Of a DNA stretch of 64,000 bases, positions 1 through 64,000 are shown piece after piece. A program made the position numbers and the translations under genes. Numbering within the stretch: position 1 is the first letter of the stretch; the number at the start of each line of letters is the position of its first letter. Under the pieces are notes generated by a model that worked only from the letters and a program-made list of their open reading frames with translations, was not told the DNA's origin and made no database searches. This DNA is from Deltaproteobacteria bacterium ADurb.Bin151. Lineage in GTDB: Bacteria; Desulfobacterota; Syntrophia; Syntrophales; Smithellaceae. The DNA is taken from contig MWDG01000001.1 of assembly GCA_002070455.1 (NCBI GenBank), positions 240-64,239 of the forward strand, read 5' to 3'.

Positions 1-1376
1 CCTTCCAACTCCTGACGGTTGTATCCGCTTGTCTGAACCGCGTTTTCGTTGACAAAGAGGATCTTCCCGTCCAGACTTGTTCTGACAACAACTTCAGGGA
101 TCGTGTTGACCAGCCGTGTGTATAATTCCTCACTTTCGCGCAAGGCTTCCTCTGTTTTTTTCCGCTCAGTGACATCAGTGTTTATTGCTAACAGTCCTGT
201 TACTTTGCCAGTCTCATCCTTAATGGCATCTGCACGGAGCATAACAGTTAACCTGCGCCCATCCTTGGCTATGTCCTCTACTTCTCCACTCCACGAACCT
301 CCATCCATGATGGTCTTAAATACGTTGCGTGCAACATCCTGATTAACATAAACGCTTTTCGCCACTCCATCTTTACGGAGTTCTTCAGCTGTGTATCCTA
401 AAAGATTGGTAAATGCTTTGTTTTGATAGAAATGATTGCCCTGCTTATCCGCCATTCCAATTGCATCGCTCGAACCTTCAATCGCTTTTTTGAATAAAAG
501 AAGTTCTTCCTGTACTCGTTTGCTTTCGGTGATGTCACGAACAATGGCCTGAATGTAATATTTCCCCCGGTCGTTGAAGGCGTTCAGGCTGACTTCTGTG
601 TCAAAAAGCGTTCCATCGTAACGACGATGCTGCAGTTCGTAGGATTGGGGATGACCGTTAATCGCTGCTCTTGCCTTCTTAAGGGTTTTTTCTCTGGTTT
701 TGCTTCCATCCGGCTGAAATTCCGGCATGAACCGGTCAAAAGAATGTCCGATAATCTGTTCCTTTGTGCAGCCGAGCATCTCCATGGCCTTCTGGTTGCA
801 ATCAATGAATATATTTTCATATGCTAAGAAAATGGCATCCGTGGAATGTTCGAAAAGGCTTTTGTATTTAGTTTCGCTTTCACGCAGGGCATCCTCTGAT
901 TGTTTACGTTGGGTAATATCGAAGAAAACGCAGGCGAAACGGTTAGGCGCTGGCTGAAAGCTTGTTACCATAAAATATTTGTTCAGCACATTTGAATAGT
1001 TCTCGAAGACAGCCGGTTCACCCGTCAGCGCCACTCGCCCATAGGTCTCTATCCAGTAATGCTCCGTACCCGGCAGTACTTCCAGAACCGTTCTGCCGAG
1101 AATGTCATTTGCTTTCAAACCGGTTATGCGTTCGAAGGCCGGGTTGACAGACAAAAAACGATAATCAACCGGCTGTCCCTTGTCATTACAAATGACCTCA
1201 TGCAGAGCAAATCCTTCCAGCATTTCACGGAAGGTGGCTTCGTAATCCTGCTGTGTCTGATTATGATTCATCATGTTTTGGTCAGACAGGGATTGCCCTG
1301 TTTTATGCGTTTTCTTTTTGAAATCAGAATTTTCTACGATAAGTGCCCGCGTGGTCCTGGATGAATCTTTCTTCAT
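1..1376 (-). CDS. Multi-PAS/PAC sensor protein, N-terminal ~458 aa (partial; C-terminus lies beyond the window start)
   Basis: Absent from the ORF track because there is no stop in the window. Reverse-strand translation from ATG (comp. 1376-1374) reads MKKDSSRTTRALIVENSDFKKKTHKTGQSLSDQNMMNHNQTQQDYEATFREMLEGFALHEVICNDKGQPVDYRFLSVNPAFERITG... and stays open to position 1 (...ILFVNENAVQTSGYNRQELEG). It has repeated PAS-like blocks with D(I/V)T(E/Q)(R/S)K PAC boundaries. Confidence 0.8.
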   Translation of the reverse strand, partial: MKKDSSRTTRALIVENSDFKKKTHKTGQSLSDQNMMNHNQTQQDYEATFREMLEGFALHEVICNDKGQPVDYRFLSVNPAFERITGLKANDILGRTVLEVLPGTEHYWIETYGRVALTGEPAVFENYSNVLNKYFMVTSFQPAPNRFACVFFDITQRKQSEDALRESETKYKSLFEHSTDAIFLAYENIFIDCNQKAMEMLGCTKEQIIGHSFDRFMPEFQPDGSKTREKTLKKARAAINGHPQSYELQHRRYDGTLFDTEVSLNAFNDRGKYYIQAIVRDITESKRVQEELLLFKKAIEGSSDAIGMADKQGNHFYQNKAFTNLLGYTAEELRKDGVAKSVYVNQDVARNVFKTIMDGGSWSGEVEDIAKDGRRLTVMLRADAIKDETGKVTGLLAINTDVTERKKTEEALRESEELYTRLVNTIPEVVVRTSLDGKILFVNENAVQTSGYNRQELE

Positions 1377-1564
1377 GCCTGTAACCTGCTGCGATTAATG
1401 ATGGCAAATGACAAGAAAAAAGCCGGTTATTTGATATACCTTGATCTTACCTGCTTATTATAATGACAAGGATCCATGTTGATGTCAAATGAAAAATAGT
1501 CTGTGGTGATTTTGATGATAAAATTTGAAACGTCAATAATGATTCTTGCAGTTGTAAAAATATT

Positions 1565-3679
1565 CTATCTTCTTGCCTTGTGGTATCCCGCTTTTATCGC
1601 ATCCTCTTCGGAGTCGAATTCCACCCGGTGATAGGCCTCAACGGCATTGTAGTATTTCATGCCGGGAAGATGATATCTTTTACTGTCCCGATTGCCGATA
1701 ACTTTTACCTTTTGTGCGGGCGCAGGAGACACAGAAGATGTTTTTACCGGAGCAGTTGCCTGAACCGCAGGTTGTGTTGTCACCGGTGTTTTTACCGCAG
1801 GTTTAGCCTGTACGACAGGGGTAGCTGTTGCGGGTGTTTTTACCGGAGTAGTTGCTTGAACTGCAGGTTGTGTTGTCACCGGTGTTTTTGCCGCAGGTTT
1901 AGCCTGTGCGACAGGGGTAGCTGTTGCGGGTGTTTTTACCAGAGCAGTTGCCTGAACCGCAGGCTGTGTTGTCACCGGTGTTTTTACCGCAGGTTTAGCC
2001 TGTACGACAGGGGTAGCTGTTGCGGGTGTTTTTACCGGAGTAGTTGCTTGAACTGCAGGTTGTGTTGTCACCGGTGTTTTTGCCGCAGGTTTAGCCTGTA
2101 CGACAGGGGTAGTTGTTGCGGGTGTTTTTACCGGAGCAGTTGCTTGAACCGCAGGCTGTGTTGTCACCGGTGTTTTTGCCGCAGGTTTAGCCTGTGCAAC
2201 AGGAACCGATGTATCCGGAAATCCAGCTGTTGCCGCACCGGTTGTTTTTACCATTGCTTTTGGTTGTTCTGGAACGGTACCGGCAGAGGGTGTTTTTGAG
2301 GGAGCTGTTGTATCGGCTATAATCTCTTCTTCCTCGGAAATTTTACGGTTGTATATGTTGGGACGGAACTGCGCAGTTCCTTCTGAATCAATCCACGCTG
2401 TCACATATACAATATTAATGGGAATAGGAGAAGGGAGGTTAATGCTCCGTGTTTTTCCCTTGTTGATGGCGGACTTTATGGCTTCTTCGGAACCCATGGG
2501 AGTGTCCTGCAGCAGGTAGGCGGCCAGATCTATGGGGTCTTTAACCCTTATACATCCGTGACTGAAAGCGCGCGGAAATCTCTGGAAAAGTTTTTTTGTC
2601 GTGGTATCATGCAGATAAATATCATGCGGGTTGGTAAACATGAATTTTATACGGCCAAGGGAATTCCCCGGTCCCGGATCCTGGCGCAACAAAAGAGGGA
2701 AATTATTTGCCGAGTAGCTGGACCAGTTTATTGTGCTGGGGTCAATCCGCTGGTTTGCACGATATACCCGCATGCGGGACCGGCTTAAATATCCCGGATT
2801 TTTTTTTAGTTTCGGAAGATATTCCTTGGATGCGATGCTGTATGGGACTGACCAGGCCGGATTGATAATCAGGTTTGTGATGAGGCCATCGAACTCAGGA
2901 GTCTGTTGGGTTTTTTTCCCAACAATGACGGGCATGGTTAATACAGGTTTGCCATCTTCAAAAAGATTGAGGGTGAAGTCTGTGATGTTTATTAAAATAT
3001 AACGATTTTCCTGAAGAGGTGGCAGCTTACTGCAGCGTTCTATGGTTGCCGAAAGTTGTTTGATGCGTTCTCTTGCCGGCACGTTGAGTTCTTTTAAGGT
3101 TTCCGCCCCCACAATACCATTGGCAGTGAGGCCGTGGCGTATCTGGAACCTCTGTACGGCTTCCTTGAGCATTTCGTCAAAAACATTATCCTGATTGACT
3201 AATTCGGCCGGATCATTTTTTGTGGCCGGCTTTTTTTTGGGCAAAGGGGGGCTTCCATTCCGGTTTAAATCAAGACCGTTGACTGTCGGGTCACGGTGCG
3301 TCTGGGATACTGGTATAGTTTCAATGAGATTTCCATTGACAGCATCAAGCTGATTCGGTTTGTGGGCAGGCTCAAGATCTCCACTGACGATAAGGCGTTT
3401 TCTCAAAAAAGAGACACGATCATTCCGGTCTCCTTCGCGCAGATCCCGACCGGATGGAATCTGAGGCCATCCGCCCTCATCTGCGATTTGCAGATAATCG
3501 GAAATGGCTTTTTCCAGTGCTGAAATATCGCACAGCTGGCGTCTTTCGGACAAAGATTCGTCTGCCGCCAGAGCGTAAAACGGAAGGAAAGTGAATAGAA
3601 TCGCGCAGCAGAACATTCGGATGAGGTGTTGTGATGCGGGAAGTTCAGGAATACGTGCTGTGCGGGGGGAATCTACCAA
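1565..3679 (-). CDS. YcbB/LdtD-type L,D-transpeptidase (PG-binding plus YkuD domains) with a C-terminal Pro/Thr-rich tandem-repeat tail and a small terminal sunset-like domain
   Basis: 704-aa ORF. Contains HGLTANGIVGAETLKELNVP (PG_binding_1-like) and IYLHDTTTKKLFQRFPRAFSHGCIRV (YkuD catalytic Cys motif). Hydrophobic N-terminus MFCCAILFTFLPFYALAADE. The start is ambiguous: TTG at 3679 overlapping the upstream stop, or ATG at 3616. Confidence 0.85.
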   Translation of the reverse strand: MVDSPRTARIPELPASQHLIRMFCCAILFTFLPFYALAADESLSERRQLCDISALEKAISDYLQIADEGGWPQIPSGRDLREGDRNDRVSFLRKRLIVSGDLEPAHKPNQLDAVNGNLIETIPVSQTHRDPTVNGLDLNRNGSPPLPKKKPATKNDPAELVNQDNVFDEMLKEAVQRFQIRHGLTANGIVGAETLKELNVPARERIKQLSATIERCSKLPPLQENRYILINITDFTLNLFEDGKPVLTMPVIVGKKTQQTPEFDGLITNLIINPAWSVPYSIASKEYLPKLKKNPGYLSRSRMRVYRANQRIDPSTINWSSYSANNFPLLLRQDPGPGNSLGRIKFMFTNPHDIYLHDTTTKKLFQRFPRAFSHGCIRVKDPIDLAAYLLQDTPMGSEEAIKSAINKGKTRSINLPSPIPINIVYVTAWIDSEGTAQFRPNIYNRKISEEEEIIADTTAPSKTPSAGTVPEQPKAMVKTTGAATAGFPDTSVPVAQAKPAAKTPVTTQPAVQATAPVKTPATTTPVVQAKPAAKTPVTTQPAVQATTPVKTPATATPVVQAKPAVKTPVTTQPAVQATALVKTPATATPVAQAKPAAKTPVTTQPAVQATTPVKTPATATPVVQAKPAVKTPVTTQPAVQATAPVKTSSVSPAPAQKVKVIGNRDSKRYHLPGMKYYNAVEAYHRVEFDSEEDAIKAGYHKARR
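1741..2205. repeat. Tandem 96-bp repeat, ~4.8 copies (units begin at 1741, 1837, 1933, 2029, 2125), inside the L,D-transpeptidase gene
   Basis: Direct reading: successive 96-nt units (tttttaccggagcagttgcctgaaccgcaggttgtgttgtcaccggtg tttttaccgcaggtttagcctgtacgacaggggtagctgttgcgggtg) differ by only a few nt. Each unit is two related 48-nt halves and encodes AKPAAKTPVTTQPAVQATAPVKTPATTTPVVQ-type 32-aa units. Confidence 0.9.
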
Positions 3680-4227
3680 GTGCGGAATGCTCCTGAATCA
3701 ATGTGGACGAAATTTGCTCTCGGATAATAGCCGACTCCTCCCCTTTGCAGTGAGAGCGCACTGCTGTGAACATCGGAAAGGTCGATGCCCGGAATGCGGA
3801 TATCGATAGCGCGGCCTTCCAGGTGTAAGCTTTGTCTTCCAACCCTGTGTCCGGTGCTCAGAAGGTAATTGTTGTATTCCGGTGAACGGTAGCCTGAAAT
3901 GACATGAATTTCATTGTCGCCCCCGAGCCTGGTGTTGACCATATCAAGATACTCAAGGGTTCTGATGTCAATTGGATATTGCTCATTGGTGTGGTGGCAG
4001 CGTAAAAACCAGTTCAGTTTTCTGATGGATTCAAAGTTGTAATGACCATGCCTGTTGCGATATTGGGTGTGAATGGTTTCATAGGTATGGGTGTTGTAAA
4101 GTCTGAGTCGGCCGGAAGGCTTTATTTCCCTGAAAGGGCTCGCTGTAACCTTTTCGGGGAGGAGAAGAGCTGCCCCGGCAAGAAGCGAGGTTTTGAGAAA
4201 AGAGCGCCTGGTTGTGGTAAAACTCAT
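3673..4227 (-). CDS. mepK: YcbK/MepK-like DUF882 (peptidase M15 superfamily) murein endopeptidase with a Tat signal
   Basis: 184 aa. Twin-arginine leader MSFTTTRRSFLKTSLLAGAALLL. Motifs GYRSPEYNN and SLHLEGRAIDIRIPG. Sits directly upstream of and overlapping the ldtD-like gene, the same pairing as E. coli ycbB-ycbK. Confidence 0.78.
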   Translation of the reverse strand: MSFTTTRRSFLKTSLLAGAALLLPEKVTASPFREIKPSGRLRLYNTHTYETIHTQYRNRHGHYNFESIRKLNWFLRCHHTNEQYPIDIRTLEYLDMVNTRLGGDNEIHVISGYRSPEYNNYLLSTGHRVGRQSLHLEGRAIDIRIPGIDLSDVHSSALSLQRGGVGYYPRANFVHIDSGAFRTW

Positions 4228-4572
4228 TAAAACTCTCCAACTATCAACTGCAAATAATGGTTATTTTGGGCAGGAGTATAGGAAAAGAGACCCTGTATGT
4301 CAAGAATTTTATTGTAATTGTCAATCACACCGTCACTTGAAGCTACCTGGCTGAACTTTGAATGGCAGAGAAAATTAGTGCAAATATACTTGTTTTTATT
4401 CGATTTTTAATGATGTGCGCTGCAAATGGAACGGAAAGGTTACGGCTAAAACAGATTCATCCGGTTCATTATGAAGAATCGTTCAAATTGCATAAAACAG
4501 TGTTCATGGTTTAAATGCTTTTATGCTACAATTCATAAACAAATTCACTCGGTCACAAAAGGATTCGTCAAT

Positions 4573-4998
4573 ATGCGCAGCGATATTAAAAATCTTATTC
4601 AGGAAAATTGCGTATGTGTTATGGCAACGGTTTCCGGGGGCCAGCCACATTGTTCTCTGATGTCTTATGCGCCGGATGCGGACTGTCGTGAAATTTACAT
4701 GGCAACTCACAAGGAAACGAAAAAATACCGCAACCTGGCGGCTAATCCTTCCGTCAGCCTTCTGATCGACTCCAGAGAAGCGGGAGGTGAAAGCCAAACC
4801 AAAGCACTGACCGTTACGGGTACCTTTCAGGGAATCATCGACGAACAAAGAAAAACGGTCATTCAGGAAGCGCTGCTAAAAAGGCATCCTGATTTAAAAG
4901 AATTCTTTGCCGATCCGGCCTCGGAAATTATTGTGATCCGGGTAAGGGCTCTTCAATTGCTGGACGGAATAACAGATGCGTATTATGAGACGGTATGA
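4573..4998 (+). CDS. Pyridoxamine 5'-phosphate oxidase-family FMN-binding protein
   Basis: The ORF track gives 4471-4998. I prefer the internal ATG at 4573 (MRSDIKNLIQENCVCVMATVSGGQPHCSLMSY...), which is typical of the PNPOx-like split-barrel family. Confidence 0.7.
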   Translation: MRSDIKNLIQENCVCVMATVSGGQPHCSLMSYAPDADCREIYMATHKETKKYRNLAANPSVSLLIDSREAGGESQTKALTVTGTFQGIIDEQRKTVIQEALLKRHPDLKEFFADPASEIIVIRVRALQLLDGITDAYYETV

Positions 4999-5060
4999 TG
5001 ATCGCTACAAAGGGATGTCGTTTGGGCAACAGGCTGTTAAATAGGAATTTCCTTGCGATC

Positions 5061-6158
5061 TTATGACAAAGGAGAGGAACTGGCAACTTCAGCCAGGATC
5101 TTTCTGTCAATTTTTGACATCGGCAGTTTTTCTAATTGCGAAGTCGTTGCCCAGCGCCAATTCTGGCAGGTGCGTGCCTCGGGATTGCCTTTCATCAAAC
5201 GGCAATCGAATGCCTGAAGGGTCAGGCGAAAATGGGTATAGGTATGATCTGCCGAAGCCAGGCAACTGCCTGCGGCAATCGAAATATTCAGCTCTTCCCT
5301 TACGCAGTCCCGCAAACATTTCTTTATGCTTTTACCGTCATGAACAAATCCGCCGGGCAGCTTCCACAGGGAGGCAAGAAGCCCGGATGAAGGACGCTGC
5401 ACAATCAGCAGCCTGTGACTGGCATCGAAAATCACGGCGGCGGCTCCCTGTTTACGGGGAATGGCCGGATTTTTCCTCGTTACCGGAATAGACTCCTGAA
5501 GGCCGGAAAGACGCACCCGGCAAATTGAACCAACCGGGCAGATCAGGCAATCAGGTTTTTTCACTCTGCAAATGGTTGCCCCCAGATCCATCAGGGCCTG
5601 GTTGAAGTCGCCGGCATGTCTGGAGGGAACCAGTGCCGCCGCCAGATCACGCAGTTTCTTTTGTCCCCGGGGATCATCCACGGATTTGCGAATGGCAAAC
5701 AATCGGCACAGGATCCGTCGGACATTGCCGTCAACCGCGGGAACGGCCAATCCGTAAGCGATGCTCAGGATCGCCCCCGCCGTGTAATCGCCAATGCCGG
5801 GGAGTGTTTTGATTTCTTCAGATTTATCGGGTATCCGCCCTCCGCAGCGATCGGTGATAATGCGGCTTGCGGCATGAATATTTCTGGCCCTTGAATAATA
5901 TCCCAAATTTTCCCAGATTTTGAGTACGTCCTGTACGGGTGCGTTCGCAAGTGTCCGGACATCAGGGAAGGATTTTATGAACCTCTCATAATAGGGAATC
6001 ACTGTATCGACCCTCGTTTGTTGAAGCATGATTTCCGAGATCCAGATACAGTAAGGGTCATTTGTGTTCCGCCAGGGAAGGGAGCGTTGGTGGTGCCTGT
6101 ACCAGGCAAGGAGTTTGCGGCGGAGAGGATTTTTGATTTTTGCTGCGTACTTCATCAT
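5061..6158 (-). CDS. mutY: A/G-specific adenine DNA glycosylase
   Basis: 365 aa. N-terminal HhH-GPD block (LPWRNTNDPYCIWISEIMLQQTRVDTV), 4Fe-4S Cys cluster (CRVKKPDCLICPVGSIC) and a C-terminal NUDIX-like domain. Confidence 0.9.
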   Translation of the reverse strand: MMKYAAKIKNPLRRKLLAWYRHHQRSLPWRNTNDPYCIWISEIMLQQTRVDTVIPYYERFIKSFPDVRTLANAPVQDVLKIWENLGYYSRARNIHAASRIITDRCGGRIPDKSEEIKTLPGIGDYTAGAILSIAYGLAVPAVDGNVRRILCRLFAIRKSVDDPRGQKKLRDLAAALVPSRHAGDFNQALMDLGATICRVKKPDCLICPVGSICRVRLSGLQESIPVTRKNPAIPRKQGAAAVIFDASHRLLIVQRPSSGLLASLWKLPGGFVHDGKSIKKCLRDCVREELNISIAAGSCLASADHTYTHFRLTLQAFDCRLMKGNPEARTCQNWRWATTSQLEKLPMSKIDRKILAEVASSSPLS

Positions 6159-6327
6159 GGTTGACTATATATCCTATGCAAAAGGACATGACAACTGTGC
6201 TGTTTCCGGCGATGTTTTTTTTAATTCATCTGAAAATCCTGAAGGTTATATTCTTGACAGCGTCAAAGGGTTTTGTTAGTCCTAAAAAAACTAAAAAACA
6301 AATTACAGTTTGAAGCAAGGAGGAGGT

Positions 6328-8229
6328 ATGTCTGATTCGTTGAAATACAGGGATGTGTATGAGCAGTCGATCAACCAGCCTGATGTTTTCTGGGGCAGGG
6401 CAGCGGACGCTGTCCAGTGGACGAAAAAATGGGACAAGGTTCTTGATGACAGCAAAAAGCCCTTTTATAGCTGGTTTACAGGCGGCGAGCTCAACACTTG
6501 CTACAATGCGCTTGACTATCATGTGGAATCAGGCAGAAAGGATCAGGTTGCGATCATTTATGACAGCCCTGTTACAAATACAGTTAATAAAATTAGCTAC
6601 GGAGAGCTTCTCGACACGGTTTCCAGATTTGCGGGTGTGCTTTCCGGATTAGGCGTCACAAAAGGCGATACGGTGATCATTTATATGCCGATGATCCCGC
6701 AGGCCATGGTGGCGATGCTGGCCTGCGCCCGTATCGGTGCCGTGCATTCTGTTGTTTTCGGCGGTTTTGCCCCCAATGAGCTGGCTATCCGCATTGACGA
6801 TGCCAAGCCGAAAATCATCATATCCGCCTCCTGCGGCATCGAAGGGAAAAAAACGCTGGCATACAAACCGCTTATGGACGAAGCCATCAACATTGCCGCC
6901 CATAAACCTCAAAAGACTGTTATCTATCAGCGTCCGCAGGTGAAGGCCGATTTGATTACCGGCCGTGACCTGGACTGGGAGGAACTGATGAAAACAGCGA
7001 AGGCCGTTCCCTGTGTGCCTGTTGCCGCAACCGACCCCCTCTACATTCTTTATACATCGGGAACAACCGGCAAGCCCAAAGGTGTCATGCGGGACAATGG
7101 CGGCCATGCCGTCGCTTTGAAGTGGTCCATGAAGCACATCTACGACATCAAACCCGGGGAAGTTTTCTGGGCGGCCTCCGATGTCGGCTGGGTGGTAGGA
7201 CATTCCTATATTGTTTATGCGCCGCTGCTGTATGACTGTACGACAGTTATGTATGAGGGCAAGCCTGTCGGGACACCCGATCCCGGTGCGTTCTGGCGTG
7301 TCATTTCCCAGCATGGCGTATCCGTTCTGTTTACCGCGCCGACAGCTTTCCGTGCCATTAAAAAAGAAGACCCCAATGGAGATTACCTGAAGAAATATGA
7401 CATTTCATGCCTGCGATATCTTTTCCTCGCCGGCGAGCGGCTCGATCCCGACACGTATCACTGGGCCAGCGGCATGCTGAATATTCCTGTCGTTGATCAC
7501 TGGTGGCAGACTGAAACAGGCTGGCCGATTGCAGCAAACTGCATGGGAATTGAACAATTCCCGATCAAAGCGGGATCACCCACGAAACCCGTGCCCGGCT
7601 ATAATGTTCAGATCCAGGATATGGACGGCAAAACCCTTCCCGACGGTGAAGAAGGCGCAGTGGTGATCAAGCTGCCTCTTCCTCCCGGCTGTCTCCCCAC
7701 CCTCTGGAAAGATGACAAGCGATACCTGGAATACGTCACCGAAAGACCCGGATATTATGTGACCGGCGATGGCGGCCGTTTCGATCTGGACGGTTATCTT
7801 TACATCATGGGACGCATAGACGACGTAATCAATGTTGCGGGCCACCGGCTTTCCACAGGGGCGATGGAAGAAATTGTGTCCAGGCACAAGGATGTCGCTG
7901 AATGTGCCGTGCTGGGCGCAGACGATCAGCTCAAAGGTCAGGTCCCGGTGGGCTTTGTTGTTTTAAAAGCCGGTGTGGACCGGAAACCCGAGGAGATTGT
8001 TGCGGAACTGGTGCAAATGGTAAGGCAGGAACTTGGTGCACTGGCCTGCTTTAAGGAAGCTGCTGTGGTAAAGGCATTGCCCAAAACGAGATCCGGGAAA
8101 ATTCTGCGCTCCACGATGCGTAAAATCGTAGACGGCAAGGAATATGTTGTCCCTTCCACGATCGATGATCCTGCGGTCCTGCCGGCCATTGCGGAGTCGG
8201 CGAAAATGATCGGCTACGGAAAGAAGTGA
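6328..8229 (+). CDS. prpE: Propionate--CoA ligase (acetyl/propionyl-CoA synthetase family)
   Basis: AGGAGG 7 nt before ATG 6328. Near-collinear with enterobacterial PrpE by eye (YEQSINQPDVFWGRAA, YTSGTTGKPKGV, DVGWVVGHSYIVYAPLL, DDVINVAGHRLSTG, LPKTRSGKILR, STIDDPAVL). Confidence 0.85.
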   Translation: MSDSLKYRDVYEQSINQPDVFWGRAADAVQWTKKWDKVLDDSKKPFYSWFTGGELNTCYNALDYHVESGRKDQVAIIYDSPVTNTVNKISYGELLDTVSRFAGVLSGLGVTKGDTVIIYMPMIPQAMVAMLACARIGAVHSVVFGGFAPNELAIRIDDAKPKIIISASCGIEGKKTLAYKPLMDEAINIAAHKPQKTVIYQRPQVKADLITGRDLDWEELMKTAKAVPCVPVAATDPLYILYTSGTTGKPKGVMRDNGGHAVALKWSMKHIYDIKPGEVFWAASDVGWVVGHSYIVYAPLLYDCTTVMYEGKPVGTPDPGAFWRVISQHGVSVLFTAPTAFRAIKKEDPNGDYLKKYDISCLRYLFLAGERLDPDTYHWASGMLNIPVVDHWWQTETGWPIAANCMGIEQFPIKAGSPTKPVPGYNVQIQDMDGKTLPDGEEGAVVIKLPLPPGCLPTLWKDDKRYLEYVTERPGYYVTGDGGRFDLDGYLYIMGRIDDVINVAGHRLSTGAMEEIVSRHKDVAECAVLGADDQLKGQVPVGFVVLKAGVDRKPEEIVAELVQMVRQELGALACFKEAAVVKALPKTRSGKILRSTMRKIVDGKEYVVPSTIDDPAVLPAIAESAKMIGYGKK

Positions 8230-8230
8230 A

Positions 8231-8266
8231 ACAGGCTGGCAGGCTGTAGACTGTTAGGCTGTTAGG
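8231..8266 (+). repeat. Degenerate 7-8-nt tandem array (acaggctg gcaggctg tagactg ttaggctg ttagg) starting 1 nt after the prpE stop
   Basis: Direct reading. Units match those of the arrays at 14520-14621 and 54146-54180 (GGCTGTTA/TAGACT words). Confidence 0.6.
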
Positions 8267-8272
8267 AAAAAG

Positions 8273-8316
8273 AAGGCCGGCTGCAATAAATATTGAGCCG
8301 GCCTTTGTATTTTTTC
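8273..8316. terminator. Bidirectional rho-independent terminator between convergent prpE and lepB
   Basis: Stem aaggccggc (8273-8281) / gccggcctt (8297-8305). A T-run follows on the + strand (8310-8315) and a T-run follows on the - strand (complement of aaaaag 8267-8272). Confidence 0.75.
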
Positions 8317-8325
8317 AAAGCCTTA

Positions 8326-8955
8326 CTATTTGATCAGTTTGGCCAGACGGTCCCAGCGGACACGCTTTTCTTCTGAATCCCATGACCAGTAAAGAATGAA
8401 GGCCTTGCCCTGAACGTCCTTCAAATTGACAAAACCCCAGAAACGGCTGTCCAGACTGTGATCGCGATTGTCGCCCATCACAAAAAGAGAATTTTGCGGA
8501 ACGGTTAACGGCCCAAAGTTGTCCCGTGGCTGGACCTCGGCCGGATAAACCGTAGCATCGTCATACACGCCGAATGGATCTTCGAAAGGCTGGTCGTTGA
8601 TAAACAGCTTCTTGTTTTTCATTTCTATCTTGTCGCCGCCAATGCCGATCACCCGTTTGATAAAATCTTTGGATCGGTCTTCCGGGTAAATAAAAACAAC
8701 AACGTCGCCTCTTTTGGGGTCGGTCACAGGGATGATCGTTTTTCTGATCAAAGGAATTTTAACGCCATAAATAAATTTATTAACGAAAAGATGATCGCCG
8801 ATCAGCAGGGTTGGAATCATTGAACCGGATGGGATTTTAAAGGCCTGGACGATAAAAGATATAATGAAACCGGCAATCAAAACGGCCATCAGGACGGCTT
8901 CAACAAATTCTCTGAATTTTGATTTAATTTTTTTTGGCGGTAATTTCTTCCCCAT
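8326..8955 (-). CDS. lepB: Signal peptidase I
   Basis: GSMIPTLLIGDHLFVNKF, RGDVVVF and GDNRDHSLDSRFWG motifs. I use the internal ATG at 8955 (MGKKLPPKK...) because the longer track ORF overlaps the upstream flavodoxin gene. Confidence 0.9.
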   Translation of the reverse strand: MGKKLPPKKIKSKFREFVEAVLMAVLIAGFIISFIVQAFKIPSGSMIPTLLIGDHLFVNKFIYGVKIPLIRKTIIPVTDPKRGDVVVFIYPEDRSKDFIKRVIGIGGDKIEMKNKKLFINDQPFEDPFGVYDDATVYPAEVQPRDNFGPLTVPQNSLFVMGDNRDHSLDSRFWGFVNLKDVQGKAFILYWSWDSEEKRVRWDRLAKLIK

Positions 8956-9017
8956 AAACCTGAACCTCTTTTCAATGATTATTTGGATTGCAATCAACGG
9001 ACAGAACGGTCTTGTCT

Positions 9018-9473
9018 TCAGTAAATTTCCATGGCGCATCCGCCGGCTAGCGTTCCGCCGAGTTCACGGCATTTTTCCAGGATTTCCTCGGTGATTTTCC
9101 CTTTTGCGATAACAGGGGTGAAAACATTTTTAAATTTGTAACCCAGGGCGATGCGCTCGATAGCCCTGAGGGCCCCCGATCCGTCATTGCCGGCGCTGAT
9201 GAAAACGACATAGGGCTTGCGGAAAACTTTGTCCTGGGCGTCTCCGTATGTCCGGTCAAAAAAATCCTTGATCATGCCGGACATATAGCCAAAGTTTTCC
9301 GGCGTGCCGATTGCAAGACCGTCACAGGTTAAGAGGTCGTCAATGGTCGCATCTACAGCTTTTTTAAAATTGACCTCCACGCCGTCGATGACCTTTGCGC
9401 CTTCATAGACGGCTTCGGCCATTTGCCGGGTATGCCCGGTCTGGGAATGATAAACAACTAAAATTCGGGTCAT
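9018..9473 (-). CDS. Flavodoxin-family protein
   Basis: 151 aa. Starts MTRILVVYHSQTGHTRQMAEAV, a typical flavodoxin-fold FMN-binding N-terminus. Confidence 0.75.
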   Translation of the reverse strand: MTRILVVYHSQTGHTRQMAEAVYEGAKVIDGVEVNFKKAVDATIDDLLTCDGLAIGTPENFGYMSGMIKDFFDRTYGDAQDKVFRKPYVVFISAGNDGSGALRAIERIALGYKFKNVFTPVIAKGKITEEILEKCRELGGTLAGGCAMEIY

Positions 9474-9480
9474 AAAATAA

Positions 9481-9639
9481 AATGGGTAAAGGGTTAGGGG
9501 TCATAGGTTAGGGGTGATGGATAATGGGGAAGAGGTAATAGGTGAGGAGTGAGGGGAGAAGAGTCAGAAAAAAAGATTTTTCATCCCCTAACCCTTCACT
9601 ACTCACTCCTGACCCCTAACCCATAACCCCTGACCTTTC
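9481..9639. repeat. Phased heptamer array forming a long imperfect inverted repeat (G-rich arm 9481-9564, C-rich arm 9591-9639)
   Basis: Direct reading. Left arm: aatgggt aaagggt taggggt cataggt taggggt gatggat aatgggg aagaggt aataggt gaggagt gagggga gaagagt. Spacer: cagaaaaaaagatttttc. Right arm: acccttc actactc actcctg accccta acccata acccctg acctttc. The right arm abuts the tpiA stop codon (comp. 9641-9639). Confidence 0.8.
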
Positions 9640-10385
9640 TATGGCATTTTGGAAATAATGCCCAGGAAGCCATCGGCTTTCAGCGATGCCCCGCCGACCA
9701 ACGCTCCGTCGATATCTTCCATCGCGATCAACTCAGTGATATTATCTTTCGTCACACTGCCGCCATAGAGAATACGAACATCAGCGGCCGCACAGCCGTA
9801 TATTTCAACAAGAAGCCGGCGAATGAAGTCATGAACATCTTCAGCCTGTGGCGGTGTTGCGACCAAGCCCGTTCCGATTGCCCAGACCGGTTCATAGGCG
9901 ATGACGACGTCGTCCAGCTTGTCAATTCCGTCCAGCGCGCCGCGAACCTGACGGTTCACAACTGCCTCCGTGATCCCTTTGTTTCTTTCACCGTCCGTTT
10001 CGCCGACACAGACAATAGGCTTCAAACCGGTTGCCAGCGCTTTCTTCACTTTCAAATTAACGGTTTCTTCGCTTTCGACAAAATACTTGCGGCGCTCCGA
10101 ATGCCCGATGATGACGTACGTGCAACCTGCATCTTTCAGCATCAGCGGAGAAACTTCGCCGGTGTACGCTCCCTTGTCTTCGAAATACATGTTTTGAGCA
10201 GCAATCGCCACAGTTGATCCTGTTAGGATTTCTCTGACGCTCTGCAGAGCGGTAAACGGTGGAGCAACCACCACCTCTCCGTTTTTTAAACCGGCCGTTC
10301 CTTCTTTTACTGTGCGGGCCAGTGCGACGGATTCGTCAATGGTGTTATTCATCTTCCAGTTGCCGGCAACAATCCATTTTCTCAT
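9639..10385 (-). CDS. tpiA: Triosephosphate isomerase
   Basis: 248 aa. AGNWKMN, IIGHSERR and AYEPVWAIGTG motifs. Confidence 0.95.
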   Translation of the reverse strand: MRKWIVAGNWKMNNTIDESVALARTVKEGTAGLKNGEVVVAPPFTALQSVREILTGSTVAIAAQNMYFEDKGAYTGEVSPLMLKDAGCTYVIIGHSERRKYFVESEETVNLKVKKALATGLKPIVCVGETDGERNKGITEAVVNRQVRGALDGIDKLDDVVIAYEPVWAIGTGLVATPPQAEDVHDFIRRLLVEIYGCAAADVRILYGGSVTKDNITELIAMEDIDGALVGGASLKADGFLGIISKMP

Positions 10386-10399
10386 CGGCTTTCTCCCTG

Positions 10400-11575
10400 T
10401 TAACCGAGTGCGGCAACAGCCGGCAGTGTTTTGCCTTCAAGGAGTTCCAGAAACGCGCCGCCGCCTGTGGATATGTAAGATATTTTATCGCTCTTGCCGG
10501 TCTTGTGAACGGCCGTGTCCGTATCGCCGCCACCCACAATGGTCATCGCACCGGATTGCACAACCGCATCCACCAGTTTAAATGTTCCTGAGGAAAAAGG
10601 AGCAAGCTCAAACATGCCCAGCGGACCGTTCCAGACAATTGTTTTGGCCGTTTTCACCGCGTCTGAAAAAGCCGCAATGCTTGCAGGGCCGATGTCCAGA
10701 CCCATCCAGCCGTCCGGAATGTCCTTGACGGCAACAATATTTCTTTCCGCATCCGCGGACGGTTCCTGGGCGATAACGGTATCCACCGGCAGGAGAAACT
10801 GCACGTTTTGGGCTTTGGCTTTGTCCATGATTTTTCTGGCCAGATCCAGCATGTCCGTTTCACACAGGGACTTGCCGACGTTGAAACCCTGGGCTTTCAG
10901 AAAAGTGAAAGCCATGCCGCCTCCCACGATCAGGCGGTCCACTTTGTCGATGACATTTTCCAGAACTTTAATTTTGTCGGACACTTTGGCACCGCCGATA
11001 ATGGCGACGAGCGGCCTTGTAGGATTGCCCATGGCCTTGTTGAAATATTCAATTTCATTTTTCAGAAGAAAGCCCGCGGCGCAGACCGGTACATACTTTG
11101 TAATGGCCGTGTTGGATGCAGCCGCACGGTGCGACACGGCAAACGCATCGTTAACATATACGTCACACAGTTTTGCAAGTTCCTGTGCAAAGGCTTCATC
11201 ATTTTTATCTTCACCCGGATGAAAACGCAGGTTCTCAAGTAAAATCAAATCACCTGCTTTCATCGCGGTCACGGCTTTTTCCGCTTTTTCGCCGATGCAG
11301 TCGTCAATAAAGGGAACGTCTGTTTTCAGCATTCCGGCAAGAACCGGGGCGACCGGTCTTAAGGAGAACTCTTCAACTCTTTTGCCCTTGGGCCGTCCTA
11401 GGTGAGATGTGACAATCACCCGGGCGCCTTTATCCCTGATAAAATTAATCGTTGCCAGACTTGCTTTGACGCGGGTAACGTCAGTGACGTTGCCTGACTT
11501 GTCCATGGGCACATTGAAATCCACCCGTACCAATACCTTCTTTCCGCTTACATCGATCTGATCCAAGTACTTCAT
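10400..11575 (-). CDS. pgk: Phosphoglycerate kinase
   Basis: 391 aa. VRVDFNVP, SHLGRPKG and STGGGAFLE motifs. Confidence 0.95.
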   Translation of the reverse strand: MKYLDQIDVSGKKVLVRVDFNVPMDKSGNVTDVTRVKASLATINFIRDKGARVIVTSHLGRPKGKRVEEFSLRPVAPVLAGMLKTDVPFIDDCIGEKAEKAVTAMKAGDLILLENLRFHPGEDKNDEAFAQELAKLCDVYVNDAFAVSHRAAASNTAITKYVPVCAAGFLLKNEIEYFNKAMGNPTRPLVAIIGGAKVSDKIKVLENVIDKVDRLIVGGGMAFTFLKAQGFNVGKSLCETDMLDLARKIMDKAKAQNVQFLLPVDTVIAQEPSADAERNIVAVKDIPDGWMGLDIGPASIAAFSDAVKTAKTIVWNGPLGMFELAPFSSGTFKLVDAVVQSGAMTIVGGGDTDTAVHKTGKSDKISYISTGGGAFLELLEGKTLPAVAALG

Positions 11576-11602
11576 GCGCGTTACCTCTTTTCACGTATTA
11601 TT

Positions 11603-12601
11603 TTATTTCATGATAAAAGACAGGAGCTCCAGCATTCGATTGGAGAAGCCCCATTCGTTGTCATACCATGAAAGTATTTTTACCATTCTGCCGCCGATGA
11701 CGGTAGTGTTGGGCAGATCCACAATCGATGAATGGGGATTGCCGTTAAAATCTTTGGATACCAGTTCTTCTTCGGAGCAGCATAAAATGCCTTTCATTGC
11801 CCTTTGAGAATGTTCTTTCAGTTTTTCGTTGACTTCCTGCTTGCTTGTCTCGCGGGAAAGGGTTGCCACAAAATCCACCAGGGAAACATTGGGGGTGGGT
11901 ACGCGTATCGCCAGTCCGTCAAGCCTGCCTTTCATTTCCGGAATGACTTCCGCAATAGCGCGGGCCGCGCCGGTTGTTGTCGGAATCATAGAAAGGGCTG
12001 AAGCACGGGTGCGCCGCAGGTCCTTATGGGCTTCGTCAAGCACGACCTGGTCGTTGGTGAAGGAATGAATGGTCGTCATCAATCCGTATTCAACCCCGAA
12101 TTCCTCATGCAGAATTTTCACAATCGGAGCCAGGCAATTTGTGGTACAGGATCCCATGGAGATGATGTGATGTTTCGAACGGTCATAGTCCTGCGAATTA
12201 ACGCCGAAAACTACCGTGACATCCGCTCCCCTGGCGGGCGCGGAGATGACCACTTTTCTGGCGCCGGCTTTCAGGTGCTTTTCCGCCCCGTCCTTGTCCG
12301 TGAATCTTCCCGTACTTTCGAGCACAACATCCACGCCTAAATCTCTCCAAGGCAGTGTTTCCGGGTCTCTGACGGAAAAGGCTTTGATTTCGCGGCCGTC
12401 AACGGTGATTGCATTGGGAGTGACTTTCACTTCAGCATCAAGTGTTCCATGGGTAGAATCATATTTGAGAAGGTGAGCGATTGTTTTTGCATCGGCTAGA
12501 TCATTGACTGCCACGAATTCCACATCTTTGCTTCTGTAACCGGCGCGGAATACCAGCCGCCCGATTCTTCCGAATCCGTTTATTGCAATCTTTATAGGCA
12601 T
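11603..12601 (-). CDS. gap: Glyceraldehyde-3-phosphate dehydrogenase (type I)
   Basis: MPIKIAINGFGRIGR start at 12601, preceded by GAGGAGG. SCTTNCLAP active site. The longer track start (12658) adds 19 non-conserved residues. Confidence 0.95.
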   Translation of the reverse strand: MPIKIAINGFGRIGRLVFRAGYRSKDVEFVAVNDLADAKTIAHLLKYDSTHGTLDAEVKVTPNAITVDGREIKAFSVRDPETLPWRDLGVDVVLESTGRFTDKDGAEKHLKAGARKVVISAPARGADVTVVFGVNSQDYDRSKHHIISMGSCTTNCLAPIVKILHEEFGVEYGLMTTIHSFTNDQVVLDEAHKDLRRTRASALSMIPTTTGAARAIAEVIPEMKGRLDGLAIRVPTPNVSLVDFVATLSRETSKQEVNEKLKEHSQRAMKGILCCSEEELVSKDFNGNPHSSIVDLPNTTVIGGRMVKILSWYDNEWGFSNRMLELLSFIMK

Positions 12602-12885
12602 TTTTTCCTCCTCAATCCTTACTTTAAAAAGATTAAACAAAAGCCTGTGGGTTGTCAATCCATTTCTCTTTTTTAAGGGGAGTCTGTCGGGCCAACAGGC
12701 GACCTAAGGCATGATGGATGCAAGGGAAATTGTTATGTTGAAGTAAGAGAGCTTATTTGCTAGAACCCAATCATGTCCGGTCGTCCACAAAATATTTTTT
12801 GCGCCGGAATGCTGCAAAAAAATCGATGGAGTGTTCGTTTGAATGAGGTGAACATTTCAATAAAAATTCCGGGGTGCAAACATCA

Positions 12886-14127
12886 ATGAGCGATGATAAA
12901 TTATACATTGTGCTGATGGGGCTCCCCGCCAGGGGAAAGTCCACGCTGGCTTTGCGCCTGCTGGAGGCATTTCGCAAAGACCACATCCGGACAAGAATAT
13001 TCAACAACGGTAATCTGCGCCGAATTTACCGACCGCTTGACGAGACGTCCCGTGCCGAGTTTTATTCTCCCCGGAACTTCGCTGCCATAGCTCTGCGGGA
13101 TAAGTTTGCCCGCATGAATATGGAAAGGGCCAGAAGTTATCTTCGCAATTCAGGCCAGGTGGCTATTCTGGATGCGACCAACGCCAGCCGCCGCCGCAGG
13201 GAAACAATAGAGACTTATCTCAACGATCATCCTCTTCTTTTTATCGAGTGCATTAACGATGACCAGGAGATTCTGAATTTAAGCATTCTGGAAAAAACAA
13301 GGCTGCCGGAATTCAGTCATCTGGAATACAAAAAAGCGGAAGCGGAATTTTTAAAAAGAATTGATTATTATAAGTTGATTTACACTCCCTTGAAAATGGA
13401 AAGAAATTTTGTTTGCCTGGATTCGCTTCAGAACAGGATTATCAAAGAAAAACATACAGATCCTATTTATCTTTTCGCCCGACTGCGGGATTATCTGGTG
13501 ACGGACGAAGTAAAAAATCTGTTTTTGATCCGGCATACGCAGACAGAATATAATCTTGAAGACCGCATCGGAGGAAATCCGGGTTTGACCATAAAGGGCA
13601 AGGAGCAGGCTGAAGCGCTCGCGCAGTTTTTCTGCGCGAAAAAAATATCCTACATCTTTACCAGCAGCAAGATCAGGACCAAAAGGACGGCGGAAGCGAT
13701 TGCATCGAAACAGGATTATTGCCGGATCATAGCGCTCAAAGAGTTTGATGAAATCAATGCCGGCATCTGTGAAGGCATGACCTATGCGGAGATTGAAAAA
13801 AAGATGCCTGATGTTTTCCGCGCCCGCGAAGCCAACAAATATGCTTATGCCTATCCGGAAGGCGAAAGTTATGCGACGATGAAGCCGAGGATTGAGGAAG
13901 GAATCAAAAAAGCTTTCTTCCTGAACCGGCACTCCCACAATATTATGATTATCGGCCATCAGGCAGTCAACCGTTTGATTCTGTCGCATTTTCTTTACCG
14001 GCGGGAAGTGGACGTCCCTTACATTTACATTCCGCAGGATCGTTTCTATCATATTGTTTCCATGCAGAACAAAAAACTTTTTGAATTAAAACGTTATGAT
14101 AAATATTTTTATAAAAAAACAGCATAA
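12886..14127 (+). CDS. Bifunctional 6-phosphofructo-2-kinase / fructose-2,6-bisphosphatase-like protein (PFKFB architecture)
   Basis: N-terminal half: IVLMGLPARGKSTLALRL, FNNGNLRRIY, GQVAILDATNASRRRR, FIECINDDQEIL (6PF2K signature blocks). C-terminal half: LIRHTQTEYNLEDRIGGNPGLT, YPEGESY, IMIIGHQAVNRLILSHFL (histidine-phosphatase blocks). Confidence 0.8.
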   Translation: MSDDKLYIVLMGLPARGKSTLALRLLEAFRKDHIRTRIFNNGNLRRIYRPLDETSRAEFYSPRNFAAIALRDKFARMNMERARSYLRNSGQVAILDATNASRRRRETIETYLNDHPLLFIECINDDQEILNLSILEKTRLPEFSHLEYKKAEAEFLKRIDYYKLIYTPLKMERNFVCLDSLQNRIIKEKHTDPIYLFARLRDYLVTDEVKNLFLIRHTQTEYNLEDRIGGNPGLTIKGKEQAEALAQFFCAKKISYIFTSSKIRTKRTAEAIASKQDYCRIIALKEFDEINAGICEGMTYAEIEKKMPDVFRAREANKYAYAYPEGESYATMKPRIEEGIKKAFFLNRHSHNIMIIGHQAVNRLILSHFLYRREVDVPYIYIPQDRFYHIVSMQNKKLFELKRYDKYFYKKTA

Positions 14128-14141
14128 GGAGGCTGAATCCT

Positions 14142-14522
14142 ATGAGCGGCATTAAAATGAATATGGATGAATTCAGCAGGCTGGCAAAGAATCCCGATGA
14201 AAAGCCTTTTGTCATGTTGAATCTGCTCAAGTTCAAAGGTGCACAGGGGCAGGCTTCTTACACCCGCTACATGAAAGAGGCCGGGGAATTTGTTGCAGGC
14301 GTCGGAGGAAAAGTTCTGTATCTTGGAAAACCTGATGAACTGCTCAACGGCAATGAAAAATGGGATCTGCTCATGCTGGTGCATTATCCATCCCGCAAAG
14401 CATTTCTTTCCATGGCCAACAATCCCGATTATCTTAAAGTACATCGTTTCCGAGAAGAGGGGGTCGAACGGGCTGTCCTTTATGCGACCGATCCGATCAG
14501 GTTCAGGGATATAGCCATTTAG
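14142..14522 (+). CDS. DUF1330-family protein (dimeric alpha/beta-barrel-like)
   Basis: 126 aa. FVMLNLLKFKG...LMLVHYPSRKAFLSMANNPDY pattern resembles DUF1330. Confidence 0.6.
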   Translation: MSGIKMNMDEFSRLAKNPDEKPFVMLNLLKFKGAQGQASYTRYMKEAGEFVAGVGGKVLYLGKPDELLNGNEKWDLLMLVHYPSRKAFLSMANNPDYLKVHRFREEGVERAVLYATDPIRFRDIAI

Positions 14523-14621
14523 ACTATAGGCTATTAGGCTTTTAGCCTAATAGGAAGAGCGCACAGCGCCCAACAAATCAACCTAACAGTCTAACACGCT
14601 AACAGCCTATAGCCTGATAGC
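14520..14621 (+). repeat. Phased ~8-nt degenerate tandem array in direct then inverted orientation (long imperfect hairpin); its first unit contains the TAG stop of the DUF1330 gene
   Basis: Direct reading. First half: tagactat aggctatt aggctttt agcctaat aggaagag. Centre: cgcacagcgcccaacaaatcaa. Second half: cctaacag tctaacac gctaacag cctatag cctgatag c. Inner perfect hairpin ctattaggc-ttt-tagcctaat; outer pairing ctataggct / agcctatag. Confidence 0.75.
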
Positions 14622-14712
14622 AACCCTTTTTACCCTTGCGTTCATCTATTGTTGCTCATATACTTCGGCAAAAAGGAATCACGGGACCTAGGGACTGATT
14701 CAGGAGGAAATA

Positions 14713-15156
14713 ATGAAAAAAGTTTTTGTTTTCGTAATGGCTGCAGTGATGTTGTTGGTTTTTTCCGGTTTTTCGAAGGCGGCGGAACCCTCCATTACCG
14801 GTATATGGTCTATGCCCGTTGTGAAGGGCCAGGATAAGGGAAAAGAAAGGTTCCAGGTTGAAATTTCTGAAAAAGACGGAATTTATTACGGCAAGATTGT
14901 CAAGCTCTCCATCCTTCCTGCCAATGCGGTATGCAAAAAATGCAAGAAAGAGAGGCAGGACAAACCGCTGATGGGTATGCTGATGCTGATCAATCTGAAA
15001 AAAGAAGCAGGAAGATACGTTGGGGGAAAGATCTATGACGTTGACGAAGGAAAAGAATACAAATGTAACATGACACTGATTTCGCCGGACAAGCTGCAAG
15101 TGACGGCATGCGTAATGTTTATCTGTGACAGCCATTACTGGACAAGGGTTAAATAG
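14713..15156 (+). CDS. DUF2147-family secreted protein
   Basis: Signal peptide MKKVFVFVMAAVMLLVFSGFSKA. Also GIWSM...GKIVKL...GGKIYDVDEGKEYKCNMTL...LQVTACV pattern. Confidence 0.6.
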   Translation: MKKVFVFVMAAVMLLVFSGFSKAAEPSITGIWSMPVVKGQDKGKERFQVEISEKDGIYYGKIVKLSILPANAVCKKCKKERQDKPLMGMLMLINLKKEAGRYVGGKIYDVDEGKEYKCNMTLISPDKLQVTACVMFICDSHYWTRVK

Positions 15157-15161
15157 ACAGT

Positions 15162-15497
15162 ATGTATCATCGCCAAAATAAAGACGGATATCATTCAAGG
15201 GTAAAGGGCATTGATCAGAAAACCCTGGTCTTCGGAGACCGGACACTGATGACGGAATTCAGGCTCAACAAAGGTGCTCTCGTGCCCCGGCACTCTCATC
15301 CTTACGAGCAGACGGGGTACCTCGTAAGCGGCCGCATGATCTTCATTACAGGGGAAGAGAGCTTCGTAGCGCTTCCCGGAGACAGCTGGTGCATCCGTAT
15401 GAATGTTGAACACAGTGCTGAAGTCCTGGAAGATTCCGTGGCTGTGGAAATATTTTCTCCGATCCGTGAGGATTATCTGCCGGGGAGGACGTTTTGA
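15162..15497 (+). CDS. Cupin-domain protein
   Basis: 111 aa. LVPRHSHPYEQTGYLVSGRM...PGDSWCIRMNVEHSAEV has the two cupin motifs. Confidence 0.65.
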   Translation: MYHRQNKDGYHSRVKGIDQKTLVFGDRTLMTEFRLNKGALVPRHSHPYEQTGYLVSGRMIFITGEESFVALPGDSWCIRMNVEHSAEVLEDSVAVEIFSPIREDYLPGRTF

Positions 15498-15522
15498 TAG
15501 ATAAACGGGGAAGGGGGCATTA

Positions 15523-16293
15523 TTGATGAAACAATTTTCACTTACACCGGCGGCCGGTAAAAGACTTATCGGCAAAGGCATGGCCGGCCATCCGGAGGTG
15601 CTCTCCGCGCTGAAAGGCAAAACGATTGTCATTATTGCCGGTACGACCAACGGTTACGTGGCCGAGGAGTTGCTTGCCTTAATCGGGCAGGCGGATGAAT
15701 TCCGGCGGGAACGTTTTTTCCGTGGCATTGTTTTACCTCCTTCCCAACCGACGTTGCCCTCCGGCAGGTTTCCGGATGAAAGCGGTTTTCCGGGCGATGT
15801 AGTGATTCAAAAAGGGATCTGGCAAAAAGGCAAAACCATTTTTGACGCAGTGGATGAACTGAAAGAGGGCGATGTGATTTTAAAAGGGGCCAATGCGGTT
15901 GATCTGGAGTCCAGACGGGCTGCAATTCTGATTGGACACCCGCAGGCGGGAACCATCGGTGTGTCGCTTCCTGCATATTACGGCAGGCGTGTGCGGCTGA
16001 TTATTCCGGTTGGCCTGGAAAAACGCGTTTACGGAAATCTGGACGATCTGGCCTGCGAGATCAACAGGCCCGGAGCACACGGGCCCAGACTGCTGCCCGT
16101 TCCCGGTGAAGTTGTGACGGAGCTGGAAGCCATTGGTTTATTGACTGGCGCAAAAGCAAAAATAATTGCTGCAGGCGGGGTTTCCGGTGCGGAAGGCAGT
16201 GTCTGGCTGTCTGTGTGCGGCAAACCGGATCAGGAAGAAAGGGCCGCGGTGCTGCTTCAGTCTTTGGTTTCAGAGCCGGCATTTAAAATATAG
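15523..16293 (+). CDS. Conserved-looking protein of unknown function
   Basis: 256-aa ORF with a coding-like, Gly-rich composition ([30 protein letters not shown]). I cannot place it in a family from sequence alone. Confidence 0.5.
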
Positions 16294-16302
16294 GAGAATG
16301 TC

Positions 16303-16506
16303 ATGCCAGTCGTAAATGTAAAAATCGTTAAGGGAAGAACCGTTGAACAGAAACGCAATCTGGCCAAAGCGGTAACGGACGCGGTTGCCCGAACGATCGA
16401 TGTCAAACCGGATGCTGTCTGGGTTTTGATCGAAGAATACGAAAAAGAAAACTGGGCGGCAGGAGGCGGACTTTATTCCGATCGTAACGCCGGTGTTCAA
16501 AAATGA
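16303..16506 (+). CDS. 4-oxalocrotonate tautomerase-family protein
   Basis: 67 aa. Starts MPVVNVKIVKGRTVEQKRNLAKAVTDAV, with the catalytic Pro1 after Met removal. Confidence 0.75.
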   Translation: MPVVNVKIVKGRTVEQKRNLAKAVTDAVARTIDVKPDAVWVLIEEYEKENWAAGGGLYSDRNAGVQK

Positions 16507-16513
16507 TTTCGGA

Positions 16514-18211
16514 TCATGATGAAAATTCGGCAAGGAAAGCGCTTTCCGCTTCATAGGTGCCGATGAGGATAAGTTCATCATTATTCTCCATCTGGAGGTT
16601 GGGCTCAGGATTAATCAGGGCAGTGTCCTTGTGCTGTATTGCCACAACAGTGCAACCGGTTTTCTCTCTTATGCCCGACTGCGCCAGAGTCTTGCCGACA
16701 AGGGATCTCGGGACCTGCAGATGGAAAAAGTTCAGTCCTTCCGCCAGCAGCAGCGTTTCTTCGTTCATCAGGAAATTGAAAATGGCATTTGCGCCGAGTG
16801 ATGCGTAGGACATGACAAAATCTGCACCCGCGCGGTGCAGTGTGGAAATATTACGGTCCTCACTTGCGCGGCTGAGAATCTGCATGTCGGGCCTCAGACT
16901 TCGGAGATATTTGGTGAGATAAATATTAGTGGCATCATCGTGAGAGGTGATCAGGGCTGCCGGCGCTTTTTCGAACCAGGCTTTCTCCAGCGTGTGAATA
17001 TCAGCAGCATCTCCGTAAACAAAGTGGGTGTCTTCTTCGTTTCTCCGGCGGTTCCTTTCAATGATGAGGTAGAGGATATCGGATTCCTGAAACCGTGCGG
17101 CTATCGCGTGGCCGACTCGCCCGCCGCCGACAATGATGACCGGATCACCGGCAACTTTGCAGATCTGATAGAAGGAATAAACTTCATCATATTTTGCCAC
17201 GGAAGCTTCGGTTCCGGCAAAGACAAGAACACTGGTCCTGTCGATGATGGTATCCGGCTTGGGGACGATGAATTTTCCTCTTTCCCAGATGCCCACTACC
17301 GTAAGCCCAAAGGATTCCCGAATCCCGCTTTCGGACAGGTTTTGTCCGACAAGAGGGGTCCCGATAACCGGTGCCTGGGCGATAACCAATTGTTCGTAGC
17401 GGCCGATCACGTTGGCCTTGCAGTCGCCTGCGATCGTCCATGCCGCAAGAGAACTTCCCAAAAGGTCATAGAGCTGCAGGACGCGTGAGCTTCCCGCGAG
17501 CTGCAGGATGTCCACGGAATGAGGCGACTCTGCGGTGGTAACGATCGGCAGGTGTTCAAATTCTTCCCGCAGGGTCAAGGTGATGTTTGTATTCATCTGG
17601 TCGCTGTTGGTGGCTACAATCAAAGCTGCATTTTGAGCGCGAAGATTCGAATAGGTTTTGGGGTCATCAATATTGCCGATAGCCACCCGGATGTTCCTGT
17701 CGTATAGTTCCAGTGCCTGCTTTAATTCATCGACCAAAACCACATAATCCTTTTTATAGCTGATGAGCTTTTCCACCAGGGAGGAGGTTACCGGATCGTA
17801 ATTGGTGATGATTACATGGTTGCGGGTGTCCATCGGAAGTTCACGAGGGGCACGGCTTCTTGCCTGCGCGTCCATCCAGGGGGCGAAAAAGAACTTGATA
17901 AAGACAAAAGGGAGCAGGATTAAAAGAAGAATAACGCCTGACAACAGAACAATAATAGAAAAAGCACGGCCGATGTCGCTGGTGAACGTTATATCTCCGA
18001 AACCCAGAGTGGACATGACGGTCAGCGTCCAGTAAAATCCGGTAATCCAGGAATGCTCCTGCCCTTCCAGATCCATCAAATAATGAAAAAGAATGCTGTA
18101 GAAGGTGATCAGCGCCACAATGGCCAGCAGGTACTTGGCCAGCATGCTGATGTTGGCTTTAACAATCTTGCTTCCCGATATTGTGCTTAAAATCGCGGAC
18201 AGAAACTTCAT
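16514..18211 (-). CDS. Potassium channel with two RCK (TrkA-N/TrkA-C) domains
   Basis: Pore signature TVMSTLGFGDITF. GxGxxG blocks (IIVGGGRVGHAIA). The start is taken at ATG 18211 (MKFLSAILS...); the track start 18286 is possible. Confidence 0.8.
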   Translation of the reverse strand: MKFLSAILSTISGSKIVKANISMLAKYLLAIVALITFYSILFHYLMDLEGQEHSWITGFYWTLTVMSTLGFGDITFTSDIGRAFSIIVLLSGVILLLILLPFVFIKFFFAPWMDAQARSRAPRELPMDTRNHVIITNYDPVTSSLVEKLISYKKDYVVLVDELKQALELYDRNIRVAIGNIDDPKTYSNLRAQNAALIVATNSDQMNTNITLTLREEFEHLPIVTTAESPHSVDILQLAGSSRVLQLYDLLGSSLAAWTIAGDCKANVIGRYEQLVIAQAPVIGTPLVGQNLSESGIRESFGLTVVGIWERGKFIVPKPDTIIDRTSVLVFAGTEASVAKYDEVYSFYQICKVAGDPVIIVGGGRVGHAIAARFQESDILYLIIERNRRRNEEDTHFVYGDAADIHTLEKAWFEKAPAALITSHDDATNIYLTKYLRSLRPDMQILSRASEDRNISTLHRAGADFVMSYASLGANAIFNFLMNEETLLLAEGLNFFHLQVPRSLVGKTLAQSGIREKTGCTVVAIQHKDTALINPEPNLQMENNDELILIGTYEAESAFLAEFSS

Positions 18212-18319
18212 CGGATGTATCCCTGAACAATCCTTGGAATTATTTTTTGACTGAATGAGTATAGGAACAACGTTTGGGACTGTCAACAGAAATCATGTCA
18301 CGGTGAATTTACGCTGCCG

Positions 18320-19225
18320 CTAATGAACGATGATATTGTTCAGCGCTTCTTCGATTCCCGGATATTGAAATTGAAATCCTGCGTCAAGCAGGCGGCGGGG
18401 AATCACGCGTTGGCCTTTGAGCAGGACAGAACCGAATTCACCGAGAACCAGTCTGATCATAAAGCCTGGTGCGGGCAAAATGGATGGACGGTGCAATACT
18501 TTGCCGATGGTCTTCCCAAGGTCCCCGTTGCGGACAGGCCGGGGAGAGCACAGATTGAACGTGCCGGATACTTCTTTATGTTTCAGCAGGAAAACAATTG
18601 CTTCCGTGAGATCTTGAATATGGATCCAGGAAAACCACTGACGTCCACTTCCCAGCGGACCACCCAAAAAGAATTTAAAAAGGGGAATCATTTGCCCCAG
18701 CGCTCCTCCGTCTGGACCCAGCACAATACCGAAGCGGGTGATGACAACGCGCGCATTTTTTTCTTGAGCCCGGAAAGCTTCCGCTTCCCAATCATGTGCC
18801 AGGCGTGCCAGAAAATCATTGCCCGCAGGCGATGATTCAATCAGTTCTTCATCTTCGTGAAATCCGTAATATCCGACAGCGGATGTGCTGAAAAAAGTGA
18901 TGTGACTTGCATTATCCGGCAGGGCTTCGACCAGATGCTTTGTTGTGTTGATGCGGCTTGCACGCAGAATGATCTTTTGCTGTTGTGTCCATCGGCTGAA
19001 TATGGAAGCCCCCGCAAGGTTGATGATGACATCGTGATCGCGAACGGCTTCCTGCCATTTGCCCCTGCTGTTAGGATCACCGTTCAGATAGGAGAGATTG
19101 TTTTTTTTTGCTTCTCTGCCGGTAATTGCCTGCGTGAGGATTGTAACCTGATGACCTTCCCGGATAAGACGGTCCGCCAGGAATGTTCCGACAAAACCTG
19201 TTCCGCCTGTCATGAAGATTTTCAT
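18320..19225 (-). CDS. SDR-family NAD-dependent epimerase/dehydratase (YfcH/TIGR01777-like)
   Basis: MKIFMTGGTGFVG start at 19225 with AAGGAG 8 nt upstream. C-terminal PRRLLDAGFQFQYP block typical of the DUF1731 end. Confidence 0.75.
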   Translation of the reverse strand: MKIFMTGGTGFVGTFLADRLIREGHQVTILTQAITGREAKKNNLSYLNGDPNSRGKWQEAVRDHDVIINLAGASIFSRWTQQQKIILRASRINTTKHLVEALPDNASHITFFSTSAVGYYGFHEDEELIESSPAGNDFLARLAHDWEAEAFRAQEKNARVVITRFGIVLGPDGGALGQMIPLFKFFLGGPLGSGRQWFSWIHIQDLTEAIVFLLKHKEVSGTFNLCSPRPVRNGDLGKTIGKVLHRPSILPAPGFMIRLVLGEFGSVLLKGQRVIPRRLLDAGFQFQYPGIEEALNNIIVH

Positions 19226-19255
19226 GGTACCCGTCTCCTTTTTCATGCGGTTTTT

Positions 19256-19645
19256 TCATGAAACTGTTCCGTCACCAATCAGGGGCAATACCTTGTCCAG
19301 ATGAAAAAAGATCAGAAATTTCGGACCACTTTGGGGATTGCCTTTTCCTGAGGGATGCTTTTTCCGTCTTATTTCCTCAATCAACGGGCTGTCTTTTTCC
19401 TCTCGGATTTTAGTGATGTAAAGCCTGCGGCCTTCGTAACCGCCTTTTTCCTTGAAGATGTATGCGGCATGGGGATTTACCTGAAGATTTGCGTGAGTAA
19501 GCCTGTCACCGGCAATGAAGGTGATTGTTTCTTCATCCATAAAGTGCGGTCTGCCGTAGACCGCGGCGTTGACTTTACCGCTTTGATCAGCGGTGGAAAG
19601 AACACCAAAACCATCCGCCTGATCAAAATACTCGCTTAACTTCAT
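19256..19645 (-). CDS. Pyridoxamine 5'-phosphate oxidase-family protein
   Basis: 129 aa. GFGVLSTADQSGKVNAAVYG... split-barrel pattern. Confidence 0.65.
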   Translation of the reverse strand: MKLSEYFDQADGFGVLSTADQSGKVNAAVYGRPHFMDEETITFIAGDRLTHANLQVNPHAAYIFKEKGGYEGRRLYITKIREEKDSPLIEEIRRKKHPSGKGNPQSGPKFLIFFHLDKVLPLIGDGTVS

Positions 19646-19725
19646 ATTTCCCCCCTTTGATTTTGATGCGTTTTGACATAAAGTAAACTATGTATGATCT
19701 ATTGTAAAGGCAAGGATGATCTAAA

Positions 19726-20253
19726 ATGAAAAAAATTAATTGGGTTTTTATTTTTGTGCTGGTCAGTTGCGTCTCTATGCCGGATGGTGTGAAGCCGGTG
19801 GACAATTTTCAGGCCAAGCGATATCTGGGGCAGTGGTATGAAATTGCCAGGCTGGATCATTCTTTTGAACGGGGATTGACCCGTGTAACGGCTGAATATA
19901 GCCGTCGTGAAGATGGAGGCATCCGGGTCGTGAACAGAGGTTGTCTGGCAGGTGAGGGCAAATGGAAGGAAGCCGAAGGCAAGGCGTATTTTGTTCATGG
20001 GCCTGCGCATGGGTTCTTAAAAGTTTCCTTTTTCGGCCCGTTTTACGGATCTTACGTGATTCTGGAGCTGGATAAGCAGGATTACTCTTATGCACTGGTC
20101 TGTGGACCGGACAAATCCTATCTGTGGATTCTGGCCCGCAGCTCCGAACTGGACAAAGAAATCATAAACCGGTTGATATCCAGAGCATCATCCCTGGGAT
20201 TTGACACCGGCAAGCTCATTTTTGTGAAGCATGATGAAAGGGGTAAACCATGA
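19726..20253 (+). CDS. blc: Bacterial lipocalin (outer-membrane lipoprotein Blc)
   Basis: Lipobox LVSC. YLGQWYEIARLDHSFERG lipocalin signature. Confidence 0.85.
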   Translation: MKKINWVFIFVLVSCVSMPDGVKPVDNFQAKRYLGQWYEIARLDHSFERGLTRVTAEYSRREDGGIRVVNRGCLAGEGKWKEAEGKAYFVHGPAHGFLKVSFFGPFYGSYVILELDKQDYSYALVCGPDKSYLWILARSSELDKEIINRLISRASSLGFDTGKLIFVKHDERGKP

Positions 20254-20891
20254 CTTGCAGAATTCTTGGCATTTCCGGATCGCCGGTGAAGAAAGGCAAT
20301 GTTGAAACATTCTTGAGCCTTGCAATGAAAGGACTGCCCGCAAAAAATATCGAACAGGATACGATTCATCTTTCAGGTTTGAAAATTCAGGATTGCATCC
20401 ATTGCAATTTTTGCCTGTCCAGGCAGAAACCCGGTAAATACTGCTCCCTGAAGGATGACGCTCAAGCCGTTTTTGAAAAAGCCGGGGCGGCGGATATCAT
20501 CGTGCTGGCCAGCCCCGTGTATTTCATGCGCACTTCCGCGCGGATGGCGGCAATGATTGACCGGTTTCGGATTTTTGTATTCGGCAATCTGACGGCAGGT
20601 CGCATGAAAAATAAAATTGGTGTGAGCCTGGCTGTGTCCTGGCTTCGGCAGGGTGGAATTGAAACAACGCATTTGGCTCATATCCTGGCTTTTCTGACTT
20701 TGGAAATGATTCCGGCCAGTGTTCATCAGGGGATAAGCCCTCTGGGCGCATCTGCGCATGCCAGTTCCATGGGCTCGGGTGATTTTGATATTCAGAGAAT
20801 GTCTGGAATCGAGAGTGACGTATCCGGCCTCCAGTCAGCAAGGTTCATCATGAGGCGTGCGCTGGAACTGAACAGGCTGATGCATAAATGA
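20250..20891 (+). CDS. Flavodoxin-like FMN reductase / iron-sulfur flavoprotein-like protein
   Basis: ATGA overlap with the blc stop. ILGISGSPVKKGN, a Cys cluster CIHCNFCLSRQKPGKYC and VLASPVYFMR. Confidence 0.7.
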   Translation: MTCRILGISGSPVKKGNVETFLSLAMKGLPAKNIEQDTIHLSGLKIQDCIHCNFCLSRQKPGKYCSLKDDAQAVFEKAGAADIIVLASPVYFMRTSARMAAMIDRFRIFVFGNLTAGRMKNKIGVSLAVSWLRQGGIETTHLAHILAFLTLEMIPASVHQGISPLGASAHASSMGSGDFDIQRMSGIESDVSGLQSARFIMRRALELNRLMHK

Positions 20892-21099
20892 GGTTGGCTC
20901 AGCGTAATGGGAAAAATCTTTCTGTGTTTGTTTCACCATTATGATAAAAAATTACGAATGGGGATAGATACTGTCGAAAAAAACAGAAACAAAATGACCC
21001 TGTTTTTTTATTTATCAGGTATCACACGAATACAAGCAAAGCCTGTAGAAGGCCTATTTATGGGTTGCGGGTTGCCTGTTTGATCAAACGGCTTCTTGA

Positions 21100-21357
21100 T
21101 TACGCATAACACTGTTTTAGGGCAGATTTTCCTTCCCTTCGGTGAGGAGGGCCAAATTGCTTTATTTCCCGCTTTTTTTCCAGTCTCCAGAAGTATCGGA
21201 TCTTGCAAACTTCTCCGATGGGCAACCCCGTCATATTTTCCAGATCCGTAATGCGAATATTAGGGTTTTTATCAAGTTCATTAACAATGATCTGCTCTTG
21301 ATGACTCATCTTTTTACCCTGCCCTTCATTAGGATGAAACGAATCCAGGTTATTCAA
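21100..21357 (-). CDS. Small hypothetical protein, possible HTH
   Basis: 85-aa ORF (or 69 aa from ATG 21309). The segment ITDLENMTGLPIGEVCKI looks HTH-like. There is no further support. Confidence 0.3.
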   Translation of the reverse strand: MNNLDSFHPNEGQGKKMSHQEQIIVNELDKNPNIRITDLENMTGLPIGEVCKIRYFWRLEKKREIKQFGPPHRREGKSALKQCYA

Positions 21358-21896
21358 TTATGATTAAAAAATACTTTGTGATACAATATAGCAAATAATG
21401 TGCCTTATGGGCGTATTTCTGTTCATATGCTATAATATTCTGATATTGTTATTTAATTTTAAAAGCGATTTTGTGAAAAATATGACGGTTCTTGATTGGT
21501 CCGTCTGTTACTGTAAATCATTCCGACAATAGAATTCGCGCAGAAGCGCGTTTTAGAGATCAAGGCTCGCAGAAATAGATTTCATTACAATATTTTACAT
21601 CAAATATTCATTATGTAAAGAATTCCGATACCAATTCCGTTCGCGGTGAACCATACATAGTTCTAAATAATTCAATTGTTTAGAGAATAATCATGGATAG
21701 ATTCTTTTCTTCCTGATGCTAATCCATCAGAAGTTTTTTAAAAACTGCCAGGTTTCAACCCCAACACTTGTTGTAGAAAATTACCATTGACTTCTAAAAT
21801 TATTCCTCATAATGTTTTTTAGAATTTTATGATAGTGAAGTGAAATTTTAGTCGGTTCCTGTTAATATAATAATAGGTTAAGATTATTGTAAGCAT

Positions 21897-24416
21897 ATGA
21901 AAATAAAATCAAAACCAAGTGAACCCAGAACGCCGGATCAGCCTGAAAAATCTGGGAAATTAGCAGAAACAATACAAGCAAACAAACAATGGTTCCATGC
22001 TATTGCCCAGCAATCTTCGGATATTATTCTTGTGGTGAATCGGGAAGCAGTGGTGCTGTATGAAAACGATGCTGTGGAAAGAATCCTGGGATTTAAGCCT
22101 GAAGAAAGAATTGGCGAAAAAGTATTTGATCATGCGCACCCTGATGACGTGGGTTTTTTAAGTGACGCATTCAATTTATTATTTGCAGATGAAAATGCTC
22201 CGGTTCAGCAACGTGAAGTGCGTGTGCAGGACATTGAAGGGAATTGGCATATTTTTGAAGCAGGTGCAAGCCATCTGAAGCAGAAAGGCATTGTTGAAGC
22301 AGTCGTAGTTAATCTCCGCGATATTACCGATCGCAAGCGTGTGGAAGAAGCCCTGCAGGAAAGTGAAGCACGCCTCCATGAAAGAGAGGAGCGTTACCGG
22401 AACATTCTCGATAACATGGAGGAGGTGTATTACGAGATAGATCTGAAAGGAAGAATGACGTTTTTCAATAGCACGGCAGTGAGGAAACTCGGATACAGCA
22501 GGAATGAAATGATAGGCATGAATTTTCGCCAATATGTGGAAAAGGAGAGTCATCAAAAGGTGTTCGATGCGTTCCACAAGGTTTTCCTTACAGGGGAGCC
22601 TGTTCAGGGAGTTGATTGGGAGATCATCAGCAAAACAGGCGTGAGAATGCCCGTTGAAAGTTCCATATCTTTGATGCGGGGACTTCAGGGTGACCCTGTT
22701 GGGTTCAGGGGTATTATCCGCGATGTTACCGAGCGTAAACGTGCAGAGGAGAAATTGCATCGCGAAGAACAGAGATTTCGGGCTCTAGCTGACCAATCTG
22801 CGGACATCATTGTCATCGTAAATCGAAAAGGGATTATTATCTACGAAAACAACGCGATTGAAAAAGTTTTAGGATACAAACCTGAAGAAAGAATCGGTGG
22901 CGGCTTATTTGATCTTGTTCACCCGGACGACTTAAAATATTTAACTGAAATAGCTATTAAAATTGCCAAAGATATCAACGCCCCTCATCTGCGGTCTGAG
23001 ATGCGTATTCGTCACAGGGATGGAGACTGGCGCATATTCGAGGTTACGGGAAGCAGCTTGATCAATCGGGGGAAAATTGAATCAGGAATTGTTAACCTCC
23101 GGGACATTACCGAGCGCAAGCTTGCGGAAAAAGCGCTCCGGGACAGTGAAGCACGTTACCGCGAAAGAGAGGAGCGTTACCGGAATATCCTCGATAACAT
23201 GGAGGAAGCCTATTATGAGGTGGATCTGAAGGGGAACCTCACATTTTTCAATGCTGCAGCCGTGATGAATCTCGGTTATGCGGATAATTTCATGATGGGT
23301 CTGAATTTCCGGGAGTATGTGGATGACGAGAATGCGAACAAGGTGTTCGAGGCCTACCATAAGGTTTTCCTTACGGGGGAGCCTATCAAGGGAATCGATT
23401 GGGAGTTGATTACTAAAGAAAGCGGGAAAATACCCGTTGAGAGTTCCATCTCTCTGATAAGGGATGTTCAGGCCAAGCCTGTTGGGTTCAGAGGGATTAT
23501 CCGTGATATCACCGAGCGCAAACGGGCTGAAGAGGCACTGCGGGAAAGCGAGGCGAAGTTCCGAAACCTTACCGAAACCGCCCAGGATGCGATTGTAACG
23601 ACCAATATGAAGGGAATGATTACTTACGCCAACCCGGCGGCAAAAGCACTTGCCAGCGGCAAGGCGGTTGTCGGAATGGTTTTGAAAGATTTCCTGCCCC
23701 CGGATTCAGTTGAACATCATTATGATCAAATTTTTGACTTACTCAGCAGAGGCTTTTCAGAGACCCTGTCTTACGAGTCGAAAATCATGAGATCGCCGGG
23801 TGATGATCCGCTTTACTTCGATGTAAAATCCTCCACACTATGGAATCGAGGTGAACCTTCGGGAATCCTTCTTGTTGCTAGGGACGCAACCGAGCGCAAG
23901 CGGACAGAGGAGGAGATCCGCCTGATGGCCATTATTGATCCCATGACGGGATTGCTCAACAGAAGAGGTTTTATCTCCCTCGCCGAGCAGCAAATGAAAG
24001 CAGCTGTCCGGTCCTGTAAAAAAATGCTTCTTTTTTTCATCGATCTTGACGGCCTGAAGTTTATCAACGATACCTGGGGGCATGAAGAGGGTGACCGCGC
24101 ACTGAGAAGAACATCCGCGATCCTGAAAAATACATTCAGGGAATCCGATATTGTTGCCCGCCTCGGGGGAGATGAATTTGCCACGCTCGTTTACGACAGT
24201 CCTGAACTGCCCGAAGTTATTATGAAACGTTTGCAATGCAGGACTGATGAGGAATGCGCCGCTTCTGATCTTCCTTATATCATTTCCATGAGTATCGGCA
24301 TCGCAGATTACGATCCTTCGGTGCCCTGTTCAATCCATGAATTGATGTACGAGGCTGACCAATTGATGTATAATCAAAAGAAAAGCAAAAAACAGGCGGG
24401 GAAATATCCTGTTTGA
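21897..24416 (+). CDS. Multi-PAS/PAC diguanylate cyclase (GGDEF)
   Basis: 839 aa. Five PAS-like blocks separated by D(I/V/A)T(D/E)RK boundaries. C-terminal GGDEF domain (DPMTGLLNRRGF, RLGGDEFATL). No EAL domain. Confidence 0.9.
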   Translation: MKIKSKPSEPRTPDQPEKSGKLAETIQANKQWFHAIAQQSSDIILVVNREAVVLYENDAVERILGFKPEERIGEKVFDHAHPDDVGFLSDAFNLLFADENAPVQQREVRVQDIEGNWHIFEAGASHLKQKGIVEAVVVNLRDITDRKRVEEALQESEARLHEREERYRNILDNMEEVYYEIDLKGRMTFFNSTAVRKLGYSRNEMIGMNFRQYVEKESHQKVFDAFHKVFLTGEPVQGVDWEIISKTGVRMPVESSISLMRGLQGDPVGFRGIIRDVTERKRAEEKLHREEQRFRALADQSADIIVIVNRKGIIIYENNAIEKVLGYKPEERIGGGLFDLVHPDDLKYLTEIAIKIAKDINAPHLRSEMRIRHRDGDWRIFEVTGSSLINRGKIESGIVNLRDITERKLAEKALRDSEARYREREERYRNILDNMEEAYYEVDLKGNLTFFNAAAVMNLGYADNFMMGLNFREYVDDENANKVFEAYHKVFLTGEPIKGIDWELITKESGKIPVESSISLIRDVQAKPVGFRGIIRDITERKRAEEALRESEAKFRNLTETAQDAIVTTNMKGMITYANPAAKALASGKAVVGMVLKDFLPPDSVEHHYDQIFDLLSRGFSETLSYESKIMRSPGDDPLYFDVKSSTLWNRGEPSGILLVARDATERKRTEEEIRLMAIIDPMTGLLNRRGFISLAEQQMKAAVRSCKKMLLFFIDLDGLKFINDTWGHEEGDRALRRTSAILKNTFRESDIVARLGGDEFATLVYDSPELPEVIMKRLQCRTDEECAASDLPYIISMSIGIADYDPSVPCSIHELMYEADQLMYNQKKSKKQAGKYPV
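21987..23552 (+). repeat. Intragenic tandem duplication of a two-PAS module (2 x 783 bp: 21987-22769 and 22770-23552)
   Basis: Example: 22380-22450 gaaagagaggagcgttaccggaacattctcgataacatggagga... versus 23163-23233 gaaagagaggagcgttaccggaatatcctcgataacatggagga.... Protein blocks EERYRNILDNMEE(V/A)YYE(I/V)DLKG and VGFRGIIRD(V/I)TERKRAEE recur 261 aa apart. Confidence 0.8.
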
Positions 24417-24653
24417 TTTTCCTGTATAGGGACATTATTTTCAATTGTTCTGGATCCACTTTTATTTTTTGCACGATACAATTCAGAACTTCGAAAAAAT
24501 TAAAAATTCTTGAAAATCCACAGAATCCGTATTACGAACCTACGGGGCTGAATTTTTATTGAATGAATATAATCTGAAGACGCTGATGATGATTCTCAGA
24601 AAGCGAACAGAAGATGCCAAATATAATTACATGTTCATTATTGGAGAGAGACA

Positions 24654-24929
24654 ATGCCTGACTACAGAGTGAAAATTTCCGAAACGCAGGATGAGGATCT
24701 GGAATATCATCACTATTTAGTGACTGCGAAAGATGAGAAAGAGGCAAGGGCGTTTACCATGAAATTTATGGAGCGCTTCATTGATGATGATAATGATCCG
24801 GAAATCATTGAAAATGGATATACCTTCTACAACAAGGCAGTGATTGTCCGGCTTGAATCAATCAAAGAGACGACAAAAGAGAAGTTCAAGGATTTTCTGC
24901 TGAAAATTCATACGATCAACATGGCCTGA
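24654..24929 (+). CDS. Small acidic hypothetical protein
   Basis: 91-aa ORF with GGAGAG 6 nt upstream of the ATG. No recognisable family. Confidence 0.4.
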   Translation: MPDYRVKISETQDEDLEYHHYLVTAKDEKEARAFTMKFMERFIDDDNDPEIIENGYTFYNKAVIVRLESIKETTKEKFKDFLLKIHTINMA

Positions 24930-25153
24930 TGTTTGTCATTACCGGTCGGATCCCTAAAATAGAGCGCAATCTTTTGTTTTTTCTGTTTTACAGACTTTTG
25001 CGACGAAAAACGCATTTGCAATGATTTTAAATGCCTGTTATTATTAATGTGTTGTTATTCCGGCAATGTTTCTCGAAGCGGATGTTGACTAACGGCCATA
25101 TAATACGATATAGAGCCACAATGTCGTAAATAAATAGAAGTAAGGAGGTTTGT

Positions 25154-26992
25154 ATGGCAAGTTTATGGATTGATGAGAGGGATATAAAATTCCAGCTGAA
25201 TGAGGTTTTCAATATCGGGGAAACCATTCTGGGCAAAGGCCGCTATGCCGATCACGATGTGGATATGTGCAACATGGTGCTCGATCAGGCGCAGAAATTT
25301 GCCGAGGTTGAGATAGCTCCCACTTATCCGGATGAGGTTCATCGTAAACCGGTTGAAGCTGTATTCAAGGATGGAAAGGTTTATGCACCGGAATCCTACC
25401 ACCGCCTCTGGAAACTGTATTGCGAAGGCGGCTGGATGACCACAGCCGATTCACCTGAAGTTGGCGGCCAGTCCTTTCCGTTCATTATTGGGGCTGCTGT
25501 TGCCAACATGTTTCTGGCTACCAATCAGGCGTTTCTCATGTATGCCGGTTTGAGCCATGGCGCGGCACGGTTGATGGAAGATCACTTCAAAAACCCCCTG
25601 CGTGACATTATCATCGAAAAGATGTTCTCCGGCCAGTGGGCTGGCACAATGTGCCTGACCGAACCGGGTGCGGGGTCTGACCTGGGCATCCTGAAAACTA
25701 CAGCTAAAAGGAATGGAGACGGTACTTATTCCATCGTTGGCACCAAGTGTTTCATTTCTGCCGGAGATCATGACCTGACAGAGAATATTATTCATCCGGT
25801 GCTGGCCCGCATCGAAGGTGACCCGGCCGGCACGAAGGGAATTTCCATCTTTATGGTTCCCAAGATCCGTTTCAATGAAAAGGGCGAACTGGGAGAACCC
25901 AACGATGTGCAATGCGGCAACATCGAAAGCAAAATGGGTATCCACGGCAACGCCACCTGTACTCTGAACTTCGGCACCGACGGAAAATGCATCGGTTATC
26001 TCATGGGTGAAGAGTGCGATGGTATGAAGATCATGTTCCAGATGATGAACGAAGAACGACAGGGCGTGGGAATGATGGGTGTGTCCCTGGCCATGTCGGC
26101 TTACCTGCATGCGCTCGACTACGCCAAGCAGCGCATCCAGGGCTCGAACATCATTGCCGTGGCATTGAAAGATCCGAATGCAAAGGCAGTGCCGATTATT
26201 CAGCATCCGGATGTGCGCCGCATGCTCTTAAAGCAGAAGAGCATTACCGAAGGTATGCGCGCTCTGGCTTTCCTGTGCTACTATGCGATGGACCAGGAAT
26301 TTAACGCCGGTCTTGAGAACAACGAACAGCAGAAAGAATACTGGCATGGCATGATTGAAATGCTCACCCCGATGGTCAAGTCCTACTGCACGGAGAGAGG
26401 CATGGAAGTATGTGGCGATGCCGTTCAGACTTACGGTGGTTACGGCTATTGCCGTGAATACCCGGTCGAGCAGATGATGCGTGACCAGAAGATCAACCTG
26501 ATTTACGAAGGCACCAATGGTATCCAGGCGATGGACCTGCTGGGCCGCAAGCTTGGTATGAAGAAAGGCCTGTATTTCATGAATCTGCTGGGTCTGACCC
26601 AGGCGGCCATTGCCGAAGCGAAAAACAACGAGGGCCTGAAGGCGGAAGCGGAAATCGTCGAAGGCGCCCTCAATGCCTGTGCGGCAACCGCAATGGATTT
26701 TGCAAAGATGATGAAAACCACGCCTTTCGTTCCTCTGATTGGCGCCTGTGACTACCTCAATTGCTTATCCGACGCTCTCGTCGGCTGGCTGCATGTCTGG
26801 ATGGCCAATGTTGCGACCAAAGGTCTTGCCAATGCCACAAACGATAAGGACAAGGCTTTCTACAGCGGCAAGATCCAGGGTGCAAAATTCTTTATCAACC
26901 GCATCACCGGTCTCGTACCGGCCAAACTGGACAATTTAAAGAAGGATGAGCAGAGCGCTATGAACATTAGCGAAGAAGCTTTTGCCGTCTAG
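25154..26992 (+). CDS. Long-type acyl-CoA dehydrogenase with a C-terminal extension domain
   Basis: 612 aa. AAGGAGG upstream. CLTEPGAGSDLG and QTYGGYGYCREYPVEQMMRDQKINLIYEGTNGIQ ACAD motifs, plus about 150 extra C-terminal residues. Confidence 0.85.
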   Translation: MASLWIDERDIKFQLNEVFNIGETILGKGRYADHDVDMCNMVLDQAQKFAEVEIAPTYPDEVHRKPVEAVFKDGKVYAPESYHRLWKLYCEGGWMTTADSPEVGGQSFPFIIGAAVANMFLATNQAFLMYAGLSHGAARLMEDHFKNPLRDIIIEKMFSGQWAGTMCLTEPGAGSDLGILKTTAKRNGDGTYSIVGTKCFISAGDHDLTENIIHPVLARIEGDPAGTKGISIFMVPKIRFNEKGELGEPNDVQCGNIESKMGIHGNATCTLNFGTDGKCIGYLMGEECDGMKIMFQMMNEERQGVGMMGVSLAMSAYLHALDYAKQRIQGSNIIAVALKDPNAKAVPIIQHPDVRRMLLKQKSITEGMRALAFLCYYAMDQEFNAGLENNEQQKEYWHGMIEMLTPMVKSYCTERGMEVCGDAVQTYGGYGYCREYPVEQMMRDQKINLIYEGTNGIQAMDLLGRKLGMKKGLYFMNLLGLTQAAIAEAKNNEGLKAEAEIVEGALNACAATAMDFAKMMKTTPFVPLIGACDYLNCLSDALVGWLHVWMANVATKGLANATNDKDKAFYSGKIQGAKFFINRITGLVPAKLDNLKKDEQSAMNISEEAFAV

Positions 26993-27011
26993 AAGTATTT
27001 TCCCGGGTTCA

Positions 27012-27049
27012 ATAAAAAAGGGGGAACCTTCAGGTTCCTCCTTTTTTTA
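27012..27049 (+). terminator. Rho-independent terminator after the acyl-CoA dehydrogenase gene
   Basis: aaaaaagggggaacc-ttca-ggttcctcctttttttat: GC-rich stem, 4-nt loop, T7 run. Confidence 0.8.
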
Positions 27050-27130
27050 TATGCGAAGCTGATGTGTAAAACCGATGGGTAAAACTGAGGAGTCCGCTAT
27101 CCTTCAGGACGGGTGGAATGATCAGGCTTC

Positions 27131-27682
27131 TTATGTCTTCTCAAAATGGTGATAGTCTTTAGGCTGTTCAAAGTTTCCTCCCCAGTGCCATCCCCGCTGG
27201 AGAAATTCACGAACAACGGGATGATCTGCGGTGAACGTGCCGCGGTTTGCCGGACGATAAACGGCTCCGGCGGGTGCGATCAGTCCGGTGGGATAAATCA
27301 CGGGATTCTGTAAGGGATTGATGTCCACGGCGCGCCCGAAAGAATGGAGAGACAGTTTGTTGGTGTCAGCGATGACACGGAAGTTGAATGCGGAAGAATT
27401 ATTGTCCGCCATGGAATCACCGTCTTCCCAGCGGTAAGAAACAATGGGGATCACTTTGCCAACTGGAAATTTCAGTCTGTCGATTAGTTCAAATATTTCG
27501 TAGATGTCGTCTTCAAGCCTTGCATCAACAAGGATCTGCCCCTGATGACGCAGGCCGTCAAAAGAATAGTAATACACGTCAATCATGGACAGAGAGTCTA
27601 TGATTTCAAGAGGTGCCGTGGAACCTTCAATGGCTGCAGCAAAACTCATAGCGCTGTCGATAATGATATCATCATCCGGCAT
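27131..27682 (-). CDS. Peptidase M15 (LAS-type, VanX / L-Ala-D-Glu peptidase-like) protein without a signal peptide
   Basis: 183 aa. SLHSFGRAVDINP (H-x-x-G-x-A-x-D) and WHWGGNFEQPKDYHHFE motifs. The N-terminus [10 protein letters not shown] is not a leader. Its start codon overlaps the upstream stop by 1 nt (TAATG). Confidence 0.7.
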   Translation of the reverse strand: MPDDDIIIDSAMSFAAAIEGSTAPLEIIDSLSMIDVYYYSFDGLRHQGQILVDARLEDDIYEIFELIDRLKFPVGKVIPIVSYRWEDGDSMADNNSSAFNFRVIADTNKLSLHSFGRAVDINPLQNPVIYPTGLIAPAGAVYRPANRGTFTADHPVVREFLQRGWHWGGNFEQPKDYHHFEKT

Positions 27683-30093
27683 TATGTAAACTCCTTGAGT
27701 ATTATCCCGAGCATTTCCTCGTTGAGCGAGACTTCGTTATAGATTGCGCTCAGAGTGCTGCAGGAAAGATGTTCAAAATCCGACAGCCGCGGTGTGATCA
27801 CAACACCGGCCATGTCAATGGCGCCCGGGGAAATAAATATATTCTTTTTGCCCTTGGCAAAGTAAGCGTCGGGACGATGCTTCCGGCGCAGGAAAATGGT
27901 CAGTCGCCAGGTCTTTCCGGCGTAAGAACAAATGACATTCACCGGTGGTTCATCCCTTTTTGCCAGGATTTTCCGCGCAGCTTTTACGAAACGGTTGAAT
28001 TGCTTCATCAAAGCGGCCGCATTGCCGGATTCCATAACAATGACAGCACGATCAAATTGTTTTCCTGCTGTGATTTGAACGGAAGAGGCGGCCTTGGTCA
28101 GGGGGAGTTTGTTGAATCGGGCCAGAAACGGCAGGACGTTGGATGGAATCATCTGGAAATGAGCGTGATCGGGCGCGGAAGCTCCGCAAAACGGACCGTT
28201 GTAGAAAACGATATAATCCGGCCCAACATCGGCGGAAAGCTTCAGGAGCCGATCCAGAGATGAGACAATGTTCTGTGGCCGGTGCCGGAGGGTGACAATC
28301 GTAAAGTGCCGGTTAAAGATCGGGGCTGGATTACACAGGATAAGAAAATCATCCCTGTATAATATGGCTTGTTGGGCGTCAGGCAGGTTTTTCCGGCATA
28401 GAAAACAGGGGCGTTTTTTTATGGACTCCCTGTCCACCGCAGCGCCGCCGCTTACCGCACGTGCGGGATTGTATTGCAGCGTGATGGTATATCTGCCGCA
28501 TGAGAGCTGTCTGGTCTTTATGTTTTTCAGGTCCCGGCAGGCAGCCGCAAACTCGGGCCATGTTTCTTTCTGGCGATGATCAAGATCCCGGCAGAGAGCA
28601 GGTAGCGAGATGTTTCCCGATCCCGTGAAACTGGCAGAAACGGGATTCAGCTGAATGGACCGGGACGCCGTCTGAATTGGCCGGCCTTCGTTGATCAGCT
28701 GGCGGGCGCGCAGTTCCATCGTTCGTAGCCTGTCTTTGTAATAGTCATTTTGGTTTTGCCGTTCGACGGAAAGACCTGCGTCGGTATTATCTGCCCACCG
28801 ACGGCACAGATAGAGGCTTTCGTAAATTCTGCCGACTTTGAACTCCCGTGTTATCTGCAGGGCCACCGCGTAATCCTCCCCATAACTCACATTGGGGAAG
28901 CCGAACCGGCGCAGGACATTTGTATTAAAAGCCCTCGGTGCGCCCATTCCGTTGATCCGAAGCAGATTGTTATGGCCGTTTTGGGAGGTCCATTCCCGGT
29001 GATCAATGAGCCCGGGCGGAATCTCTCTCTGCCGTTGGTCTACCAGAGTATAGGAGCCGACGGCCATTGCGTATTTTCCCCTGCGCAGAGTATTGATCAT
29101 GGTTTGCAGAGATTTTGGTGAACTGTAAACGTCGTCGGAATCCAGTTGAACCGTGTACCGTCCGCAGTGGGGTGAATAAATCGCTTCATTCCAGCAACCG
29201 CCAATGCCCAGGTCGCGTCGTTTGGGTACCAGATGCCGCAGGTTGGGATGTTTTGCCGAAAATTTTTTTATAATTATTGCTGTCTTGTCCGTCGAATGGT
29301 TGTCAACGACAATGACATTAAAAGGGAAATTCGTTTTCTGACAGAGGGCACTTTGAAGCGCATCGGCAATCGTTTTTTCGCGGTTGAGCACCGGAATGAC
29401 AATGCTGGCTTCCCATGGAAAGTCCGCCGATTCCTGAGTCGCTTTTTTTGTTCGTGCCGGTAAATACGCGCCGATACGTTTCAAATGCTGCGTCGCAATT
29501 TTTTCAAACTTTTTCTGGCGGGCAAAATTTTCTTTTGCGACATAGTGAAAATGTGTTTCTGACTTTCCATTTTTTTTCTTCTGCTGTTTTTTGATGGACG
29601 CTGTATAAAGGAATTCCGGCAGATGGAGAATGACCGAGTCAAGAGAAATTTTGAGTCGCAAATCATAAAGAGCGGTGTCCGGATCGGATCCGGGCGCACC
29701 GTATTTTTTCATGGCGGCTTGAATTGCATTGGAGGAAAGAATGAAAAAATGACCAAAGTTGAAATCATCGCGGATCGATCCCGGTTGGCAGTCGTTAAGC
29801 GGATGGGCAGCGCGGCCATTGGCAGTGGTTGTAAGAAAGTCCGGGTAAACGATCCCTGCTCCGGTCTCCCGGGCAACGGTAAAGAGTCTTTGCAGGGAGT
29901 GCTCCGGGCATAGCACGTCCACACCGGAATCAACGGCCAGCAGATAACCAGAAGAAAGTTTACGGAAGAATGAAGATGGCTGTCGTGTTTCTTTGATGAT
30001 GGATGATTCAGACGGCCAGCGCTCCGCGGCCTGTTTTTCATCCGAGGCGCAAAAGAGAAAAAATCGCCCTGATTGATAAATCGAAGGTTTCAT
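27682..30093 (-). CDS. Three-domain fusion: degenerate GT-A-like N-domain, glycosyltransferase family 2 domain, and a DUF4922/GalT-type HIT (HxHxQ) nucleotidyl-transferase/phosphorylase-like C-domain
   Basis: 803 aa. GT2: [23 protein letters not shown]...[12 protein letters not shown]...QLDSDDVY. C-terminal: [15 protein letters not shown]...[11 protein letters not shown]...[15 protein letters not shown]-terminal ~190 aa contain YDLRLKIS but no clear DxD. Confidence 0.7.
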
Positions 30094-30116
30094 GAAGCCT
30101 CGCGAAGGGAGGAATT

Positions 30117-30650
30117 TTAAAAATCAGCCATCATCATATTGAAAGCATTTTCCGTCGTGTCCTGGGCCAGTTTGGAAAGAGCCTGTTTTCTGGCAGGTAG
30201 GGGGTTGGTATCGTCAATCAGTCTGTAATCCACGGTACCGACGATATTTCGCGAAGACCAGATGGTTTTCCCTGTGTCTTTTTCACGGAAACTGGCTTCG
30301 AGGATAACAGTCATCCTCTCTTCGGCCGCCAGCAGGTTGTCCCGGTAGGAGAGTGTGCTTGTGCTGATATTAAGAATGTTGCCGCTGATCACCGCGTCCG
30401 CCTGTTCGATGTCCGAAACGGTTTGAAAGCGGTTGCTCTGGATAACCTGGTCAATAAATGCGGAGCGCATGTAATTTTCCACTTCGGCCAGGGCTGTTCT
30501 GTTGCCGAAAGGTGCCACATAGACATTTTGTATACGGCTGTCGATGTGTTCGCCCTGAGGGGCGAATGTATACCCACAGCCGAAAATGACCAACACGATC
30601 AGAAGGGTCAACCCTGATTTTATCGCTGACAAGAAGTTTTGTTTTTTCAT
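30117..30650 (-). CDS. lptE: LPS-assembly lipoprotein LptE-like
   Basis: 177 aa. Lipobox VIFGCGY. Sits immediately downstream of leuS, the conserved proteobacterial leuS-lptE synteny. Confidence 0.65.
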
Positions 30651-30663
30651 GGATGGTTCCTGC

Positions 30664-33246
30664 TTACGGTTTTATTACAATATTCACCAGTTTTTTGGGG
30701 ACGTATATCACTTTTACAATCGTTGCGTCTTTGAGCATCGCCACAATTTTTTCATCAGCCTGCGCATCAGCCTTTATTTTTTCGCCATCTTCATCAACCG
30801 GGACAGTCATCCGGCTGCGCAGCTTGCCGTTGATTTGAATCACGATGGTCATTTCTTCTTCACTGGCGATCGCTGGATCAAAGTCGGGCCAGGGCATTTC
30901 GGCTACAGATATTTGATTCCCCATTATTTGCCAGAGTTCTTCCGTGATATGCGGAACGATCGGCGCCAAAAGCAGGACAGCCGATTCCAGCGCTTCACGG
31001 ATGACCGCCAGCGCATTCCGGTCGTTTTTTGCCGGTCGTTCGACAGCGTAGAGTGTATTGACCAGTTCCATCACAGCGCTGATTGCGGTGTTGAAATGGA
31101 AGCGGTCTTCAATGTCCATGGTGACCTTGCGGATGGTCTGGTGCGTTTTTCGTCGCAAGGCCTTGAGATCTCCTTGGGCCGACAAGGCTTCTTTTGGGGG
31201 TGCTGAAACCGTTTTGATATCTTCCAGATAATCGTCAATGATTCTCCACAGACGCGAAAGAAAGCGGAAAGATCCATCCACGCCCTGCGAGCTCCATTCC
31301 AGGTCCTTTTCCGGAGGCGAGGCAAATAGACAGAAAATCCTTGCTGTGTCGGCGCCGTAACGCTGAATAAGATCATCCGGGTCAATTACATTTTTGAGTG
31401 ATTTGGACATCTTTTCCGTTTTGCCGATGATGACATCCTTTCTGCAGATGTGGCACTTGCCATCGGTGGCCTGTTCGGGGAAAAGATAGCCGTGTTCCGG
31501 GCATTTCATGGTTTCTTTGCAGACCATGCCCTGTGTCAGAAGGTTGGTAAAGGGTTCGTCTACACCGATAACGCCGAAGTCGCGCAATACTTTGGTGTAA
31601 AACCGCGAGTAAAGCAGATGCAGAATCGCGTGTTCGATGCCGCCAATGTACTGATCAACCGGCATCCAGTAATCGAGGGTTCTGCGGTCCAGACCCGGCT
31701 TTTCGTCATAATCAGGACAGCAGTAGCGATCGAAATACCAGGACGACTCCACAAACGTGTCCATGGTGTCGGTTTCTCTGGAAGCTTTCCCTCCGCAACT
31801 GGGGCAGACCGTATTGACAAATTCGGGAAGCGCAGCCAGGGGAGAACCGCCCTCCGGACTGAAGACGACATTTTCGGGTAGGACAACCGGAAGATCTTCC
31901 TCTTTTACAGGAACGATCCCGCATTTGTCGCAGTTGATCATGGGAATGGGGGCTCCCCAATAGCGCTGACGTGAAATGCCCCAGTCGCGGAGACGATACT
32001 GGATGGTTCGGCGGCCTTTTCCCTGGGATTCCAGGAAATCAGCGATAGCCTCCAGAACCTTCGTGTTTTCCATGCCGTCAAATTGACCGGAATTGACCAG
32101 AATTCCTTCATCCACGTATGCTTCGGTCATAGTTGCCGGATCCAGTGTCCTGTCTTTTGGGGAAATGACAACTATCAGCGGAAGGTTAAATTTTTTGGCA
32201 AATTCGAAGTCCCGTTGATCGTGCGTGGGAACGGCCATCACGCAGCCTGTTCCATAATCGGCCAGAACAAAATTGGCAGCGTAAATCGGCATTTCCCGTC
32301 CGGTGAGCGGATTTTTGCAATAGGAATCCAGAAACAGACCTTCCTTTTCATAATACTCGGAGGTCCGCATGAGCTTGTCCTGTTTTTTGACCTTTTCAAC
32401 AAATGACCGGACATTGCTTTCGCAGGGTTTCCCTTTGGCCAGCTCCATGACCAGTGGGTGTTCGGCGGCGATCAGCATAAACGTCGCGCCGAAAAGGGTG
32501 TCCTGTCGGGTCGTGAAGACTTTAATTGCTCCTTTACCGTTGGCCATGGGAAAATCTACTTCACAGCCGTAGCTTTTGCCGATCCAGTTTTTCTGCATCG
32601 TCATGACGCGTTCCGGCCAGCCGGGCAGTTTGTCACAGTATTCAAGCAGTTCATTGATATAGGCGGTGATCTTAAAAAACCACTGATCGAGGACTTTTTC
32701 TGTCACTTCCGTGCCGCAGCGCCAGCAAAGGCCGCCTTCGACCTGTTCGTTTGCCAGAACCGTATCGCATTTGGTGCAGAAATTGACGCTGGAGCGTTTT
32801 TTATAGGCCAGGCCTTTTTCGTACATCCAGATAAAAAAGAGCTGCTCCCATCGGTAGTATTTGGGGTCGCATGTGGCGATTTCCCTGTCCCAGTCGTAGC
32901 TGAAGCCCATGCGCTTGAGCTGTTTACGCATGTGACTGATGTTTTCATAGGTCCACTTTGCCGGATGGATTTTATGCTCGATGGCGGCATTTTCCGCCGG
33001 CATACCGAAGGAATCCCAGCCCATGGGATGCAGGACATTGAATCCCCGCATGCGCTTGTAGCGGGCGACCACATCGCCGATGGTGTAATTACGGACATGA
33101 CCGATATGAATTTTGCCGGAAGGATAGGGAAACATTTCCAGCAGATAGTATTTTTTCTTATGAGGATCTTTGGTGACTTTAAAGGATTTATCCTGCTCCC
33201 ACTTCTTTTGCCATTTTTCTTCGATGGCAATCGGTTCGTACTTCAT
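30664..33246 (-). CDS. leuS: Leucine--tRNA ligase
   Basis: [16 protein letters not shown] start at 33246. [12 protein letters not shown] (HIGH) and KMSKS motifs. The track start 33294 adds 16 non-conserved residues. Confidence 0.95.
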
Positions 33247-33354
33247 AAATATGGTATGCTCCCCAATGGTAATAATCGGCAATTTGTCTAACATATCGGC
33301 CTGGTGCTTGCAATGCCTTTGTTCAGGCTAATGTGCGGGCCTTATCATTGCCCA

Positions 33355-33388
33355 ATAAAAAAGCCGGGGGTAGGCTCCCGGCTTTTAC
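33355..33388 (-). terminator. Rho-independent terminator downstream of the TetR gene
   Basis: Stem agccggg (33362-33368) / cccggct (33377-33383). On the - strand it is followed by TTTTTT (complement of aaaaaa 33356-33361). Confidence 0.7.
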
Positions 33389-33409
33389 TTTCATCTGTTA
33401 CAAAGACCA

Positions 33410-34036
33410 TCAGGCCAATACCGATTTTAAAATCTGTTTTTCAAGAAGATCGATCAGTTTTTCTTTGGAATATTTTTTCATATTCCAGCGACGCAGGGCG
33501 CGCAGGGATAACTGGTAAATAATCATGTTGGCTGTAAATGATGCGTCCTCAAAATGAAACACTTTTCTTGCTTTTCCCTTTTTAAGGATTTCTTCCAGGT
33601 AGGAGACCACCTTGCTTTCCCTGGCCAGAATAATTTTAAGCAGACGTTTTGAAAGGGCTTTTGATTCCCGGTATAAAAGAAGGATTTCATCGGCGTAGTC
33701 ATAACTGTAATAAATGAATTCATGAATCAGCGTCTTGAGCTGTTCGAGGGGATCGTCCACCGTCATCAATCCTTCCTGTTCGAAGAGCTCTTCCTCCCGT
33801 TTGTGGATCATTTCAAAAACAAGGAAAAGAATATCCTCCTTGCTTTTAATGAAGTAGTACAAATTCCGGATATCAATGCCTGTCGCTCTGGAAATTTCCC
33901 GCATGGATGTCTGAACATACCCTTTTTTCATGAAAAGTTTTGTGGCTTTTTTAATGATCTGCATTTGTCTTTTCTGAAACAGAACGTTGGTTTTTCGTGG
34001 CTTGGATTTAGGTTCAGACAATGTTTTTTTTCTCAT
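33410..34036 (-). CDS. TetR/AcrR-family transcriptional regulator
   Basis: 208 aa. N-terminal HTH IIKKATKLFMKKGYVQTSMREISRATGIDIRNLYYFIKSKEDIL. Confidence 0.85.
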   Translation of the reverse strand: MRKKTLSEPKSKPRKTNVLFQKRQMQIIKKATKLFMKKGYVQTSMREISRATGIDIRNLYYFIKSKEDILFLVFEMIHKREEELFEQEGLMTVDDPLEQLKTLIHEFIYYSYDYADEILLLYRESKALSKRLLKIILARESKVVSYLEEILKKGKARKVFHFEDASFTANMIIYQLSLRALRRWNMKKYSKEKLIDLLEKQILKSVLA

Positions 34037-34149
34037 GGATTTTTTACAACCCTTTCAGAAATCGCTGTACATTTTTATAACAAAAATACCCCATCTGTCA
34101 ATATAAATTGAAAAAATCGCTTGACAAAATTATCAGGGCAAAATAATTC

Positions 34150-34171
34150 ATACAACGAATGATAGTTGTAT
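34150..34171. promoter_or_regulatory. Candidate TetR operator: inverted repeat atacaac-N8-gttgtat in the tetR / hbd divergent region
   Basis: Direct reading. The 7-bp arms lie just downstream of a TTGACA (34121-34126). No experimental or comparative support. Confidence 0.3.
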
Positions 34172-34243
34172 TTTATCATCTTGGAAAAAGGGTTGTTTTT
34201 CATAACTTTTTCAACAAAAATCCATGAAAGCGAGGATCAAAAG

Positions 34244-35113
34244 ATGAAGATTGAAGACGTGAAGAATGTGTGTGTTGTTGGTGCCGGTAACATGGGACAT
34301 CAGATTGCGCTGCAGTGCGCACTTTCCGGCTTTAAAACCGTCAGTACGGATGTCATTCCGGCCGTTTTGGAAAAAGCGGAGAAATTTGTAGATACCTATC
34401 TGGCAGGCCGCGTACAGAAAGGGAAAATGACAGAAGATACGGCAAAGGCGGCCCGTGCAAGAATCTCCTTTACCGGGGATTTGAAGGAAGCCGCGAAAGA
34501 CGCTGACGTTGTAATCGAAGCCGTTTTGGAAAGAATCGATCTGAAAAGGAAAGTATTTGCCGAGCTGGACAAATATGCGCCGCCTGACGCCATTCTGGCT
34601 AGCAACAGCTCTTTCATTGTGAGCTCCAGAATTGCCGATGCCACAAAAAGGCCCTCCCAGGTATGCAATCTCCACTTCTTCAACCCTGCCCTGGTGATGA
34701 AACTGGTGGAAGTGGTCCAGGGGCCCCATGTTTCGGATGAAACGGCCAAGTGCATGATGGATTTCTGCCTCAAGATCGATAAAGTCCCCATCCATATCAG
34801 GAAGGAGGTCGATGGATTCGTTTTAAACCGGATTTTCAGTGTGATTCACAAAGAGGCACTCTGGATGCTGGAAATGGGCGTGGCTTCTTTTGAAGATATC
34901 GACAAGGCATGCGTCTATGGCGCCGGTCATCCGATGGGGCCTTTCCGTTTGCTGGACCTGACCGGTATTGATCTGGCCTATGATATCGGCATGAGCCACT
35001 TTTACGAAACCGGCAACCCCGCCGATCTGCCATCTCCCAGTATTGTGAAACGTTACACAGAAGGCAAATACGGTCAGAAAACGGGTGAAGGCTGGTACAG
35101 CTACAAGAAATAA
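34244..35113 (+). CDS. 3-hydroxyacyl-CoA (3-hydroxybutyryl-CoA) dehydrogenase
   Basis: MKIEDVKNVCVVGAGNMGHQIA start at 34244. Also NSSFIVSS and HFFNPA motifs. Confidence 0.85.
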   Translation: MKIEDVKNVCVVGAGNMGHQIALQCALSGFKTVSTDVIPAVLEKAEKFVDTYLAGRVQKGKMTEDTAKAARARISFTGDLKEAAKDADVVIEAVLERIDLKRKVFAELDKYAPPDAILASNSSFIVSSRIADATKRPSQVCNLHFFNPALVMKLVEVVQGPHVSDETAKCMMDFCLKIDKVPIHIRKEVDGFVLNRIFSVIHKEALWMLEMGVASFEDIDKACVYGAGHPMGPFRLLDLTGIDLAYDIGMSHFYETGNPADLPSPSIVKRYTEGKYGQKTGEGWYSYKK

Positions 35114-35141
35114 ATAACAAAAATATCATGGGGGAGGAATT

Positions 35142-36350
35142 ATGAACAGGGAAGTTGTATTTGCAGGCGGAATCAGAACCGCCTTTGGCACGCTGGGGAG
35201 AACGCTGCGGAACATGATGGGCGAAGAACTGGCCGGACTTGCCATGAAGGGTCTTTTGGAAAAGACGAAGGTTCTGGAAAAAGGAGGCGTGGTGGATTCG
35301 GTTTTTATGGGATCGGCCATTGGCGGCAACACGGCAATCAACCCGGCACGCTGGGCAGTTCTGGCCTCGGGGCTTCCGGATACTACGTCGGCTTCTTATA
35401 TTGAAATGCAATGCGGTTCAGCAATTGACTCCATCAATCATGCTGCGTGGAAAATTCTGGCAGGTCAGGCCGATATTATGATTGCAGGCGGGTTTGAATC
35501 CTACAGCCAGGCTCCGTGCCGGTTTCCGATGACCACGGAACCTTTCCGCATGATTCCTCCGATGCCGATTGCCTATTCACTTGCTCCTTCGAGGGACGCT
35601 GCTACGATGAACATGGGCTTTACGGCAGAAAAGCTCCAGCAGATGTATAATATTTCCCGGGAGGCGCAGGATGAATTTTCTTATCGGAGTCAGCAGCGTG
35701 CTAAAAATGCGATCGAATCCGGTTTCTGCGCCGAGGACATTCTGCCGATCATGGTGCCTCAGGGCAAGAAACCCGCGATCGAGTTCAAAGTGGATGAATT
35801 TCCCCGCCCTGAAACCACGATGGAAGGTCTTGCCAAACTTCCGCCGGCTTTCGTCAAAGACGGAACGGTTACAGCCGGCAATTCTTCCGGCCGCAATGAC
35901 GGTGCTGCTTTCGTTTTGATGATGACCAGAGAAAAAGCCGAACAGTTGGGGTTGGCGCCCTGGGCCAAATGGCTGGCCGGCGGTGACTGCGGTGTTGATC
36001 CAAAAATCATGGGGATTGCTCCGGCGTATTCCGTGCCTCTCGCGCTCAAAAAAGCCGGCTTAAAATTGAGTCAGATGGATGTGATGGAATGCAATGAGGC
36101 GTTTGCTGTCCAGAACCTGGCTGTGGCCGCCGAACTGGAAAAACAGACGGGAGAGAAAGTGGATTGGGAAAAGTGGAACCCGAACGGCGGCGCAATATCT
36201 TTCGGTCATCCAAACGGCGCTTCCGGTGCCCGTATCGGTATCTTCACCATGCGTGAGCTGATGAAAAAAGGTAGCAGGTACGGATGCTTCAGTTCCTGTT
36301 GCGGAGGAGGCTTGGGCGTAGCCACGGTTATAGAGAACCTGCAGGTTTGA
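35142..36350 (+). CDS. Acetyl-CoA C-acyltransferase (thiolase)
   Basis: 402 aa. QCGSAIDSIN (active Cys), NPNGGAISFGHPNGASGAR and CCGGGLGVATVIE thiolase signatures. Confidence 0.9.
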   Translation: MNREVVFAGGIRTAFGTLGRTLRNMMGEELAGLAMKGLLEKTKVLEKGGVVDSVFMGSAIGGNTAINPARWAVLASGLPDTTSASYIEMQCGSAIDSINHAAWKILAGQADIMIAGGFESYSQAPCRFPMTTEPFRMIPPMPIAYSLAPSRDAATMNMGFTAEKLQQMYNISREAQDEFSYRSQQRAKNAIESGFCAEDILPIMVPQGKKPAIEFKVDEFPRPETTMEGLAKLPPAFVKDGTVTAGNSSGRNDGAAFVLMMTREKAEQLGLAPWAKWLAGGDCGVDPKIMGIAPAYSVPLALKKAGLKLSQMDVMECNEAFAVQNLAVAAELEKQTGEKVDWEKWNPNGGAISFGHPNGASGARIGIFTMRELMKKGSRYGCFSSCCGGGLGVATVIENLQV

Positions 36351-36404
36351 TTTTTTAAAAAATTCATATTCTTTGTGGACTCACGGGAGCTCCTGATTAC
36401 ATGA

Positions 36405-36444
36405 AAAAGCCCTGCCTTCAGCTGACAGAGGGCAGGGCTTTTTC
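36405..36444. terminator. Rho-independent terminator between the convergent thiolase and hsp20 genes
   Basis: Stem gccctgcc (36409-36416) / ggcagggc (36431-36438). Flanked by aaaaa upstream and ttttt downstream, so it is usable on both strands. Confidence 0.8.
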
Positions 36445-36447
36445 GGT

Positions 36448-36948
36448 TTAGGCCGCTTTGATCGGAACTTTCGTTCCCTTTGCCTTTGCTGTCTGGTTCT
36501 TGGGAACGGTGATGTTTAAGACACCGTTTTTAAAACTGGCTTCAGACTTATTGGCATCTGTTTCTGAAGAGAGTGGTATCACCCGGTTAAAGGAACCGTA
36601 TGAACGTTCCATGTAGTAGTAGTTTTTACTCTTGTCTTCTTTTTCTTCCTTCTTTTCTCCTTTGATTGTTACGGTATCATTGGTGACAGTGACTTCGATG
36701 TCCTTCTCCTCTACGCCGGGGAGCTCGGCGCGAATCGTAAATTCTTTGTCGCTTTCCTTTACATCGACAGACGGAATGAAAGCCGCGAATCCGCCGGTTT
36801 TGAGGGAACGAGGCACCATATCAAATCCGGAGAAAAAATCATCGAACAAACTATTCATCTGATGCTGCAAAGAATAGAAGGGATGATCAACATCACTTCT
36901 TTCCGGTCTTTGCACTGCCGGCAACAAATTTCTTATTCTCATGACCAT
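36448..36948 (-). CDS. Hsp20/alpha-crystallin-family small heat-shock protein (third of three)
   Basis: 166 aa. PSVDVKESDKEFTIRAELPGVEEKDIEV...ASFKNGVLNITVPK. Confidence 0.9.
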   Translation of the reverse strand: MVMRIRNLLPAVQRPERSDVDHPFYSLQHQMNSLFDDFFSGFDMVPRSLKTGGFAAFIPSVDVKESDKEFTIRAELPGVEEKDIEVTVTNDTVTIKGEKKEEKEDKSKNYYYMERSYGSFNRVIPLSSETDANKSEASFKNGVLNITVPKNQTAKAKGTKVPIKAA

Positions 36949-36985
36949 ATCCTCCTCTCTTTAAATTCTGAAATAAAAATTAAAT

Positions 36986-37061
36986 CTTTTTCCTTTAGCC
37001 TTTATCCTTTTTCCTTTTGCCTTTTTCCTTGAACCTTAGCCCTTGGCCCTTGAACCTTTTT
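36986..37061 (-). repeat. Phased heptamer array (CTTNNNC) x10-11 on the + strand, which reads (GNNNAAG)n on the sHSP mRNA; fills the spacer between the 2nd and 3rd hsp20 genes
   Basis: Direct reading from 36986: ctttttc ctttagc ctttatc ctttttc cttttgc ctttttc cttgaac cttagcc cttggcc cttgaac ctttttt. The array abuts the TAA of the upstream hsp20 (comp. 37064-37062). Confidence 0.85.
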
Positions 37062-37454
37062 TTACGCCGCTTTAATGGCAATCTTCTTCGGTTTTACCTT
37101 TTCCGCTTTCGGCAATTCCAGACGCAAAACGCCGTTTTTTACGGTTGCCACAATTTTATCGCGGTCAATTTCATCCGACAGAGTAAAAACCCTCTCGTAA
37201 TCGCCAATCTCATACTCCGAATACATCATGGTGGCATCATGAATCCGGCCGTTATCCACCCTTCCCGTGATCGTCAATACGTTTTTTTCCAGTTCAATAT
37301 CTACGGTCTTTTCGTCGACACCCGGCATATCGGCTAACAAAAACAGGGAATCTTTATTCTCGTATATATCCACTCGAGGCGCAAATACCTTGACATTGCG
37401 GATACGTTCCGTTGTCGGCGCGTTTTGAGTTTTTTGCATTTCTTGTTCTGCCAT
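37062..37454 (-). CDS. Hsp20/alpha-crystallin-family small heat-shock protein (second of three)
   Basis: 130 aa. PRVDIYENKDSLFLLADMPGVDEKTVDI...ATVKNGVLRLELPK. Confidence 0.9.
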   Translation of the reverse strand: MAEQEMQKTQNAPTTERIRNVKVFAPRVDIYENKDSLFLLADMPGVDEKTVDIELEKNVLTITGRVDNGRIHDATMMYSEYEIGDYERVFTLSDEIDRDKIVATVKNGVLRLELPKAEKVKPKKIAIKAA

Positions 37455-37475
37455 GGAAGTATACCTCCTTTCCTT

Positions 37476-37913
37476 TTATTTGATTTTAATCTTCTTGGGT
37501 AAATCTTCTTTGATTCTGGGTAGTGTAACCATCAATATCCCTTTTTCGTACTTTGCTTCAACAGCCTTTACCTCGACCTGATACGGAATCTGAATGTTGC
37601 GTTTGAAATTTCCGATCCCTCTTTCCTGGCGTAAATAGGTTTCGCCCTTGTCAAAGTTCTCCTTCAGGGCTGTTCCTGCAATGGACAATACATCGCCGGA
37701 GACGGTAATGTCCATTTTTTCAGAGTCGATTCCGGGAAGTTCAGCTGTTACAATTGAGGCACCGTCTTTTTCCCAGATATTGACTGCAGGATAATCCTGT
37801 GTAGTCTTTTGACCTGCACTGGAAAAAAGTCGGTTCATTTCCTGCTGCAGATGCATGATTTCCGGCATGACATCGGAAAATCTTCTTACTCTCCATAAAC
37901 CAGGGTTGAACAT
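37476..37913 (-). CDS. Hsp20/alpha-crystallin-family small heat-shock protein (first of three)
   Basis: 145 aa. PAVNIWEKDGASIVTAELPGIDSEKMDI...AKYEKGILMVTLPR. GAGGAGG 7 nt upstream of the ATG. Confidence 0.9.
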   Translation of the reverse strand: MFNPGLWRVRRFSDVMPEIMHLQQEMNRLFSSAGQKTTQDYPAVNIWEKDGASIVTAELPGIDSEKMDITVSGDVLSIAGTALKENFDKGETYLRQERGIGNFKRNIQIPYQVEVKAVEAKYEKGILMVTLPRIKEDLPKKIKIK

Positions 37914-37965
37914 AAACTTTCCTCCTCTCTTTACGTGTATTTTTTTGTAACTATTTGCTGTTATT

Positions 37966-38009
37966 CATCATTTTCCTCTTTTAATCAAAATATATGAATG
38001 AAAATGATG
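37966..38009. promoter_or_regulatory. Perfect 10-bp inverted repeat catcattttc-N24-gaaaatgatg bracketing the -10/start region of the hsp20 promoter
   Basis: Direct reading (37966-37975 and 38000-38009). One arm lies in the -35/-10 spacer and the other just downstream of the predicted start, which is an operator-like geometry. Confidence 0.4.
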
Positions 38010-38016
38010 TTGTCAA
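37989..38016 (-). promoter_or_regulatory. Candidate sigma70-type promoter of the hsp20 operon
   Basis: The - strand reads cccTTGACA-acatcattttcattca-TATATT (16-nt spacer). The hexamers are identical to those of the divergent gmhA promoter. Confidence 0.4.
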
Positions 38017-38095
38017 GGGCAGTTGGGGGTGTGTTTTGCGACCGTCCTTCAGAGGGAATATTGAGGGAGCATCAGGATAAAATGGGCTTCCACCC

Positions 38096-38124
38096 TTGAC
38101 ACTCTATATTCCAGTTCATATATT
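38096..38124 (+). promoter_or_regulatory. Candidate sigma70-type promoter of gmhA-grpE-dnaK
   Basis: cccTTGACA (38096-38101), 17 nt, TATATT (38119-38124). Lies 49 nt before the gmhA ATG. Confidence 0.45.
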
Positions 38125-38172
38125 AGGCGCGCTTCAGCGGAGGGTCAAATAATGAACTAAGGGCTGGGAATC

Positions 38173-38757
38173 ATGAAAGATCATGTGGTCAAGATATTCA
38201 AGGAGAGTTGCCGGGTCAAGGAGGCTTTTATCAACGATAATCTCGGCCGTCTGGTGAATATCATTGAGGTACTGACAGCCGCCCTGAAAGCAGGAAATAA
38301 AATTTTGATTTTCGGCAACGGTGGTTCTGCGGCGGATGCGCAGCACATCGCCGCCGAGTTTGTGAACCGCTTCATGATCGAAAGGCCCCCGCTGCCGGCC
38401 ATCGCGTTGACAACGGATACATCCGTTATTACCTCTGTTGGAAATGACTACGATTTCTCGGAAATTTTCTCCAAGCAGATTCGTGCTTTGGGACAGCCCG
38501 GTGACGTAGCGTGGGGGATCAGCACAAGTGGTAATTCTCCCAATGTAATCAAAGGTCTCGAAACGGCCAAGAAGATGGGACTGATCACCTTTGCTTTTAC
38601 CGGTGGGGATGGCGGGGCGATTGGCCAAATTGCGGATTTGTTGCTGAATGTTTCGTCAAACAGTACGGCGCGCGTTCAGGAAACACATATCACAGCCAGT
38701 CATGCGATTTGCGAGCTGGTTGATATAAAATTATTCCAGAAACCGGATTTAAAATAA
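38173..38757 (+). CDS. gmhA: SIS-domain D-sedoheptulose-7-phosphate isomerase (GmhA/DiaA family)
   Basis: 194 aa. ILIFGNGGSAADAQHIAAEF and GISTSGNSPNV motifs. Confidence 0.8.
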   Translation: MKDHVVKIFKESCRVKEAFINDNLGRLVNIIEVLTAALKAGNKILIFGNGGSAADAQHIAAEFVNRFMIERPPLPAIALTTDTSVITSVGNDYDFSEIFSKQIRALGQPGDVAWGISTSGNSPNVIKGLETAKKMGLITFAFTGGDGGAIGQIADLLLNVSSNSTARVQETHITASHAICELVDIKLFQKPDLK

Positions 38758-38772
38758 GAAAAGGCTGCAGGA

Positions 38773-39384
38773 GTGGTAGTGAAAACAAAAAAAGAACATA
38801 CGGACAAAAAAATAAAGGTGGAAACGGCCGAAACGGTCGACTCGACAGAAAAAGAGATTTTCCCGCAGGGCGATGAATTAACACAGTTGCAGGAAGCACT
38901 CGAAGCGAAAGAAAAAGAAGCCAAAGAAAATTATGATCTTTACCTTCGGGCAGTGGCTGAATTGGATAATTTCAGAAAACGGGCGGCCCGGGATAAAGCC
39001 GATATCATTAAGTTTGGTAAAGAGGATTTAATAAAAGATATTCTGCCCTTTCTGGACAGCCTGGATCGCGCTCTTGAGCACAGGGGCAGCAGCGATGCAC
39101 AGGCTTTTAAAGACGGGATCGCCCTGATTCAGGACCAGTTTTTGTGCTGCTTGAAAAAGCACGGGGTGGAGAGAATAGAAAGTATCGGAGCTGATTTTGA
39201 CCCGAATTTCCACGAGGCGCTGATGAGGGTGGACAGCGTGGATCATCAGGACAATCAGGTTGTGAGCGAGATGGAAAAGGGCTATTTGCTCAACGGCAGA
39301 TTGATTCGGCCATCAAGAGTCTGTGTTTGCAAAAAGACCGGAGAAAACAGTGATTGTGAAATAAGCGAGGCTAATGGAGAATAA
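38773..39384 (+). CDS. grpE: Nucleotide exchange factor GrpE
   Basis: YLRAVAELDNFRKRAARDK and LLNGRLIRPSRV motifs. The start is GTG 38773 or GTG 38779 (GCAGGAG just upstream). Confidence 0.9.
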   Translation: MVVKTKKEHTDKKIKVETAETVDSTEKEIFPQGDELTQLQEALEAKEKEAKENYDLYLRAVAELDNFRKRAARDKADIIKFGKEDLIKDILPFLDSLDRALEHRGSSDAQAFKDGIALIQDQFLCCLKKHGVERIESIGADFDPNFHEALMRVDSVDHQDNQVVSEMEKGYLLNGRLIRPSRVCVCKKTGENSDCEISEANGE

Positions 39385-39396
39385 GGAGGAAGAAAA

Positions 39397-41319
39397 ATGG
39401 GAAAAATTATTGGGATAGATTTGGGAACAACCAATTCGTGCGTGGCAATTATGGAAGGCGGTGACCCGGTCGTTATTGCGAATCAGGAAGGCAACCGCAC
39501 CACGCCTTCTGTTGTTGCCATAACGGATAGCGGTGAGCGGCTGGTTGGGCAGGTGGCCAAAAGACAGGCCATCACCAATTCGGAAAATACTGTTTACGCC
39601 GTGAAAAGAATGATCGGCAGAAAATATAACTCCAAAGAAATTCAATATGACGTGAAGATTTCCGCATACAAGATTACGGAGGCGGCCAATGGCGATGCCC
39701 AGGTTACCGTAAGAGGAAAGAATTATTCGCCGGCGGAGATTTCCGCGATGATTCTGACCAAGATGAAGCAGACCGCTGAAGACTATCTTGGAGAAAAAGT
39801 GACGGATGCCGTAATAACGGTTCCGGCTTACTTTAACGATTCACAGCGCCAGGCAACCAAAGATGCAGGAAAGATCGCGGGACTGAATGTTCTTCGAATC
39901 ATTAACGAACCTACCGCGGCGGCGCTGGCCTATGGTCTGGACAAGAAAAAAGATGAAAAAATTGCCGTGTTTGATCTTGGCGGCGGTACGTTTGATATTT
40001 CCATCCTGGAGCTGGGGGAAGGCGTTTTCGAAGTGAAATCAACCAATGGTGACACGCACCTGGGGGGTGAAGACTTCGACCAGCGTGTCATGGATTATCT
40101 GGTAGCTGAATTCAAGAAGGACCAGGGAATTGATCTGCGCACCGACAAAATGGCGCTGCAGCGATTGAAGGAAGCGGCGGAAAAAGCGAAGATGGAACTT
40201 TCCACAACCATGGAAACGGACATCAATTTGCCTTTCATCACGGCGGATGCCTCAGGTCCCAAACATATGAATATCAAGCTTTCGCGTGCCAAGCTCGAAT
40301 CGCTTGTGGAAGAACTGATCGATAAAGTCATTGGTCCCTGCCAAACCGCACTGAAAGATGCCGGAATGTCCAGCAAGGATATCGATGAGGTCATTCTGGT
40401 GGGCGGCATGACCCGCATGCCCCGCGTTCAGCAGAAGGTGAAAGAAATCTTCGGGAAAGAACCACACAAGGGTGTCAATCCGGATGAAGTTGTGGCCGTG
40501 GGCGCGGCCATTCAGGGCGGTGTGCTGGCAGGCGACGTCAAAGATGTTCTTCTCCTGGATGTTACGCCGCTCTCTCTCGGCATTGAAACCTTAGGTGGTG
40601 TGATGACGAGGCTTATCGAAAAGAACACGACCATTCCCAGCAAGAAAAGCCAGATCTTTTCAACGGCGGCCGACAATCAGCCCGCGGTGAGCATTCATGT
40701 TCTTCAGGGCGAACGCCAGATGGCTGCCGATAACCGTACGCTCGGACGTTTTGAACTGGTGGGAATTCCGCCGGCGCCCCGTGGTGTGCCTCAGGTTGAA
40801 GTGACGTTTGATATTGACGCGAACGGCATTGTTCATGTCAACGCGAAAGATCTGGGCACCGGGAAGGAGCAGAGCATCAAAATTACCGCCTCCAGCGGTT
40901 TGAGCGAGGCGGAAATTGAAAAACTGGTCAAGGAAGCGGAGATGCACGCGGAGGAAGACAAGCGCCGCAAAGAATTAATTGAAGCCAGAAACCATGCTGA
41001 TTCACTGGTTTATTCCGTCGAGAAGAACATCAAGGAATTTGGTGACAAGGTTGATGCGGCGGAAAAGGCTAAAATAGAGGAAGCGATTGAAAAAGTGAAA
41101 AAAGCGCTGGAAGGCGATGATCTGGATGCCATTAAGAAAGCACAGGATGATCTGATGAATGTTTCGCATAAGCTGGCGGAAGCCATGTATGCCAAGACCG
41201 CGGGTGGTCCTGGCGGTCCGGGGGCTTCAGGTGGAGCCGGATCTGCGGGTGCTGATCAGGCTTCAGGTAAAAAAGACGACGATGTCGTCGATGCGGATTT
41301 TGAAGAAGTGAAAAAATAA
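39397..41319 (+). CDS. dnaK: Molecular chaperone DnaK (Hsp70)
   Basis: 640 aa. [17 protein letters not shown] and [11 protein letters not shown] signatures. Confidence 0.97.
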
Positions 41320-41339
41320 AGAGAAGAATGTCTGTTGCA

Positions 41340-41376
41340 AGCCCGAAACCGTGAAATACGGTTTCGGGCTTTTTTA
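41340..41376 (+). terminator. Rho-independent terminator after dnaK
   Basis: agcccgaaacc-gtgaaatac-ggtttcgggct followed by ttttt. Confidence 0.85.
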
Positions 41377-41430
41377 TATCGACCTGCCTCGAAAAATATT
41401 ATAGAATAATAAAAATTTTCAGGAGGCATA

Positions 41431-42717
41431 ATGAAGAAATATCGGCTTTTAGGGGCAATATTGGTTTTGTCCTTTTTTGTCTTTATTGCGGGATGCGCGA
41501 AAGTACCCCTGATAAAGAAAAAAGCAGGTCCGCCTGTCAGAAAAAAAATTGAAAAACCCCTGGCGGCACCGAAAGAAAAAGAAGGATATCCATCTATTGT
41601 TCGCCCCCCTTCCATTTTAACCAGCCGCAGCAATGTGGGATGCATTTTCCCCCTGACCGGCCGCTTTGGCAACGCAGGGCGCAGGGCACTGGAGGCAGCC
41701 CAGTTGTCATTGAAGAAATTCAAACAACATTCTTCTCCTCCGTGTGAAATCGTTTCTGCCGACTCTGGAGAGACCCCTGAAAAAATAAGAGAAGCCGTTT
41801 CTTATCTCGCGGATGATGTCAATGTAATAGCCCTTGTGGCCATGTCTGGTACAGCGGAAGCGATTATCCTGGCTGAGGAAGCCCAAAAAAGAAAAACGCC
41901 TTTGATATTAATTGCTTCCAAGGAAGGTGTTACCCAAACCGGGGAATATGTATTCCAGCATTTCCTGACGGCGACGCAGCAGATAGATGCTTTGATGAGA
42001 TATGTTCACAATAAATTGAATATTGGAGTTTTTTCAGTCCTCTATCCTCAGGATGATTATGGCCTTGAAATGGTCAATCTTTTCCGAAATAAAGTGAAAA
42101 GCATGGGCGGTACAATCCATCAGGCAGTTTCTTACCGCAAAACGGACACAGATTTTTCGGCACAGATCAGGAAACTTACAGGAAACAGGATCGATTCACA
42201 GCAGCAGGACAACTCTGCTGCGGAAACCACTTCCGGTAGATCAACGGTGGATTTTGAAGCCCTCTTTATTCCGGATTCACATCAGCGTGTAAAGATGATT
42301 ACTTCTCAACTGGCTTACTATAATGTCAGGGGGGTGCAATTATTGGGAGCCAGTTTGTGGCACTCACCGGATTTGATAAAAAGTGGCGTTGAATTTTTTG
42401 AAGGAGCTGTTTTTGTGGACAGTTTTTTTGTAAATGGATATCTTCCGGAAACAAATGACTTTGTTGATGTATATTATGCAGAATACGGACGTGAGCCCGG
42501 CAACATTGACGCGTTGGTTTATGACACAATGGACATTGTGCTGCAAATTCTGGATAAACATAAGATTAAGACACGGGATGAATTCCTTGAGGCTCTGCTG
42601 GATGTCCGTGGTTTCCGGGGAGCGACAGGCATTGTTTCTTTCAACGGTAATCGCGTAGCTCAAAAAGACGCATTTATTTTGATGGTTCAAAACGGGAAGA
42701 TTGTGCAAGTAAAATAA
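41431..42717 (+). CDS. Lipoprotein with a type-I periplasmic binding-protein fold (LivK/LpoA-C-like)
   Basis: Lipobox FIAGCAK. GCIFPLTGRFGNAGRRALEAAQL and later blocks resemble Leu/Ile/Val-binding-protein-family receptors. Confidence 0.6.
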   Translation: MKKYRLLGAILVLSFFVFIAGCAKVPLIKKKAGPPVRKKIEKPLAAPKEKEGYPSIVRPPSILTSRSNVGCIFPLTGRFGNAGRRALEAAQLSLKKFKQHSSPPCEIVSADSGETPEKIREAVSYLADDVNVIALVAMSGTAEAIILAEEAQKRKTPLILIASKEGVTQTGEYVFQHFLTATQQIDALMRYVHNKLNIGVFSVLYPQDDYGLEMVNLFRNKVKSMGGTIHQAVSYRKTDTDFSAQIRKLTGNRIDSQQQDNSAAETTSGRSTVDFEALFIPDSHQRVKMITSQLAYYNVRGVQLLGASLWHSPDLIKSGVEFFEGAVFVDSFFVNGYLPETNDFVDVYYAEYGREPGNIDALVYDTMDIVLQILDKHKIKTRDEFLEALLDVRGFRGATGIVSFNGNRVAQKDAFILMVQNGKIVQVK

Positions 42718-42751
42718 TAATGCGCGGCAGGGCATCAAAGGCGGATAAACG

Positions 42752-43513
42752 ATGAGAATTTTATTGACGAATGATGACGGGATTTATGCCCGGGGGCTTG
42801 CCGCGCTTTATGAGGAGCTTTCCGGAGAGGCAGATTGCCTGATTGTTGCGCCGGAAATTGAACAAAGTGCGGTAGGTCACGCGATTACGCTTTTCCGGCC
42901 GTTAATGGTGCGGAGCGCAACGAAGGGCGGAAATTTTCTGGGTTATGCGGTTTGCGGTACCCCTGCCGATTGCGTAAAAATCGGAATCAAGGAACTGGCC
43001 GGACAAGCGCCTGATCTCGTTATTTCCGGGATCAATCGCGGCTCCAATTGCGGGAACAATGTGATTTATTCAGGCACGGTTTCAGCTGCCACGGAAGCAG
43101 CCATGATGGGTGTTACGTCTATGGCGGTGTCTCTCGATACACATCAGGAGGCGGATTTTACTTTTGCCGCCCGTTTTGCAGGCAGGATGGTGCGGCTGAT
43201 CGAAAAAAACACGTCGTTGCATGGGAGCGCCTTCAACGTTAACATTCCCTGTCTGCCGGAAGAGAAAATCAGGGGAGTTGCGGTGGTGAGACAGGGTAAG
43301 GGCAACGTCATCGAGACCTTTGAAAAACGCACGGATCCACGCAGCAATATTTATTACTGGATTTCAGCTGAATCGCTTGCGGCTGCCAAAGACGTGCAGA
43401 CAGACATCGGCGCTTTGTCCGAAGGTTACATTACCATCACGCCGATTCAATACGACCTGACCCGTTATGATTTGCTGGAATCACTGAAAACCATGCTGGA
43501 TCATTCTTTTTGA
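42752..43513 (+). CDS. surE: 5'/3'-nucleotidase SurE
   Basis: MRILLTNDDGIYARGL and GINRGSNCGNNVIYSGTVSAA motifs. Confidence 0.9.
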   Translation: MRILLTNDDGIYARGLAALYEELSGEADCLIVAPEIEQSAVGHAITLFRPLMVRSATKGGNFLGYAVCGTPADCVKIGIKELAGQAPDLVISGINRGSNCGNNVIYSGTVSAATEAAMMGVTSMAVSLDTHQEADFTFAARFAGRMVRLIEKNTSLHGSAFNVNIPCLPEEKIRGVAVVRQGKGNVIETFEKRTDPRSNIYYWISAESLAAAKDVQTDIGALSEGYITITPIQYDLTRYDLLESLKTMLDHSF

Positions 43514-43630
43514 CATTCCGTTCAAAGCCGGATGATGAGCTCAAATCATCAAGACATTAAACACGACGTTCATAAAAAACCCCGGTATCCGGACGACTGA
43601 ACACATTAAGGATTCCACACACCGGTAAGT

Positions 43631-45262
43631 TTAGCTTTTTGTCTTACTCACCTGATCTTTCAGCCTTTTAATATGCCCTCTGCCTAGGCCTTTCACATCG
43701 CAGCCTAATGCCAGATATTGTCGGATGCGGTCATCGTCGAGAATACCGAAGCAGTCGATTACGGCAATCGGGTGCCCAGCGGCCCTCACGATTCTGGCAG
43801 GATCCAGATACAGATAGGCGTCATGGCGGACTGCCAGCACCAATGCATCAATGTTTTTCATGGCCTTGTTCAGATCCTTTTGCACCTTTAAGTCTTTCAG
43901 TTTTTTCTGGTTACGAAAGAAGACGGACTTGCTTCCCGGATCATCTTCCTGGCTTCCAAATTCAAACCAGGAGTCAACATAGGGGTCGTGTACCCGAATT
44001 TCAGCGCCCATTTCCGTCAGTCTTCTGATCAGAATTTCAGATCCGCTATAGCGTGTGTCACCGACATCCTCGCGGTAAGATGCCCCCAGAATAAGGACTT
44101 CCGCGCTGGCGATGGGCAAACTCATATTGCGCAAAGCATCACGGACAAGCTGGGCGGCATGCAGAGAACGGGTGTCGTTGATGTCAATCGCCATGGGCGT
44201 TATTTTAAAAGAGTCATCTTCGAAACCAAGAATATGACGGTTGGCCCAGACGCCCAGTCCGCCATCTTTAGGCAGGCAGTAGCCGCCGATGCCGGGTCCG
44301 GGGAAAATCATATTGGAGTGCGTCGGACGCACTTTGATCGCCTTAATTACTTTAATCAGATCCACACCGTTTCTTTCGGCAAACAGACTCCATTCGTCGA
44401 GGAACGCCAGAATGGTCGCCCGGTAGCTATTTTCAACGACTTTGGCTGTTTCTGATTCGATGGGCCGGTCCAGCACGGTGAGGGGAAACTTTTCTGTATG
44501 GAGCACCTCATTGAGGAACTTAATTACTCTTTTTTTTGCTTTTTCGTTGACACCGGAACAGACACGCCAGAAATCACGGATCGACGCCACGTAGTTTCTT
44601 CCCGGCATGACGCGTTCATAACTATGAGCAATCAGGGGGTCGCTTTTAATGCCTCTTTGCCGGAAAACTTTTCTCATGGCCGGCAGGGCAACCTGTTCGG
44701 TGGTTCCCGGTGCCACGGTCGTTTCGATGAGAACCAGGCATTTCGGGGGAATGTGATGGGCGATAATATCAAAGGACTCTTCAAGAGCGCTCATTTCCAC
44801 ATGGCCGTTCCGCACATTGCCCAGTTGATTTTTTGCATAGTCCAGTTGGACGTCCACAACCACAACATCCGCAAACTTTAATACATCATAAACAAAGGTT
44901 GCGACGAGGGTTCTTTTTTCCAGAACGCAGCGCCGGATCATAGGGGCCACTTCCGGATCCTCCGCTTTGACGGGTGATATGCCCTCGTTGAGTTTGGGGA
45001 TCTTCCAGTAACTCCTATTACTCGGTCTCTGCATGCCGATCACAAACTTGCCCGGCTGGCCGTTCTTTTTGGTTGTGTCTGCAATGATAGCCGCCATGAC
45101 GGAGCCGACAAAGCCTACCCCCATGACCACAACAATTTCCTGTCCCTTTTCCCGGGCTCGCCCCACCAGTTTCCCGATGCGGGCTAATTCTTTTTTGTAT
45201 TCTTCCTGGCCGGGTAGTGGATATTTCGTGCCGTCTGGACTGATGGAGATGGACTGATTCAT
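43631..45262 (-). CDS. Nucleotide-sugar dehydrogenase (UDP-glucose/GDP-mannose dehydrogenase family), long form
   Basis: 543 aa. VVMGVGFVGSVMA (Rossmann) and PGIGGYCLPKD (catalytic Cys) motifs. Confidence 0.75.
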   Translation of the reverse strand: MNQSISISPDGTKYPLPGQEEYKKELARIGKLVGRAREKGQEIVVVMGVGFVGSVMAAIIADTTKKNGQPGKFVIGMQRPSNRSYWKIPKLNEGISPVKAEDPEVAPMIRRCVLEKRTLVATFVYDVLKFADVVVVDVQLDYAKNQLGNVRNGHVEMSALEESFDIIAHHIPPKCLVLIETTVAPGTTEQVALPAMRKVFRQRGIKSDPLIAHSYERVMPGRNYVASIRDFWRVCSGVNEKAKKRVIKFLNEVLHTEKFPLTVLDRPIESETAKVVENSYRATILAFLDEWSLFAERNGVDLIKVIKAIKVRPTHSNMIFPGPGIGGYCLPKDGGLGVWANRHILGFEDDSFKITPMAIDINDTRSLHAAQLVRDALRNMSLPIASAEVLILGASYREDVGDTRYSGSEILIRRLTEMGAEIRVHDPYVDSWFEFGSQEDDPGSKSVFFRNQKKLKDLKVQKDLNKAMKNIDALVLAVRHDAYLYLDPARIVRAAGHPIAVIDCFGILDDDRIRQYLALGCDVKGLGRGHIKRLKDQVSKTKS

Positions 45263-45282
45263 AGAGGTTCTCCTTTTATTTT

Positions 45283-46122
45283 TTAGCGTATTAACAAAAC
45301 GGGAATGGGACTTTTCCGGATGACCTGCGATGTTGTGCTTCCCAACAGCAATTCGCGAAGGCGGTTGTGACCATATGCGCCCATGACCATCAACTCCACC
45401 GATCCCTCCTTAATAAATTTAAGAATTTCATCAGCCTCGCGCCCGGTTGATATAATCACTTCGCAGTCGGCGCTGCCCTGCTGGATGGTTTCTTCCACCT
45501 GTGCGGACAATTCCGCTGCCCTCGACTTATCTGCGCTGACGATGATTACGGTGATCGGCCAGCTTGCTTTTTCCGAAATCATCATGGACAGTTCCAGTGC
45601 TTTTCTGGACGGGGCACTGCCGTCGTAGGCCAGTCCCATGCTTTCGATTACCTGAAAGGATTCCCCAATGACCATAACGGGTTTTCCTGAATGACGGATG
45701 ACAATTTCGGCAACGGATCCGATCACTCCACCCTCTTTTACGTGAAAGTGTTCGCCCTTTTTTGCCATTAAAATCAAATCTGCGTTTTCGGATTCTTCAA
45801 TGATTGCGTCGCTGATCTTGCCAATATTTTTTTGGGTACGGCAGGGAATGGCCGCCATCCGGCAGCGGTCTTCAAAGTCTTTAAGCAGCAGGTCGGCTTT
45901 TTCTTTCAGAGATGCTTCAATGGTTTCAAAGAAACCATCGTAGGGAGGCATGCCGACGGTCGTCGAGATGTCGGTCATCATCGGCCCCTGGATTAGCAAA
46001 ATGTCGATAACATGGAGACCCGTCAGCGCCGCCTCCAGTTTCGGCGCGATATAGATACCGTAATCGACAGCGTTTGCGCTGTTGGGTGACCCGTCAACCG
46101 GAATGAGTATGGTTCTGATCAT
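45283..46122 (-). CDS. Tandem-domain universal stress protein
   Basis: 279 aa with two UspA-like halves (ILIPVDGSPNS...; ...GSTTSQVIRKSPIPVLLI). Confidence 0.85.
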   Translation of the reverse strand: MIRTILIPVDGSPNSANAVDYGIYIAPKLEAALTGLHVIDILLIQGPMMTDISTTVGMPPYDGFFETIEASLKEKADLLLKDFEDRCRMAAIPCRTQKNIGKISDAIIEESENADLILMAKKGEHFHVKEGGVIGSVAEIVIRHSGKPVMVIGESFQVIESMGLAYDGSAPSRKALELSMMISEKASWPITVIIVSADKSRAAELSAQVEETIQQGSADCEVIISTGREADEILKFIKEGSVELMVMGAYGHNRLRELLLGSTTSQVIRKSPIPVLLIR

Positions 46123-46155
46123 GGTGCCTGTCTCCCTGTTTTCTTCTCGCAGTGA

Positions 46156-46809
46156 TCATTTTTGTTTTTTATCAAAATGACTCAGATCGTGCAGAAGGTT
46201 GCCGATATCTTTATCTTCCCAGATGCGTTTTGAATCTTCGTCTTCTCCCGAGTCCTCATCCGCGTGTGTTCCGTCCTCCCTGAAGCTCAGAAACTTGCCT
46301 GTCAGATTCCCGTTTTTGTAGGTTGCCTTTTCCCTGATTTGTCCGTTTTTAAAATAAGAAATATATTCGCCCTCGCGTTTGTCTCTTTTAAACAAACCCT
46401 TTTCCTTGATTTGCCCGCTTTTGTAATAGCATATATATTCTCCGTCAAATTTGCCTTGCTGAAAGTGTTCTTCTTCGCGCAATTCTCCTGTCTTAAAATA
46501 ACGGTGGTAGGAGCCGTCCAGTTTTCCGTTTTTATAATTTTCTTCTTCGCGCACATGTCCGTTTTCATAATAGGAAACATAGGGGCCATCCATCTTATCG
46601 TTTGCGAAATTCACTTTTTCCCGCACCTGTCCATTGGCATAATAACTGATGGCGGAACCGTTTTTTTTGCCGCTTGAAAAATGAAGCTGGGCCATGATTT
46701 GACCGCTGGGGAAGTATGTTGTATATTGACCGTGTATTTTACCTTCCAGAAGATATTTTTTTTCCTTTATGGCTCCGTTCGGATAATGAATTACTTTTTC
46801 TTTGGGCAT
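46156..46809 (-). CDS. MORN-repeat (YwqK-like) protein
   Basis: 217 aa with about 7 repeats of a ~23-aa unit Y(Y/F)xNGQ(I/V)(R/K)E(K/E)xx(F/Y)KxGKxxGxY. Confidence 0.7.
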   Translation of the reverse strand: MPKEKVIHYPNGAIKEKKYLLEGKIHGQYTTYFPSGQIMAQLHFSSGKKNGSAISYYANGQVREKVNFANDKMDGPYVSYYENGHVREEENYKNGKLDGSYHRYFKTGELREEEHFQQGKFDGEYICYYKSGQIKEKGLFKRDKREGEYISYFKNGQIREKATYKNGNLTGKFLSFREDGTHADEDSGEDEDSKRIWEDKDIGNLLHDLSHFDKKQK

Positions 46810-47063
46810 AATATCCTGCTCATTTCATTTTCGGTAATTGTTTTTTTTAATTCATTGGACCCTGCAAGCCTGCTACCGTTATTCTATCCGGTTTGTTATT
46901 CTCAATTTAACAGGGAGATGATTTGTAAACAGCTTTACCCTGCAAGGCCAATCTCTGGAAGAATAATGTCTTTTTTAAACAATCCCCCCGGAGAATGCAA
47001 CCAAAAACAGAAAGGGTTTTTCAGTAAATTTTGTTTTACTTTTTGTAAAAAGGCTATTAGGGT

Positions 47064-47093
47064 TTGACAGCCGGACGATTTATTCCATATAAT
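47064..47093 (+). promoter_or_regulatory. Candidate sigma70-type promoter of the gpsA-like gene
   Basis: TTGACA (47064-47069), 18 nt, TATAAT (47088-47093). Lies 32 nt before ATG 47126. Confidence 0.45.
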
Positions 47094-47125
47094 AAGAACG
47101 TATTACAATATTTGAGCGGACAGAA

Positions 47126-48319
47126 ATGATTGTTTCCAATTTAGATACAACAAGAGTTGCCGTTATAGGCCCGGGACGTCTTGGCACGTCGTTTGCGTAT
47201 AAGTTGGGACGCGATAACAAACGGGTCGCCATTTATTATCACAACTCGGAAGTATGCAAGGCCATTAACCGTGACCATTTAAATCCGATCCATTTAACTG
47301 AGGATTTAGCCAGGCGTTTGGGCGGAATGGACCAGGTTCCCCGTTTGTCGCAGAAAGTTTACGCGACGAACGACCTGGAGCATATCGTTGAAACCAACGA
47401 TTTCATTATTCTGTCGGTAACGATGAATCGTCTACCCGAACTGCTCAATTATCTGAAGCCGATGATTGACAGAAAGGCGGGTGACACCTGCCTGATATCA
47501 CCGATCAAGGGTTTGATTTCCGATGAAATATCGACTGAACTGATCACGCCGTCACAATTGATTCACAATCATTTGCGTCATCTGGAGAATAAATATCAGG
47601 TTGTGTGCATTGGCGGTCCTTTTTTTGACATGGATATCGCGCTGGGCAAACCGGTTTGCCTGACTGTTGCGGGGAATCGTCGTGCAGCCGGGATTATCCG
47701 GGATCATCTGCTGATGTTCAACCGCAAGGAGCTGAATGCCTATTATAATTTTGACAAAATCGGTGTGGAGGCCTGCGGAGCCCTGAAAAATATTGTTGCC
47801 AATATCAAGGGCTTGACGGATTCACTGGATCTGGGTGATTCGATGCCGGGCACGATCTTTGCCCGTTCCGGAGTGGAAATCCGCTCGCTGACCAGAGTGC
47901 TAGGAGGCAGTTTCCAGGCGTTTCACTCTCAGGCCGGCGTTGGCGATATGTATGTCACTGTTTCATCGCTGGCCAGCAAGAATTACCGTTATGGAAAGTA
48001 TTTCTATGAATTGTATACCGGTAATCCCATTGAAACGAACCTGAAGGTGCTTGGAAAAATTGACGGCACACCGGAAGGTCCCAACACGATCCGCAATGTT
48101 TATAAATATCTGGACAAGAAAAACATGTACAGCCCGCTTTTTTCCTGCGCTTATAATATTTTTAATAAAGGCGGCAACAAAGAGGCGATCAAAGACATGA
48201 TTATTCACGCCTGCCAGTTTGACAAGAGGAAGAATGAATATATTGGGCCTTTTTCCAGATTGATGTATCGCATCATTCCGGATTACTGGTACCGGCGCGA
48301 CAAGGAAATTTTCGATTGA
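47126..48319 (+). CDS. Divergent, elongated NAD(P)H-dependent glycerol-3-phosphate dehydrogenase-like protein (GpsA family)
   Basis: 397 aa. VAVIGPGRLGTSFA (Rossmann), GVEACGALKNIVA and AGVGDMYVT blocks align by eye to GpsA. Several insertions and a ~60-aa C-terminal extension. Confidence 0.6.
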   Translation: MIVSNLDTTRVAVIGPGRLGTSFAYKLGRDNKRVAIYYHNSEVCKAINRDHLNPIHLTEDLARRLGGMDQVPRLSQKVYATNDLEHIVETNDFIILSVTMNRLPELLNYLKPMIDRKAGDTCLISPIKGLISDEISTELITPSQLIHNHLRHLENKYQVVCIGGPFFDMDIALGKPVCLTVAGNRRAAGIIRDHLLMFNRKELNAYYNFDKIGVEACGALKNIVANIKGLTDSLDLGDSMPGTIFARSGVEIRSLTRVLGGSFQAFHSQAGVGDMYVTVSSLASKNYRYGKYFYELYTGNPIETNLKVLGKIDGTPEGPNTIRNVYKYLDKKNMYSPLFSCAYNIFNKGGNKEAIKDMIIHACQFDKRKNEYIGPFSRLMYRIIPDYWYRRDKEIFD

Positions 48320-48467
48320 CATTGCTTGATCCAATGAGAACCGGCTGATCCAGGCCGGGCCTGACGTCAGAGTTTTCAATTCATTCCTGAAAGTGAAACA
48401 AAGGTATTCCCCGGACAGACTGAAGGATAATTGACAAACAGAAAAAACGCAGACGGGGTTTGAAGAT

Positions 48468-50306
48468 ATGTGGAAGCAGAAAATCGTTTCTCCCGAAAAC
48501 ATGCTGGCTAAAATTGATCCGGGCATGAGCATCTTTCTGGGAACGGGAATGGCCGAACCCCGGACGTTGGTCAAGCACCTCATGGAATCCGATCAGTCCA
48601 ACCTGCAGGACCTGGAACTGATCCAGCTGGTCAGCCTGGGCGATGCCGTGGCCATTGATGAACGTTATGCCCGAAAATTTCGGTTAAAAACATTTTTCTC
48701 CGGATGGCTTGCATCCGATGCCATTAGCCAGGGGCGGGTTGACCTGATTCCCAGCCGTTTTTCGCGCGTTGCCTGGCTTTTTAAAACCGGAGTGATCAAT
48801 ATCGATGTCGCCTTTATCCAGGTTACTCCTCCCGATGAAAACGGCTATGCTTACCTGGTCGGGGCGTCTGTAGAAAAACAGGCCATGGAAATGGCTAAGA
48901 TCGTTGTCGGTGAAATCAATTCCCAGATTCCCCGGACAATGGGCGATACCCTGGTGAACATGGACGATTTCAATTACCTGGTTGAGGCAACCGAACCTCC
49001 ATATTATGTAGGCCGCTGGCCGCTTCAGGAGGTTTATCTGAAAATCGCTGCCAATGTGGCTTCCGTTATCCAGGATGGCTGCTGCATATCCTACGGGATC
49101 GGGCCACTTTTTGAAGCACTGGCCAAAGCGTTGACGATGAAAAGAAATCTGGGCGTGCACTCGCCTTTCTTTACGGATGCGCTGATGGACCTGGTCAAGA
49201 GCGGAGCCGTGACCAACCGCTATAAAAATATTTATCGTGGAAAGTCATGCGCCTCCTATGTCATTGGTACCAAAGAGTTGATGCAATGGCTCGATTTGAA
49301 TCCACTGGTGGAATTCCAGCCGCAGGATATCGTGATGGATCCCCGGGTCATTGGTCTAAATGATAATATGGTAGCCATTTTTCCGGCGCGAAAAGTCGAC
49401 CTGACAGGCGATATCGCGCTGCACTCCGGCAAGGGCAATGTTACTGCCGGACCGGGAAACGTACAGGAACTTTTTATGGGCGCGGCGCTATCCAAAAACG
49501 GCCGGAATATATTTGCCCTGCCCAGCCGTAACCGCAAAGGGCAGCCCAATATCAAGATATCCCTGGATAAATATCCTTTTCAATTCACCAATCGTGAGTC
49601 GATGGATGTTGTTGTAACAGAATATGGAGTGGCTTATCTGATGGGAAAGACACTGCGTGAGAGGGCACAGGCGCTCATTGAAATTGCGCATCCGGATGAC
49701 CGTCCGGAACTGGTCCGGCTGGCCAAGGAAGAAAAGATGATTTACGCTGATCAGATTTTTTATGCTGAATCCGGCCACCTTTATCCGGATAAAATAGCCT
49801 GTTCTCATAAATTCAAAGATGGTCTGGTGGTTCGTTTCCGGGCGATCAAACCGTCTGATGAAGAGGAAATGCGCCGTTTATTTTACCGGTTTTCGGATCA
49901 GGCGGTTTATTACCGCTACTTCAGTCCGATCAAAACCATGCCCCACAAAAAAATGCAGGAATATGTCAACGTGGATTATCGCTGCACCATGTCCCTTGTG
50001 GCCATCATTGACGAGTCCGGGGTTGAGAAAATCATCGGTGAGGCACGCTATGTCAGAACTAAAGGGGAACCTTTTGCCGACACCGCCTTTATTGTCGATG
50101 AACAATACCAGGGCATGGGCATATCAACCTATCTTTTCAATCTGCTGATCCGTGCGGCGAGAGAAGAGGGCGTTGCCGGACTGAAGGCCGATGTTCTGGA
50201 AAACAACCGGGCCATGTTGAAGGTTTACGAAAAAGCAATCTACCCCGTACAGACTGTTCTCTCCGGAGGAGTTTATAAAATTACGATTCCTTTTGATGCA
50301 AAATAA
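48468..50306 (+). CDS. Fusion of an acetyl-CoA hydrolase/transferase-family domain with a Pat-type GNAT acetyltransferase domain
   Basis: 612 aa. The N-terminal ~440 aa resemble 4-hydroxybutyrate/acetyl-CoA transferases. The C-terminal part, VRFRAIKPSDEEEMRRLFYRFSDQAVYYRYFSP...EARYVR...AFIVDEQYQGMGISTYLFNLLI...VLENNRAML, matches the GNAT domain of Pat/YfiQ-type protein acetyltransferases. Confidence 0.75.
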   Translation: MWKQKIVSPENMLAKIDPGMSIFLGTGMAEPRTLVKHLMESDQSNLQDLELIQLVSLGDAVAIDERYARKFRLKTFFSGWLASDAISQGRVDLIPSRFSRVAWLFKTGVINIDVAFIQVTPPDENGYAYLVGASVEKQAMEMAKIVVGEINSQIPRTMGDTLVNMDDFNYLVEATEPPYYVGRWPLQEVYLKIAANVASVIQDGCCISYGIGPLFEALAKALTMKRNLGVHSPFFTDALMDLVKSGAVTNRYKNIYRGKSCASYVIGTKELMQWLDLNPLVEFQPQDIVMDPRVIGLNDNMVAIFPARKVDLTGDIALHSGKGNVTAGPGNVQELFMGAALSKNGRNIFALPSRNRKGQPNIKISLDKYPFQFTNRESMDVVVTEYGVAYLMGKTLRERAQALIEIAHPDDRPELVRLAKEEKMIYADQIFYAESGHLYPDKIACSHKFKDGLVVRFRAIKPSDEEEMRRLFYRFSDQAVYYRYFSPIKTMPHKKMQEYVNVDYRCTMSLVAIIDESGVEKIIGEARYVRTKGEPFADTAFIVDEQYQGMGISTYLFNLLIRAAREEGVAGLKADVLENNRAMLKVYEKAIYPVQTVLSGGVYKITIPFDAK

Positions 50307-50324
50307 GGGCGCGACTGAAGAAAA

Positions 50325-50360
50325 ACACCTGCCGAGAAGTGTGCTTTTTGCGGCAGGTGT
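50325..50360 (-). terminator. Hairpin terminator downstream of the nagB-like gene
   Basis: 10-bp stem acacctgccg / cggcaggtgt with a 16-nt loop. On the - strand it is followed by TTTTT (complement of aaaaa 50320-50324). Confidence 0.6.
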
Positions 50361-50397
50361 CTGAGGGGTATGAACCAAATGACCAAAAGATCATGGA

Positions 50398-51357
50398 CTA
50401 GGTCAGGTTCCGAATAGCCACGTTTCTTTCCTTGAGCTCCCTGCGGTTCGCGAGAAGACCTTCGGCGGCAACATGGTCGAGGACATAAATCAATTCGCCG
50501 CCCCGTTTGGAATACTGCTGACCATAGGAAATGGGAATCTCGGGAGTGACGCCACCCAGGAGAGATCGTGTTACGGATTCCGTCTTTCGTGCGCCGTTGG
50601 CCAGAAGAACAACGGTTTTCGCCTGATAAACCAGTTCAGCCCCCATACTTACGGCATACTGCGGCGAATCCGCTTTCCTGCTGAAATGCCCGTCGGCAAC
50701 TGCATTATGGATGGTATTTTCGTCCAGCTTTACGAGCATCACCGAACTTCCTTTAAAAGGAATACCTGATTCGTGAAAGGCCACATGACCGCGGCCGCCC
50801 ACCCCGATAATTTGAAGATCAATCCCGCCTGCCGCCTTAATTTTCCTGGCGTATCCATCCAGAATTTCTCTCCGAATCCAGGTCAGGTATTCTGATGATG
50901 CTCTGGCATGGATGGCGATGGATTTTCCGGCGTCGGTACCCCTGAATTCCCAGTCGCTTTTGTTTTCCTTTAATTCCCTGATCAGCTTTTTCTGGTCAAT
51001 CAACGATCCGTAGGGAACGCGGGTTTCAATGAATTTCTTCTCCAGATGACTGAAAAGCTCCTGAATCATAAAATAAGCATAGCTTTCCGGATGCAGGACC
51101 CGCTGCTGAATGTTGTCACCGGGCAGGCCGACATATTCATCGAGGTTGAAACTGCGGATCCGGCCGGAATCAAAAAGACCTTCATTGGCTGCCCGGGCGA
51201 AGTGTTTGTAAAGCCCTGTTGGTGAGTTTCCCGTGGCCAGCCCCAAAACAGCCTTTTTTTTCTTTTTAAGAATATCTACAGTTTTTTTGATGACAAGCCC
51301 TGAAGCAATTTCACTCATGTGCGAGAAGTCTCTTGTCACCCAAACCATTATGCCCAT
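50398..51357 (-). CDS. Glucosamine-6-phosphate deaminase / 6-phosphogluconolactonase-family protein (NagB-like, with insertions)
   Basis: ATG 51357 with AGGAG 9 nt upstream. LGLATGNSPTGLYKHF and GVGGRGHVAFHESG motifs. Confidence 0.7.
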   Translation of the reverse strand: MGIMVWVTRDFSHMSEIASGLVIKKTVDILKKKKKAVLGLATGNSPTGLYKHFARAANEGLFDSGRIRSFNLDEYVGLPGDNIQQRVLHPESYAYFMIQELFSHLEKKFIETRVPYGSLIDQKKLIRELKENKSDWEFRGTDAGKSIAIHARASSEYLTWIRREILDGYARKIKAAGGIDLQIIGVGGRGHVAFHESGIPFKGSSVMLVKLDENTIHNAVADGHFSRKADSPQYAVSMGAELVYQAKTVVLLANGARKTESVTRSLLGGVTPEIPISYGQQYSKRGGELIYVLDHVAAEGLLANRRELKERNVAIRNLT

Positions 51358-51373
51358 AATGTGTTCTCCTGTC

Positions 51374-52723
51374 TTATCCAAGTTCACTTTTTACAATATC
51401 AGCAATCTGCTGACAATACTTTGCCGTCACTGTATCGGAAGGACCTTCCACCATCACACGACACATGTTCTGGGTGCCTGAATAACGAACCAGAACACGA
51501 CCTTCTTCACCCAGTTCTTTTTCCACCTGTCTGATGGCCTCCACAAGCTTGGGAACTTTTTCAATATCCGGCTTACGTTGGACATCCACGTTGATCAGTT
51601 TTTGAGGGAAAATATCCATCATGCGCGCCAGTTCGGAAAGCGGTTTGCCTTCTTTGATCATTGCGGCAACCAGCTGAAGGGCGGCAATGATACCGTCGCC
51701 CGTGGTGTGATGCCTGAGGAAGATCATGTGCCCTGCTTCCTCTCCTCCGATGACGGATCCAAGCCGCAGCATATCTTCGAGAACATAGCGATCTCCCACT
51801 TTGGCGGCATGGTGCTGAAAACCGTATTTCTTGCAGGCCATTTTTAAACCCAGATTGCTCATCACCGTACTGACCAGCAGATCATTTTTCAGTTTTCCTT
51901 CTTTTTTCAGAATGTTTGCACAGATAATCAGAATCTGATCTCCTGTGATCTCATTGCCCTTTTCATCCACCGCGATGAGGCGGTCACCGTCCCCGTCGAA
52001 AGCCAGCCCGATGGCCGCGCCGTTATCGACGACTGTTTTTCTGAGGCGTTCTGTGTGCTGGGATCCGCACTGGTCGTTGATATTGATACCGTTTGGCGTT
52101 TTGTGAATCGTTTCAACATCAGCCCCAAGTTCGTTAAAGGTGTCCTGCGCCACCCGATAGGTAGCGCCATTGGCGGTGTCCAAAACAATTTTCATGCCTT
52201 CCATGGAAAGGCGGCGGGGAAATGTGTTTTTAACAAAAACGATGTACCGGCCAATTACCCCTTCAAGCCGGAAAGCTTTGCCAATGCCGCTTGCCGGCGG
52301 CAAATATTCATTGAGCCTGTGATTCAGAATCAGGTCTTCGATTGTTTCTTCCTGGGCATCGGTAAGTTTGTAGCCGTCACTGCCAAATATTTTTATTCCA
52401 TTGTCCTGAAACGGGTTGTGAGATGCTGAGATCACAACGCCCGCGTCTGCACGCATGCTCTGGGTGATAAAAGCAATTCCCGGTGTGGGCAGCACACCGA
52501 CAAGATAAGGATTCCCTCCCATCGAGCTTATCCCCGCTTCCAGAGAACTCTCCAGCATGTACCCGGAAAGCCGGGTGTCCTTGCCGATAATGATCATGGC
52601 GCGGTGCCCTTCCTTTTTAAATAGATGCACCATGGCCCGTCCAACTTCAAAGGCAATTTCAGGTGTCATGGGATAACGGTTTGCTTCGCCTCTGATCCCG
52701 TCCGTTCCAAATAATTTACCCAT
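51374..52723 (-). CDS. glmM: Phosphoglucosamine mutase
   Basis: 449 aa. MGKLFGTDGIRG, ISASHNPFQDNGIK and GDGDR motifs. Confidence 0.92.
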   Translation of the reverse strand: MGKLFGTDGIRGEANRYPMTPEIAFEVGRAMVHLFKKEGHRAMIIIGKDTRLSGYMLESSLEAGISSMGGNPYLVGVLPTPGIAFITQSMRADAGVVISASHNPFQDNGIKIFGSDGYKLTDAQEETIEDLILNHRLNEYLPPASGIGKAFRLEGVIGRYIVFVKNTFPRRLSMEGMKIVLDTANGATYRVAQDTFNELGADVETIHKTPNGININDQCGSQHTERLRKTVVDNGAAIGLAFDGDGDRLIAVDEKGNEITGDQILIICANILKKEGKLKNDLLVSTVMSNLGLKMACKKYGFQHHAAKVGDRYVLEDMLRLGSVIGGEEAGHMIFLRHHTTGDGIIAALQLVAAMIKEGKPLSELARMMDIFPQKLINVDVQRKPDIEKVPKLVEAIRQVEKELGEEGRVLVRYSGTQNMCRVMVEGPSDTVTAKYCQQIADIVKSELG

Positions 52724-52784
52724 TGATTTTCTCCTTCTCTCAATGATTCACATTCTACAGGTGATTACATGTCGGGTTTTTTTA

Positions 52785-54014
52785 TCAACCTGTTGGCGGC
52801 AGAGCCTGGGCGGCTTTTTGAACAATGGCATCCACAATGCCGTTTAACCATGTGATGCCCTTTCCCGAAACCTCTGCCGGCAGACGCTGGATGGTTGATA
52901 TGTAATTCGCACTTTTATCTTTCGCGTTTTTTTCAAAGTCGTTTAGAAATTCCTCCCGGGCTATTTCTGTTGCGGTCATGATCTCCGGTATTTTCCCCGT
53001 GAAAAGTTCTTCAAGCCATCCGATCTTTGATAGCAATTCCTTTCTTTTGCTGCTTTCTTCGACGGGTGATATGGCGGCTTTTGCGGTCATCGCCTTTAAT
53101 CTTTTCAGGCGCTCCTTTCTGGCCGACAGAAGCTGCTCCAGAAGAGCTTCATAGATCAGAGTTCCGAATTCCATGGTTTCCAGAAACGGTTTTCTTACCT
53201 GTGAATACCACGACTCAAGGGCCGCAAGGTTTGCAAGATAAAGAAAATTATTTTTGATGATACGACCAAAATTAGGGTATGCCGCGGGAATATAATCTTT
53301 GGTTCCATTTGCGGGGGATTTTTCAAATATCATTTGATTGCCCCCGGGATAATCATGCCGCAGGATGGATCCTGCTGCCACGACATTGCCGAAACCCAGT
53401 CTCACCGGTCCGATGATTCCTCCCTGTCCGCCCAGAAAGATGGGGGGTTGGTTCAACATGACCCCCCGGGGGACATCCCCCAGCAGCGAGGGGGTTGTTT
53501 TGTCGGCATCCGGCGTGAAATTAAAATGGATGTAGGAGCTTCCCACTTCAGAATGATTACTGCGGCTGGTGCCGCCGGCCATGAAGCAGTCGCAGAAGTT
53601 GATCAGGCTTCCCAGCGTTACAAAGGGGAAAAGAATGGTCTGCTTTAATCCGACGGTGTGCGCGCCGCTGGCTTCTTCTTCCAGGATGCATCCCTCCCGG
53701 ACATGTGCTCCCCTACCCATGTTTGCTTTTTCCAGAAATACGGATTGGCTGAAAAAGCCTCCTTTTAACTCAACTTTCGGGCCGAGCCGGCAGTTATCAA
53801 TGGTTGCCGGACCTTCGTAGCCCAGCTGGCAGCCGGATGATATAACGGTTTTACTTCCATAAATCCGACAACCCGGATAAATCCGGACTCCTTTGCCGGA
53901 AATCTGATCGATATTGACATCGTCACCAATATCAATGGTTCCCGGATTGGGAATTTCTGCACCTTTTTCAATCAGCTGTTTTATTTTTTCATAGGATTTT
54001 TGTTTTAAATCCAT
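52785..54014 (-). CDS. Left-handed beta-helix (hexapeptide-repeat) transferase-like protein, GlmU C-domain-like, with a helical C-terminal extension
   Basis: 409 aa. Imperfect hexapeptide periodicity through residues ~25-230 (IDIGDDVNI, VRIYPGCRIYG, TIDNCRLGPKV, GFGNVVAAGSIL). First gene of the glmM/nagB-like operon. Confidence 0.55.
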   Translation of the reverse strand: MDLKQKSYEKIKQLIEKGAEIPNPGTIDIGDDVNIDQISGKGVRIYPGCRIYGSKTVISSGCQLGYEGPATIDNCRLGPKVELKGGFFSQSVFLEKANMGRGAHVREGCILEEEASGAHTVGLKQTILFPFVTLGSLINFCDCFMAGGTSRSNHSEVGSSYIHFNFTPDADKTTPSLLGDVPRGVMLNQPPIFLGGQGGIIGPVRLGFGNVVAAGSILRHDYPGGNQMIFEKSPANGTKDYIPAAYPNFGRIIKNNFLYLANLAALESWYSQVRKPFLETMEFGTLIYEALLEQLLSARKERLKRLKAMTAKAAISPVEESSKRKELLSKIGWLEELFTGKIPEIMTATEIAREEFLNDFEKNAKDKSANYISTIQRLPAEVSGKGITWLNGIVDAIVQKAAQALPPTG

Positions 54015-54053
54015 ACACTTTCTCCGGCTTCCTGAATTTCATTCCCATGACAC

Positions 54054-54086
54054 ACAGGGAACGGTCACTCAAGAACCGTTCCCTGT
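54054..54086. other. Perfect 11-bp-stem hairpin (acagggaacgg-N11-ccgttccctgt) between gdhA and the LbH gene
   Basis: Direct reading. No U-tract on either strand, so it is not a canonical intrinsic terminator. Confidence 0.5.
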
Positions 54087-54145
54087 TATTTCCTTGGTCC
54101 AGGCGCAAAGCGTCCTGCATCTTAATCTGACTCCCGACAATTTAC

Positions 54146-54180
54146 AGTGTAATAGTCTAATAGGCAATAGTCTATCAGCC
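54146..54180 (-). repeat. Degenerate 7-8-nt tandem array (tagtctaa taggcaa tagtctat cagcc on +) beginning 5 nt after the gdhA stop
   Basis: Direct reading. The reverse complement ggctgatagactattgcctattagacta shares TAGACT and GGCT words with the arrays at 8231 and 14520. Confidence 0.55.
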
Positions 54181-54185
54181 TTTTT

Positions 54186-55562
<1,377 letters not shown>

Positions 55563-55607
55563 TTAATAATTTATTTTTAACTTATGCGTTCTTCATAGAA
55601 AGCATTT

Positions 55608-56627
55608 TTATATTTTTATTCCTTCAATATCCTGCATTTTCTCATACTCCATCACGGTGGACATGGCCTTGTTGTCCACATCAAAGCCTGATTCACAGGC
55701 CGCGGCTATCGGATTTAAGCCGCCGATCAGAATCATTCCGATCTTGTTCATGTCCACATGGGTCTGGCACACGGGATGTCCCGTGTTACCGATAGACAAA
55801 ACACCGTGAATGCCGGCTCTGTCGAAATCGTCGATCACATGATTCACGAGGTTTCTGCTTAATGCAGGGATTTCACGGAAATTGGCCAGGATTTTTCCTT
55901 CGCCTTCTGCAGCCACCTGTGAAACGGATGTCATTTTGCCGCGAATGAAGATTTCCGACGGATCAAGGGAAGAACCGGCGTAATGGATCAATTCAACGAA
56001 TCTTAAAATTTCCCCCTTTCTCATCTGGAGAATGCCACCGAACTTGGAGTCAATGGGGATACCTTGTTTGAGCAGTACACCATTGATCACAATACTGCAA
56101 ACGGTAGCCAGGCCAATTTTGCCTTCGGGTACCAGGATATCGCCAAGGGTTTTTCCGGGCAGACCCACTGCCACGCGGGAACTGACAGCCAGTTTTTTTG
56201 CGAAAACAGGCTTCATGGCCTTCAGCGCCCTGGAAAATTGTTCCTTTGGGAAGAAAGAGATGTTTACTGGCACCATGCCGCGTTTCTTTTTGACGTCAAA
56301 AGTCGTCTTGAAGGACAGAACATCAATGCGTGAAATGGAAAGACCGATTTTATCCTGTACCCGGGCGTCGGATATTTCACTTTCCCCCTTGTCGGTAATC
56401 ATACGGCCGTCGCGCCGTCCCACCAGTTTGGTAAGACCGCGCTCGTCCATAATCTTGAGATGATATCTCACCGTTCGTTCGCTGAGCTGTATATTTTGTT
56501 CAAGCATCCGGCGCGCAATCACACGGGCTCCGAGCGGCTCCGCGCTTTCGTGGAGTATTTTCAGGATCAGGATTACCCTGCGTTCCAAATCTTCTGGTTT
56601 ATAAAACTCTTTCATATTTTTCTTCAT
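55608..56627 (-). CDS. nrpR: NrpR-like nitrogen regulatory repressor homologue (winged HTH plus one DUF128/NrpR regulatory domain)
   Basis: LERRVILILKILHESAEPLGARVIARRMLEQNIQLSERTVRYHLKIMDERGLT matches the archaeal NrpR N-terminal wHTH pattern, followed by ~250 aa of DUF128-like sequence. The start is uncertain (ATG 56627 or 56615, TTG 56666). Confidence 0.7.
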   Translation of the reverse strand: MKKNMKEFYKPEDLERRVILILKILHESAEPLGARVIARRMLEQNIQLSERTVRYHLKIMDERGLTKLVGRRDGRMITDKGESEISDARVQDKIGLSISRIDVLSFKTTFDVKKKRGMVPVNISFFPKEQFSRALKAMKPVFAKKLAVSSRVAVGLPGKTLGDILVPEGKIGLATVCSIVINGVLLKQGIPIDSKFGGILQMRKGEILRFVELIHYAGSSLDPSEIFIRGKMTSVSQVAAEGEGKILANFREIPALSRNLVNHVIDDFDRAGIHGVLSIGNTGHPVCQTHVDMNKIGMILIGGLNPIAAACESGFDVDNKAMSTVMEYEKMQDIEGIKI

Positions 56628-56901
56628 ACGGCAATCGGCAGCCGTTTGCCGTATGCTTACTGACAAACCTTTTTTTTGTCAAATAAAAAATACTATATTC
56701 TGTTGTCTTTATGATAAGTAATTGATATAATAGATAAATAATTAAATATGCGCGAAATCTGCGCGTCGGTTTATGTACAAAATACTTTCAGGCAAGCGAA
56801 AAGGATATTTGGGCAACAGGCCGTTGAGATGCCATGTGTCTTCCAATATACGGGTCAGACAGGCGCTGACCGTTTGAACAGGGCATAGTGTGAGAAAAGA
56901 T

Positions 56902-58329
56902 TTATACAGGCAGGCTCAGAATGGCCCGGGTTCCTCTGCTTTCACGGTTCTCCAAAAGAATATCGCCACTATGGAGAGAGGCCACTTGACGAACGAAATT
57001 CAAGCCCAGCCCTGTGCTTTTTTTCCCTGTTTCCGGCCTTTGGAGGGAATAAAATTTATCAAATACCTTATCAATGGCGTAATCGGGAATGCCGGGGCCG
57101 TGATCTTCAATGATAATTTTTACACTTCTGCCTTCCAGCCGGCCGGTGATGCGGATTTCTTCGTTTTTTCCGCTGAAGTCAACCGCGTTTTGGACGAGAT
57201 TGGCCAGGGCCTCATGCAACAGGAATTTATCCCCGGAAATCATGATTTCCGATGGTACTTCACAATGAAGGTCAAGTCCCTTGCGTTTCAGCAGCGGCTG
57301 TTTGCTTTCCAGCACTTCGGACAGAAGGGACCGCAGATTCACTTTTTCAATCGCTTGGAGCATTTTGAGATTTTCCAGCGCTGAAAGGGCCAGCAGCCGT
57401 TCAACGATATCATTGATCCGGCCGGCTTCATTGCGGATGTTGGCCAGGAATTTTGCCTGCTGCTCGGGCGGCATTTTTTCCTCCAGAAGCTCCGCCGCGG
57501 CGACAATAGCAGACAGGGGACTTTTTACCTCATGTGTCAGTGTCTGGATGTACTGCTCCACGTATTTTTTCCCCTCAAGGGTGGTTTTCATTTTTTCAAA
57601 TGCTTTTCCCATTTCACCGATTTCCGTGGCATCCAGTCTGGGGATATGAACGTTCTTTCCTTCCCCGATATCATTGGCATACCTTGTCAGGCGTTTGATG
57701 GGCAGTGTGATCCACCAGGACGCCAGCAGGCTCAGAAGGACCGCGGCAAGCATTGAAACGGATACCACCCTGTAGAATTCGGGTTTAAAATTCTCGATAA
57801 AATTGTTGATATTGGTTGTCGGTTTGGCAACCGTCAAAACTCCTGCGATGTCACCGCGGACGTAGATGGGAGCGCCGACATAAAGAATGGATGACTTCGG
57901 ATCTTCAAGGCTTGCCCTTGTGGAACGAGCTCCATATGCCCCTTCCAGCGTCAGGCGGACATCCCGCCATTTTGTGAAATCGGCGCCCACGTTATTCCTG
58001 TTTTGAGCATCAAAGAGCACCCTGCCGTTTTTGTCTGTGATATAGATGTTCATGTCCACATTTGTTTTGTCAAATTCATAGATTCTGGCGGACAACCGCC
58101 GGCGATAAACACTGTCAAATACCTGATACAAGCTCTCGCTGCTGAATTGCTTTGTTTCCATATCGCGGCCTACCATTGTTGCAAGAATGTTGGCCTGGTC
58201 CACAAGAGGATCTTCCACTCCTTCCAGGTAACGGAAACGGACTTTGTCTTTCATCCAGTTTACCGAATAATAAAAGCAGGCCGAGAAAATGATCAGGTAA
58301 CAAACAAAAATGCGGATGCCGATTTTCAT
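56902..58329 (-). CDS. CreC-like two-component sensor histidine kinase
   Basis: 475 aa. N-terminal TM, periplasmic domain, second TM/HAMP. HisKA LTHEVKSPLSAI. HATPase blocks NLVQNAVDF, DHGPGIP, GLGLNFV. Length and N-terminus resemble E. coli CreC. Confidence 0.75.
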   Translation of the reverse strand: MKIGIRIFVCYLIIFSACFYYSVNWMKDKVRFRYLEGVEDPLVDQANILATMVGRDMETKQFSSESLYQVFDSVYRRRLSARIYEFDKTNVDMNIYITDKNGRVLFDAQNRNNVGADFTKWRDVRLTLEGAYGARSTRASLEDPKSSILYVGAPIYVRGDIAGVLTVAKPTTNINNFIENFKPEFYRVVSVSMLAAVLLSLLASWWITLPIKRLTRYANDIGEGKNVHIPRLDATEIGEMGKAFEKMKTTLEGKKYVEQYIQTLTHEVKSPLSAIVAAAELLEEKMPPEQQAKFLANIRNEAGRINDIVERLLALSALENLKMLQAIEKVNLRSLLSEVLESKQPLLKRKGLDLHCEVPSEIMISGDKFLLHEALANLVQNAVDFSGKNEEIRITGRLEGRSVKIIIEDHGPGIPDYAIDKVFDKFYSLQRPETGKKSTGLGLNFVRQVASLHSGDILLENRESRGTRAILSLPV

Positions 58330-59006
58330 AAATTTTCTTTCAGGGAATATCCGGCTCCCCGATGGGTGATGATCGGTTCAATGTCCGGTTCAATCGATTT
58401 TAATTTTGCCCGCAGATTTTTGACGTGCGCGTCCACGGTCCTGTCCATGCTGGCTTCCGGGACGTCCCAGGCGAGGTCCATTAATTGACTGCGGGAATAA
58501 ACGTGCCCGGGTCTCCTGATAAAAGTGGTCAGAATCCGGTATTCGTAATTGGACAAATCCAGCGGTTTGCCAAAATAGGTGATTTGCCGTTTTGATTCAT
58601 TAACCTGGAAAGTGTGGGAACCTGATTCAGGAGATAGGCCTGTTTTGGAACGCCTTAGAATTGCTTTGATTCTCGCGGAAAGCTCGCGCGGGCTGAAGGG
58701 TTTTACAACATAGTCATCCGCGCCGATTTCCAGGCCGACGACGCGGTCGATTTCTGTTGTTCTTGCCGTCAGAAACAGGATCGGTGTATCACTGATTTTC
58801 CGGATTTCCCTGCAAAGATCAAATCCATTGATATCCGGCAGCCCCACATCCAGGACGATCAGATCAATCCTCTCGCTTTGCAGCAGGGGCAGAACCGGAC
58901 TGCCCTCGGAGAGGCTCAGGGTTTCAAAGCCGTCTGTTTCCAGCACATAACGGATCGCGTCTGCGATGGCCGGTTCGTCATCCACGATAAGAATTTGCAA
59001 TTTCAT
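58326..59006 (-). CDS. CreB-like OmpR-family response regulator
   Basis: 226 aa. ILIVDDEPAIADAI, LDVGLPDINGFDLCREIR, FLTARTTEIDRVVGLEIGADDYVVKPFSPREL. 4-nt overlaps with both neighbouring genes. Confidence 0.8.
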   Translation of the reverse strand: MKLQILIVDDEPAIADAIRYVLETDGFETLSLSEGSPVLPLLQSERIDLIVLDVGLPDINGFDLCREIRKISDTPILFLTARTTEIDRVVGLEIGADDYVVKPFSPRELSARIKAILRRSKTGLSPESGSHTFQVNESKRQITYFGKPLDLSNYEYRILTTFIRRPGHVYSRSQLMDLAWDVPEASMDRTVDAHVKNLRAKLKSIEPDIEPIITHRGAGYSLKENL

Positions 59007-59791
59007 AAATTCCGCCCGGGTTCCTGTTTCGGTTTGGCTGACCTATAGCATATTACCAGAAGAAACATCATTACAAAAAGGAAAAAACTGACAATCAGGA
59101 CATACATGGCATGCTCCCGAAATAAAGAGGGATTCTTGATGTGCGCCTGATTCATAACGGGCAGGGCGAGCACGATGAAGAGATACCAGAAAAGAGGGAC
59201 CAGGCAGGAGACGAAAATGCTTTTATGGTTGTCGCGTTTATTTTCTCGTTTACCCGTGTCAAAGTGCCGGCCTGATGAGATTTTTTGAACGCAAAAATAG
59301 AGGAAGCACAGGCAGACGAAATAAATGGCAATACCGGCGAGGCGATGGATATTCGCAGGCGTCATCATGGAGAAGTAGATGTCAGCTCGGTAAAGATAAA
59401 TAGAAAGGATGATGCGCAGACTGTTCGTGCAGACCGTCATGCCATAGGCAGCGGCAAAACCGGCCATCAGGTAAAGCGTTAAATATTGTTTGCGGTTTGT
59501 CGAACAAACAAGCGAAATGGTCAACATGCAAAATGCGGCAATCATGAAATTAATGCCGGAACATCCCGGAATGATCGCAATACGCTGATGGACGCTTACG
59601 TATCCGATGTTTTGCTCCTTCATGAACTGCTCTCCGGTCAGGGCTTCAACAAGGGATGCAGTAGGGCCGAGAATCCATTGGAGATCTTCGCTTGTGGACT
59701 GGCTGTATGTGTATTTCAGCCCTGCTGCAATGAATAAGACCAGCAGACAGTAAATAATTTTTCCTGTGTTCATCCGGTTCAACATTCTCAT
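59003..59791 (-). CDS. Exosortase/archaeosortase-family integral membrane protein
   Basis: 262 aa, polytopic. Contains the family's Cys motif IIPGCSGINFM and the downstream NSLRI Arg motif, plus ANIHRLAG. Sits directly downstream of a PEP-CTERM protein. Confidence 0.7.
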   Translation of the reverse strand: MRMLNRMNTGKIIYCLLVLFIAAGLKYTYSQSTSEDLQWILGPTASLVEALTGEQFMKEQNIGYVSVHQRIAIIPGCSGINFMIAAFCMLTISLVCSTNRKQYLTLYLMAGFAAAYGMTVCTNSLRIILSIYLYRADIYFSMMTPANIHRLAGIAIYFVCLCFLYFCVQKISSGRHFDTGKRENKRDNHKSIFVSCLVPLFWYLFIVLALPVMNQAHIKNPSLFREHAMYVLIVSFFLFVMMFLLVICYRSAKPKQEPGRNL

Positions 59792-59818
59792 TCTTCCCCC
59801 TTGCTGAAAAATTTGGAT

Positions 59819-61825
59819 CTAACTGCGGTTCTCTGCTGATCTACGCATTTGTTTAAGCGCAGCAGACAGGACGATCAGAAAGGCCATGAGGATCAGCAGA
59901 TAAAACTCCGGTTCGGGCGCGTTTAGCATCCCGCCCCCCACGGCAAATTCGGACACGCCGGCAGGCAGCGACAGGGGCTGCCTGATATCCCTGCTTTGAG
60001 CTTCGGGATTGCGTACAACTTCATGGACGGCAACAAACGATGTATGGGCTGTGAGCAGATTGTACCGCATGCCGAGATTCACAATCTCTTCCTTATTGCC
60101 GTTCTCTCCGTAAGCAGTGTTAAAATCTGATAGAAAGGAAAGTTTTTTCCTTGCCCATAATTGTCGGAGTGCGGCATTTTTATCTGAAGGTCCGGTGGAG
60201 GCAAGATCCAATGACTGGGAATAGCTGTTGTTGCCATTTTGGCCGGTGATGGTGATTCTTCCCTCAGGATTTCCACGCCATTTGCCGATCAGAGCGACCG
60301 GCCGTTCGGCAAACATATCCGGAATTTTTTCCGGTTCGACGTCATAGGCCTGAAATCCTTCAAAAGACACGCCAATGCCGGTCAAAAGAGGCGATGCAAT
60401 ATAGTTTCGGAATTTTTCAGCCGCTGCTGCCGCCCCCTCCTGCCTGGTGACAACAAAAGGCTCACCCTGTCCGGCATGCGCGATGCCTTCAATCAGGTAC
60501 CGGTTGACACTGCTTCCGATGCCAAAAGAAAAGAAATTGGTATTGTTGAGACTCTGCCGGATGAGCCGCAGGGCTTCCTTTTCCGCTGAAATATATCCGT
60601 CCGTCACCAGAATGACTGAACGGGAAACATTCGCCTTTCGGGGGATCGAAACGGCCGTCTTGAGTGCTTCAGAAAGTTCCGTTCCGCCGCTGCCCTGCTG
60701 CCCGTCTATTAAACGAATGGCCTGGTCAATGTTTTCTTGGCTGGCTGATACAGACACCGGCGACATAGTGACCGAACGGCCCGAGAAAAGAACAACGTTA
60801 AACCGGTCTGTGGGACGGAGTCCGCTGATCAGATTTTGCAGAAGTCTCTTGGAGATATCAAGAGGGAAGCCATACATGGACCCGGAAACATCAACCACAA
60901 AAATATACTCGCGTGCGGGAATGTCGGAGGTCCTGATATGATGCGGAGGTTGAACCATCAGTAAAAAGAAATTTTCGTCTTCTCCCCGGTATAACATCAA
61001 ACCGGAATGAATTTTTTTGCCCGTCAGGCGGTACTTCAAAATGAAGTCCCTGTTGCCGCTGTCGGCTTCGGACTCGTCAAGGGTGACCGATGCCGTATTT
61101 CTTTCCGGCCAGACAGTTCTGATTTTGTGCGTAACGCATGCAATGTCTTCCACCGGGACGCCGCCGGTGATGTCGACCGCAATATTGAAAGCGGATGTAG
61201 GTTTATTGCCTTCTTTCAGATAGGGACTTTTCACCCACTTGTCGGATTCCGGAGCAGCAGCTTCCGGAGTATTTGAATAGCGTGGACCGACGACTGTCGG
61301 ATAAACGAATTCGTAAATACCTGCCGTCGGTATGAGCAGTTCGGTATATCGCAGTTCAATCTCAACCCTGTCGCCGGGCAGGATATTGGCCACGCTCATG
61401 GTGAAGACATTCGGTCTTTCCTGGTCGAGAAGAGAAGCGCTTTTCCCTTCCTTTTTGGCCTTTTCAAAAGTCTGCCGGGCAGCCTTTCTTTCCTGAATTC
61501 TGGCGGTAATGAGTTGATTCCCGATTTTCATTTTCATCCCATAAACCGCCGCCTGTGTGGATGCGGGAAAAACATAGCATGCGTTAATCGGTTGTGAACC
61601 CTCATTGACATAATGCTGGGTCACCATAACATCGGCAATGATGCCGCTGATGCGAACATCGGCTTTTGTTTTTTTCAGCGGGAACCGATCAACGGATGCA
61701 TCGCCTCCTGTCACAACAAAGTAAGGCGATAGAGTCTTATCACTGTCCTGACCCGCAAAACCGGCATACGGGAAAAGAGTGAACAGCACAGTAAACGATA
61801 AAATAAGCCTGAAAATTACTCTCAT
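59819..61825 (-). CDS. Secreted VIT-domain plus von Willebrand factor A-domain protein with a PEP-CTERM-type sorting signal
   Basis: ATG 61825 (MRVIFRLILSFTVLFTLFPYAGFA signal peptide) with GAGGAGG 7 nt upstream. VIT block FPLKKTKADVRISGIIADVMVTQHY. vWA MIDAS FVVDVSGSM. C-terminus GGGMLNAPEPEFYLLILMAFLIVLSAALKQMRRSAENRS. Confidence 0.8.
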   Translation of the reverse strand: MRVIFRLILSFTVLFTLFPYAGFAGQDSDKTLSPYFVVTGGDASVDRFPLKKTKADVRISGIIADVMVTQHYVNEGSQPINACYVFPASTQAAVYGMKMKIGNQLITARIQERKAARQTFEKAKKEGKSASLLDQERPNVFTMSVANILPGDRVEIELRYTELLIPTAGIYEFVYPTVVGPRYSNTPEAAAPESDKWVKSPYLKEGNKPTSAFNIAVDITGGVPVEDIACVTHKIRTVWPERNTASVTLDESEADSGNRDFILKYRLTGKKIHSGLMLYRGEDENFFLLMVQPPHHIRTSDIPAREYIFVVDVSGSMYGFPLDISKRLLQNLISGLRPTDRFNVVLFSGRSVTMSPVSVSASQENIDQAIRLIDGQQGSGGTELSEALKTAVSIPRKANVSRSVILVTDGYISAEKEALRLIRQSLNNTNFFSFGIGSSVNRYLIEGIAHAGQGEPFVVTRQEGAAAAAEKFRNYIASPLLTGIGVSFEGFQAYDVEPEKIPDMFAERPVALIGKWRGNPEGRITITGQNGNNSYSQSLDLASTGPSDKNAALRQLWARKKLSFLSDFNTAYGENGNKEEIVNLGMRYNLLTAHTSFVAVHEVVRNPEAQSRDIRQPLSLPAGVSEFAVGGGMLNAPEPEFYLLILMAFLIVLSAALKQMRRSAENRS

Positions 61826-62122
61826 GATATATCCTCCTCGATCAATTGGTTTCCAATGGTTTTGGCCCATCGTTGGAAGTTAAGATAAACGGTGATTGTG
61901 AAGTGGTGATGAACGCAAAAAGAAAAATATGTGAAAAATGCTGTTCCATTTGATTCTCACCGTGGAAGTGGATCAAAGGTTGACTAATCTCGAAGAATAT
62001 GTGAAATAATCATTAATGTTGATGGTCATGTTTTTGAATTCCCGGCAGTCGCAAGCAGTAAAACGCAAAAGAACCAACATTCATAACATTGAAAAAAAGT
62101 AACCCGGAATGAAAATTTCATA

Positions 62123-62896
62123 ATGATGAATAAGAAAATAAAAATAGGCATTTTTGGCTTTGGTAAAACAGGCAGGCTGGTTACCAATGAATTTCTACAA
62201 GATAGGAATTTTGATGTTGTCTGGGTTGCAAGAAGGACCTTAAAAGATCATTATAAATTTGCCAGTCATCTGCTTGGCTATGAATATGAAAGAGGTGCAA
62301 TTTATTCGATCGCTGACATTGATGAAAGTTTTTTCAAAAATCATTTTGTCGACATTATTGTTGATTTCTCAAGTGCGAAAGGAGTTTATTCCTATCAGGC
62401 TGCGGCAGGGGAGGGAATAAAAATCATTTCTGCAATATCAAAATATAACCCGGAAGATATTCAATTGCTTGAAAGCCTGAAGAACGATACGGCCGTTCTA
62501 TATTCGCCGAATATTACGCTGGGTGTGAATTTTCTGTTAATCGCTTCTCAGATCCTGCAAAAAATTGCACCGCATGCCGACATTGAAATTGTTGAGGAAC
62601 ATTTCCGCGACAAAAAAGAAACATCCGGCACGGCGCTGAAAATAGCCAACATTTTGGGATTAGAAAAGGACAGGCATGTCAATTCCATCCGGGTTGGTGG
62701 AATTGTCGGAAAGCATGAAATCATCTTTGGCCTTCCCAATCAGACCATTCGTCTGATCCATGAAAGTTTTAATCGTGCCGCATTCGGACAAGGTGCGATT
62801 TTTGCCGCAAACTGGCTGATCCAAAAGAAAAAAGGCCTTTTTACGATGGAAAATATTATCATAGACATGTTTCAAAAGAATATACCGGTCTGCTGA
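62123..62896 (+). CDS. DapB-family (4-hydroxy-tetrahydrodipicolinate reductase-like) paralogue
   Basis: 257 aa. IGIFGFGKTGR (Rossmann), SPNITLGVNFL, EIVEEHFRDKKETSGTALKIA (compare the DapB signature E-x-HH-x-x-K-x-D-A-P-SGTA), GIVGKHEIIFG. Confidence 0.7.
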   Translation: MMNKKIKIGIFGFGKTGRLVTNEFLQDRNFDVVWVARRTLKDHYKFASHLLGYEYERGAIYSIADIDESFFKNHFVDIIVDFSSAKGVYSYQAAAGEGIKIISAISKYNPEDIQLLESLKNDTAVLYSPNITLGVNFLLIASQILQKIAPHADIEIVEEHFRDKKETSGTALKIANILGLEKDRHVNSIRVGGIVGKHEIIFGLPNQTIRLIHESFNRAAFGQGAIFAANWLIQKKKGLFTMENIIIDMFQKNIPVC

Positions 62897-63193
62897 TTTT
62901 GCAGATTAAGACCACTGATCATTACAGCCCGTCTGAAATAACCTGATAAAAATAACCTTGACTCATTGATTCGTGTGTGTTTTATTTTAAAAGTTAGTTA
63001 TATAAATTACTTAAGATCGTTCAGCGGTTTTATTTTTCTTTCGATAAGGGCTGAACGGGTGTGAAAGGCAATATTCAGGATAATAACCTGGCTGAAAAAC
63101 ATGAGAGAGGCACCCGCATGGATCGATCTGATGATCTGATCTTGAAGTTCTTTATGATGAGAAGTGTTGTCAATAACCAGAGGATGTTTTGTT

Positions 63194-64000
63194 ATGAGTA
63201 GCATGCAAAGCAATTCCGAAATTTCCGATCTGCAGGAGATCCTCAGACTGCAACAGGGATTGCAGGACATTACCGACTGCATCAATGCTGCGCAGAACGT
63301 AAAACAGATCATTCTGGATTCCCGGCCTCTGATTCTCAAGCTGTTCAATGTCGAAGCAGCTCATATTTACGTTGTAAACAGCAAGAACAAGACAGAAATA
63401 TACACTTATGTTCTTGCGGGTGATCAGGTAAAAGAAAGAAAGACAGAAGTCAGCAATCAAACCATCCCCGGTTATGTTGCGAATACCGGCAGGATGATTA
63501 ATATTTCCGATTTCAGCAATAATCTGCAGATCAACAAGTACTCAGACCTTCTGCTTGATTCAAACACGGATTCGAGATTCGGCGTACAAGTGAAACATAT
63601 TCTGGCAATGCCGGTTGTTTATGGCGGTGAAGTTCTGGGCGCCATTGAAGTTATCAACAAAAAGGGCAAGGAGGAACAGTTTTCAGATGATGAACCGGTG
63701 TTGCTGCAGGAAATTGTGGATGTGCTGGGTGTCGCACTTTACAATCAGCAACGGGTGGATCCCCGGGCAAAAAAATCAAAATTCAGTTATCTTGTTTCAA
63801 ACGGCCTGATTACGGAGGAGCAATTAAATCTGGTAAAAGAGGAATCCAGGGCATCCGGTGATTCGTTTGAGAATATATTAATGAATAAATACAATGTGCC
63901 TAAAACTGAAATCGGTCAATCCCTCGAGTATTTCTATCAATCCCGTTTTATTTCGTTTGATCCGAACACGCCCATTCCGGGTGATCTTCTGAAAAATCTG
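63194..64000 (+). CDS. GAF-domain protein continuing into a GspE/PilB N-terminal (T2SSE_N/MshEN-like) domain; partial, runs off the window end
   Basis: Absent from the ORF track (no stop in the window). ATG 63194: MSSMQSNSEISDLQEILRLQQGLQDI...IPGYVANTGRMINISD...ILAMPVVYGGEVLGAIEVINKKG (GAF), then YLVSNGLITEEQLNLVKEESRASGDSFENILMNKYNVPKTEIGQSLEYFY (T2SSE_N-like). Confidence 0.7.
   Translation, partial: MSSMQSNSEISDLQEILRLQQGLQDITDCINAAQNVKQIILDSRPLILKLFNVEAAHIYVVNSKNKTEIYTYVLAGDQVKERKTEVSNQTIPGYVANTGRMINISDFSNNLQINKYSDLLLDSNTDSRFGVQVKHILAMPVVYGGEVLGAIEVINKKGKEEQFSDDEPVLLQEIVDVLGVALYNQQRVDPRAKKSKFSYLVSNGLITEEQLNLVKEESRASGDSFENILMNKYNVPKTEIGQSLEYFYQSRFISFDPNTPIPGDLLKNL

Follow-up and report, generated by a model that had tools for sequence, protein, structure and literature searches.

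The window analysed is a 64,000-nucleotide stretch of contig MWDG01000001.1, from a Smithella-type bacterium (Deltaproteobacteria bacterium ADurb.Bin151), the affinity to Smithella being borne out by the relatives of its tpiA. It carries the gene cluster gap-pgk-tpiA-flavodoxin-lepB, in which a heptamer-repeat spacer of 165 nt (window positions 9474-9638) lies between tpiA and the flavodoxin gene. The gene names proposed by a first-pass annotation, made from the sequence alone, agree with the Pfam domains (TIM, Flavodoxin_1/FMN_red, Peptidase_S26, PGK and Gp_dh). Two repeat arms and an A/T loop fill the whole spacer, and the features at this junction are the following, from the 5' end to the 3' end of the mRNA:

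9639..9641, minus strand: stop codon (TAG) of tpiA (ORF 9639..10385, translation, Pfam TIM with E = 6e-95)
9585..9638, minus strand: 5' arm in the mRNA, about eight G-rich heptamers (seven ACYNNNN units on the plus strand), from phasing and TRF; base-paired in the MFE fold inward of 9635
9565..9584, minus strand: A/T-rich centre, GAUGAAAAAUCUUUUUUUCUGAC region in the sense direction, with an apical loop at 9575-9580, from the MFE fold and alignments to relatives
9481..9564, minus strand: 3' arm in the mRNA, 12 heptamers rich in C and nearly devoid of G (NNNRGGT-like when read on the plus strand), from phasing, TRF and the fold
9474..9491, minus strand: U-rich tail CUUUACCCAUUUUAUUUU past the GC-rich stem, directly abutting the flavodoxin AUG, from the sequence, the fold and relatives
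9471..9473, minus strand: flavodoxin start codon (ORF 9018..9473, Pfam Flavodoxin_1/FMN_red; start shared by several gene callers)

A consensus promoter scan found no sigma-70-like promoter on the sense strand within the spacer, so flavodoxin and lepB probably rely on read-through. No Shine-Dalgarno sequence precedes the flavodoxin AUG. In four of nine contigs, the flavodoxin gene was called 17 residues short. A mini-ORF in the loop (ATGAAAAATCTTTTTTTCTGA, potentially a 6-residue peptide) was dropped as a candidate, being missing from relatives.

The phased, STRR-like organisation proposed for this spacer was supported. Out of the 12 NNNRGGT heptamers announced for the left arm (from 9481), 7 are exact and the five others (at 9516, 9523, 9544, 9551 and 9558) are each off by one base, while the 7 ACYNNNN heptamers announced for the right arm (9591-9639) all fit. 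The array does end exactly at the tpiA stop: as this codon occupies 9639-9641 on the minus strand, the last heptamer unit touches it. A seven-unit ACY pattern (up to 2 mismatches) had 7 matches, all within the spacer, against 0.00 in dinucleotide shuffles, and a five-unit RGGT pattern (up to 3 mismatches) had 13 matches, 12 of them within the spacer, against 0.03. TRF gave a period of 7 on the spacer, with 10.9 and 7.3 copies. The units of the mRNA 5' arm are AAAGGTC, AGGGGTT, ATGGGTT, AGGGGTC, AGGAGTG, AGTAGTG, AAGGGTT and AGGGGAT; in the other arm (9481..9564), plus-strand G minus C amounts to +36 over 76 nt. The head-to-tail repetition of a 5-11-nt unit beyond chance, as in long simple sequence repeats (LSSRs; Mrazek 2007, via PMC4679880), is present in these arrays, without the perfect or near-perfect identity of LSSR units: neighbouring units match at only 65-72%, the RGGT/ACY core being conserved and the remainder variable.

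The transcribed strand is compatible with the proposed long intercistronic hairpin inside the gap-pgk-tpiA-flavodoxin-lepB cluster. The spacer mRNA has a predicted MFE of -72.3 kcal/mol (z = -6.5 vs. shuffles), with 56 pairs including 9 G-U. The first GC pair of the stem lies at 9635, 4 nt past the tpiA stop, and the last one 18 nt ahead of the flavodoxin AUG. The internal loop expected from the extra left-arm units appears in the MFE structure as 29 unpaired nucleotides at 9516-9544. When the order of units was permuted within each arm, the folds were equally stable for each of the 8 orthologues (0.11-0.96 of the permutations were at least as stable). A high z vs. shuffles is therefore automatic for inverted arrays and is no evidence of selection. 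Selection on the hairpin via unit order was rejected, as the native order was never significantly better, and the stability of the hairpin is due to arm composition rather than to unit order. Rfam gave only two chance-level matches (21.8 and 25.5 bits vs. gathering scores of 90 and 96), which places the hairpin in no known RNA family. The repeat arms are not alignable column by column.

Stable structures right after stop codons (ribosome termination structures, RTS) are proposed to insulate against re-initiation and are stronger for highly expressed genes; their definition uses local windows of 40 nt (Chemla et al. 2020, PMC7518266). The spacer resembles RTS in that a stable mRNA structure starts a few nucleotides past the stop, pairing beginning where the footprint of the terminating ribosome ends (9635, 4 nt past the stop). 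Unlike these local windows, it relies on the long-range pairing of two repeat arms: the first 62 nt of the spacer RNA alone reach only -2.6 kcal/mol, not the -6 kcal/mol or lower of an RTS in a 40-nt window about 5 nt after the stop, and the distal arm is needed for stability.

An efficient intrinsic terminator ending the gap-pgk-tpiA operon, with flavodoxin-lepB expressed from their own promoter, would be another reading of this hairpin. Intrinsic terminators are short GC-rich stem-loops with a run of U within 0-2 nt. In line with such a terminator, the GC-rich stem base is followed by the U-rich tail CUUUACCCAUUUUAUUUU and preceded upstream by A-rich sequence. Array-bearing relatives keep a TTTTATTTTATG-type end of this tail, some with T4-T8 adjoining the last unit (T8 immediately past it in L001). 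In 8 of 17 pairs the 3' arm runs into four or more Ts (7.5% in the background), as it does in all the tpiA-flavodoxin orthologues. However, the U-tract is interrupted and displaced by 9 nt from the GC stem, this stem (56 pairs) is far longer than that of a typical terminator, and the consensus terminator scan made no call on the spacer hairpin. The octamer-type pairs described below carry no T-runs. The spacer offers no sense-strand promoter-like site, the AUG stands 18 nt from the stem, and in some relatives tpiA and flavodoxin overlap or lie 4 nt apart, so that their co-transcription is ancestral. We consider an efficient terminator very improbable at this site.

G-quadruplex potential, noted in the first-pass annotation, was not borne out as a defining property of the element: it is weak and unconserved, and the hairpin wins energetically. 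The mRNA strand has five G3-4 tracts, the third and the fourth being 18 nt apart, and no motif of four G3+ tracts with loops of up to 12 nt was found on it; on the plus strand, such a motif needs loops of 10-11 nt. A fold that took G-quadruplex energies into account left the hairpin ahead by about 70 kcal/mol, the quadruplex contributing only -4.4 kcal/mol in the isolated arm vs. -72 for the hairpin. The present species alone has four or more G3 tracts, the orthologous arrays having 1-3 G3+ tracts, and the sister arrays of the window (AGGCTGTT, AAAAAGG and AGTCTAAT) are incapable of forming a quadruplex. Although related G-rich heptamer repeats fold into quadruplexes in vitro (PMC4692102), a switch in which the G-rich arm, as RNA or DNA, regulates termination, processing or translation is highly improbable here.

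Comparable elements, which the first-pass annotation had suggested looking for in relatives, were found in the syntenic spacer. The layout is common to nine loci (L001, L002, L003, L004, L008, L040, L041, L081 and L092): the stop is followed at once by a G-rich arm, then by an A/T loop and an arm of ACC/GCC type, with a T-run ahead of the ATG. Unit numbers (pairs of 4-12 units) and unit sequences differ widely between these orthologous arrays, e.g. GGTACAA x7 in L040. The two genes are separated by a 4-nt spacer in L007 and overlap in L018, with no element in either, and other hairpin inserts occupy the junction in more distant relatives (L005, L006, L009, L011 and L012). In a metagenome scan with the flavodoxin protein, most matches were homologues in other gene contexts; tpiA lay upstream only in L081, L085, L092, L101 and L102, and partial spacers were found in L082-L084 and L094. 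These comparisons largely support an origin of the array within the Smithella lineage, where other relatives have a tight junction. The element is dispensable, some relatives being devoid of any spacer.

The element evolves fast and is completely restructured between species with about 90% protein identity. Array turnover by gain and loss of 7-nt units is largely supported by the alignments. The central 48 nt (sense 45-92; plus strand about 9550-9597) align better when reverse-complemented (41 vs. 22 for L081 and 32 vs. 20 for L001), and the centre is inverted in the present species relative to its close relatives. In addition, L092 pairs GGC units with GCC units, while the present clade pairs GGT with ACC. 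The flipped centre and this co-varying core complementarity largely support an exchange of information between the two arms. Within the species, nine further contigs and L041 share the 165-nt spacer, identical save one G/T SNP. No copy-number polymorphism of the kind seen at contingency loci was detected in the 10 assemblies, which are consensus sequences and would therefore miss minor variants. Short array-bearing contigs can land in the wrong bin, as did L041.

The element could also be a pure mutational by-product without effect on expression, slippage expanding 7-8-nt units wherever a spacer is unconstrained, template switching keeping the quasi-palindromic arms alike and the hairpin being incidental. 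Its lineage-specific, dispensable nature, its restructuring between close species, its unoptimised unit order and its flipped centre are all consistent with this reading, as is the statement that, among the units of long simple sequence repeats in prokaryotes, heptamers are the most frequent, for which polymerase slippage has been blamed (Mrazek 2007, as cited in PMC4679880). However, a stem of -72 kcal/mol located 4 nt past a stop would scarcely go unnoticed by ribosomes, RNases and RNA polymerase, and no length polymorphism was seen among the 10 assemblies of the species. The position and orientation biases reported below are strong and show at least purifying constraints tied to transcription or translation. 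A by-product pure and simple is a possibility of some weight that we nevertheless regard as unlikely.

Four further array loci were identified in the window:

8230..8266, plus strand: about 4.5 octamers (AGGCTGTT) directly past the stop of acetyl-CoA synthetase (acs), from TRF and Pfam
14519..14621, no strand assigned: two octamer arrays forming an inverted pair (TTAGGCTA / CAGCCTAA), flanked by convergent genes, from TRF
36986..37061, minus strand: 11 single-arm heptamers (NNAAAGG type in the sense direction) starting at the base after the Hsp20 stop, from TRF and Pfam
54146..54185, minus strand: about 4 octamers (AGTCTAAT on the plus strand) just past the stop of glutamate dehydrogenase, from TRF and Pfam

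All 5 strong loci with 7-8-nt arrays in the window are intergenic and located 0-11 nt from a stop. A canonical terminator hairpin lies at about 8276-8315, 3' of the acetyl-CoA synthetase array, and the stop codon of the DUF1330 gene falls inside the first unit of the 14519..14621 element. Arrays with a single arm, like that after Hsp20, do not fold into a hairpin, and a hairpin function cannot account for the whole class.

The enrichment of arrays near stops, another of the checks proposed with the first-pass annotation, was seen in about 1.6 Mb of fetched loci. At a TRF score of 30 with at least 3 copies, array densities were similar everywhere and amounted to noise; a score of at least 40 with at least 3.5 copies was informative. 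The fetched loci surround two anchor genes, and some of their arrays are orthologous and not independent of one another. Over all of these loci, 24 of 67 arrays lie within 10 nt after a stop with a G-rich sense strand (9% expected). With the anchor spacer excluded, this was the case for 11 of 33 arrays (p = 1e-4). Among the arrays adjoining a stop, 23 are G-rich on the sense strand and 2 are not; among the paired arrays, 17 present the G-rich arm before the C-rich one and only one the reverse order. Among the fetched loci, these polar inverted arrays were found in Smithellaceae and relatives, an Omnitrophota MAG, Chlorobiaceae and Clostridium magnum. According to these statistics, arrays persist only directly past a stop, which may be because this site is the least constrained, and only with the G-rich strand as sense, the G-rich arm coming first in pairs.

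The arrays might alternatively be binding sites for a multimeric protein, on DNA (a ribbon-helix-helix protein reading a heptad or octad, as omega or MetJ, or an IHF/HU-type protein, as proposed for Geobacter) or on RNA (CsrA, S1 or Csp, as has been suggested for the TAACTGA repeats). The 7-8-nt phasing, with a conserved core (RGGT) and a variable remainder, would suit such binding, for which there are published proposals (PMC2700814, PMC4679880). Some unit families also recur at several loci of one genome: AGRCTRTT-type units at 8230, 14519 and 54146, and the GAAGTTAG, TCTCACCC and TCCGCTCT units at several of the loci L119-L151. However, unit sequences differ among the loci of one genome and among orthologous arrays, which makes a single sequence-specific reader unlikely; the sites follow stops and are not at promoters, and no candidate protein was identified. 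Mimicry of Shine-Dalgarno or anti-Shine-Dalgarno sequences by the two arms does not characterise the class and was rejected on this ground: four moderate SD-like clusters lie in the tpiA array, and none in the acs, DUF1330 and Hsp20 arrays. A protein-binding array is accordingly an improbable explanation.

We then compared the spacer with known repeat classes. No exact tandem copies of STRR1-3, GGGAATC, GGGGAYT, TAACTGA or the three Geobacter classes were found in the window, and tandem GGGNATC or GGGGAYT copies, absent at 0 mismatches, gave a few matches at 1-2 mismatches. In 1990, Mazel et al. reportedly described the STRR sequences of heterocystous cyanobacteria, with the units CCCCAGT, TTGGTCA and CAACAGT; these STRR1-3 consensus heptamers do not occur in the window. 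STRRs are likewise tandem heptamers, intergenic, often in operons, with several unit families per genome and without an established function. Their units and phylum differ, and they are mostly near-perfect direct repeats, unlike the spacer arrays.

The supposition that nothing equivalent had been described in Desulfobacterota proved wrong. Paired tandem repeats of 7-9 nt on opposite strands, one of them between proB and proA, are catalogued in Geobacter metallireducens as 'global regulator binding sites' of classes 1-3 (Aklujkar et al. 2009, PMC2700814). As in the spacer, these are opposite-strand pairs with variable spacing (three to five units there), found at dozens of loci, the intra-operon proB-proA spacer among them, in a host of the same broad phylum. 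Unlike the spacer arrays, they are shorter and have the consensus GTTGCTYN, TCTCCGTS or MTYCTGA; they are read as putative protein-binding sites on DNA.

G-rich heptamer repeats (GGGAATC and GGGGA(C/T)T) were reported in Xanthomonas and Nostoc, on the coding strand and no more than 50 bp past stops; each Xanthomonas genome has 70-75 convergent pairs, and the array type, though not the length, is conserved between species (Rehm et al. 2015, PMC4692102). The spacer arrays share with them tandem 7-nt units with a G-tract and a strongly intergenic location, mostly between co-directional ORFs and at most 50 bp after a stop, with the G-rich strand coding. Convergent inverted pairs with potential stem-loops are also frequent, without established function, and the single or paired type is kept at orthologous sites in related species while length and sequence vary. 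Unlike these near-perfect repeats, the spacer units are degenerate (NNNRGGT, with the 65-72% matches given above), show no preference for four quadruplex-competent units and occur in Smithella (Syntrophales), in a genome that also has octamers and units without G-tracts. Four or more consecutive intact G3+ tracts at heptamer spacing, as in the repeats of Rehm et al., were not found in the spacer arrays.

TAACTGA repeats are known from Beggiatoaceae, cyanobacteria and Bacteroidetes (MacGregor 2015, PMC4679880). They are also intergenic tandem heptamers of sporadic phylogenetic distribution, adjoining Shine-Dalgarno-poor starts. Unlike the spacer arrays, they consist of one fixed unit, lie mostly just upstream of start codons and essentially never form inverted pairs (one indirect repeat in 170 sets).

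The REP/BIME sequences of enterobacteria are intercistronic or 3' hairpin repeats too, and attract other insertions as hot spots. A REP is one of many dispersed copies of a single palindrome (about 35 nt) that a RAYT transposase mobilises, and REP/BIME can protect upstream mRNA and modulate operon polarity; REP-type mRNA stabilisation is said to have been described in malEFG by Newbury et al. in 1987. Unlike REP, the spacer element consists of tandem 7-nt units of locus-specific sequence, and no other copies of it, as expected of a REP/BIME or a MITE, were found in the window or in the fetched loci. The spacer element is an inverted pair of degenerate heptamer simple-sequence-repeat arrays in an intercistronic spacer, of the same kind as the STRRs, the G-rich heptamer pairs of Xanthomonas and Nostoc and the paired 7-9-mers of Geobacter metallireducens, the last two being its nearest precedents.

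On balance, we lean towards an inverted simple-sequence-repeat pair that arose through slippage and recombination between its arms, and whose hairpin in the RNA probably serves as a cistron-boundary insulator, a stabiliser or a weak attenuator. The orientation bias of the arrays may have to do with Rho: a long stretch of RNA that is rich in C, poor in G and unstructured would presumably load this termination factor, and would be tolerated only where a G-rich arm, transcribed before it, can pair with it immediately. The gap-pgk-tpiA-flavodoxin-lepB mRNA would fold a hairpin of about 56 pairs, tolerant of register shifts. This hairpin would (a) stop post-termination ribosomes from scanning onward, (b) shield the upstream glycolytic segment against 3' exonucleases and (c) together with the interrupted U-rich tail, terminate a fraction of transcripts. 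Combined, these effects would uncouple the output of the glycolytic genes from that of flavodoxin and lepB. A cistron-boundary structure with these three effects would most likely be its role, and the regulatory part in processing, stability or termination suggested by the first-pass annotation may be of this kind. The effect is probably modest and not essential.

The element is an unremarkable member of a repeat class that has been on record since 1990 and is functionally unexplained, and not a new kind of element. What the locus adds is the presence of this class in syntrophic Desulfobacterota and a clean natural series at one orthologous spacer: genes that overlap or stand 4 nt apart, junctions with other hairpin inserts, and heptamer pairs of 4-12 units, the centre being flipped in the present species. 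In practice, such arrays mislead gene callers (as for flavodoxin) and the binning of short contigs (as for L041). We regard it as quite unlikely that the polar inverted 7-8-nt arrays (G-rich first) after stops are a cross-phylum, functionally coherent device, possibly a register-tolerant 'zipper' hairpin masking a Rho-loading tract and insulating post-termination ribosomes, or the product of a dedicated repeat-generating activity; if true, the arrays would be more than independent slippage accidents. The biases reported in Xanthomonas (stop proximity, G-richness of the sense strand and G-rich-then-C-rich polarity) are confirmed on independent taxa, and they make the class testable via Rho avoidance, post-termination insulation and the protection of mRNA 3' ends.

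The complete tpiA-flavodoxin spacer (window 9474-9638) is flanked by two minus-strand ORFs. Upstream of tpiA lie pgk and gap, and downstream a signal peptidase I gene (lepB) overlaps the end of the flavodoxin gene:

9018..9473, minus strand, flavodoxin/FMN_red protein of 151 residues (Pfam)
9639..10385, minus strand, tpiA, triosephosphate isomerase (Pfam TIM, E = 6e-95)
9639-9641, minus strand, tpiA stop codon, touched by the last ACYNNNN heptamer

On the plus strand, 12 phased heptamers run from 9481, as the first-pass annotation had described, but its motif NNNRGGT fits exactly in only 7/12, the other five being one base off. They are followed by an A/T-rich centre and by seven heptamers at 9591-9639 that all fit ACYNNNN (7/7), so that the array does end at the tpiA stop. 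TRF reports a period of 7, with 10.9 and 7.3 copies in the two arms. The phased patterns have 7 and 13 matches in the window (7/7 and 12/13 of them in the spacer), against 0.00 and 0.03 in dinucleotide shuffles; the heptamer arrays are thus real and far above chance.

No Shine-Dalgarno sequence precedes the flavodoxin AUG. A promoter scan detected no sense-strand promoter within the spacer; expression of flavodoxin and lepB therefore probably depends on read-through. An efficient terminator coupled to an internal promoter is quite improbable, given this absent promoter and the poor U-tract. In 4 out of 9 further contigs of the species (L161-L169), the flavodoxin start is called 17 residues downstream (134 vs. 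151 aa; window 9423-9473), although in the long form the conserved N-terminal motif starts at residue 3. The gene callers were probably misled because no Shine-Dalgarno sequence follows the array. The lepB calls are also inconsistent among these contigs (209 vs. 237 aa).

The sense RNA (the mRNA strand of both genes) folds into a long hairpin of -72.3 kcal/mol (z = -6.5; 56 pairs including 9 G-U) with an apical loop of six bases (9575-9580). The GC-rich stem begins at 9635, 4 nt past the tpiA stop; its final GC pair is at 9492, after which CUUUACCCAUUUUAUUUU leads directly into the flavodoxin AUG. In the longer arm, four extra units, previously proposed to form an internal loop, are contained in a predicted 29-nt loop (9516-9544). 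When the unit order within the arms was permuted, for the window element and for seven orthologues, a fraction of 0.11-0.96 of the permuted folds was at least as stable as the native one. The z-score is therefore no evidence of selection: the hairpin is an automatic, register-tolerant outcome of two inverted arrays whose cores are complementary. A pure by-product with no effect on expression is a less likely reading, hard to tell apart from a functional one.

The G-quadruplex potential attributed to the element proved weak. Five G3-4 tracts lie in the sense arm, with 18 nt between tracts three and four, and no motif with loops ≤12 nt was found on the mRNA; on the plus strand, one exists only if loops of 10-11 nt are allowed. 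The minimum-free-energy structure remains the hairpin when G-quadruplex energies are included, a quadruplex in the isolated sense arm being worth -4.4 kcal/mol. In addition, orthologous arrays have only one to three G3+ tracts and the other arrays of the window none. Quadruplex formation was therefore rejected as a defining property and a quadruplex switch is very improbable, although a quadruplex may form on the DNA plus strand.

We then listed all arrays of the window with a period of 7-8 and a TRF score of at least 40:

8230-8266 (TRF 8233-8266), AGGCTGTT units, after the acetyl-CoA synthetase gene (acs)
9481-9635, the tpiA-flavodoxin element, after tpiA
14519-14621, inverted array pair after the DUF1330 gene, between convergent genes
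36986-37061, eleven single-arm AAAAAGG-like heptamers, after Hsp20
54146-54185 (TRF 54146-54174), AGTCTAAT units, after the glutamate dehydrogenase gene (gdh)

All five are intergenic and four abut a stop codon; the gdh array ends 11 nt from one. Three of the four sister arrays share an AGRCTRTT-type octamer. An array serving as a protein-binding site is improbable, given how much the units vary within one genome. Hairpins of the canonical terminator-like type in this genome (window 8267-8315, 27005-27045, 33350-33385, 36400-36445 and 41335-41375) are bounded by AAAAAG...CTTTTT, which matches the bounds of many arrays (AAAAAGG...CCTTTTT); arrays may thus be seeded from bidirectional terminator flanks. 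Another tandem repeat (1739-2203; 96-nt period with a 48-nt sub-period, 4.8 copies, 93% matches) lies in a 704-residue minus-strand ORF (1565..3679) and presumably encodes a repetitive protein domain.

From all fetched loci (about 1.6 Mb), 88 non-redundant arrays were identified, 71 of them intergenic. The suggested enrichment of period-7/8 arrays near stop codons was recovered: out of the 67 arrays that could be classified, 24 are located ≤10 nt downstream of a stop and have a G-rich sense strand, vs. 9% by random placement in the same gaps. The sense strand of stop-adjoining arrays is G-rich in 23 and not in 2. The loci were gathered round two anchor genes and include orthologous arrays, so the p-values serve only as an indication, both for the arrays outside the anchor-gene surroundings (11/33 ≤10 nt after a stop with G-rich sense, p = 1e-4) and for the order of adjacent pairs (G-rich then C-rich in 17, the reverse in 1, p = 1.4e-4). 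This polarity reads alike on either strand. The repeat class thus has a strong bias in position and orientation. Comparable pairs directly follow tpiA in a Chlorobiaceae MAG (L051, 6777-7006) and in Clostridium magnum (L078, 6753-6851), and an Omnitrophota MAG (L047) has polar inverted pairs at 876-948 and 2150-2230. Octamer pairs (GAAGTTAG, GAGGGTGA/TCTCACCC, GGAAGAGC/TCCGCTCT) are present in metagenome loci retrieved by the flavodoxin query, in some contigs at several loci; L119, L120, L129, L138, L142, L151 and L155-L159 carry polar inverted pairs of 7-8-nt arrays.

The same combination of features has been described for the GGGAATC / GGGGAYT repeats of Xanthomonas and Nostoc. These G-rich heptamers show a non-coding bias and lie between co-directional ORFs, on the coding strand no more than 50 bp past the stop. 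Each Xanthomonas genome has 70-75 inverted pairs in convergent orientation. The arrays keep their type but not their length between species and are transcribed, with no known function (PMC4692102). No published consensus unit is present in the window as exact tandem copies. Heptamer units are given as the most frequent among the long simple sequence repeats of prokaryotes and ascribed to polymerase slippage (Mrazek 2007, as cited in PMC4679880). The first-pass annotation knew of no equivalent in Desulfobacterota. The same broad phylum had in fact already yielded one: in Geobacter metallireducens, tandem repeats of 7-9-nt units form dozens of opposite-strand pairs, including one in the proB-proA spacer (PMC2700814). 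The tpiA-flavodoxin element therefore belongs to a known, functionally unexplained repeat class rather than to a new kind.

In the assembly collection, 291 indexed blocks contain the exact tpiA protein; the nearest tpiA genes belong to Smithella/Smithellaceae MAGs (89-91% protein identity). Comparison of syntenic spacers, a check already envisaged, revealed the same layout in nine array-bearing relatives (L001, L002, L003, L004, L008, L040, L041, L081 and L092): stop, A-run and GG with G-rich heptamers, an A/T centre GAAAAA..TTTTCAT, ACC- or GCC-type heptamers, T-run and ATG. Each arm has 4 to 12 units of varying sequence (e.g. GGTACAA x7 in L040). Other relatives have unrelated hairpin or REP-like inserts (L005, L006, L009, L011, L012), a 4-nt spacer (L007) or a gene overlap (L018), so the array is lineage-specific and dispensable and the ancestral junction was probably tight. 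A GTCATTGCGAAC...GTGGCAATC-type hairpin element is common to L005, L006 and L009 in the first ~60 nt after the tpiA stop, and a set of CCCCC/GGGGG palindromes occurs in L011 and L012. In Smithellaceae, hairpins seem to insert preferentially into this spacer.

Within the species, the 165-nt spacer is identical, with one G/T polymorphism, in nine contigs from different metagenomes and in L041; at the level of consensus assemblies, the array does not behave as a phase-variable locus. L041 (JAKLGH010000026.1, 735 nt), from a Patescibacteria bin, comprises the 3' end of this Smithella tpiA, the identical array save for one SNP, and the flavodoxin start, and is probably mis-binned. Between species, the central 48 nt (window ~9550-9597) align better as reverse complement than in sense (scores 41/22 for L081, 32/20 for L001 and 27/20 for L040), while the flanks are collinear. 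The centre of the quasi-palindrome (loop and inner units) has thus flipped relative to L081, L001, L003 and L040, resembling the flip-flop at small hairpins in organelle genomes. In L092, the first arm has GGC units and the second GCC, vs. GGT and ACC in the window clade, a coordinated change of every unit across both arms. Both changes fit inter-arm recombination or template switching; selection on pairing is unnecessary to explain them.

The element consists of two degenerate heptamer arrays in inverted orientation that fold into a long hairpin; it is restricted to its lineage, fast-evolving between species and stable within this one. Units would be gained and lost by slippage, and the arm cores kept complementary by inter-arm exchange. 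Rho loads on C-rich, nearly G-free, unstructured RNA (rut sites). Such a tract, about 80 nt long and following a stop, would load Rho, so that single arrays would persist only with the G-rich strand as sense, and pairs only if the G-rich arm, made first, sequesters the emerging C-rich arm. Given the probable read-through dependence of flavodoxin and lepB, the hairpin would act as a cistron-boundary structure in the gap-pgk-tpiA-flavodoxin-lepB mRNA. It would stop post-termination ribosomes, form a 3'-exonuclease barrier protecting the gap-pgk-tpiA segment and, with the interrupted U-rich tail, constitute a weak attenuator. A published proposal is that stable mRNA structure directly downstream of a stop codon insulates against re-initiation (PMC7518266). 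By bringing stop and AUG together, the hairpin would also make a 165-nt insertion tolerable in a once-tight junction. We hold this composite explanation of identity, origin, bias and effect with moderate confidence; its identity part is near certain and its functional part tentative. The spacers form a natural series for testing why arrays follow stop codons directly with a fixed polarity.

Follow-up and report, generated by a model that had tools for sequence, protein, structure and literature searches.

Textbooks present fructose-2,6-bisphosphate (Fru-2,6-P2) as a regulator of glycolysis and gluconeogenesis that is confined to eukaryotes. The animal enzymes that serve as the structural reference for its synthesis and breakdown, PFKFB1-4 (PDB 5htk, 1k6m, 2axn and 1bif), join a P-loop 6-phosphofructo-2-kinase (6PF2K) domain to a C-terminal histidine phosphatase domain. 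A Desulfovibrio exception to the eukaryote-only distribution of PFK-2/FBPase-2 is already in the literature (PMC9721465, which cites Rider 2004). Many family proteins from Desulfobacterota are also already named 6-phosphofructo-2-kinase/fructose-2,6-bisphosphatase at NCBI. Full-text literature searches returned no biochemical or genetic study of any bacterial PFKFB, and literature searches returned no enzyme assay or metabolite measurement for any bacterial member. The original prediction for the locus described here held that bacterial homologs are both rare and uncharacterized. The family is in fact common in Desulfobacterota, while the second half of the statement agrees with the searches, which found no biochemical characterization. 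A bacterial PFKFB homolog was thus noticed about 20 years ago and many records are annotated. The advance made here is one of context and breadth and does not extend to a new kind of system.

We analyzed a PFKFB-type gene from a syntrophic, Smithella-type bacterium, carried on a 64-kb stretch of DNA (the window). The encoded protein has the same domain order as animal PFKFB1-4, to which it is 30-32% identical overall. At 413 residues it corresponds to the catalytic core, with the alignment to animal PFKFB running from residue 4 to approximately residue 390-404. The N-terminal (~35 aa) and C-terminal (~50-80 aa) regulatory tails, which bear the animal phosphorylation sites, are absent. Other differences from the animal enzymes are an RHG to RHT change in the phosphatase signature (as originally described), a Thr to Ser change in Walker A, a Cys158 to Asn change, and several short indels. 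Proteins of the Desulfobacterota PFKFB family are generally ~400-420 aa long, with the same domain pair and catalytic signature as the window protein.

Gene model, domains and predicted fold

Coordinates for the gene, its domains and its neighbors are given in Table 1. The open reading frame extends over 12874..14127 (+ strand) when counted from an in-frame GTG, and the ATG at 12886 gives the 413-residue product. The latter start is supported because this product is 100% identical to a database protein (P0001) and because homologs open with MSDDKLY or MSGEKLY. An antisense open reading frame of 233 aa (13351-14052) overlaps the gene and was rejected, coding on the + strand being backed by homology and dN/dS.

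Table 1. Features of the PFKFB locus and their positions in the window.
Feature	Position	Strand	Evidence or remark
tpiA (triosephosphate isomerase)	9639..10385	-	Pfam TIM, 6.2e-95; syntenic in related loci
pgk (phosphoglycerate kinase)	10400..11575	-	Pfam PGK, 3.5e-162; syntenic in related loci
gap (glyceraldehyde-3-phosphate dehydrogenase), first gene of the divergent gap-pgk-tpiA operon	11603..12601	-	Pfam Gp_dh_N/Gp_dh_C
gap/PFKFB divergent intergenic region, presumed shared promoter region	12602..12885	.	284 bp, sequence
PFK-2/FBPase-2 (PFKFB-type) CDS	12886..14127	+	413 aa; span includes stop codon
6-phosphofructo-2-kinase domain, N-terminal, residues 2-207	12889..13506	+	Pfam PF01591, 8.9e-37
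Fructose-2,6-bisphosphatase (histidine phosphatase) domain, C-terminal, residues 212-404	13519..14097	+	Pfam PF00300, 7e-36
DUF1330 gene	14142..14522	+	Pfam PF07045; 14 bp downstream of PFKFB

The protein had been proposed to be a eukaryote-type bifunctional PFK-2/FBPase-2 homolog, and both profile and pairwise searches agree. The 6PF2K match (PF01591) scores 127 bits against a cut-off of 27 and spans profile positions 10-211 of 223. On the same polypeptide and C-terminal to it, His_Phos_1 (PF00300) scores 124 bits against a cut-off of 21.7 over residues 212-375. A phmmer search of the PDB aligns the protein to human PFKFB2 (5htk) in a single collinear stretch (query 4-390, chain 37-423; E = 4.1e-60), and matches to PFKFB1-4 range from E = 1e-52 to 4e-60, a degree of similarity far beyond that expected by chance. 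The hallmark motifs listed in the original prediction are all present, in the order given, and collinear with PFKFB2. In the kinase half these are GLPARGKS (residues 12-19), FNNGNLRR (39-46), ILDATNASRRRR (94-105) and FIECINDDQEIL (119-130), and in the phosphatase half RHTQTEYN (216-223), GG (229-230), YPEGESY (323-329) and GHQAVNR (357-363).

An AF2 monomer model (pLDDT 90.6, pTM 0.85) was compared with known structures using Foldseek. The top 26 PDB matches are all PFKFB1-4, with E-values down to 2.5e-34 and ~419 columns aligned in each. Taken alone, the modeled phosphatase domain fits the rat liver FBPase-2 domain (1tip/1fbt) with a TMt of 0.91 and an rmsd of 2.0 Å. Whole-chain comparison with PFKFB crystal structures gives a TM of 0.48 and an rmsd of ~16 Å, with only one domain superposing at a time. 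Both modeled domains therefore share the solved PFKFB folds, while the inter-domain orientation is not reproduced in the prediction. The predicted inter-domain arrangement may differ from that of PFKFB, or may simply be unreliable.

Gene neighborhood in the window and in relatives

The gene is transcribed divergently from gap, pgk and tpiA, as first proposed, and Pfam confirms the identity of all three. A GGAGGA ribosome-binding site precedes the ATG at 12601, with which gap begins. Because gap starts at this position, the divergent intergenic region is exactly the 284 bp given in the original prediction. The region is 88% conserved with two related loci, L001 and L013. It contains no match to the sigma-70 consensus and only short, weak inverted repeats, its predicted RNA folding is no better than that of shuffled sequences (z = -0.56), and no Rfam family was found across the whole window. 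On the other side, the DUF1330 gene directly follows PFKFB in 10 of 19 related loci. There is no terminator-like site between the two genes, which are probably co-transcribed.

Divergence of PFKFB from gap-pgk-tpiA is found in at least 12 Smithellaceae loci. The gap gene is 88-98% identical in 12 related loci, and contig ends in L006 and L014 match it in part. In most relatives a pyruvate kinase gene is interposed upstream of PFKFB, in the same orientation; it lies directly upstream in 12 of 19 Smithellaceae loci (in L010 the operon-linked copy occupies 7887-9293) and does not adjoin PFKFB in the window. From this comparison we take the direct gap and PFKFB divergent pair to be the derived state of a sub-lineage comprising the window, L001, L013 and, apparently, L014. 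In a further Smithellaceae locus (L019), PPDK is found near PFKFB. The context varies by lineage. As opposed to the gap-pgk-tpiA and pyruvate kinase neighbors of Smithellaceae, the Oleidesulfovibrio alaskensis G20-type locus has malQ (GH77) on the same strand, ending 16 bp upstream of the PFKFB gene. Desulfovibrio and Desulfonatronum loci have glmM or PGM nearby; other Desulfovibrio contexts include cdaA-ybbR-glmM and, adjoining the gene in another locus, ackA-pta-PFOR. Overall, PFKFB lies among genes of central sugar-phosphate metabolism in lineages that are independent of one another.

Catalytic residues, selection and likely function

We mapped 23 positions that are catalytic or contact the substrate, 11 in the kinase and 12 in the phosphatase, onto human PFKFB2, and assessed their conservation in 120 Smithellaceae homologs of 69-100% identity. 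The kinase positions are K18, S19, R45, R46, R71, D96, T98, R104, K137, R158 and Y162 (PFKFB2 K51, T52, R78, R79, R102, D128, T130, R136, K172, R193 and Y197). The phosphatase positions are R216, H217, N223, R264, E289, Y300, R314, K318, Y329, H358, Q359 and R363 (PFKFB2 R256, H257, N263, R306, E326, Y337, R351, K355, Y366, H391, Q392 and R396). Their catalytic roles and their contacts to fructose-6-phosphate (Fru-6-P) or Fru-2,6-P2 are presumed from the rat and human enzyme literature. All 23 are identical to PFKFB2 except for the conservative Thr to Ser replacement in Walker A, so that the key kinase residues withstand the proper alignment that had been proposed as a check. The kinase catalytic set is complete, with Walker A (G12..K18-S19), the Walker B residue D96 and K137 (PFKFB2 D128 and Lys172) invariant in the 120 homologs. 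Residues of the Fru-6-P site (R45, R46, R71, T98, R104, R158, Y162) are likewise invariant except for T98, which is Thr in 107 of 120. The phosphatase catalytic residues R216-H217, E289 and H358 are invariant, and those of the Fru-2,6-P2 site (N223, R264, Y300, R314, K318, Y329, Q359, R363) are invariant in 119-120 of the 120. At these mapped positions, animal PFKFB1-4 share with the window protein the Walker A and B residues, the K172 equivalent, the Fru-6-P contacts, the phosphatase H/E/H triad and the Fru-2,6-P2 contacts. The catalytic signature is the canonical one of 136 diverse family members.

The two domains are equally conserved, with mean column identities of 0.835 and 0.832 across the 120 homologs. 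Values of dN/dS are 0.08-0.13 for the kinase domain and 0.03-0.06 for the phosphatase domain. In the comparison with L001 (dS 0.26-0.33), omega is 0.12 and 0.06, respectively. These ratios point to strong purifying selection on both domains. Since the domains are equally conserved and both are under purifying selection, both halves would be needed.

The protein most likely functions as a true Fru-2,6-P2 synthase/hydrolase, one that governs a switch between glycolysis and gluconeogenesis. By homology, ATP would be bound by the P-loop kinase domain through K18/S19 of Walker A, D96 of Walker B and K137, and beta-D-fructose-6-phosphate would be held by R45/R46, R71, T98, R104, R158 and Y162. Transfer of the gamma-phosphate to O-2 of fructose-6-phosphate would give fructose-2,6-bisphosphate. 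The histidine phosphatase domain would hold this product through R216, N223, R264, Y300, R314, K318, Y329, Q359 and R363 and hydrolyze the 2-phosphate via a phospho-His217 intermediate, with E289 as the proton donor and H358 as the second catalytic histidine. The level of Fru-2,6-P2 in the cell would be set by the balance of the two activities. Because the animal phospho-regulatory tails are absent, control would have to be exerted by metabolite levels and by transcription coupled to lower-glycolysis genes. In the window this coupling would occur through the divergent promoter region shared with gap-pgk-tpiA, and in most relatives through co-linearity with pyruvate kinase.

The changes adjacent to the active site are limited to RHG to RH(T/A) and the Walker A replacement, and the former raises the possibility that in practice only one activity remains or that one strongly predominates. 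Weakening of the bisphosphatase by RH(T/A) could leave mainly PFK-2 activity, as in animal PFKFB3, or a vestigial kinase could leave mainly a phosphatase. The Gly position of the signature (T218 here) is Thr in 102 and Ala in 18 of the 120 Smithellaceae homologs, where nearly all other family members have RHG, and monofunctional derivatives reportedly occur among eukaryotic family members, as Michels and Rigden are said to have noted in 2006. The Gly of RHG is, however, frequent rather than catalytic, and known monofunctional forms bear substitutions or deletions of catalytic or substrate-binding residues, none of which is substituted in either domain here. Purifying selection is even stronger on the phosphatase than on the kinase. 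Desulfovibrio members of the same clade retain RHG, and RHA is also found in a family member of eukaryotic length (P0239). We consider a monofunctional or biased protein unlikely.

A second alternative is that the protein acts on a phospho-sugar other than Fru-6-P and Fru-2,6-P2, or is a generic kinase/phosphatase. Existing names lean in this direction: the NCBI record for the exact protein reads "Phosphoserine phosphatase 1", and relatives are named PhoE, alpha-ribazole phosphatase, phosphoglycerate mutase or "nucleoside/nucleotide kinase". The amino-sugar gene glmM, which is not glycolytic, also neighbors some Desulfovibrio homologs. The phosphatase half does give sub-threshold NCBIfam matches, but all of them fall far below their cut-offs and are confined to residues ~210-397. 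We rejected on these grounds CobC alpha-ribazole phosphatase (TIGR03162, 94.7 against a cut-off of 162.9), phosphoserine phosphatase 1 (NF009994 PSP1, 73.4 against 277), PspA (NF045917, 70.4 against 350) and GpmB (NF002901, 58.8 against 261). The kinase half is specifically 6PF2K, and the generic P-loop kinase match to part of the same stretch (AAA_33, 33 bits against a cut-off of 27) is much weaker. A different sugar bisphosphate was one of two options left open by the original prediction, and conservation of every mapped PFKFB contact residue for Fru-6-P and Fru-2,6-P2 makes such a substrate less likely. We consider this second alternative as a whole very unlikely.

Taken as a whole, the sequence data are probably best explained by a genuine minimal-core bifunctional 6-phosphofructo-2-kinase/fructose-2,6-bisphosphatase with a Fru-2,6-P2 flux switch. 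As an allosteric signal, Fru-2,6-P2 would redirect carbon flux between gluconeogenesis, when the cells grow on fatty acids, propionate or alkanes, and glycolysis of stored glucan. Candidate targets are pyruvate kinase (the operon partner in relatives), an ATP- or PPi-dependent PFK, and FBPase. Neither Pfam scans, which took in ~45 window ORFs, nor tblastn with approximate E. coli PfkA and Fbp queries detected a PFK, PPi-PFK or FBPase in the window or the 19 related loci. In trypanosomatids, nanomolar Fru-2,6-P2 activates pyruvate kinase, with a Ka0.5 of 0.01-0.03 uM (PMC4448766), and in Smithellaceae the PFKFB gene often lies immediately downstream of that for pyruvate kinase. The suggestion that Smithellaceae pyruvate kinase may be an effector target is thus an analogy with trypanosomatids. 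Its closest solved relatives are the enzymes of Staphylococcus aureus, Geobacillus and M. tuberculosis and E. coli PykF, not those of trypanosomatids.

Distribution, origin and significance

The PFKFB gene is present in 19 species-level Smithellaceae/Syntrophaceae genomes. Desulfovibrio contributes hundreds of 90% clusters, with 916 matches at E <= 1e-20. Further carriers are Oleidesulfovibrio alaskensis G20, Desulfonatronum, Fundidesulfovibrio, Desulfobacteraceae and Thermodesulfobacteriota MAGs. The "Desulfovibrio desulfuricans" exception of the literature is very probably O. alaskensis G20 (formerly Desulfovibrio desulfuricans G20; protein P0436), which we take to be the bacterial case noted by Rider et al. 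2004 and Michels & Rigden 2006. Smithellaceae, Desulfovibrio, O. alaskensis G20, Desulfonatronum and Desulfobacteraceae form a Desulfobacterota clade with 100/100 bootstrap support in full-length, kinase-only and phosphatase-only neighbor-joining (NJ) trees. The window protein is 42-49% identical to Desulfovibrio members.

Because the base composition (GC, GC3) and codon usage of the gene are typical of the window, we regard it as a long-resident bacterial gene and no contaminant. Eukaryotic contamination, or a very recent transfer from a eukaryote that left the gene without an established role, might be suspected in a family that is otherwise overwhelmingly eukaryotic and whose nearest matches outside the clade are protists, a nematode and a choanoflagellate, but it is extremely improbable and effectively refuted by that composition, by conserved synteny in 19 Smithellaceae genomes (one a closed 4.78-Mb chromosome), by a fully supported clade whose members are only 41-47% identical, by ~29-35% identity to all eukaryotes with no specific donor, and by the strong purifying selection.

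The phylogeny that had been proposed as a check for horizontal transfer bears out the monophyly of the Desulfobacterota clade and gives no direction of transfer. The trees are midpoint-rooted NJ trees with bootstraps, which show clade monophyly and cannot root the tree; we therefore rejected a direction of transfer read from them. In the midpoint-rooted tree the Desulfobacterota clade lies outside all other sequences and is nested in no particular eukaryotic group. This placement is equally expected from long-branch attraction after an ancient eukaryote-to-bacterium transfer. The PFK-2/FBPase-2 fusion may instead be an old resident of "deltaproteobacterial" lineages, with Fru-2,6-P2 signaling in bacteria, possibly acting on pyruvate kinase, and with the eukaryotic regulator derived from such a bacterial partner, a scenario that we consider quite unlikely. 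The groups spanned by this scenario are the deep Desulfobacterota clade and separate Myxococcota and marine prokaryote-length groups. The prokaryotic PFKFB clades bear on the origin of the eukaryotic regulator.

An intact and, by its dN/dS, strongly selected homolog of the Fru-2,6-P2 synthase/hydrolase thus sits amid glycolytic genes (gap-pgk-tpiA, pyruvate kinase, malQ), and its conservation extends through Smithellaceae and sulfate reducers. Both O. alaskensis G20 and Desulfovibrio are amenable to genetic manipulation. Syntrophic bacteria of the Smithella type and sulfate reducers matter for methanogenic degradation of hydrocarbons and propionate and for sulfide production in the gut, and a new control point in the central carbon flux of these organisms would be useful.

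Gene limits, domain identity and predicted structure

The gene for the bifunctional PFK-2/FBPase-2 homologue (PFKFB) lies within a slightly longer open reading frame and encodes a 413-aa product from the ATG at 12886. This product is 100% identical to the database protein P0001 ("Deltaproteobacteria bacterium ADurb.Bin151"), and its homologues share the N-terminus MS(D/G)(D/E)KLY, which agrees with that start; the limits first assigned to the gene are therefore right. All of the motifs quoted in the original prediction are found in the translation, in the order claimed. Pfam identifies 6PF2K at residues 2–207 (127 bits against a cut-off of 27) and His_Phos_1 at residues 212–375 (124 bits against 21.7). 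A phmmer search of all PDB chains matched human PFKFB2 in one collinear stretch (E = 4.1e-60, query 4–390), followed by PFKFB1, PFKFB3 and the rat testis enzyme (E 1e-52 to 1e-57), in support of the PFKFB-type identity. NCBIfam has no model for the PFKFB family, and its CobC, PSP1 and GpmB models scored far under their own cut-offs.

The AF2 model, built from an input alignment of 37 sequences, has a pLDDT of 90.6 and a pTM of 0.85. The first 26 Foldseek matches in the PDB, all of them to PFKFB3, 2, 1 or 4, reach E = 2.5e-34 at best over approximately 419 aligned columns, and the isolated rat liver bisphosphatase domain matches the model with a TMt of 0.91 at 2.0 Å.

Many family members are named "6-phosphofructo-2-kinase/fructose-2,6-bisphosphatase" by NCBI. 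Other database names, on P0001, P0436, P0515, P0061 and further members, are misleading and disagree with one another: P0001 itself is "Phosphoserine phosphatase 1", the Oleidesulfovibrio alaskensis G20 protein P0436 is "Phosphoglycerate mutase", and elsewhere "Adenosylcobalamin/alpha-ribazole phosphatase", "6-phosphofructokinase" and "broad specificity phosphatase PhoE/predicted kinase" are in use.

Active sites and selection on the two domains

Residues were mapped by HMMER alignment to full-length human PFKFB2 (5htk), whose catalytic and substrate positions we take to be those of the rat and human enzyme literature. In PFKFB2 numbering, kinase positions K51, R78, R79, R102, D128, T130, R136, K172, R193 and Y197 are identical in the window protein, T52 is replaced by Ser, still a valid Walker A residue, and Cys158 is replaced by Asn. 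The loss of key kinase residues on alignment, raised at the outset as a possible objection, did not occur. Phosphatase positions R256, H257, N263, G269, R306, E326, Y337, R351, K355, Y366, H391, Q392 and R396 are likewise identical, and the sole differences in the mapped set are G258 to T, which bears out the reading of RHT instead of RHG, and E259 to Q. With the Gly excepted, the window signature (KSRRRDTRKRY / RH-T-QNREYRKYHQR) is the canonical one of 136 diverse family members. Across 120 Smithellaceae homologues (69–100% identity) the mapped positions are invariant apart from T98 (T in 107), the RHG Gly position and one R363M.

Both PFKFB domains are under purifying selection. Between the window and locus L001, the closest unsaturated relative (dS 0.26–0.33), the omega values are 0.12 (kinase) and 0.06 (phosphatase); the remaining pairs, in which dS is saturated, give 0.08–0.13 and 0.03–0.06. 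The domains are also equally conserved, with mean column identities of 0.835 and 0.832 among the 120 homologues. Active-site conservation together with selection on both domains argues that both halves are probably functional. The main rival is that the changed signature, with T for the Gly in 102 of the 120 homologues and A in the other 18, biases the enzyme to one activity; the unsubstituted catalytic and substrate-binding residues of both domains, and the still stronger selection on the phosphatase, make this rather improbable. Residue conservation and purifying selection also argue for Fru-6-P and fructose-2,6-bisphosphate (Fru-2,6-P2) as the predicted substrates; action on another substrate is less probable again, as every mapped contact to Fru-6-P and Fru-2,6-P2 is kept.

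Distribution and ancestry of the family

The window belongs to the Smithella/Smithellaceae (Syntrophales, Desulfobacterota), and orthologues are present in 19 species-level genomes of this group at 70–93% identity, one of them a closed 4.78-Mb chromosome. When 1.84 billion representatives at 50% identity were scanned exhaustively with HMMER, only 249 clusters matched at E <= 1e-30. A handful of these are approximately 405 aa long and 41–68% identical to the window protein; the rest are 30–37% identical and mostly of eukaryote-like length, and of the 10 nearest looked up in this set four are eukaryotic (an MMETSP transcript, Trichuris, the choanoflagellate Diaphanoeca and Nutomonas) and six have records with no organism given. 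Desulfovibrio relatives make up 916 clusters (E <= 1e-20), and a single cluster among them is present on at least 1000 contigs. Further close prokaryotic relatives occur in O. alaskensis G20, Desulfonatronum, Fundidesulfovibrio, Desulfobacteraceae and Thermodesulfobacteriota MAGs. The original prediction thus overstated the rarity of bacterial homologues: this is a common, conserved family across Desulfobacterota, and for many members the existing annotation names the enzyme.

Sequences from Smithellaceae and Desulfovibrio group with two unassigned ones in a clade that has 100/100 NJ bootstrap support in full-length, kinase-only and phosphatase-only alignments alike. P0436 is a member of this Desulfobacterota clade, and the Myxococcota and marine prokaryote-length groups fall outside it; the tree is a midpoint-rooted NJ tree and cannot settle the ancient direction between bacteria and eukaryotes. 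The outside homologues of approximately 400–415 aa include P0140/P0272 (Myxococcota) and a marine metagenome group (P0282/P0284/P0244, one labelled Methylobacterium). P0124 groups within the Desulfobacterota-type clade; its source MAG bears the label of a Nanobdellota (DPANN) archaeon, which may be a binning error.

In GC, GC3 and codon usage the gene does not stand out from the rest of the window. From this, the orthologue spread and the 100/100 clade, it follows that the gene is a long-established, vertically inherited member of a Desulfobacterota family; contamination or recent transfer is exceedingly improbable on the same evidence.

That a Desulfovibrio has a PFKFB has been on record for some 20 years; the strain is presumably G20, since renamed O. 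alaskensis G20. PMC9721465 mentions this Desulfovibrio exception, for which it cites Rider 2004, and it cites Michels & Rigden 2006 for effects of Fru-2,6-P2. Full-text literature searches turned up no enzymological, metabolomic or genetic work on a bacterial member, in line with the original prediction; of its proviso that the family might prove common and already characterised, only the first half is borne out by these searches.

Gene neighbourhoods and a possible role for Fru-2,6-P2

Pfam hits for gap, pgk and tpiA upstream of PFKFB bear out the divergent arrangement, and the predicted 284-bp region is exact. The divergent operon recurs in 12 or more related loci, where gap is 88–98% identical; the window shares its direct pairing of gap and PFKFB only with L001, L013 and, it appears, L014. 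A pyruvate kinase of 468 aa is encoded directly upstream of PFKFB, on the same strand, in 12 of the 19 Smithellaceae loci (L002, L004–L007, L010–L012, L015–L018); most of these have a 189-aa FMN-reductase/flavodoxin-like gene in between, whose stop overlaps the PFKFB ATG in L011. The window, L001 and L013 lineage is without both genes at this site. The pyruvate kinase is of standard bacterial type, its nearest matches being the enzymes of S. aureus, Geobacillus and M. tuberculosis and E. coli PykF.

Elsewhere, pyruvate phosphate dikinase lies nearby in the Deltaproteobacteria MAG RBG_16_44_11 (L019, orthologue 70% identical), cdaA-ybbR-glmM follows PFKFB in Desulfovibrio loci L020–L022, ackA-pta-PFOR is convergent to it in Desulfovibrio loci L023–L024, and a PGM/PMM gene lies approximately 3 kb away in Desulfonatronum (L027). 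The malQ product acts in glycogen/maltodextrin metabolism, and its adjacency in the O. alaskensis G20-type locus L025 suggests an operon tie to storage-glucan catabolism in Oleidesulfovibrio. The theme shared across lineages is hexose-phosphate and lower-glycolysis metabolism.

DUF1330 follows PFKFB in 10 of the 19 related loci, a recurrence that makes a functional link possible. The 256-aa ORF is syntenic past PFKFB-DUF1330-DUF2147-cupin in several relatives (69–88% identity). Signal peptidase I (lepB) is near PFKFB in both L023 and the window, possibly a relic of a gene order inherited from a common ancestor. The NrpR-domain protein of the window is a bacterial homologue, beside a nitrogen-assimilation gene, of a regulator known chiefly for nitrogen repression in archaea.

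Coordinates of features in the window and related loci
Feature	Sequence	Position	Strand	Remarks
PFKFB open reading frame	window	12874..14127	+	ORF list
PFKFB gene	window	12886..14127	+	413 aa
gap	window	11603..12601	divergent to PFKFB	Pfam and start inspection
gap/PFKFB intergenic region	window	12602..12885		284 bp
DUF1330 gene	window	14142-14522		starts 14 bp past PFKFB stop
256-aa ORF	window	15523-16293	+	no Pfam match at E <= 1e-4
lepB	window	8326-9039		past tpiA and a flavodoxin gene
lepB	L023	3320-3964		immediately upstream of PFKFB
Pyruvate kinase	L010	7887-9293		
FMN-reductase-like gene	L010	9368-9937		
Pyruvate kinase	L011	7985-9421		
FMN-reductase-like gene	L011	9426-10004		
malQ (GH77 4-alpha-glucanotransferase)	L025	8470-9984	same as PFKFB	ends 16 bp upstream of PFKFB
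GT2 glycosyltransferase + DUF4922 + Ap4A-phosphorylase-N-like region	window	27682-30093	-	803 aa, unusual fusion
Acetyl-CoA hydrolase/transferase N- + C-domains, C-terminal GNAT acetyltransferase	window	48468-50306	+	612 aa, fusion
409-aa ORF	window	52785-54014	-	no Pfam match at E <= 1e-4
Glutamate dehydrogenase	window	54186-55547	-	
NrpR regulatory domains (NRD1_2, 1e-81) + HTH_12	window	55608-56666	-	immediately upstream of glutamate dehydrogenase

Judged by its sequence, the window PFKFB is equipped with all that the eukaryotic enzyme requires for Fru-2,6-P2 synthesis and hydrolysis, and selection maintains both halves. The kinase would make Fru-2,6-P2 from ATP and Fru-6-P, and the phosphatase would hydrolyse it through a phospho-histidine intermediate; we infer that Fru-2,6-P2 is a flux signal in the cell. 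Animal isozymes carry phosphorylatable N- and C-terminal tails, whereas the window protein is a bare catalytic core; because it is without such tails, control would have to be exerted by metabolites and by transcription alongside glycolytic genes. Smithellaceae use propionate, fatty acids or alkanes for growth, so that the pathway is mainly gluconeogenic, and Desulfovibrio stores and re-uses polyglucose. A plausible role would be to switch the cell from gluconeogenesis to the glycolytic use of stored glucan and back. Pyruvate kinase, as operon partner, is a candidate Fru-2,6-P2 receptor, and trypanosomatid PYK responds to 10–30 nM Fru-2,6-P2 (PMC4448766). An ATP- or PPi-dependent PFK and FBPase are also candidates; no PFK or FBPase gene was found within the 64-kb window or related loci.

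New here are the range of lineages that the clade takes in, the full conservation of the active sites, purifying selection acting on each of the two domains, and the pyk and malQ operon contexts, which hint at where the Fru-2,6-P2 target could be sought. Bacterial Fru-2,6-P2 signalling thereby becomes a testable question.

Follow-up and report, generated by a model that had tools for sequence, protein, structure and literature searches.

A glycosyltransferase-HIT enzyme beside leuS-lptE in Smithellaceae, a probable marker of a peptidoglycan-salvage branch not yet described

A three-lobed enzyme and an M15 peptidase downstream of leuS-lptE

The window, by which we mean the whole 64-kb stretch of DNA analyzed from Deltaproteobacteria bacterium ADurb.Bin151, contains a unit of four co-directional genes on the minus strand. 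The first is leuS, an open reading frame for an 876-aa leucyl-tRNA synthetase (30664..33294), and it is followed by lptE, encoding a 177-aa lipoprotein (30117..30650; Pfam LptE, 4.3e-11; lipobox ...IFGCGY), by an open reading frame for a three-domain protein of 803 aa (27682..30093), and by a gene for a signal-less LAS/M15 metallopeptidase of 183 aa (27131..27682). The original prediction gave same-strand gaps of 13 nt between leuS and lptE and 23 nt between lptE and the fusion, and had the fusion stop overlap the M15 start; all of this holds, with the last junction reading ...ACA TAATG CCG... and an AGGAG lying 8 nt upstream. A terminator-like hairpin with a T-run 3' of the M15 gene (27023..27038, minus strand) is likely the 3' end of the unit, and a 12-bp palindromic hairpin between leuS and the TetR gene upstream of it (33359..33386) is likely the 5' boundary, both elements coming from a consensus scan only. 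At its 3' end the unit faces a convergent acyl-CoA dehydrogenase gene.

The 803-aa protein, whose domains were assigned from Pfam, AF2 modeling, Foldseek and residue conservation, has the anatomy that had been proposed for it: a GT-A-like N-terminal lobe, a GT2 core and a C-terminal HIT lobe of the GDPGP1/Apa2 type. All of the motifs quoted earlier were found, the translated motif coordinates yielding DSD and HAHFQ, and domain HMM scans matched GT2, DUF4922 and, in the neighboring protein, Peptidase_M15_4. The GT2 catalytic lobe (aa 229-470; 28684..29409, minus strand) matches Glycos_transf_2 (PF00535) over residues 230-364 (1.2e-20; 74.5 bits, cutoff 23.3) and carries VVDNHSTD, a DxD at D318-S-D320 (29134-29142) and Y-G-E406-D407-Y. 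Residues D318, D320, D321, E406 and D407 are invariant among 27 relatives of 34-58% identity. The A2 domain of K4CP matches this lobe at 3e-14, interdomain linker included, and Foldseek matched its GT-A fold to K4CP, TarS, SpsA and others (E 1e-10 to 1e-5); AF2 modeled the first half of the lobe confidently and the second half poorly. By its sequence, the lobe is an intact inverting glycosyltransferase, with predicted transfer from an NDP-sugar.

The N-terminal lobe (aa 1-178; 29560..30093, minus strand), defined by AF2, Foldseek and conservation, is confidently modeled over residues 1-170 (pLDDT about 75-90) and has as conserved motifs Y83/D85, G105-S-x-R108-D-D-F111-x-F-G114 and Y143-x-L-R-L. 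Foldseek matches to K4CP and LH3, both of them two-GT-A enzymes, extended over the N-terminal and GT2 lobes together (446-495 columns). When the two lobes were aligned with hhalign, they came into register with DxD and ED without reaching significance (E = 0.15), and the site aligned to DxD is D-S-G, which is not conserved across the family. The earlier view of this lobe as a GT-A remnant stands as regards the missing DxD, while a GT-A origin is plausible but, at that E value, less firm; the lobe is probably a degenerate GT-A-like domain that binds sugar or acceptor. As the N-terminal lobe lacks a conserved DxD, the 803-aa protein has a single active GT lobe. Hydropathy analysis found no transmembrane segments in the GT-HIT protein, which is soluble and cytoplasmic, in line with the location first proposed.

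The HIT lobe (aa 485-803; 27685..28641, minus strand), assigned by Pfam, Foldseek and profile alignment, joins DUF4922 to a GDPGP1_C-like half. Pfam placed DUF4922 at residues 506-649 (3e-55; 186.6 bits, cutoff 23.6) and Ap4A_phos_N at residues 581-668 (2.7e-5; 24.2 bits, cutoff 23.1). Its motifs are a C563-x-x-C566 knuckle and H643-A-H645-F-Q647 (28153-28167); C563, C566, H643 and H645 do not vary among 27 relatives at 34-58% identity, and at least 90% keep Q647. Residues 485-803 were modeled at pLDDT 85-95, Foldseek recovered the two-half HIT fold against Apa2 (4i5t; TMt 0.61 over 333 columns), and a profile match to Apa2 (8.7e-4) aligned HxHxQ on the catalytic motif DHKHLQ of that enzyme. 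The assignment of this domain to the HxHxQ HIT proteins is thus borne out by the DUF4922 match, the Apa2 fold and profile matches and the invariant histidines. The lobe reads as an intact GalT-branch nucleotidyl-phosphorylase of the GDPGP1/VTC2/Apa2 type, predicted to cleave an NDP-sugar with Pi by way of a nucleotidyl-histidine intermediate.

In the M15 protein, Peptidase_M15_4 covers residues 106-182 (2.9e-18; 66.6 bits, cutoff 25), including S-L-H113-S-F-G-R-A-V-D120 and D176-Y-H-H179-F-E. H113, D120, D176, H178 and H179 are invariant, in keeping with the H-x6-D ... H zinc-ligand pattern. The reported lack of a signal peptide was confirmed: the Kyte-Doolittle maximum over 19 residues was at most 1.58 in 42 homologues, compared to a median of 2.09 for LptE and 2.4 for MFS controls. 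The catalytic half was poorly modeled by AF2 (pLDDT 66.6), and Foldseek gave nothing below E = 1 (VanY, E = 2.6). Several M15 homologues are named CwlK by JGI.

Fusion, splitting and gene partners across lineages

The 803-aa protein has more than 8,000 database relatives, and a representative search returned 854 cluster representatives (50% identity) below E = 1e-30. The family is present in Bacteroidota, Acidobacteriota, Ignavibacteriota, Smithellaceae and other Desulfobacterota, and its members include those of gut and rumen Prevotella. Of 45 Smithellaceae loci, 10 encode GT and HIT separately, as do 18 of 29 loci of other lineages, the rest of the latter being eight four-domain fusions with SpoIID and three truncated contigs. 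Fusion is therefore optional within a single family. Among representatives longer than 900 aa, 7 of 8 are fusions of the N-lobe, GT2, DUF4922 and SpoIID; such SpoIID-fused proteins span 1,000-1,300 aa, and in Prevotella-type loci (n=8) four-domain proteins of 1,204-1,255 aa are followed by an MFS permease. One Bacteroidales lineage has a DUF4922-SpoIID-MFS unit with no GT within 8-10 kb, so the GT lobe is not obligatory and the substrate of the HIT lobe need not derive from it.

Outside Smithellaceae, the conserved partners of the enzyme are a signal-less SpoIID/LytB lytic-transglycosylase homologue, found in 18 of 24 loci and the commonest neighboring Pfam family, and an AmpG-family permease, found in 11 of 24. 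The SpoIID/LytB match lies above its cutoff, and the homologues lack an N-terminal hydrophobic segment and keep the SVISSEM, CADDHCQRY and GHGVGLCQ motifs; the MFS permease has the AmpG family as its best match (184 bits). Some lineages add MurQ, AmgK, MurU, an AmiA-like amidase or a NagK-like kinase. AmgK, MurU and NagK are the best matches for their respective neighbor genes, and MurQ is above the equivalog cutoff in one locus (L083), where a BadF-type kinase is adjacent. AmgK/MurU lie near the enzyme in 1 of 18 non-Smithellaceae loci, and no export, polymerase, lipid-carrier or acceptor-producing genes are conserved among the neighboring families.

In Smithellaceae the order is SpoIID, AmpG, MurU, AmgK, leuS, lptE, GT-HIT and M15, with an AmiA-like gene near. 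Here the putative salvage module is dispersed around the leuS-lptE operon, and the clade of the window retains the distal half only. By tblastn, the 64-kb window holds no SpoIID, AmpG, AmgK or MurU, and no NagZ, AmpD or AnmK. The first four were therefore unseen in the ADurb.Bin151 genome, and SpoIID and AmpG were missed in the original prediction because they are located beyond the window. By tblastn as well, leuS was found upstream of the fusion, at 73-95% identity, in all Smithellaceae loci with enough flank. A co-occurrence analysis upheld the proposed association with M15 and with leuS-lptE within Smithellaceae but not beyond: M15 lies beside the enzyme in 38/38 Smithellaceae loci, and so well outside ADurb.Bin151, versus 0/24 in other lineages, and the leuS slot is occupied in 33/33 versus 0/22. 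The enzyme thus has no specific tie to leuS-lptE.

That the M15 protein is functionally independent of the fusion, for example as a cytoplasmic dipeptidase with a housekeeping role on D-Ala-D-Ala or L-Ala-D-Glu, seems to us somewhat unlikely. In that case the two genes would lie side by side, with stop and start overlapping, through synteny inertia at the family level, as suggested by the absence of M15 from the loci of other lineages and by the TAATG overlap, which occurs only in the clade of the window, the two genes being about 20-160 nt apart in other Smithellaceae. Against independence, the adjacency persists in every Smithellaceae locus even as GT-HIT diverges to 52% identity, 18 of the 38 loci have an AmiA-like MurNAc-L-Ala amidase homologue close to the enzyme as well, and D-amino-acid stem peptides, as a substrate class, suit muropeptide salvage.

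Candidate roles in peptidoglycan salvage

Judging from its domains and neighbors, the 803-aa enzyme, which comes from a widespread, uncharacterized family, is probably the mark of a branch of peptidoglycan salvage that has yet to be described. The general guess of envelope-precursor recycling made at the outset gains comparative support from fusions and synteny with SpoIID/LytB, AmpG-type, MurQ, AmgK/MurU and AmiA-like proteins. A more specific reading, to which we give about an even chance, is that the GT-HIT enzyme acts in salvage of peptidoglycan fragments by processing imported GlcNAc-(anhydro)MurNAc in the cytoplasm, its GT2 and HIT lobes sharing an NDP/NDP-sugar pair. Here we infer the substrates, the catalytic direction and the nucleotide used. 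The AmpG-family permease would bring GlcNAc-(anhydro)MurNAc into the cytoplasm, where the GT2 lobe would run in reverse on this beta-1,4 HexNAc glycoside (GlcNAc-(anh)MurNAc + NDP -> NDP-GlcNAc + (anh)MurNAc). Phosphorolysis by the HIT lobe would come next (NDP-HexNAc + Pi -> HexNAc-1-P + NDP), a single NDP/NDP-sugar pair being common to both lobes, and the net result would be an ATP-free phosphorolysis with the nucleotide recycled. We propose that the GT2-HIT fusion is frequent because nucleotide is cycled between the lobes. The M15 protein, of a predicted M15C type (D-x-x-H, as in L-Ala-D-Glu peptidases), would act in the cytoplasm to trim stem peptides from the same imported muropeptides. 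For a beta-1,4 HexNAc glycoside, running glycosyl transfer in reverse is uphill in thermodynamic terms, and we know of no GT2 enzyme that does so. If nucleotide cycling did occur, it would represent a new phosphorylase design and, for energy-starved syntrophs, a relevant means of saving energy.

In a fuller version of this scheme, which we consider a long shot, GT2, HIT and cytoplasmic SpoIID would together break down AmpG-imported GlcNAc-1,6-anhydroMurNAc by a route that cycles nucleotide and needs no ATP. GlcNAc would be released as NDP-GlcNAc by the reversed GT2, the anhydro ring would be opened again by the SpoIID homologue, and the HIT lobe would phosphorolyze the NDP-sugars to HexNAc-1-phosphates for MurU and GlmU. 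Such a route, if true, would extend peptidoglycan recycling by a new branch, would account for bacteria without AnmK (e.g., Tannerella forsythia) that live on anhydromuropeptides, and would provide the first physiological glycoside "phosphorylase" made from a Leloir glycosyltransferase and a HIT enzyme.

The salvage context would also accommodate a Leloir-like biosynthetic route, although we consider this unlikely. Starting from MurNAc- or GlcNAc-alpha-1-phosphate supplied by AmgK, the HIT lobe, acting like GalT, would exchange UMP to give UDP-MurNAc or UDP-GlcNAc without UTP, and the GT2 lobe would transfer the sugar forward to a cytoplasmic acceptor, as in disaccharide rebuilding or precursor modification. 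GalT, too, has the HxHxQ motif, and its zinc site is similar to the CxxC knuckle; AmgK and MurU share the Smithellaceae supercluster with GT-HIT, and forward transfer is the normal direction of GT2 enzymes. However, exactly that step is already covered by MurU, profile and fold favor the phosphorylases Apa2 and GDPGP1 over GalT, AmgK/MurU are almost never near the enzyme outside Smithellaceae, and acceptor-producing or lipid-carrier genes are not conserved nearby.

Less of a part is left to the glycosyltransferase if HIT and SpoIID form a core that works on the 1,6-anhydro end and permits AnmK-independent use of anhydromuropeptides. SpoIID would open anhMurNAc again through a reversed, or a phosphate- or NDP-accepting, lytic-transglycosylase reaction, HIT would make MurNAc-1-P or recycle nucleotide, and GT2 would have the accessory task of removing GlcNAc. 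The DUF4922-SpoIID-MFS units without a nearby GT and the four-domain proteins that fuse SpoIID to HIT argue for such a core, as do the intact catalytic motifs of the cytoplasmic SpoIID proteins and the growth of T. forsythia on GlcNAc-anhMurNAc via AmpG without AnmK (PMC7670621). Yet the idea is wholly inferential, neither reversal nor the use of phosphate is known for any lytic transglycosylase, and the stereochemistry is a difficulty, as a beta-anhydro bond must give the alpha-1-phosphate needed by HIT and MurU enzymes; we consider it improbable.

Very improbable, finally, is an envelope polysaccharide or LPS glycosyltransferase, that is, a two-GT-A synthase similar to K4CP that the leuS-lptE operon would have acquired and that builds or decorates an outer-membrane glycan while HIT polices the NDP-sugar pool: K4CP is the best solved-structure match, linker included, the gene lies directly 3' of lptE, LptE is also about 5 kb from the enzyme in Segatella/Prevotella loci, and the Tannerella operon was formerly called glycosylation-related, but only one GT lobe is active, transmembrane segments and conserved export, polymerase or lipid-carrier genes are lacking, adjacency to leuS-lptE is limited to Smithellaceae, and the conserved partners are peptidoglycan-specific.

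Comparison with known systems

Characterized DUF4922 enzymes act on GDP-hexoses. DUF4922 is the domain of the GDP-D-glucose phosphorylase GDPGP1/VTC2 (PMC7041677), and the HIT lobe shares with GDPGP1/VTC2 and Apa2 this domain, HxHxQ and the two-half HIT fold; unlike them, it is fused to or adjoins GT2 and SpoIID in a peptidoglycan context. The M15 protein aligns with the M15C peptidases Ply500 (an L-Ala-D-Glu peptidase) and CwlK at both SxHxxGxAVD and KDYxHFE, although the profile match to Ply500 is weak, as is the resemblance of the protein to solved structures (E = 0.14). It differs from these enzymes in being cytoplasmic, in lacking a signal peptide and a cell-wall-binding domain, and in having a conserved N-terminal region of 100 aa with no fold assigned. 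As in K4CP and other two-GT-A synthases, and in LH3 with its accessory GT-A lobe, a helical linker connects tandem GT-A-like lobes in the 803-aa protein. The A2 lobe of K4CP, the best PDB sequence match of the GT2 lobe, also has QLDSDD, whereas the extra HIT lobe and the absence of capsule genes nearby set our enzyme apart from K4CP of E. coli K4. A bifunctional polymerase of the K4CP type was ruled out by the N-lobe, which has no conserved DxD.

Only in Bacillus and a small number of proteobacteria has peptidoglycan recycling been mapped well. The canonical AmpG-NagZ-AmpD-AnmK and AmgK-MurU pathways share with our loci an AmpG-type permease, AmgK-like and MurU-like proteins, and MurQ. In contrast to them, NagZ, AmpD, AnmK, LdcA and Mpl are absent among the neighboring families of related loci, and the GT2, HIT and cytoplasmic SpoIID proteins that adjoin AmpG here have no role in known pathways. 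Within the neighborhoods and the window, the canonical AmpG-dependent set was not found, NagZ, AmpD and AnmK being in neither.

A close counterpart in gene order is the T. forsythia operon Tanf_08345-08385, in which gtf, gtf, lytB, ampG, namZ1, murT, murK and murQ form a single transcript (PMC5388701). Its GT, second gtf, lytB and ampG correspond in order to the [N+GT2][DUF4922][SpoIID][AmpG-like MFS] series of Ignavibacteriota and Bacteroidota; loci L068, L076, L078 and L081 have the order of Figure 2 of PMC5388701, and the adjacent MurQ and BadF-type kinase of L083 are a further likeness. In the clade of the window, by contrast, GT and HIT are fused, SpoIID and AmpG are not nearby, and M15 and leuS-lptE are added. 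The Tannerella gtf genes (Tanf_08350/08355) match the enzyme family by gene order and annotation only; the best 120 matches in a search with a Bacteroidales homologue included none labeled Tannerella. T. forsythia AmpG imports both GlcNAc-MurNAc and GlcNAc-anhMurNAc in an organism without AnmK (PMC7670621), and the function of its gtf genes is stated to be unknown (bioRxiv 10.1101/2021.12.02.470905). The enzyme family, with thousands of members and none of known activity, is found beside a muropeptide permease, and in T. forsythia, an oral pathogen, the gaps are the role of the two gtf genes and lytB and the use of GlcNAc-anhMurNAc without AnmK. Domain dissection and the fusion pattern turn these gaps into specific, testable enzyme assays.

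The four-gene unit and its flanks

The 803-aa fusion ORF (27682-30093, minus strand) lies in a four-gene unit, where it is preceded on the same strand by leuS (30664-33294) and lptE (30117-30650; Pfam LptE, 4.3e-11) and followed by a 183-aa M15 ORF (27131-27682; Pfam Peptidase_M15_4, 2.9e-18), also on the minus strand. Gaps of 13 nt and then 23 nt separate leuS, lptE and the fusion gene, while the fusion and M15 genes meet in a TAATG overlap with an AGGAG 8 nt upstream. This overlap, these gaps and the M15 protein's lack of a signal peptide (none was found) had all been described in the original prediction, whose features proved to be real and far beyond chance. Terminator-like hairpins stand on either side of the unit, at 33359-33386 and 27023-27038. 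The first, between the TetR gene and leuS, is a perfect 12-bp palindrome forming a GC-rich hairpin, bordered at each end by runs of A and T, and looks like a bidirectional terminator.

The flanks (25154-26992 and 33410-36350) encode a 612-aa acyl-CoA dehydrogenase, a TetR regulator, a 3-hydroxyacyl-CoA dehydrogenase and a thiolase; the regulator apart, these are genes of fatty-acid beta-oxidation. Searching the 64-kb window by tblastn with SpoIID, AmpG-like, AmgK-like, MurU-like, AmiA-like and BadF-like queries returned none of these genes. As the upstream flank holds MurU and AmgK in other Smithellaceae, the region has been rearranged in the window's clade, where the upstream half of the family's arrangement is replaced by the TetR gene and others. 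Elsewhere in the window (21897-24416, plus strand), two long near-identical internal repeats (for example, ...EERYRNILDNMEE[VA]YYE[IV]DLKG...) occur within an 839-aa PAS-repeat/GGDEF-type protein, which suggests a recent internal duplication of a PAS module.

Anatomy of the fusion and the M15 protein

The proposed three-part anatomy of the fusion held up, with Pfam matches to Glycos_transf_2 (residues 230-364, 1.2e-20) and DUF4922 (residues 506-649, 3e-55) behind a degenerate GT-A-like N-lobe; residues 581-668 also matched Ap4A_phos_N (2.7e-5). DUF4922 is the domain of GDPGP1, a GDP-D-glucose phosphorylase orthologous to plant VTC2 (PMC7041677), and GDPGP1_C is a precomputed Pfam label in one related locus. 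No NCBIfam equivalog cutoff was reached, so the source label of an identical database protein, "WfgD glucosyltransferase," is unsupported by any equivalog score.

An AlphaFold2 model of the fusion (mean pLDDT, 69.6) was confident over residues 1-170 and 485-803, moderate over 229-338 and poor over 339-483. Foldseek comparison with the PDB matched it to two tandem GT-A proteins, human LH3 and the chondroitin polymerase K4CP of Escherichia coli, over 446-495 aligned columns, as well as to single-lobe GT2 structures including TarS and SpsA; the C-terminal part matched the yeast Ap4A phosphorylase Apa2 (TMt, 0.61; 333 columns). By sequence, the closest solved relative is the A2 lobe of K4CP with its preceding linker, and the A2 lobe has a QLDSDD motif in common with the fusion. 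A profile of the C-terminal domain likewise reached Apa2 (E = 8.7e-4), aligning the catalytic DHKHLQ of that enzyme with DHLHFQ in the HIT domain of the fusion family.

We counted residue conservation in 27 relatives of 34-58% identity. Invariant positions are D269, D318, D320, D321, E406 and D407 in the GT2 lobe and C563, C566, H596, H604, H643 and H645 in the HIT lobe, with Q647 kept in at least 90%; the C-terminal HIT assignment and its conserved histidines thus stand as predicted. In the N-lobe, R108, F111, G114 and Y143 are invariant and Y83, D85 and G105 nearly so. Because this lobe has conserved motifs of its own but no conserved DxD, we regard it as GT-A-like and degenerate, yet still under functional constraint. 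An internal duplication was considered, since hhalign placed D55-S-G of the N-lobe in register with DSD of the GT2 lobe; the alignment is non-significant (E = 0.15), and we do not take its suggestive register as proof. No hydrophobic segment was found in the fusion, which is therefore soluble and cytoplasmic. Its GT2 site and its GalT-branch HIT site are both intact on one cytoplasmic polypeptide.

The M15 protein has H113, D120, D176, H178 and H179 as invariant residues. A single-sequence search of the PDB gave no match, and a profile search gave one weak match, in which both LAS motifs aligned to Ply500, a Listeria phage L-alanyl-D-glutamate peptidase; the D-x-x-H arrangement is presumably that of the M15C L-Ala-D-Glu peptidases. 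The AlphaFold2 model was poor (pLDDT, 66.6), and Foldseek found nothing significant with it in the PDB. Some database homologues carry the source names CwlK or "cytosolic protein." The N-terminal ~100 residues (window 27134-27440) are highly conserved (e.g., D9, S10, F14, E19-G20, D42, H46 and G48-Q49) and matched neither Pfam families nor solved structures.

Distribution and conserved partners

The fusion family is large and catalogued, with 854 cluster representatives (50% identity) at E < 1e-30 in the representative search, and it is uncharacterised: our literature search found no function assigned to GT2-DUF4922 proteins. We retrieved 80 genome loci for comparison, from Smithellaceae, other Syntrophales, Syntrophorhabdaceae, Prevotella/Segatella, Paludibacteraceae, other Bacteroidota, Acidobacteriota and Ignavibacteriota. 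In Smithellaceae, 31 loci encode GT and HIT in a single fused gene and 10 in two adjacent genes; among the 29 other loci the parts are split in 18 and belong to longer fusions in 8, the remaining 3 being truncated contigs. Seven of the eight representatives above 900 aa have a four-domain N + GT2 + DUF4922 + SpoIID architecture, and Segatella cerevisiae and Mangrovibacterium have three-domain fusions of ~800 aa as well. Fusion is thus frequent but not required.

The original prediction had stressed coupling to M15 and the slot after leuS-lptE. Both are fixed in Smithellaceae loci with enough flank, with M15 3' of the enzyme in 38/38 and leuS 5' of it in 33/33, but outside the family neither neighbour was found (M15, 0/24 loci; leuS, 0/22). 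Co-conservation with M15 thus extends beyond the source genome but not beyond Smithellaceae, and the two features are family-level peculiarities that do not define the system. The fuller Smithellaceae order is SpoIID, AmpG-like MFS, MurU-like, AmgK-like, leuS, lptE, GT-HIT and M15, and an AmiA-like gene frequently accompanies these on the opposite strand; of the 25 loci with 7.5 kb of upstream sequence, 18 have AmgK and 15 have MurU. LptE also lies ~5 kb upstream of GT-HIT, on the opposite strand, in Segatella/Prevotella loci (L081:2292-2822 and cluster c23 in L042-L049 and L063), as part of a SecG, LptE, sigma-54 activator, PdxA and RlmN block; this second, independent proximity may be coincidence.

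Outside Smithellaceae, two partners recur: SpoIID, with a homologue encoded by its own gene or within a fusion in 18/24 loci, and an MFS permease, in 11/24. One Segatella-type locus has the order GT-HIT, SpoIID, AmpG-like MFS. Among 130 neighbouring proteins classified with Pfam, SpoIID was the commonest family, followed, lineage-specific thioredoxin genes aside, by MFS, BadF/BadG kinase, AmiA-like and GNAT. The SpoIID partner matched SpoIID/LytB above cutoff; the best matches were AmpG for the permease, AmgK for the kinase and NagK for the BadF protein, and MurU was among the top matches of the nucleotidyltransferase. The SpoIID homologues keep the SVISSEM, CADDHCQRY and GHGVGLCQ motifs, no N-terminal hydrophobic segment was found in them, and the fused SpoIID domain forms the C terminus of a cytoplasmic protein. 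On these sequence features they are assigned to the cytoplasm, an unusual location for the family, and are probably catalytically competent.

The loci also vary in what is inserted. Some loci of Bacteroidota and Ignavibacteriota have GT and HIT separated by a gene for a 173-aa GNAT acetyltransferase (L067:3295-3813, L068:9275-9793 and L078:9332-9850), with a NagK-like BadF/BadG kinase directly upstream. In one Bacteroidales locus (L083:1-13476), the module sits among a SusC/SusD pair, a BadF-type kinase and a bona fide MurQ that lies two genes away, and its GT, HIT and SpoIID genes are interrupted by genes for a 477-aa outer-membrane-like protein and for a secreted protein with a transglutaminase core. 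In a Bacteroidales lineage, DUF4922, SpoIID and an AmpG-like MFS form a three-gene unit (L084:10001-13744, L085:8001-11758, L086:8001-11720 and L087:8001-11713) that lacks any GT2 homologue over the nearest 8-10 kb. The HIT enzyme can thus occur without a neighbouring GT, and the tightest core is HIT, SpoIID and the permease. Genes of ~160 aa upstream of these GT-less loci, adjoining an amidohydrolase that is HutI, were considered as free-standing N-lobes and rejected, as they encode hydrophobic membrane proteins without similarity.

A putative role in peptidoglycan salvage

The family is repeatedly fused to or adjoins a cytoplasmic SpoIID homologue and an AmpG-type permease, with MurNAc-specific salvage enzymes nearby in several phyla. 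Partners of this kind point to a form of peptidoglycan recycling that has yet to be described, and an earlier guess at envelope-precursor recycling pointed in the right direction. It is thus rather likely that the module processes imported GlcNAc-(anh)MurNAc fragments. Our suggestion for the chemistry is far more tentative. As a GT and an NDP-sugar phosphorylase share the NDP/NDP-sugar pair, nucleotide cycling is the most economical rationale for their fusion: GT2 might run backwards and turn a beta-1,4 HexNAc glycoside into NDP-HexNAc, from which the HIT lobe would release HexNAc-1-P with phosphate and regenerate NDP, for a net phosphorolysis without ATP. The 1,6-anhydro end could be handled by the SpoIID homologue and, in Smithellaceae, M15 and the AmiA-like protein could together take on the stem peptide.

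Alternatively, the two sites could run in a Leloir-like biosynthetic direction, or HIT and SpoIID could carry out the core chemistry on anhMurNAc while GT2 plays an accessory part. Far less likely is a role in envelope glycans, given that lptE adjacency is lineage-restricted and export genes are absent; an LPS-linked function was rejected as the main reading because that adjacency is confined to one family.

The salvage reading has a possible parallel in Tannerella forsythia, in which Tanf_08345-08385 form one transcript in the order xanthan-lyase-like, gtf, gtf, lytB, ampG, ybbC (namZ1), murT, murK, murQ (PMC5388701). Its AmpG imports GlcNAc-MurNAc and GlcNAc-anhMurNAc, and the organism can grow on the latter although AnmK is not predicted (PMC7670621). 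Both gtf genes are stated to be of unknown function (bioRxiv 10.1101/2021.12.02.470905), and literature on the locus tags and GppX gave nothing beyond this. No Tannerella entry was among the best 120 matches to a Paludibacteraceae DUF4922 protein. The gtf-gtf-lytB-ampG order is the same as that in our Ignavibacteriota and Bacteroidota loci and, as judged from gene order and annotation only, the two T. forsythia gtf genes would correspond to the fusion family.
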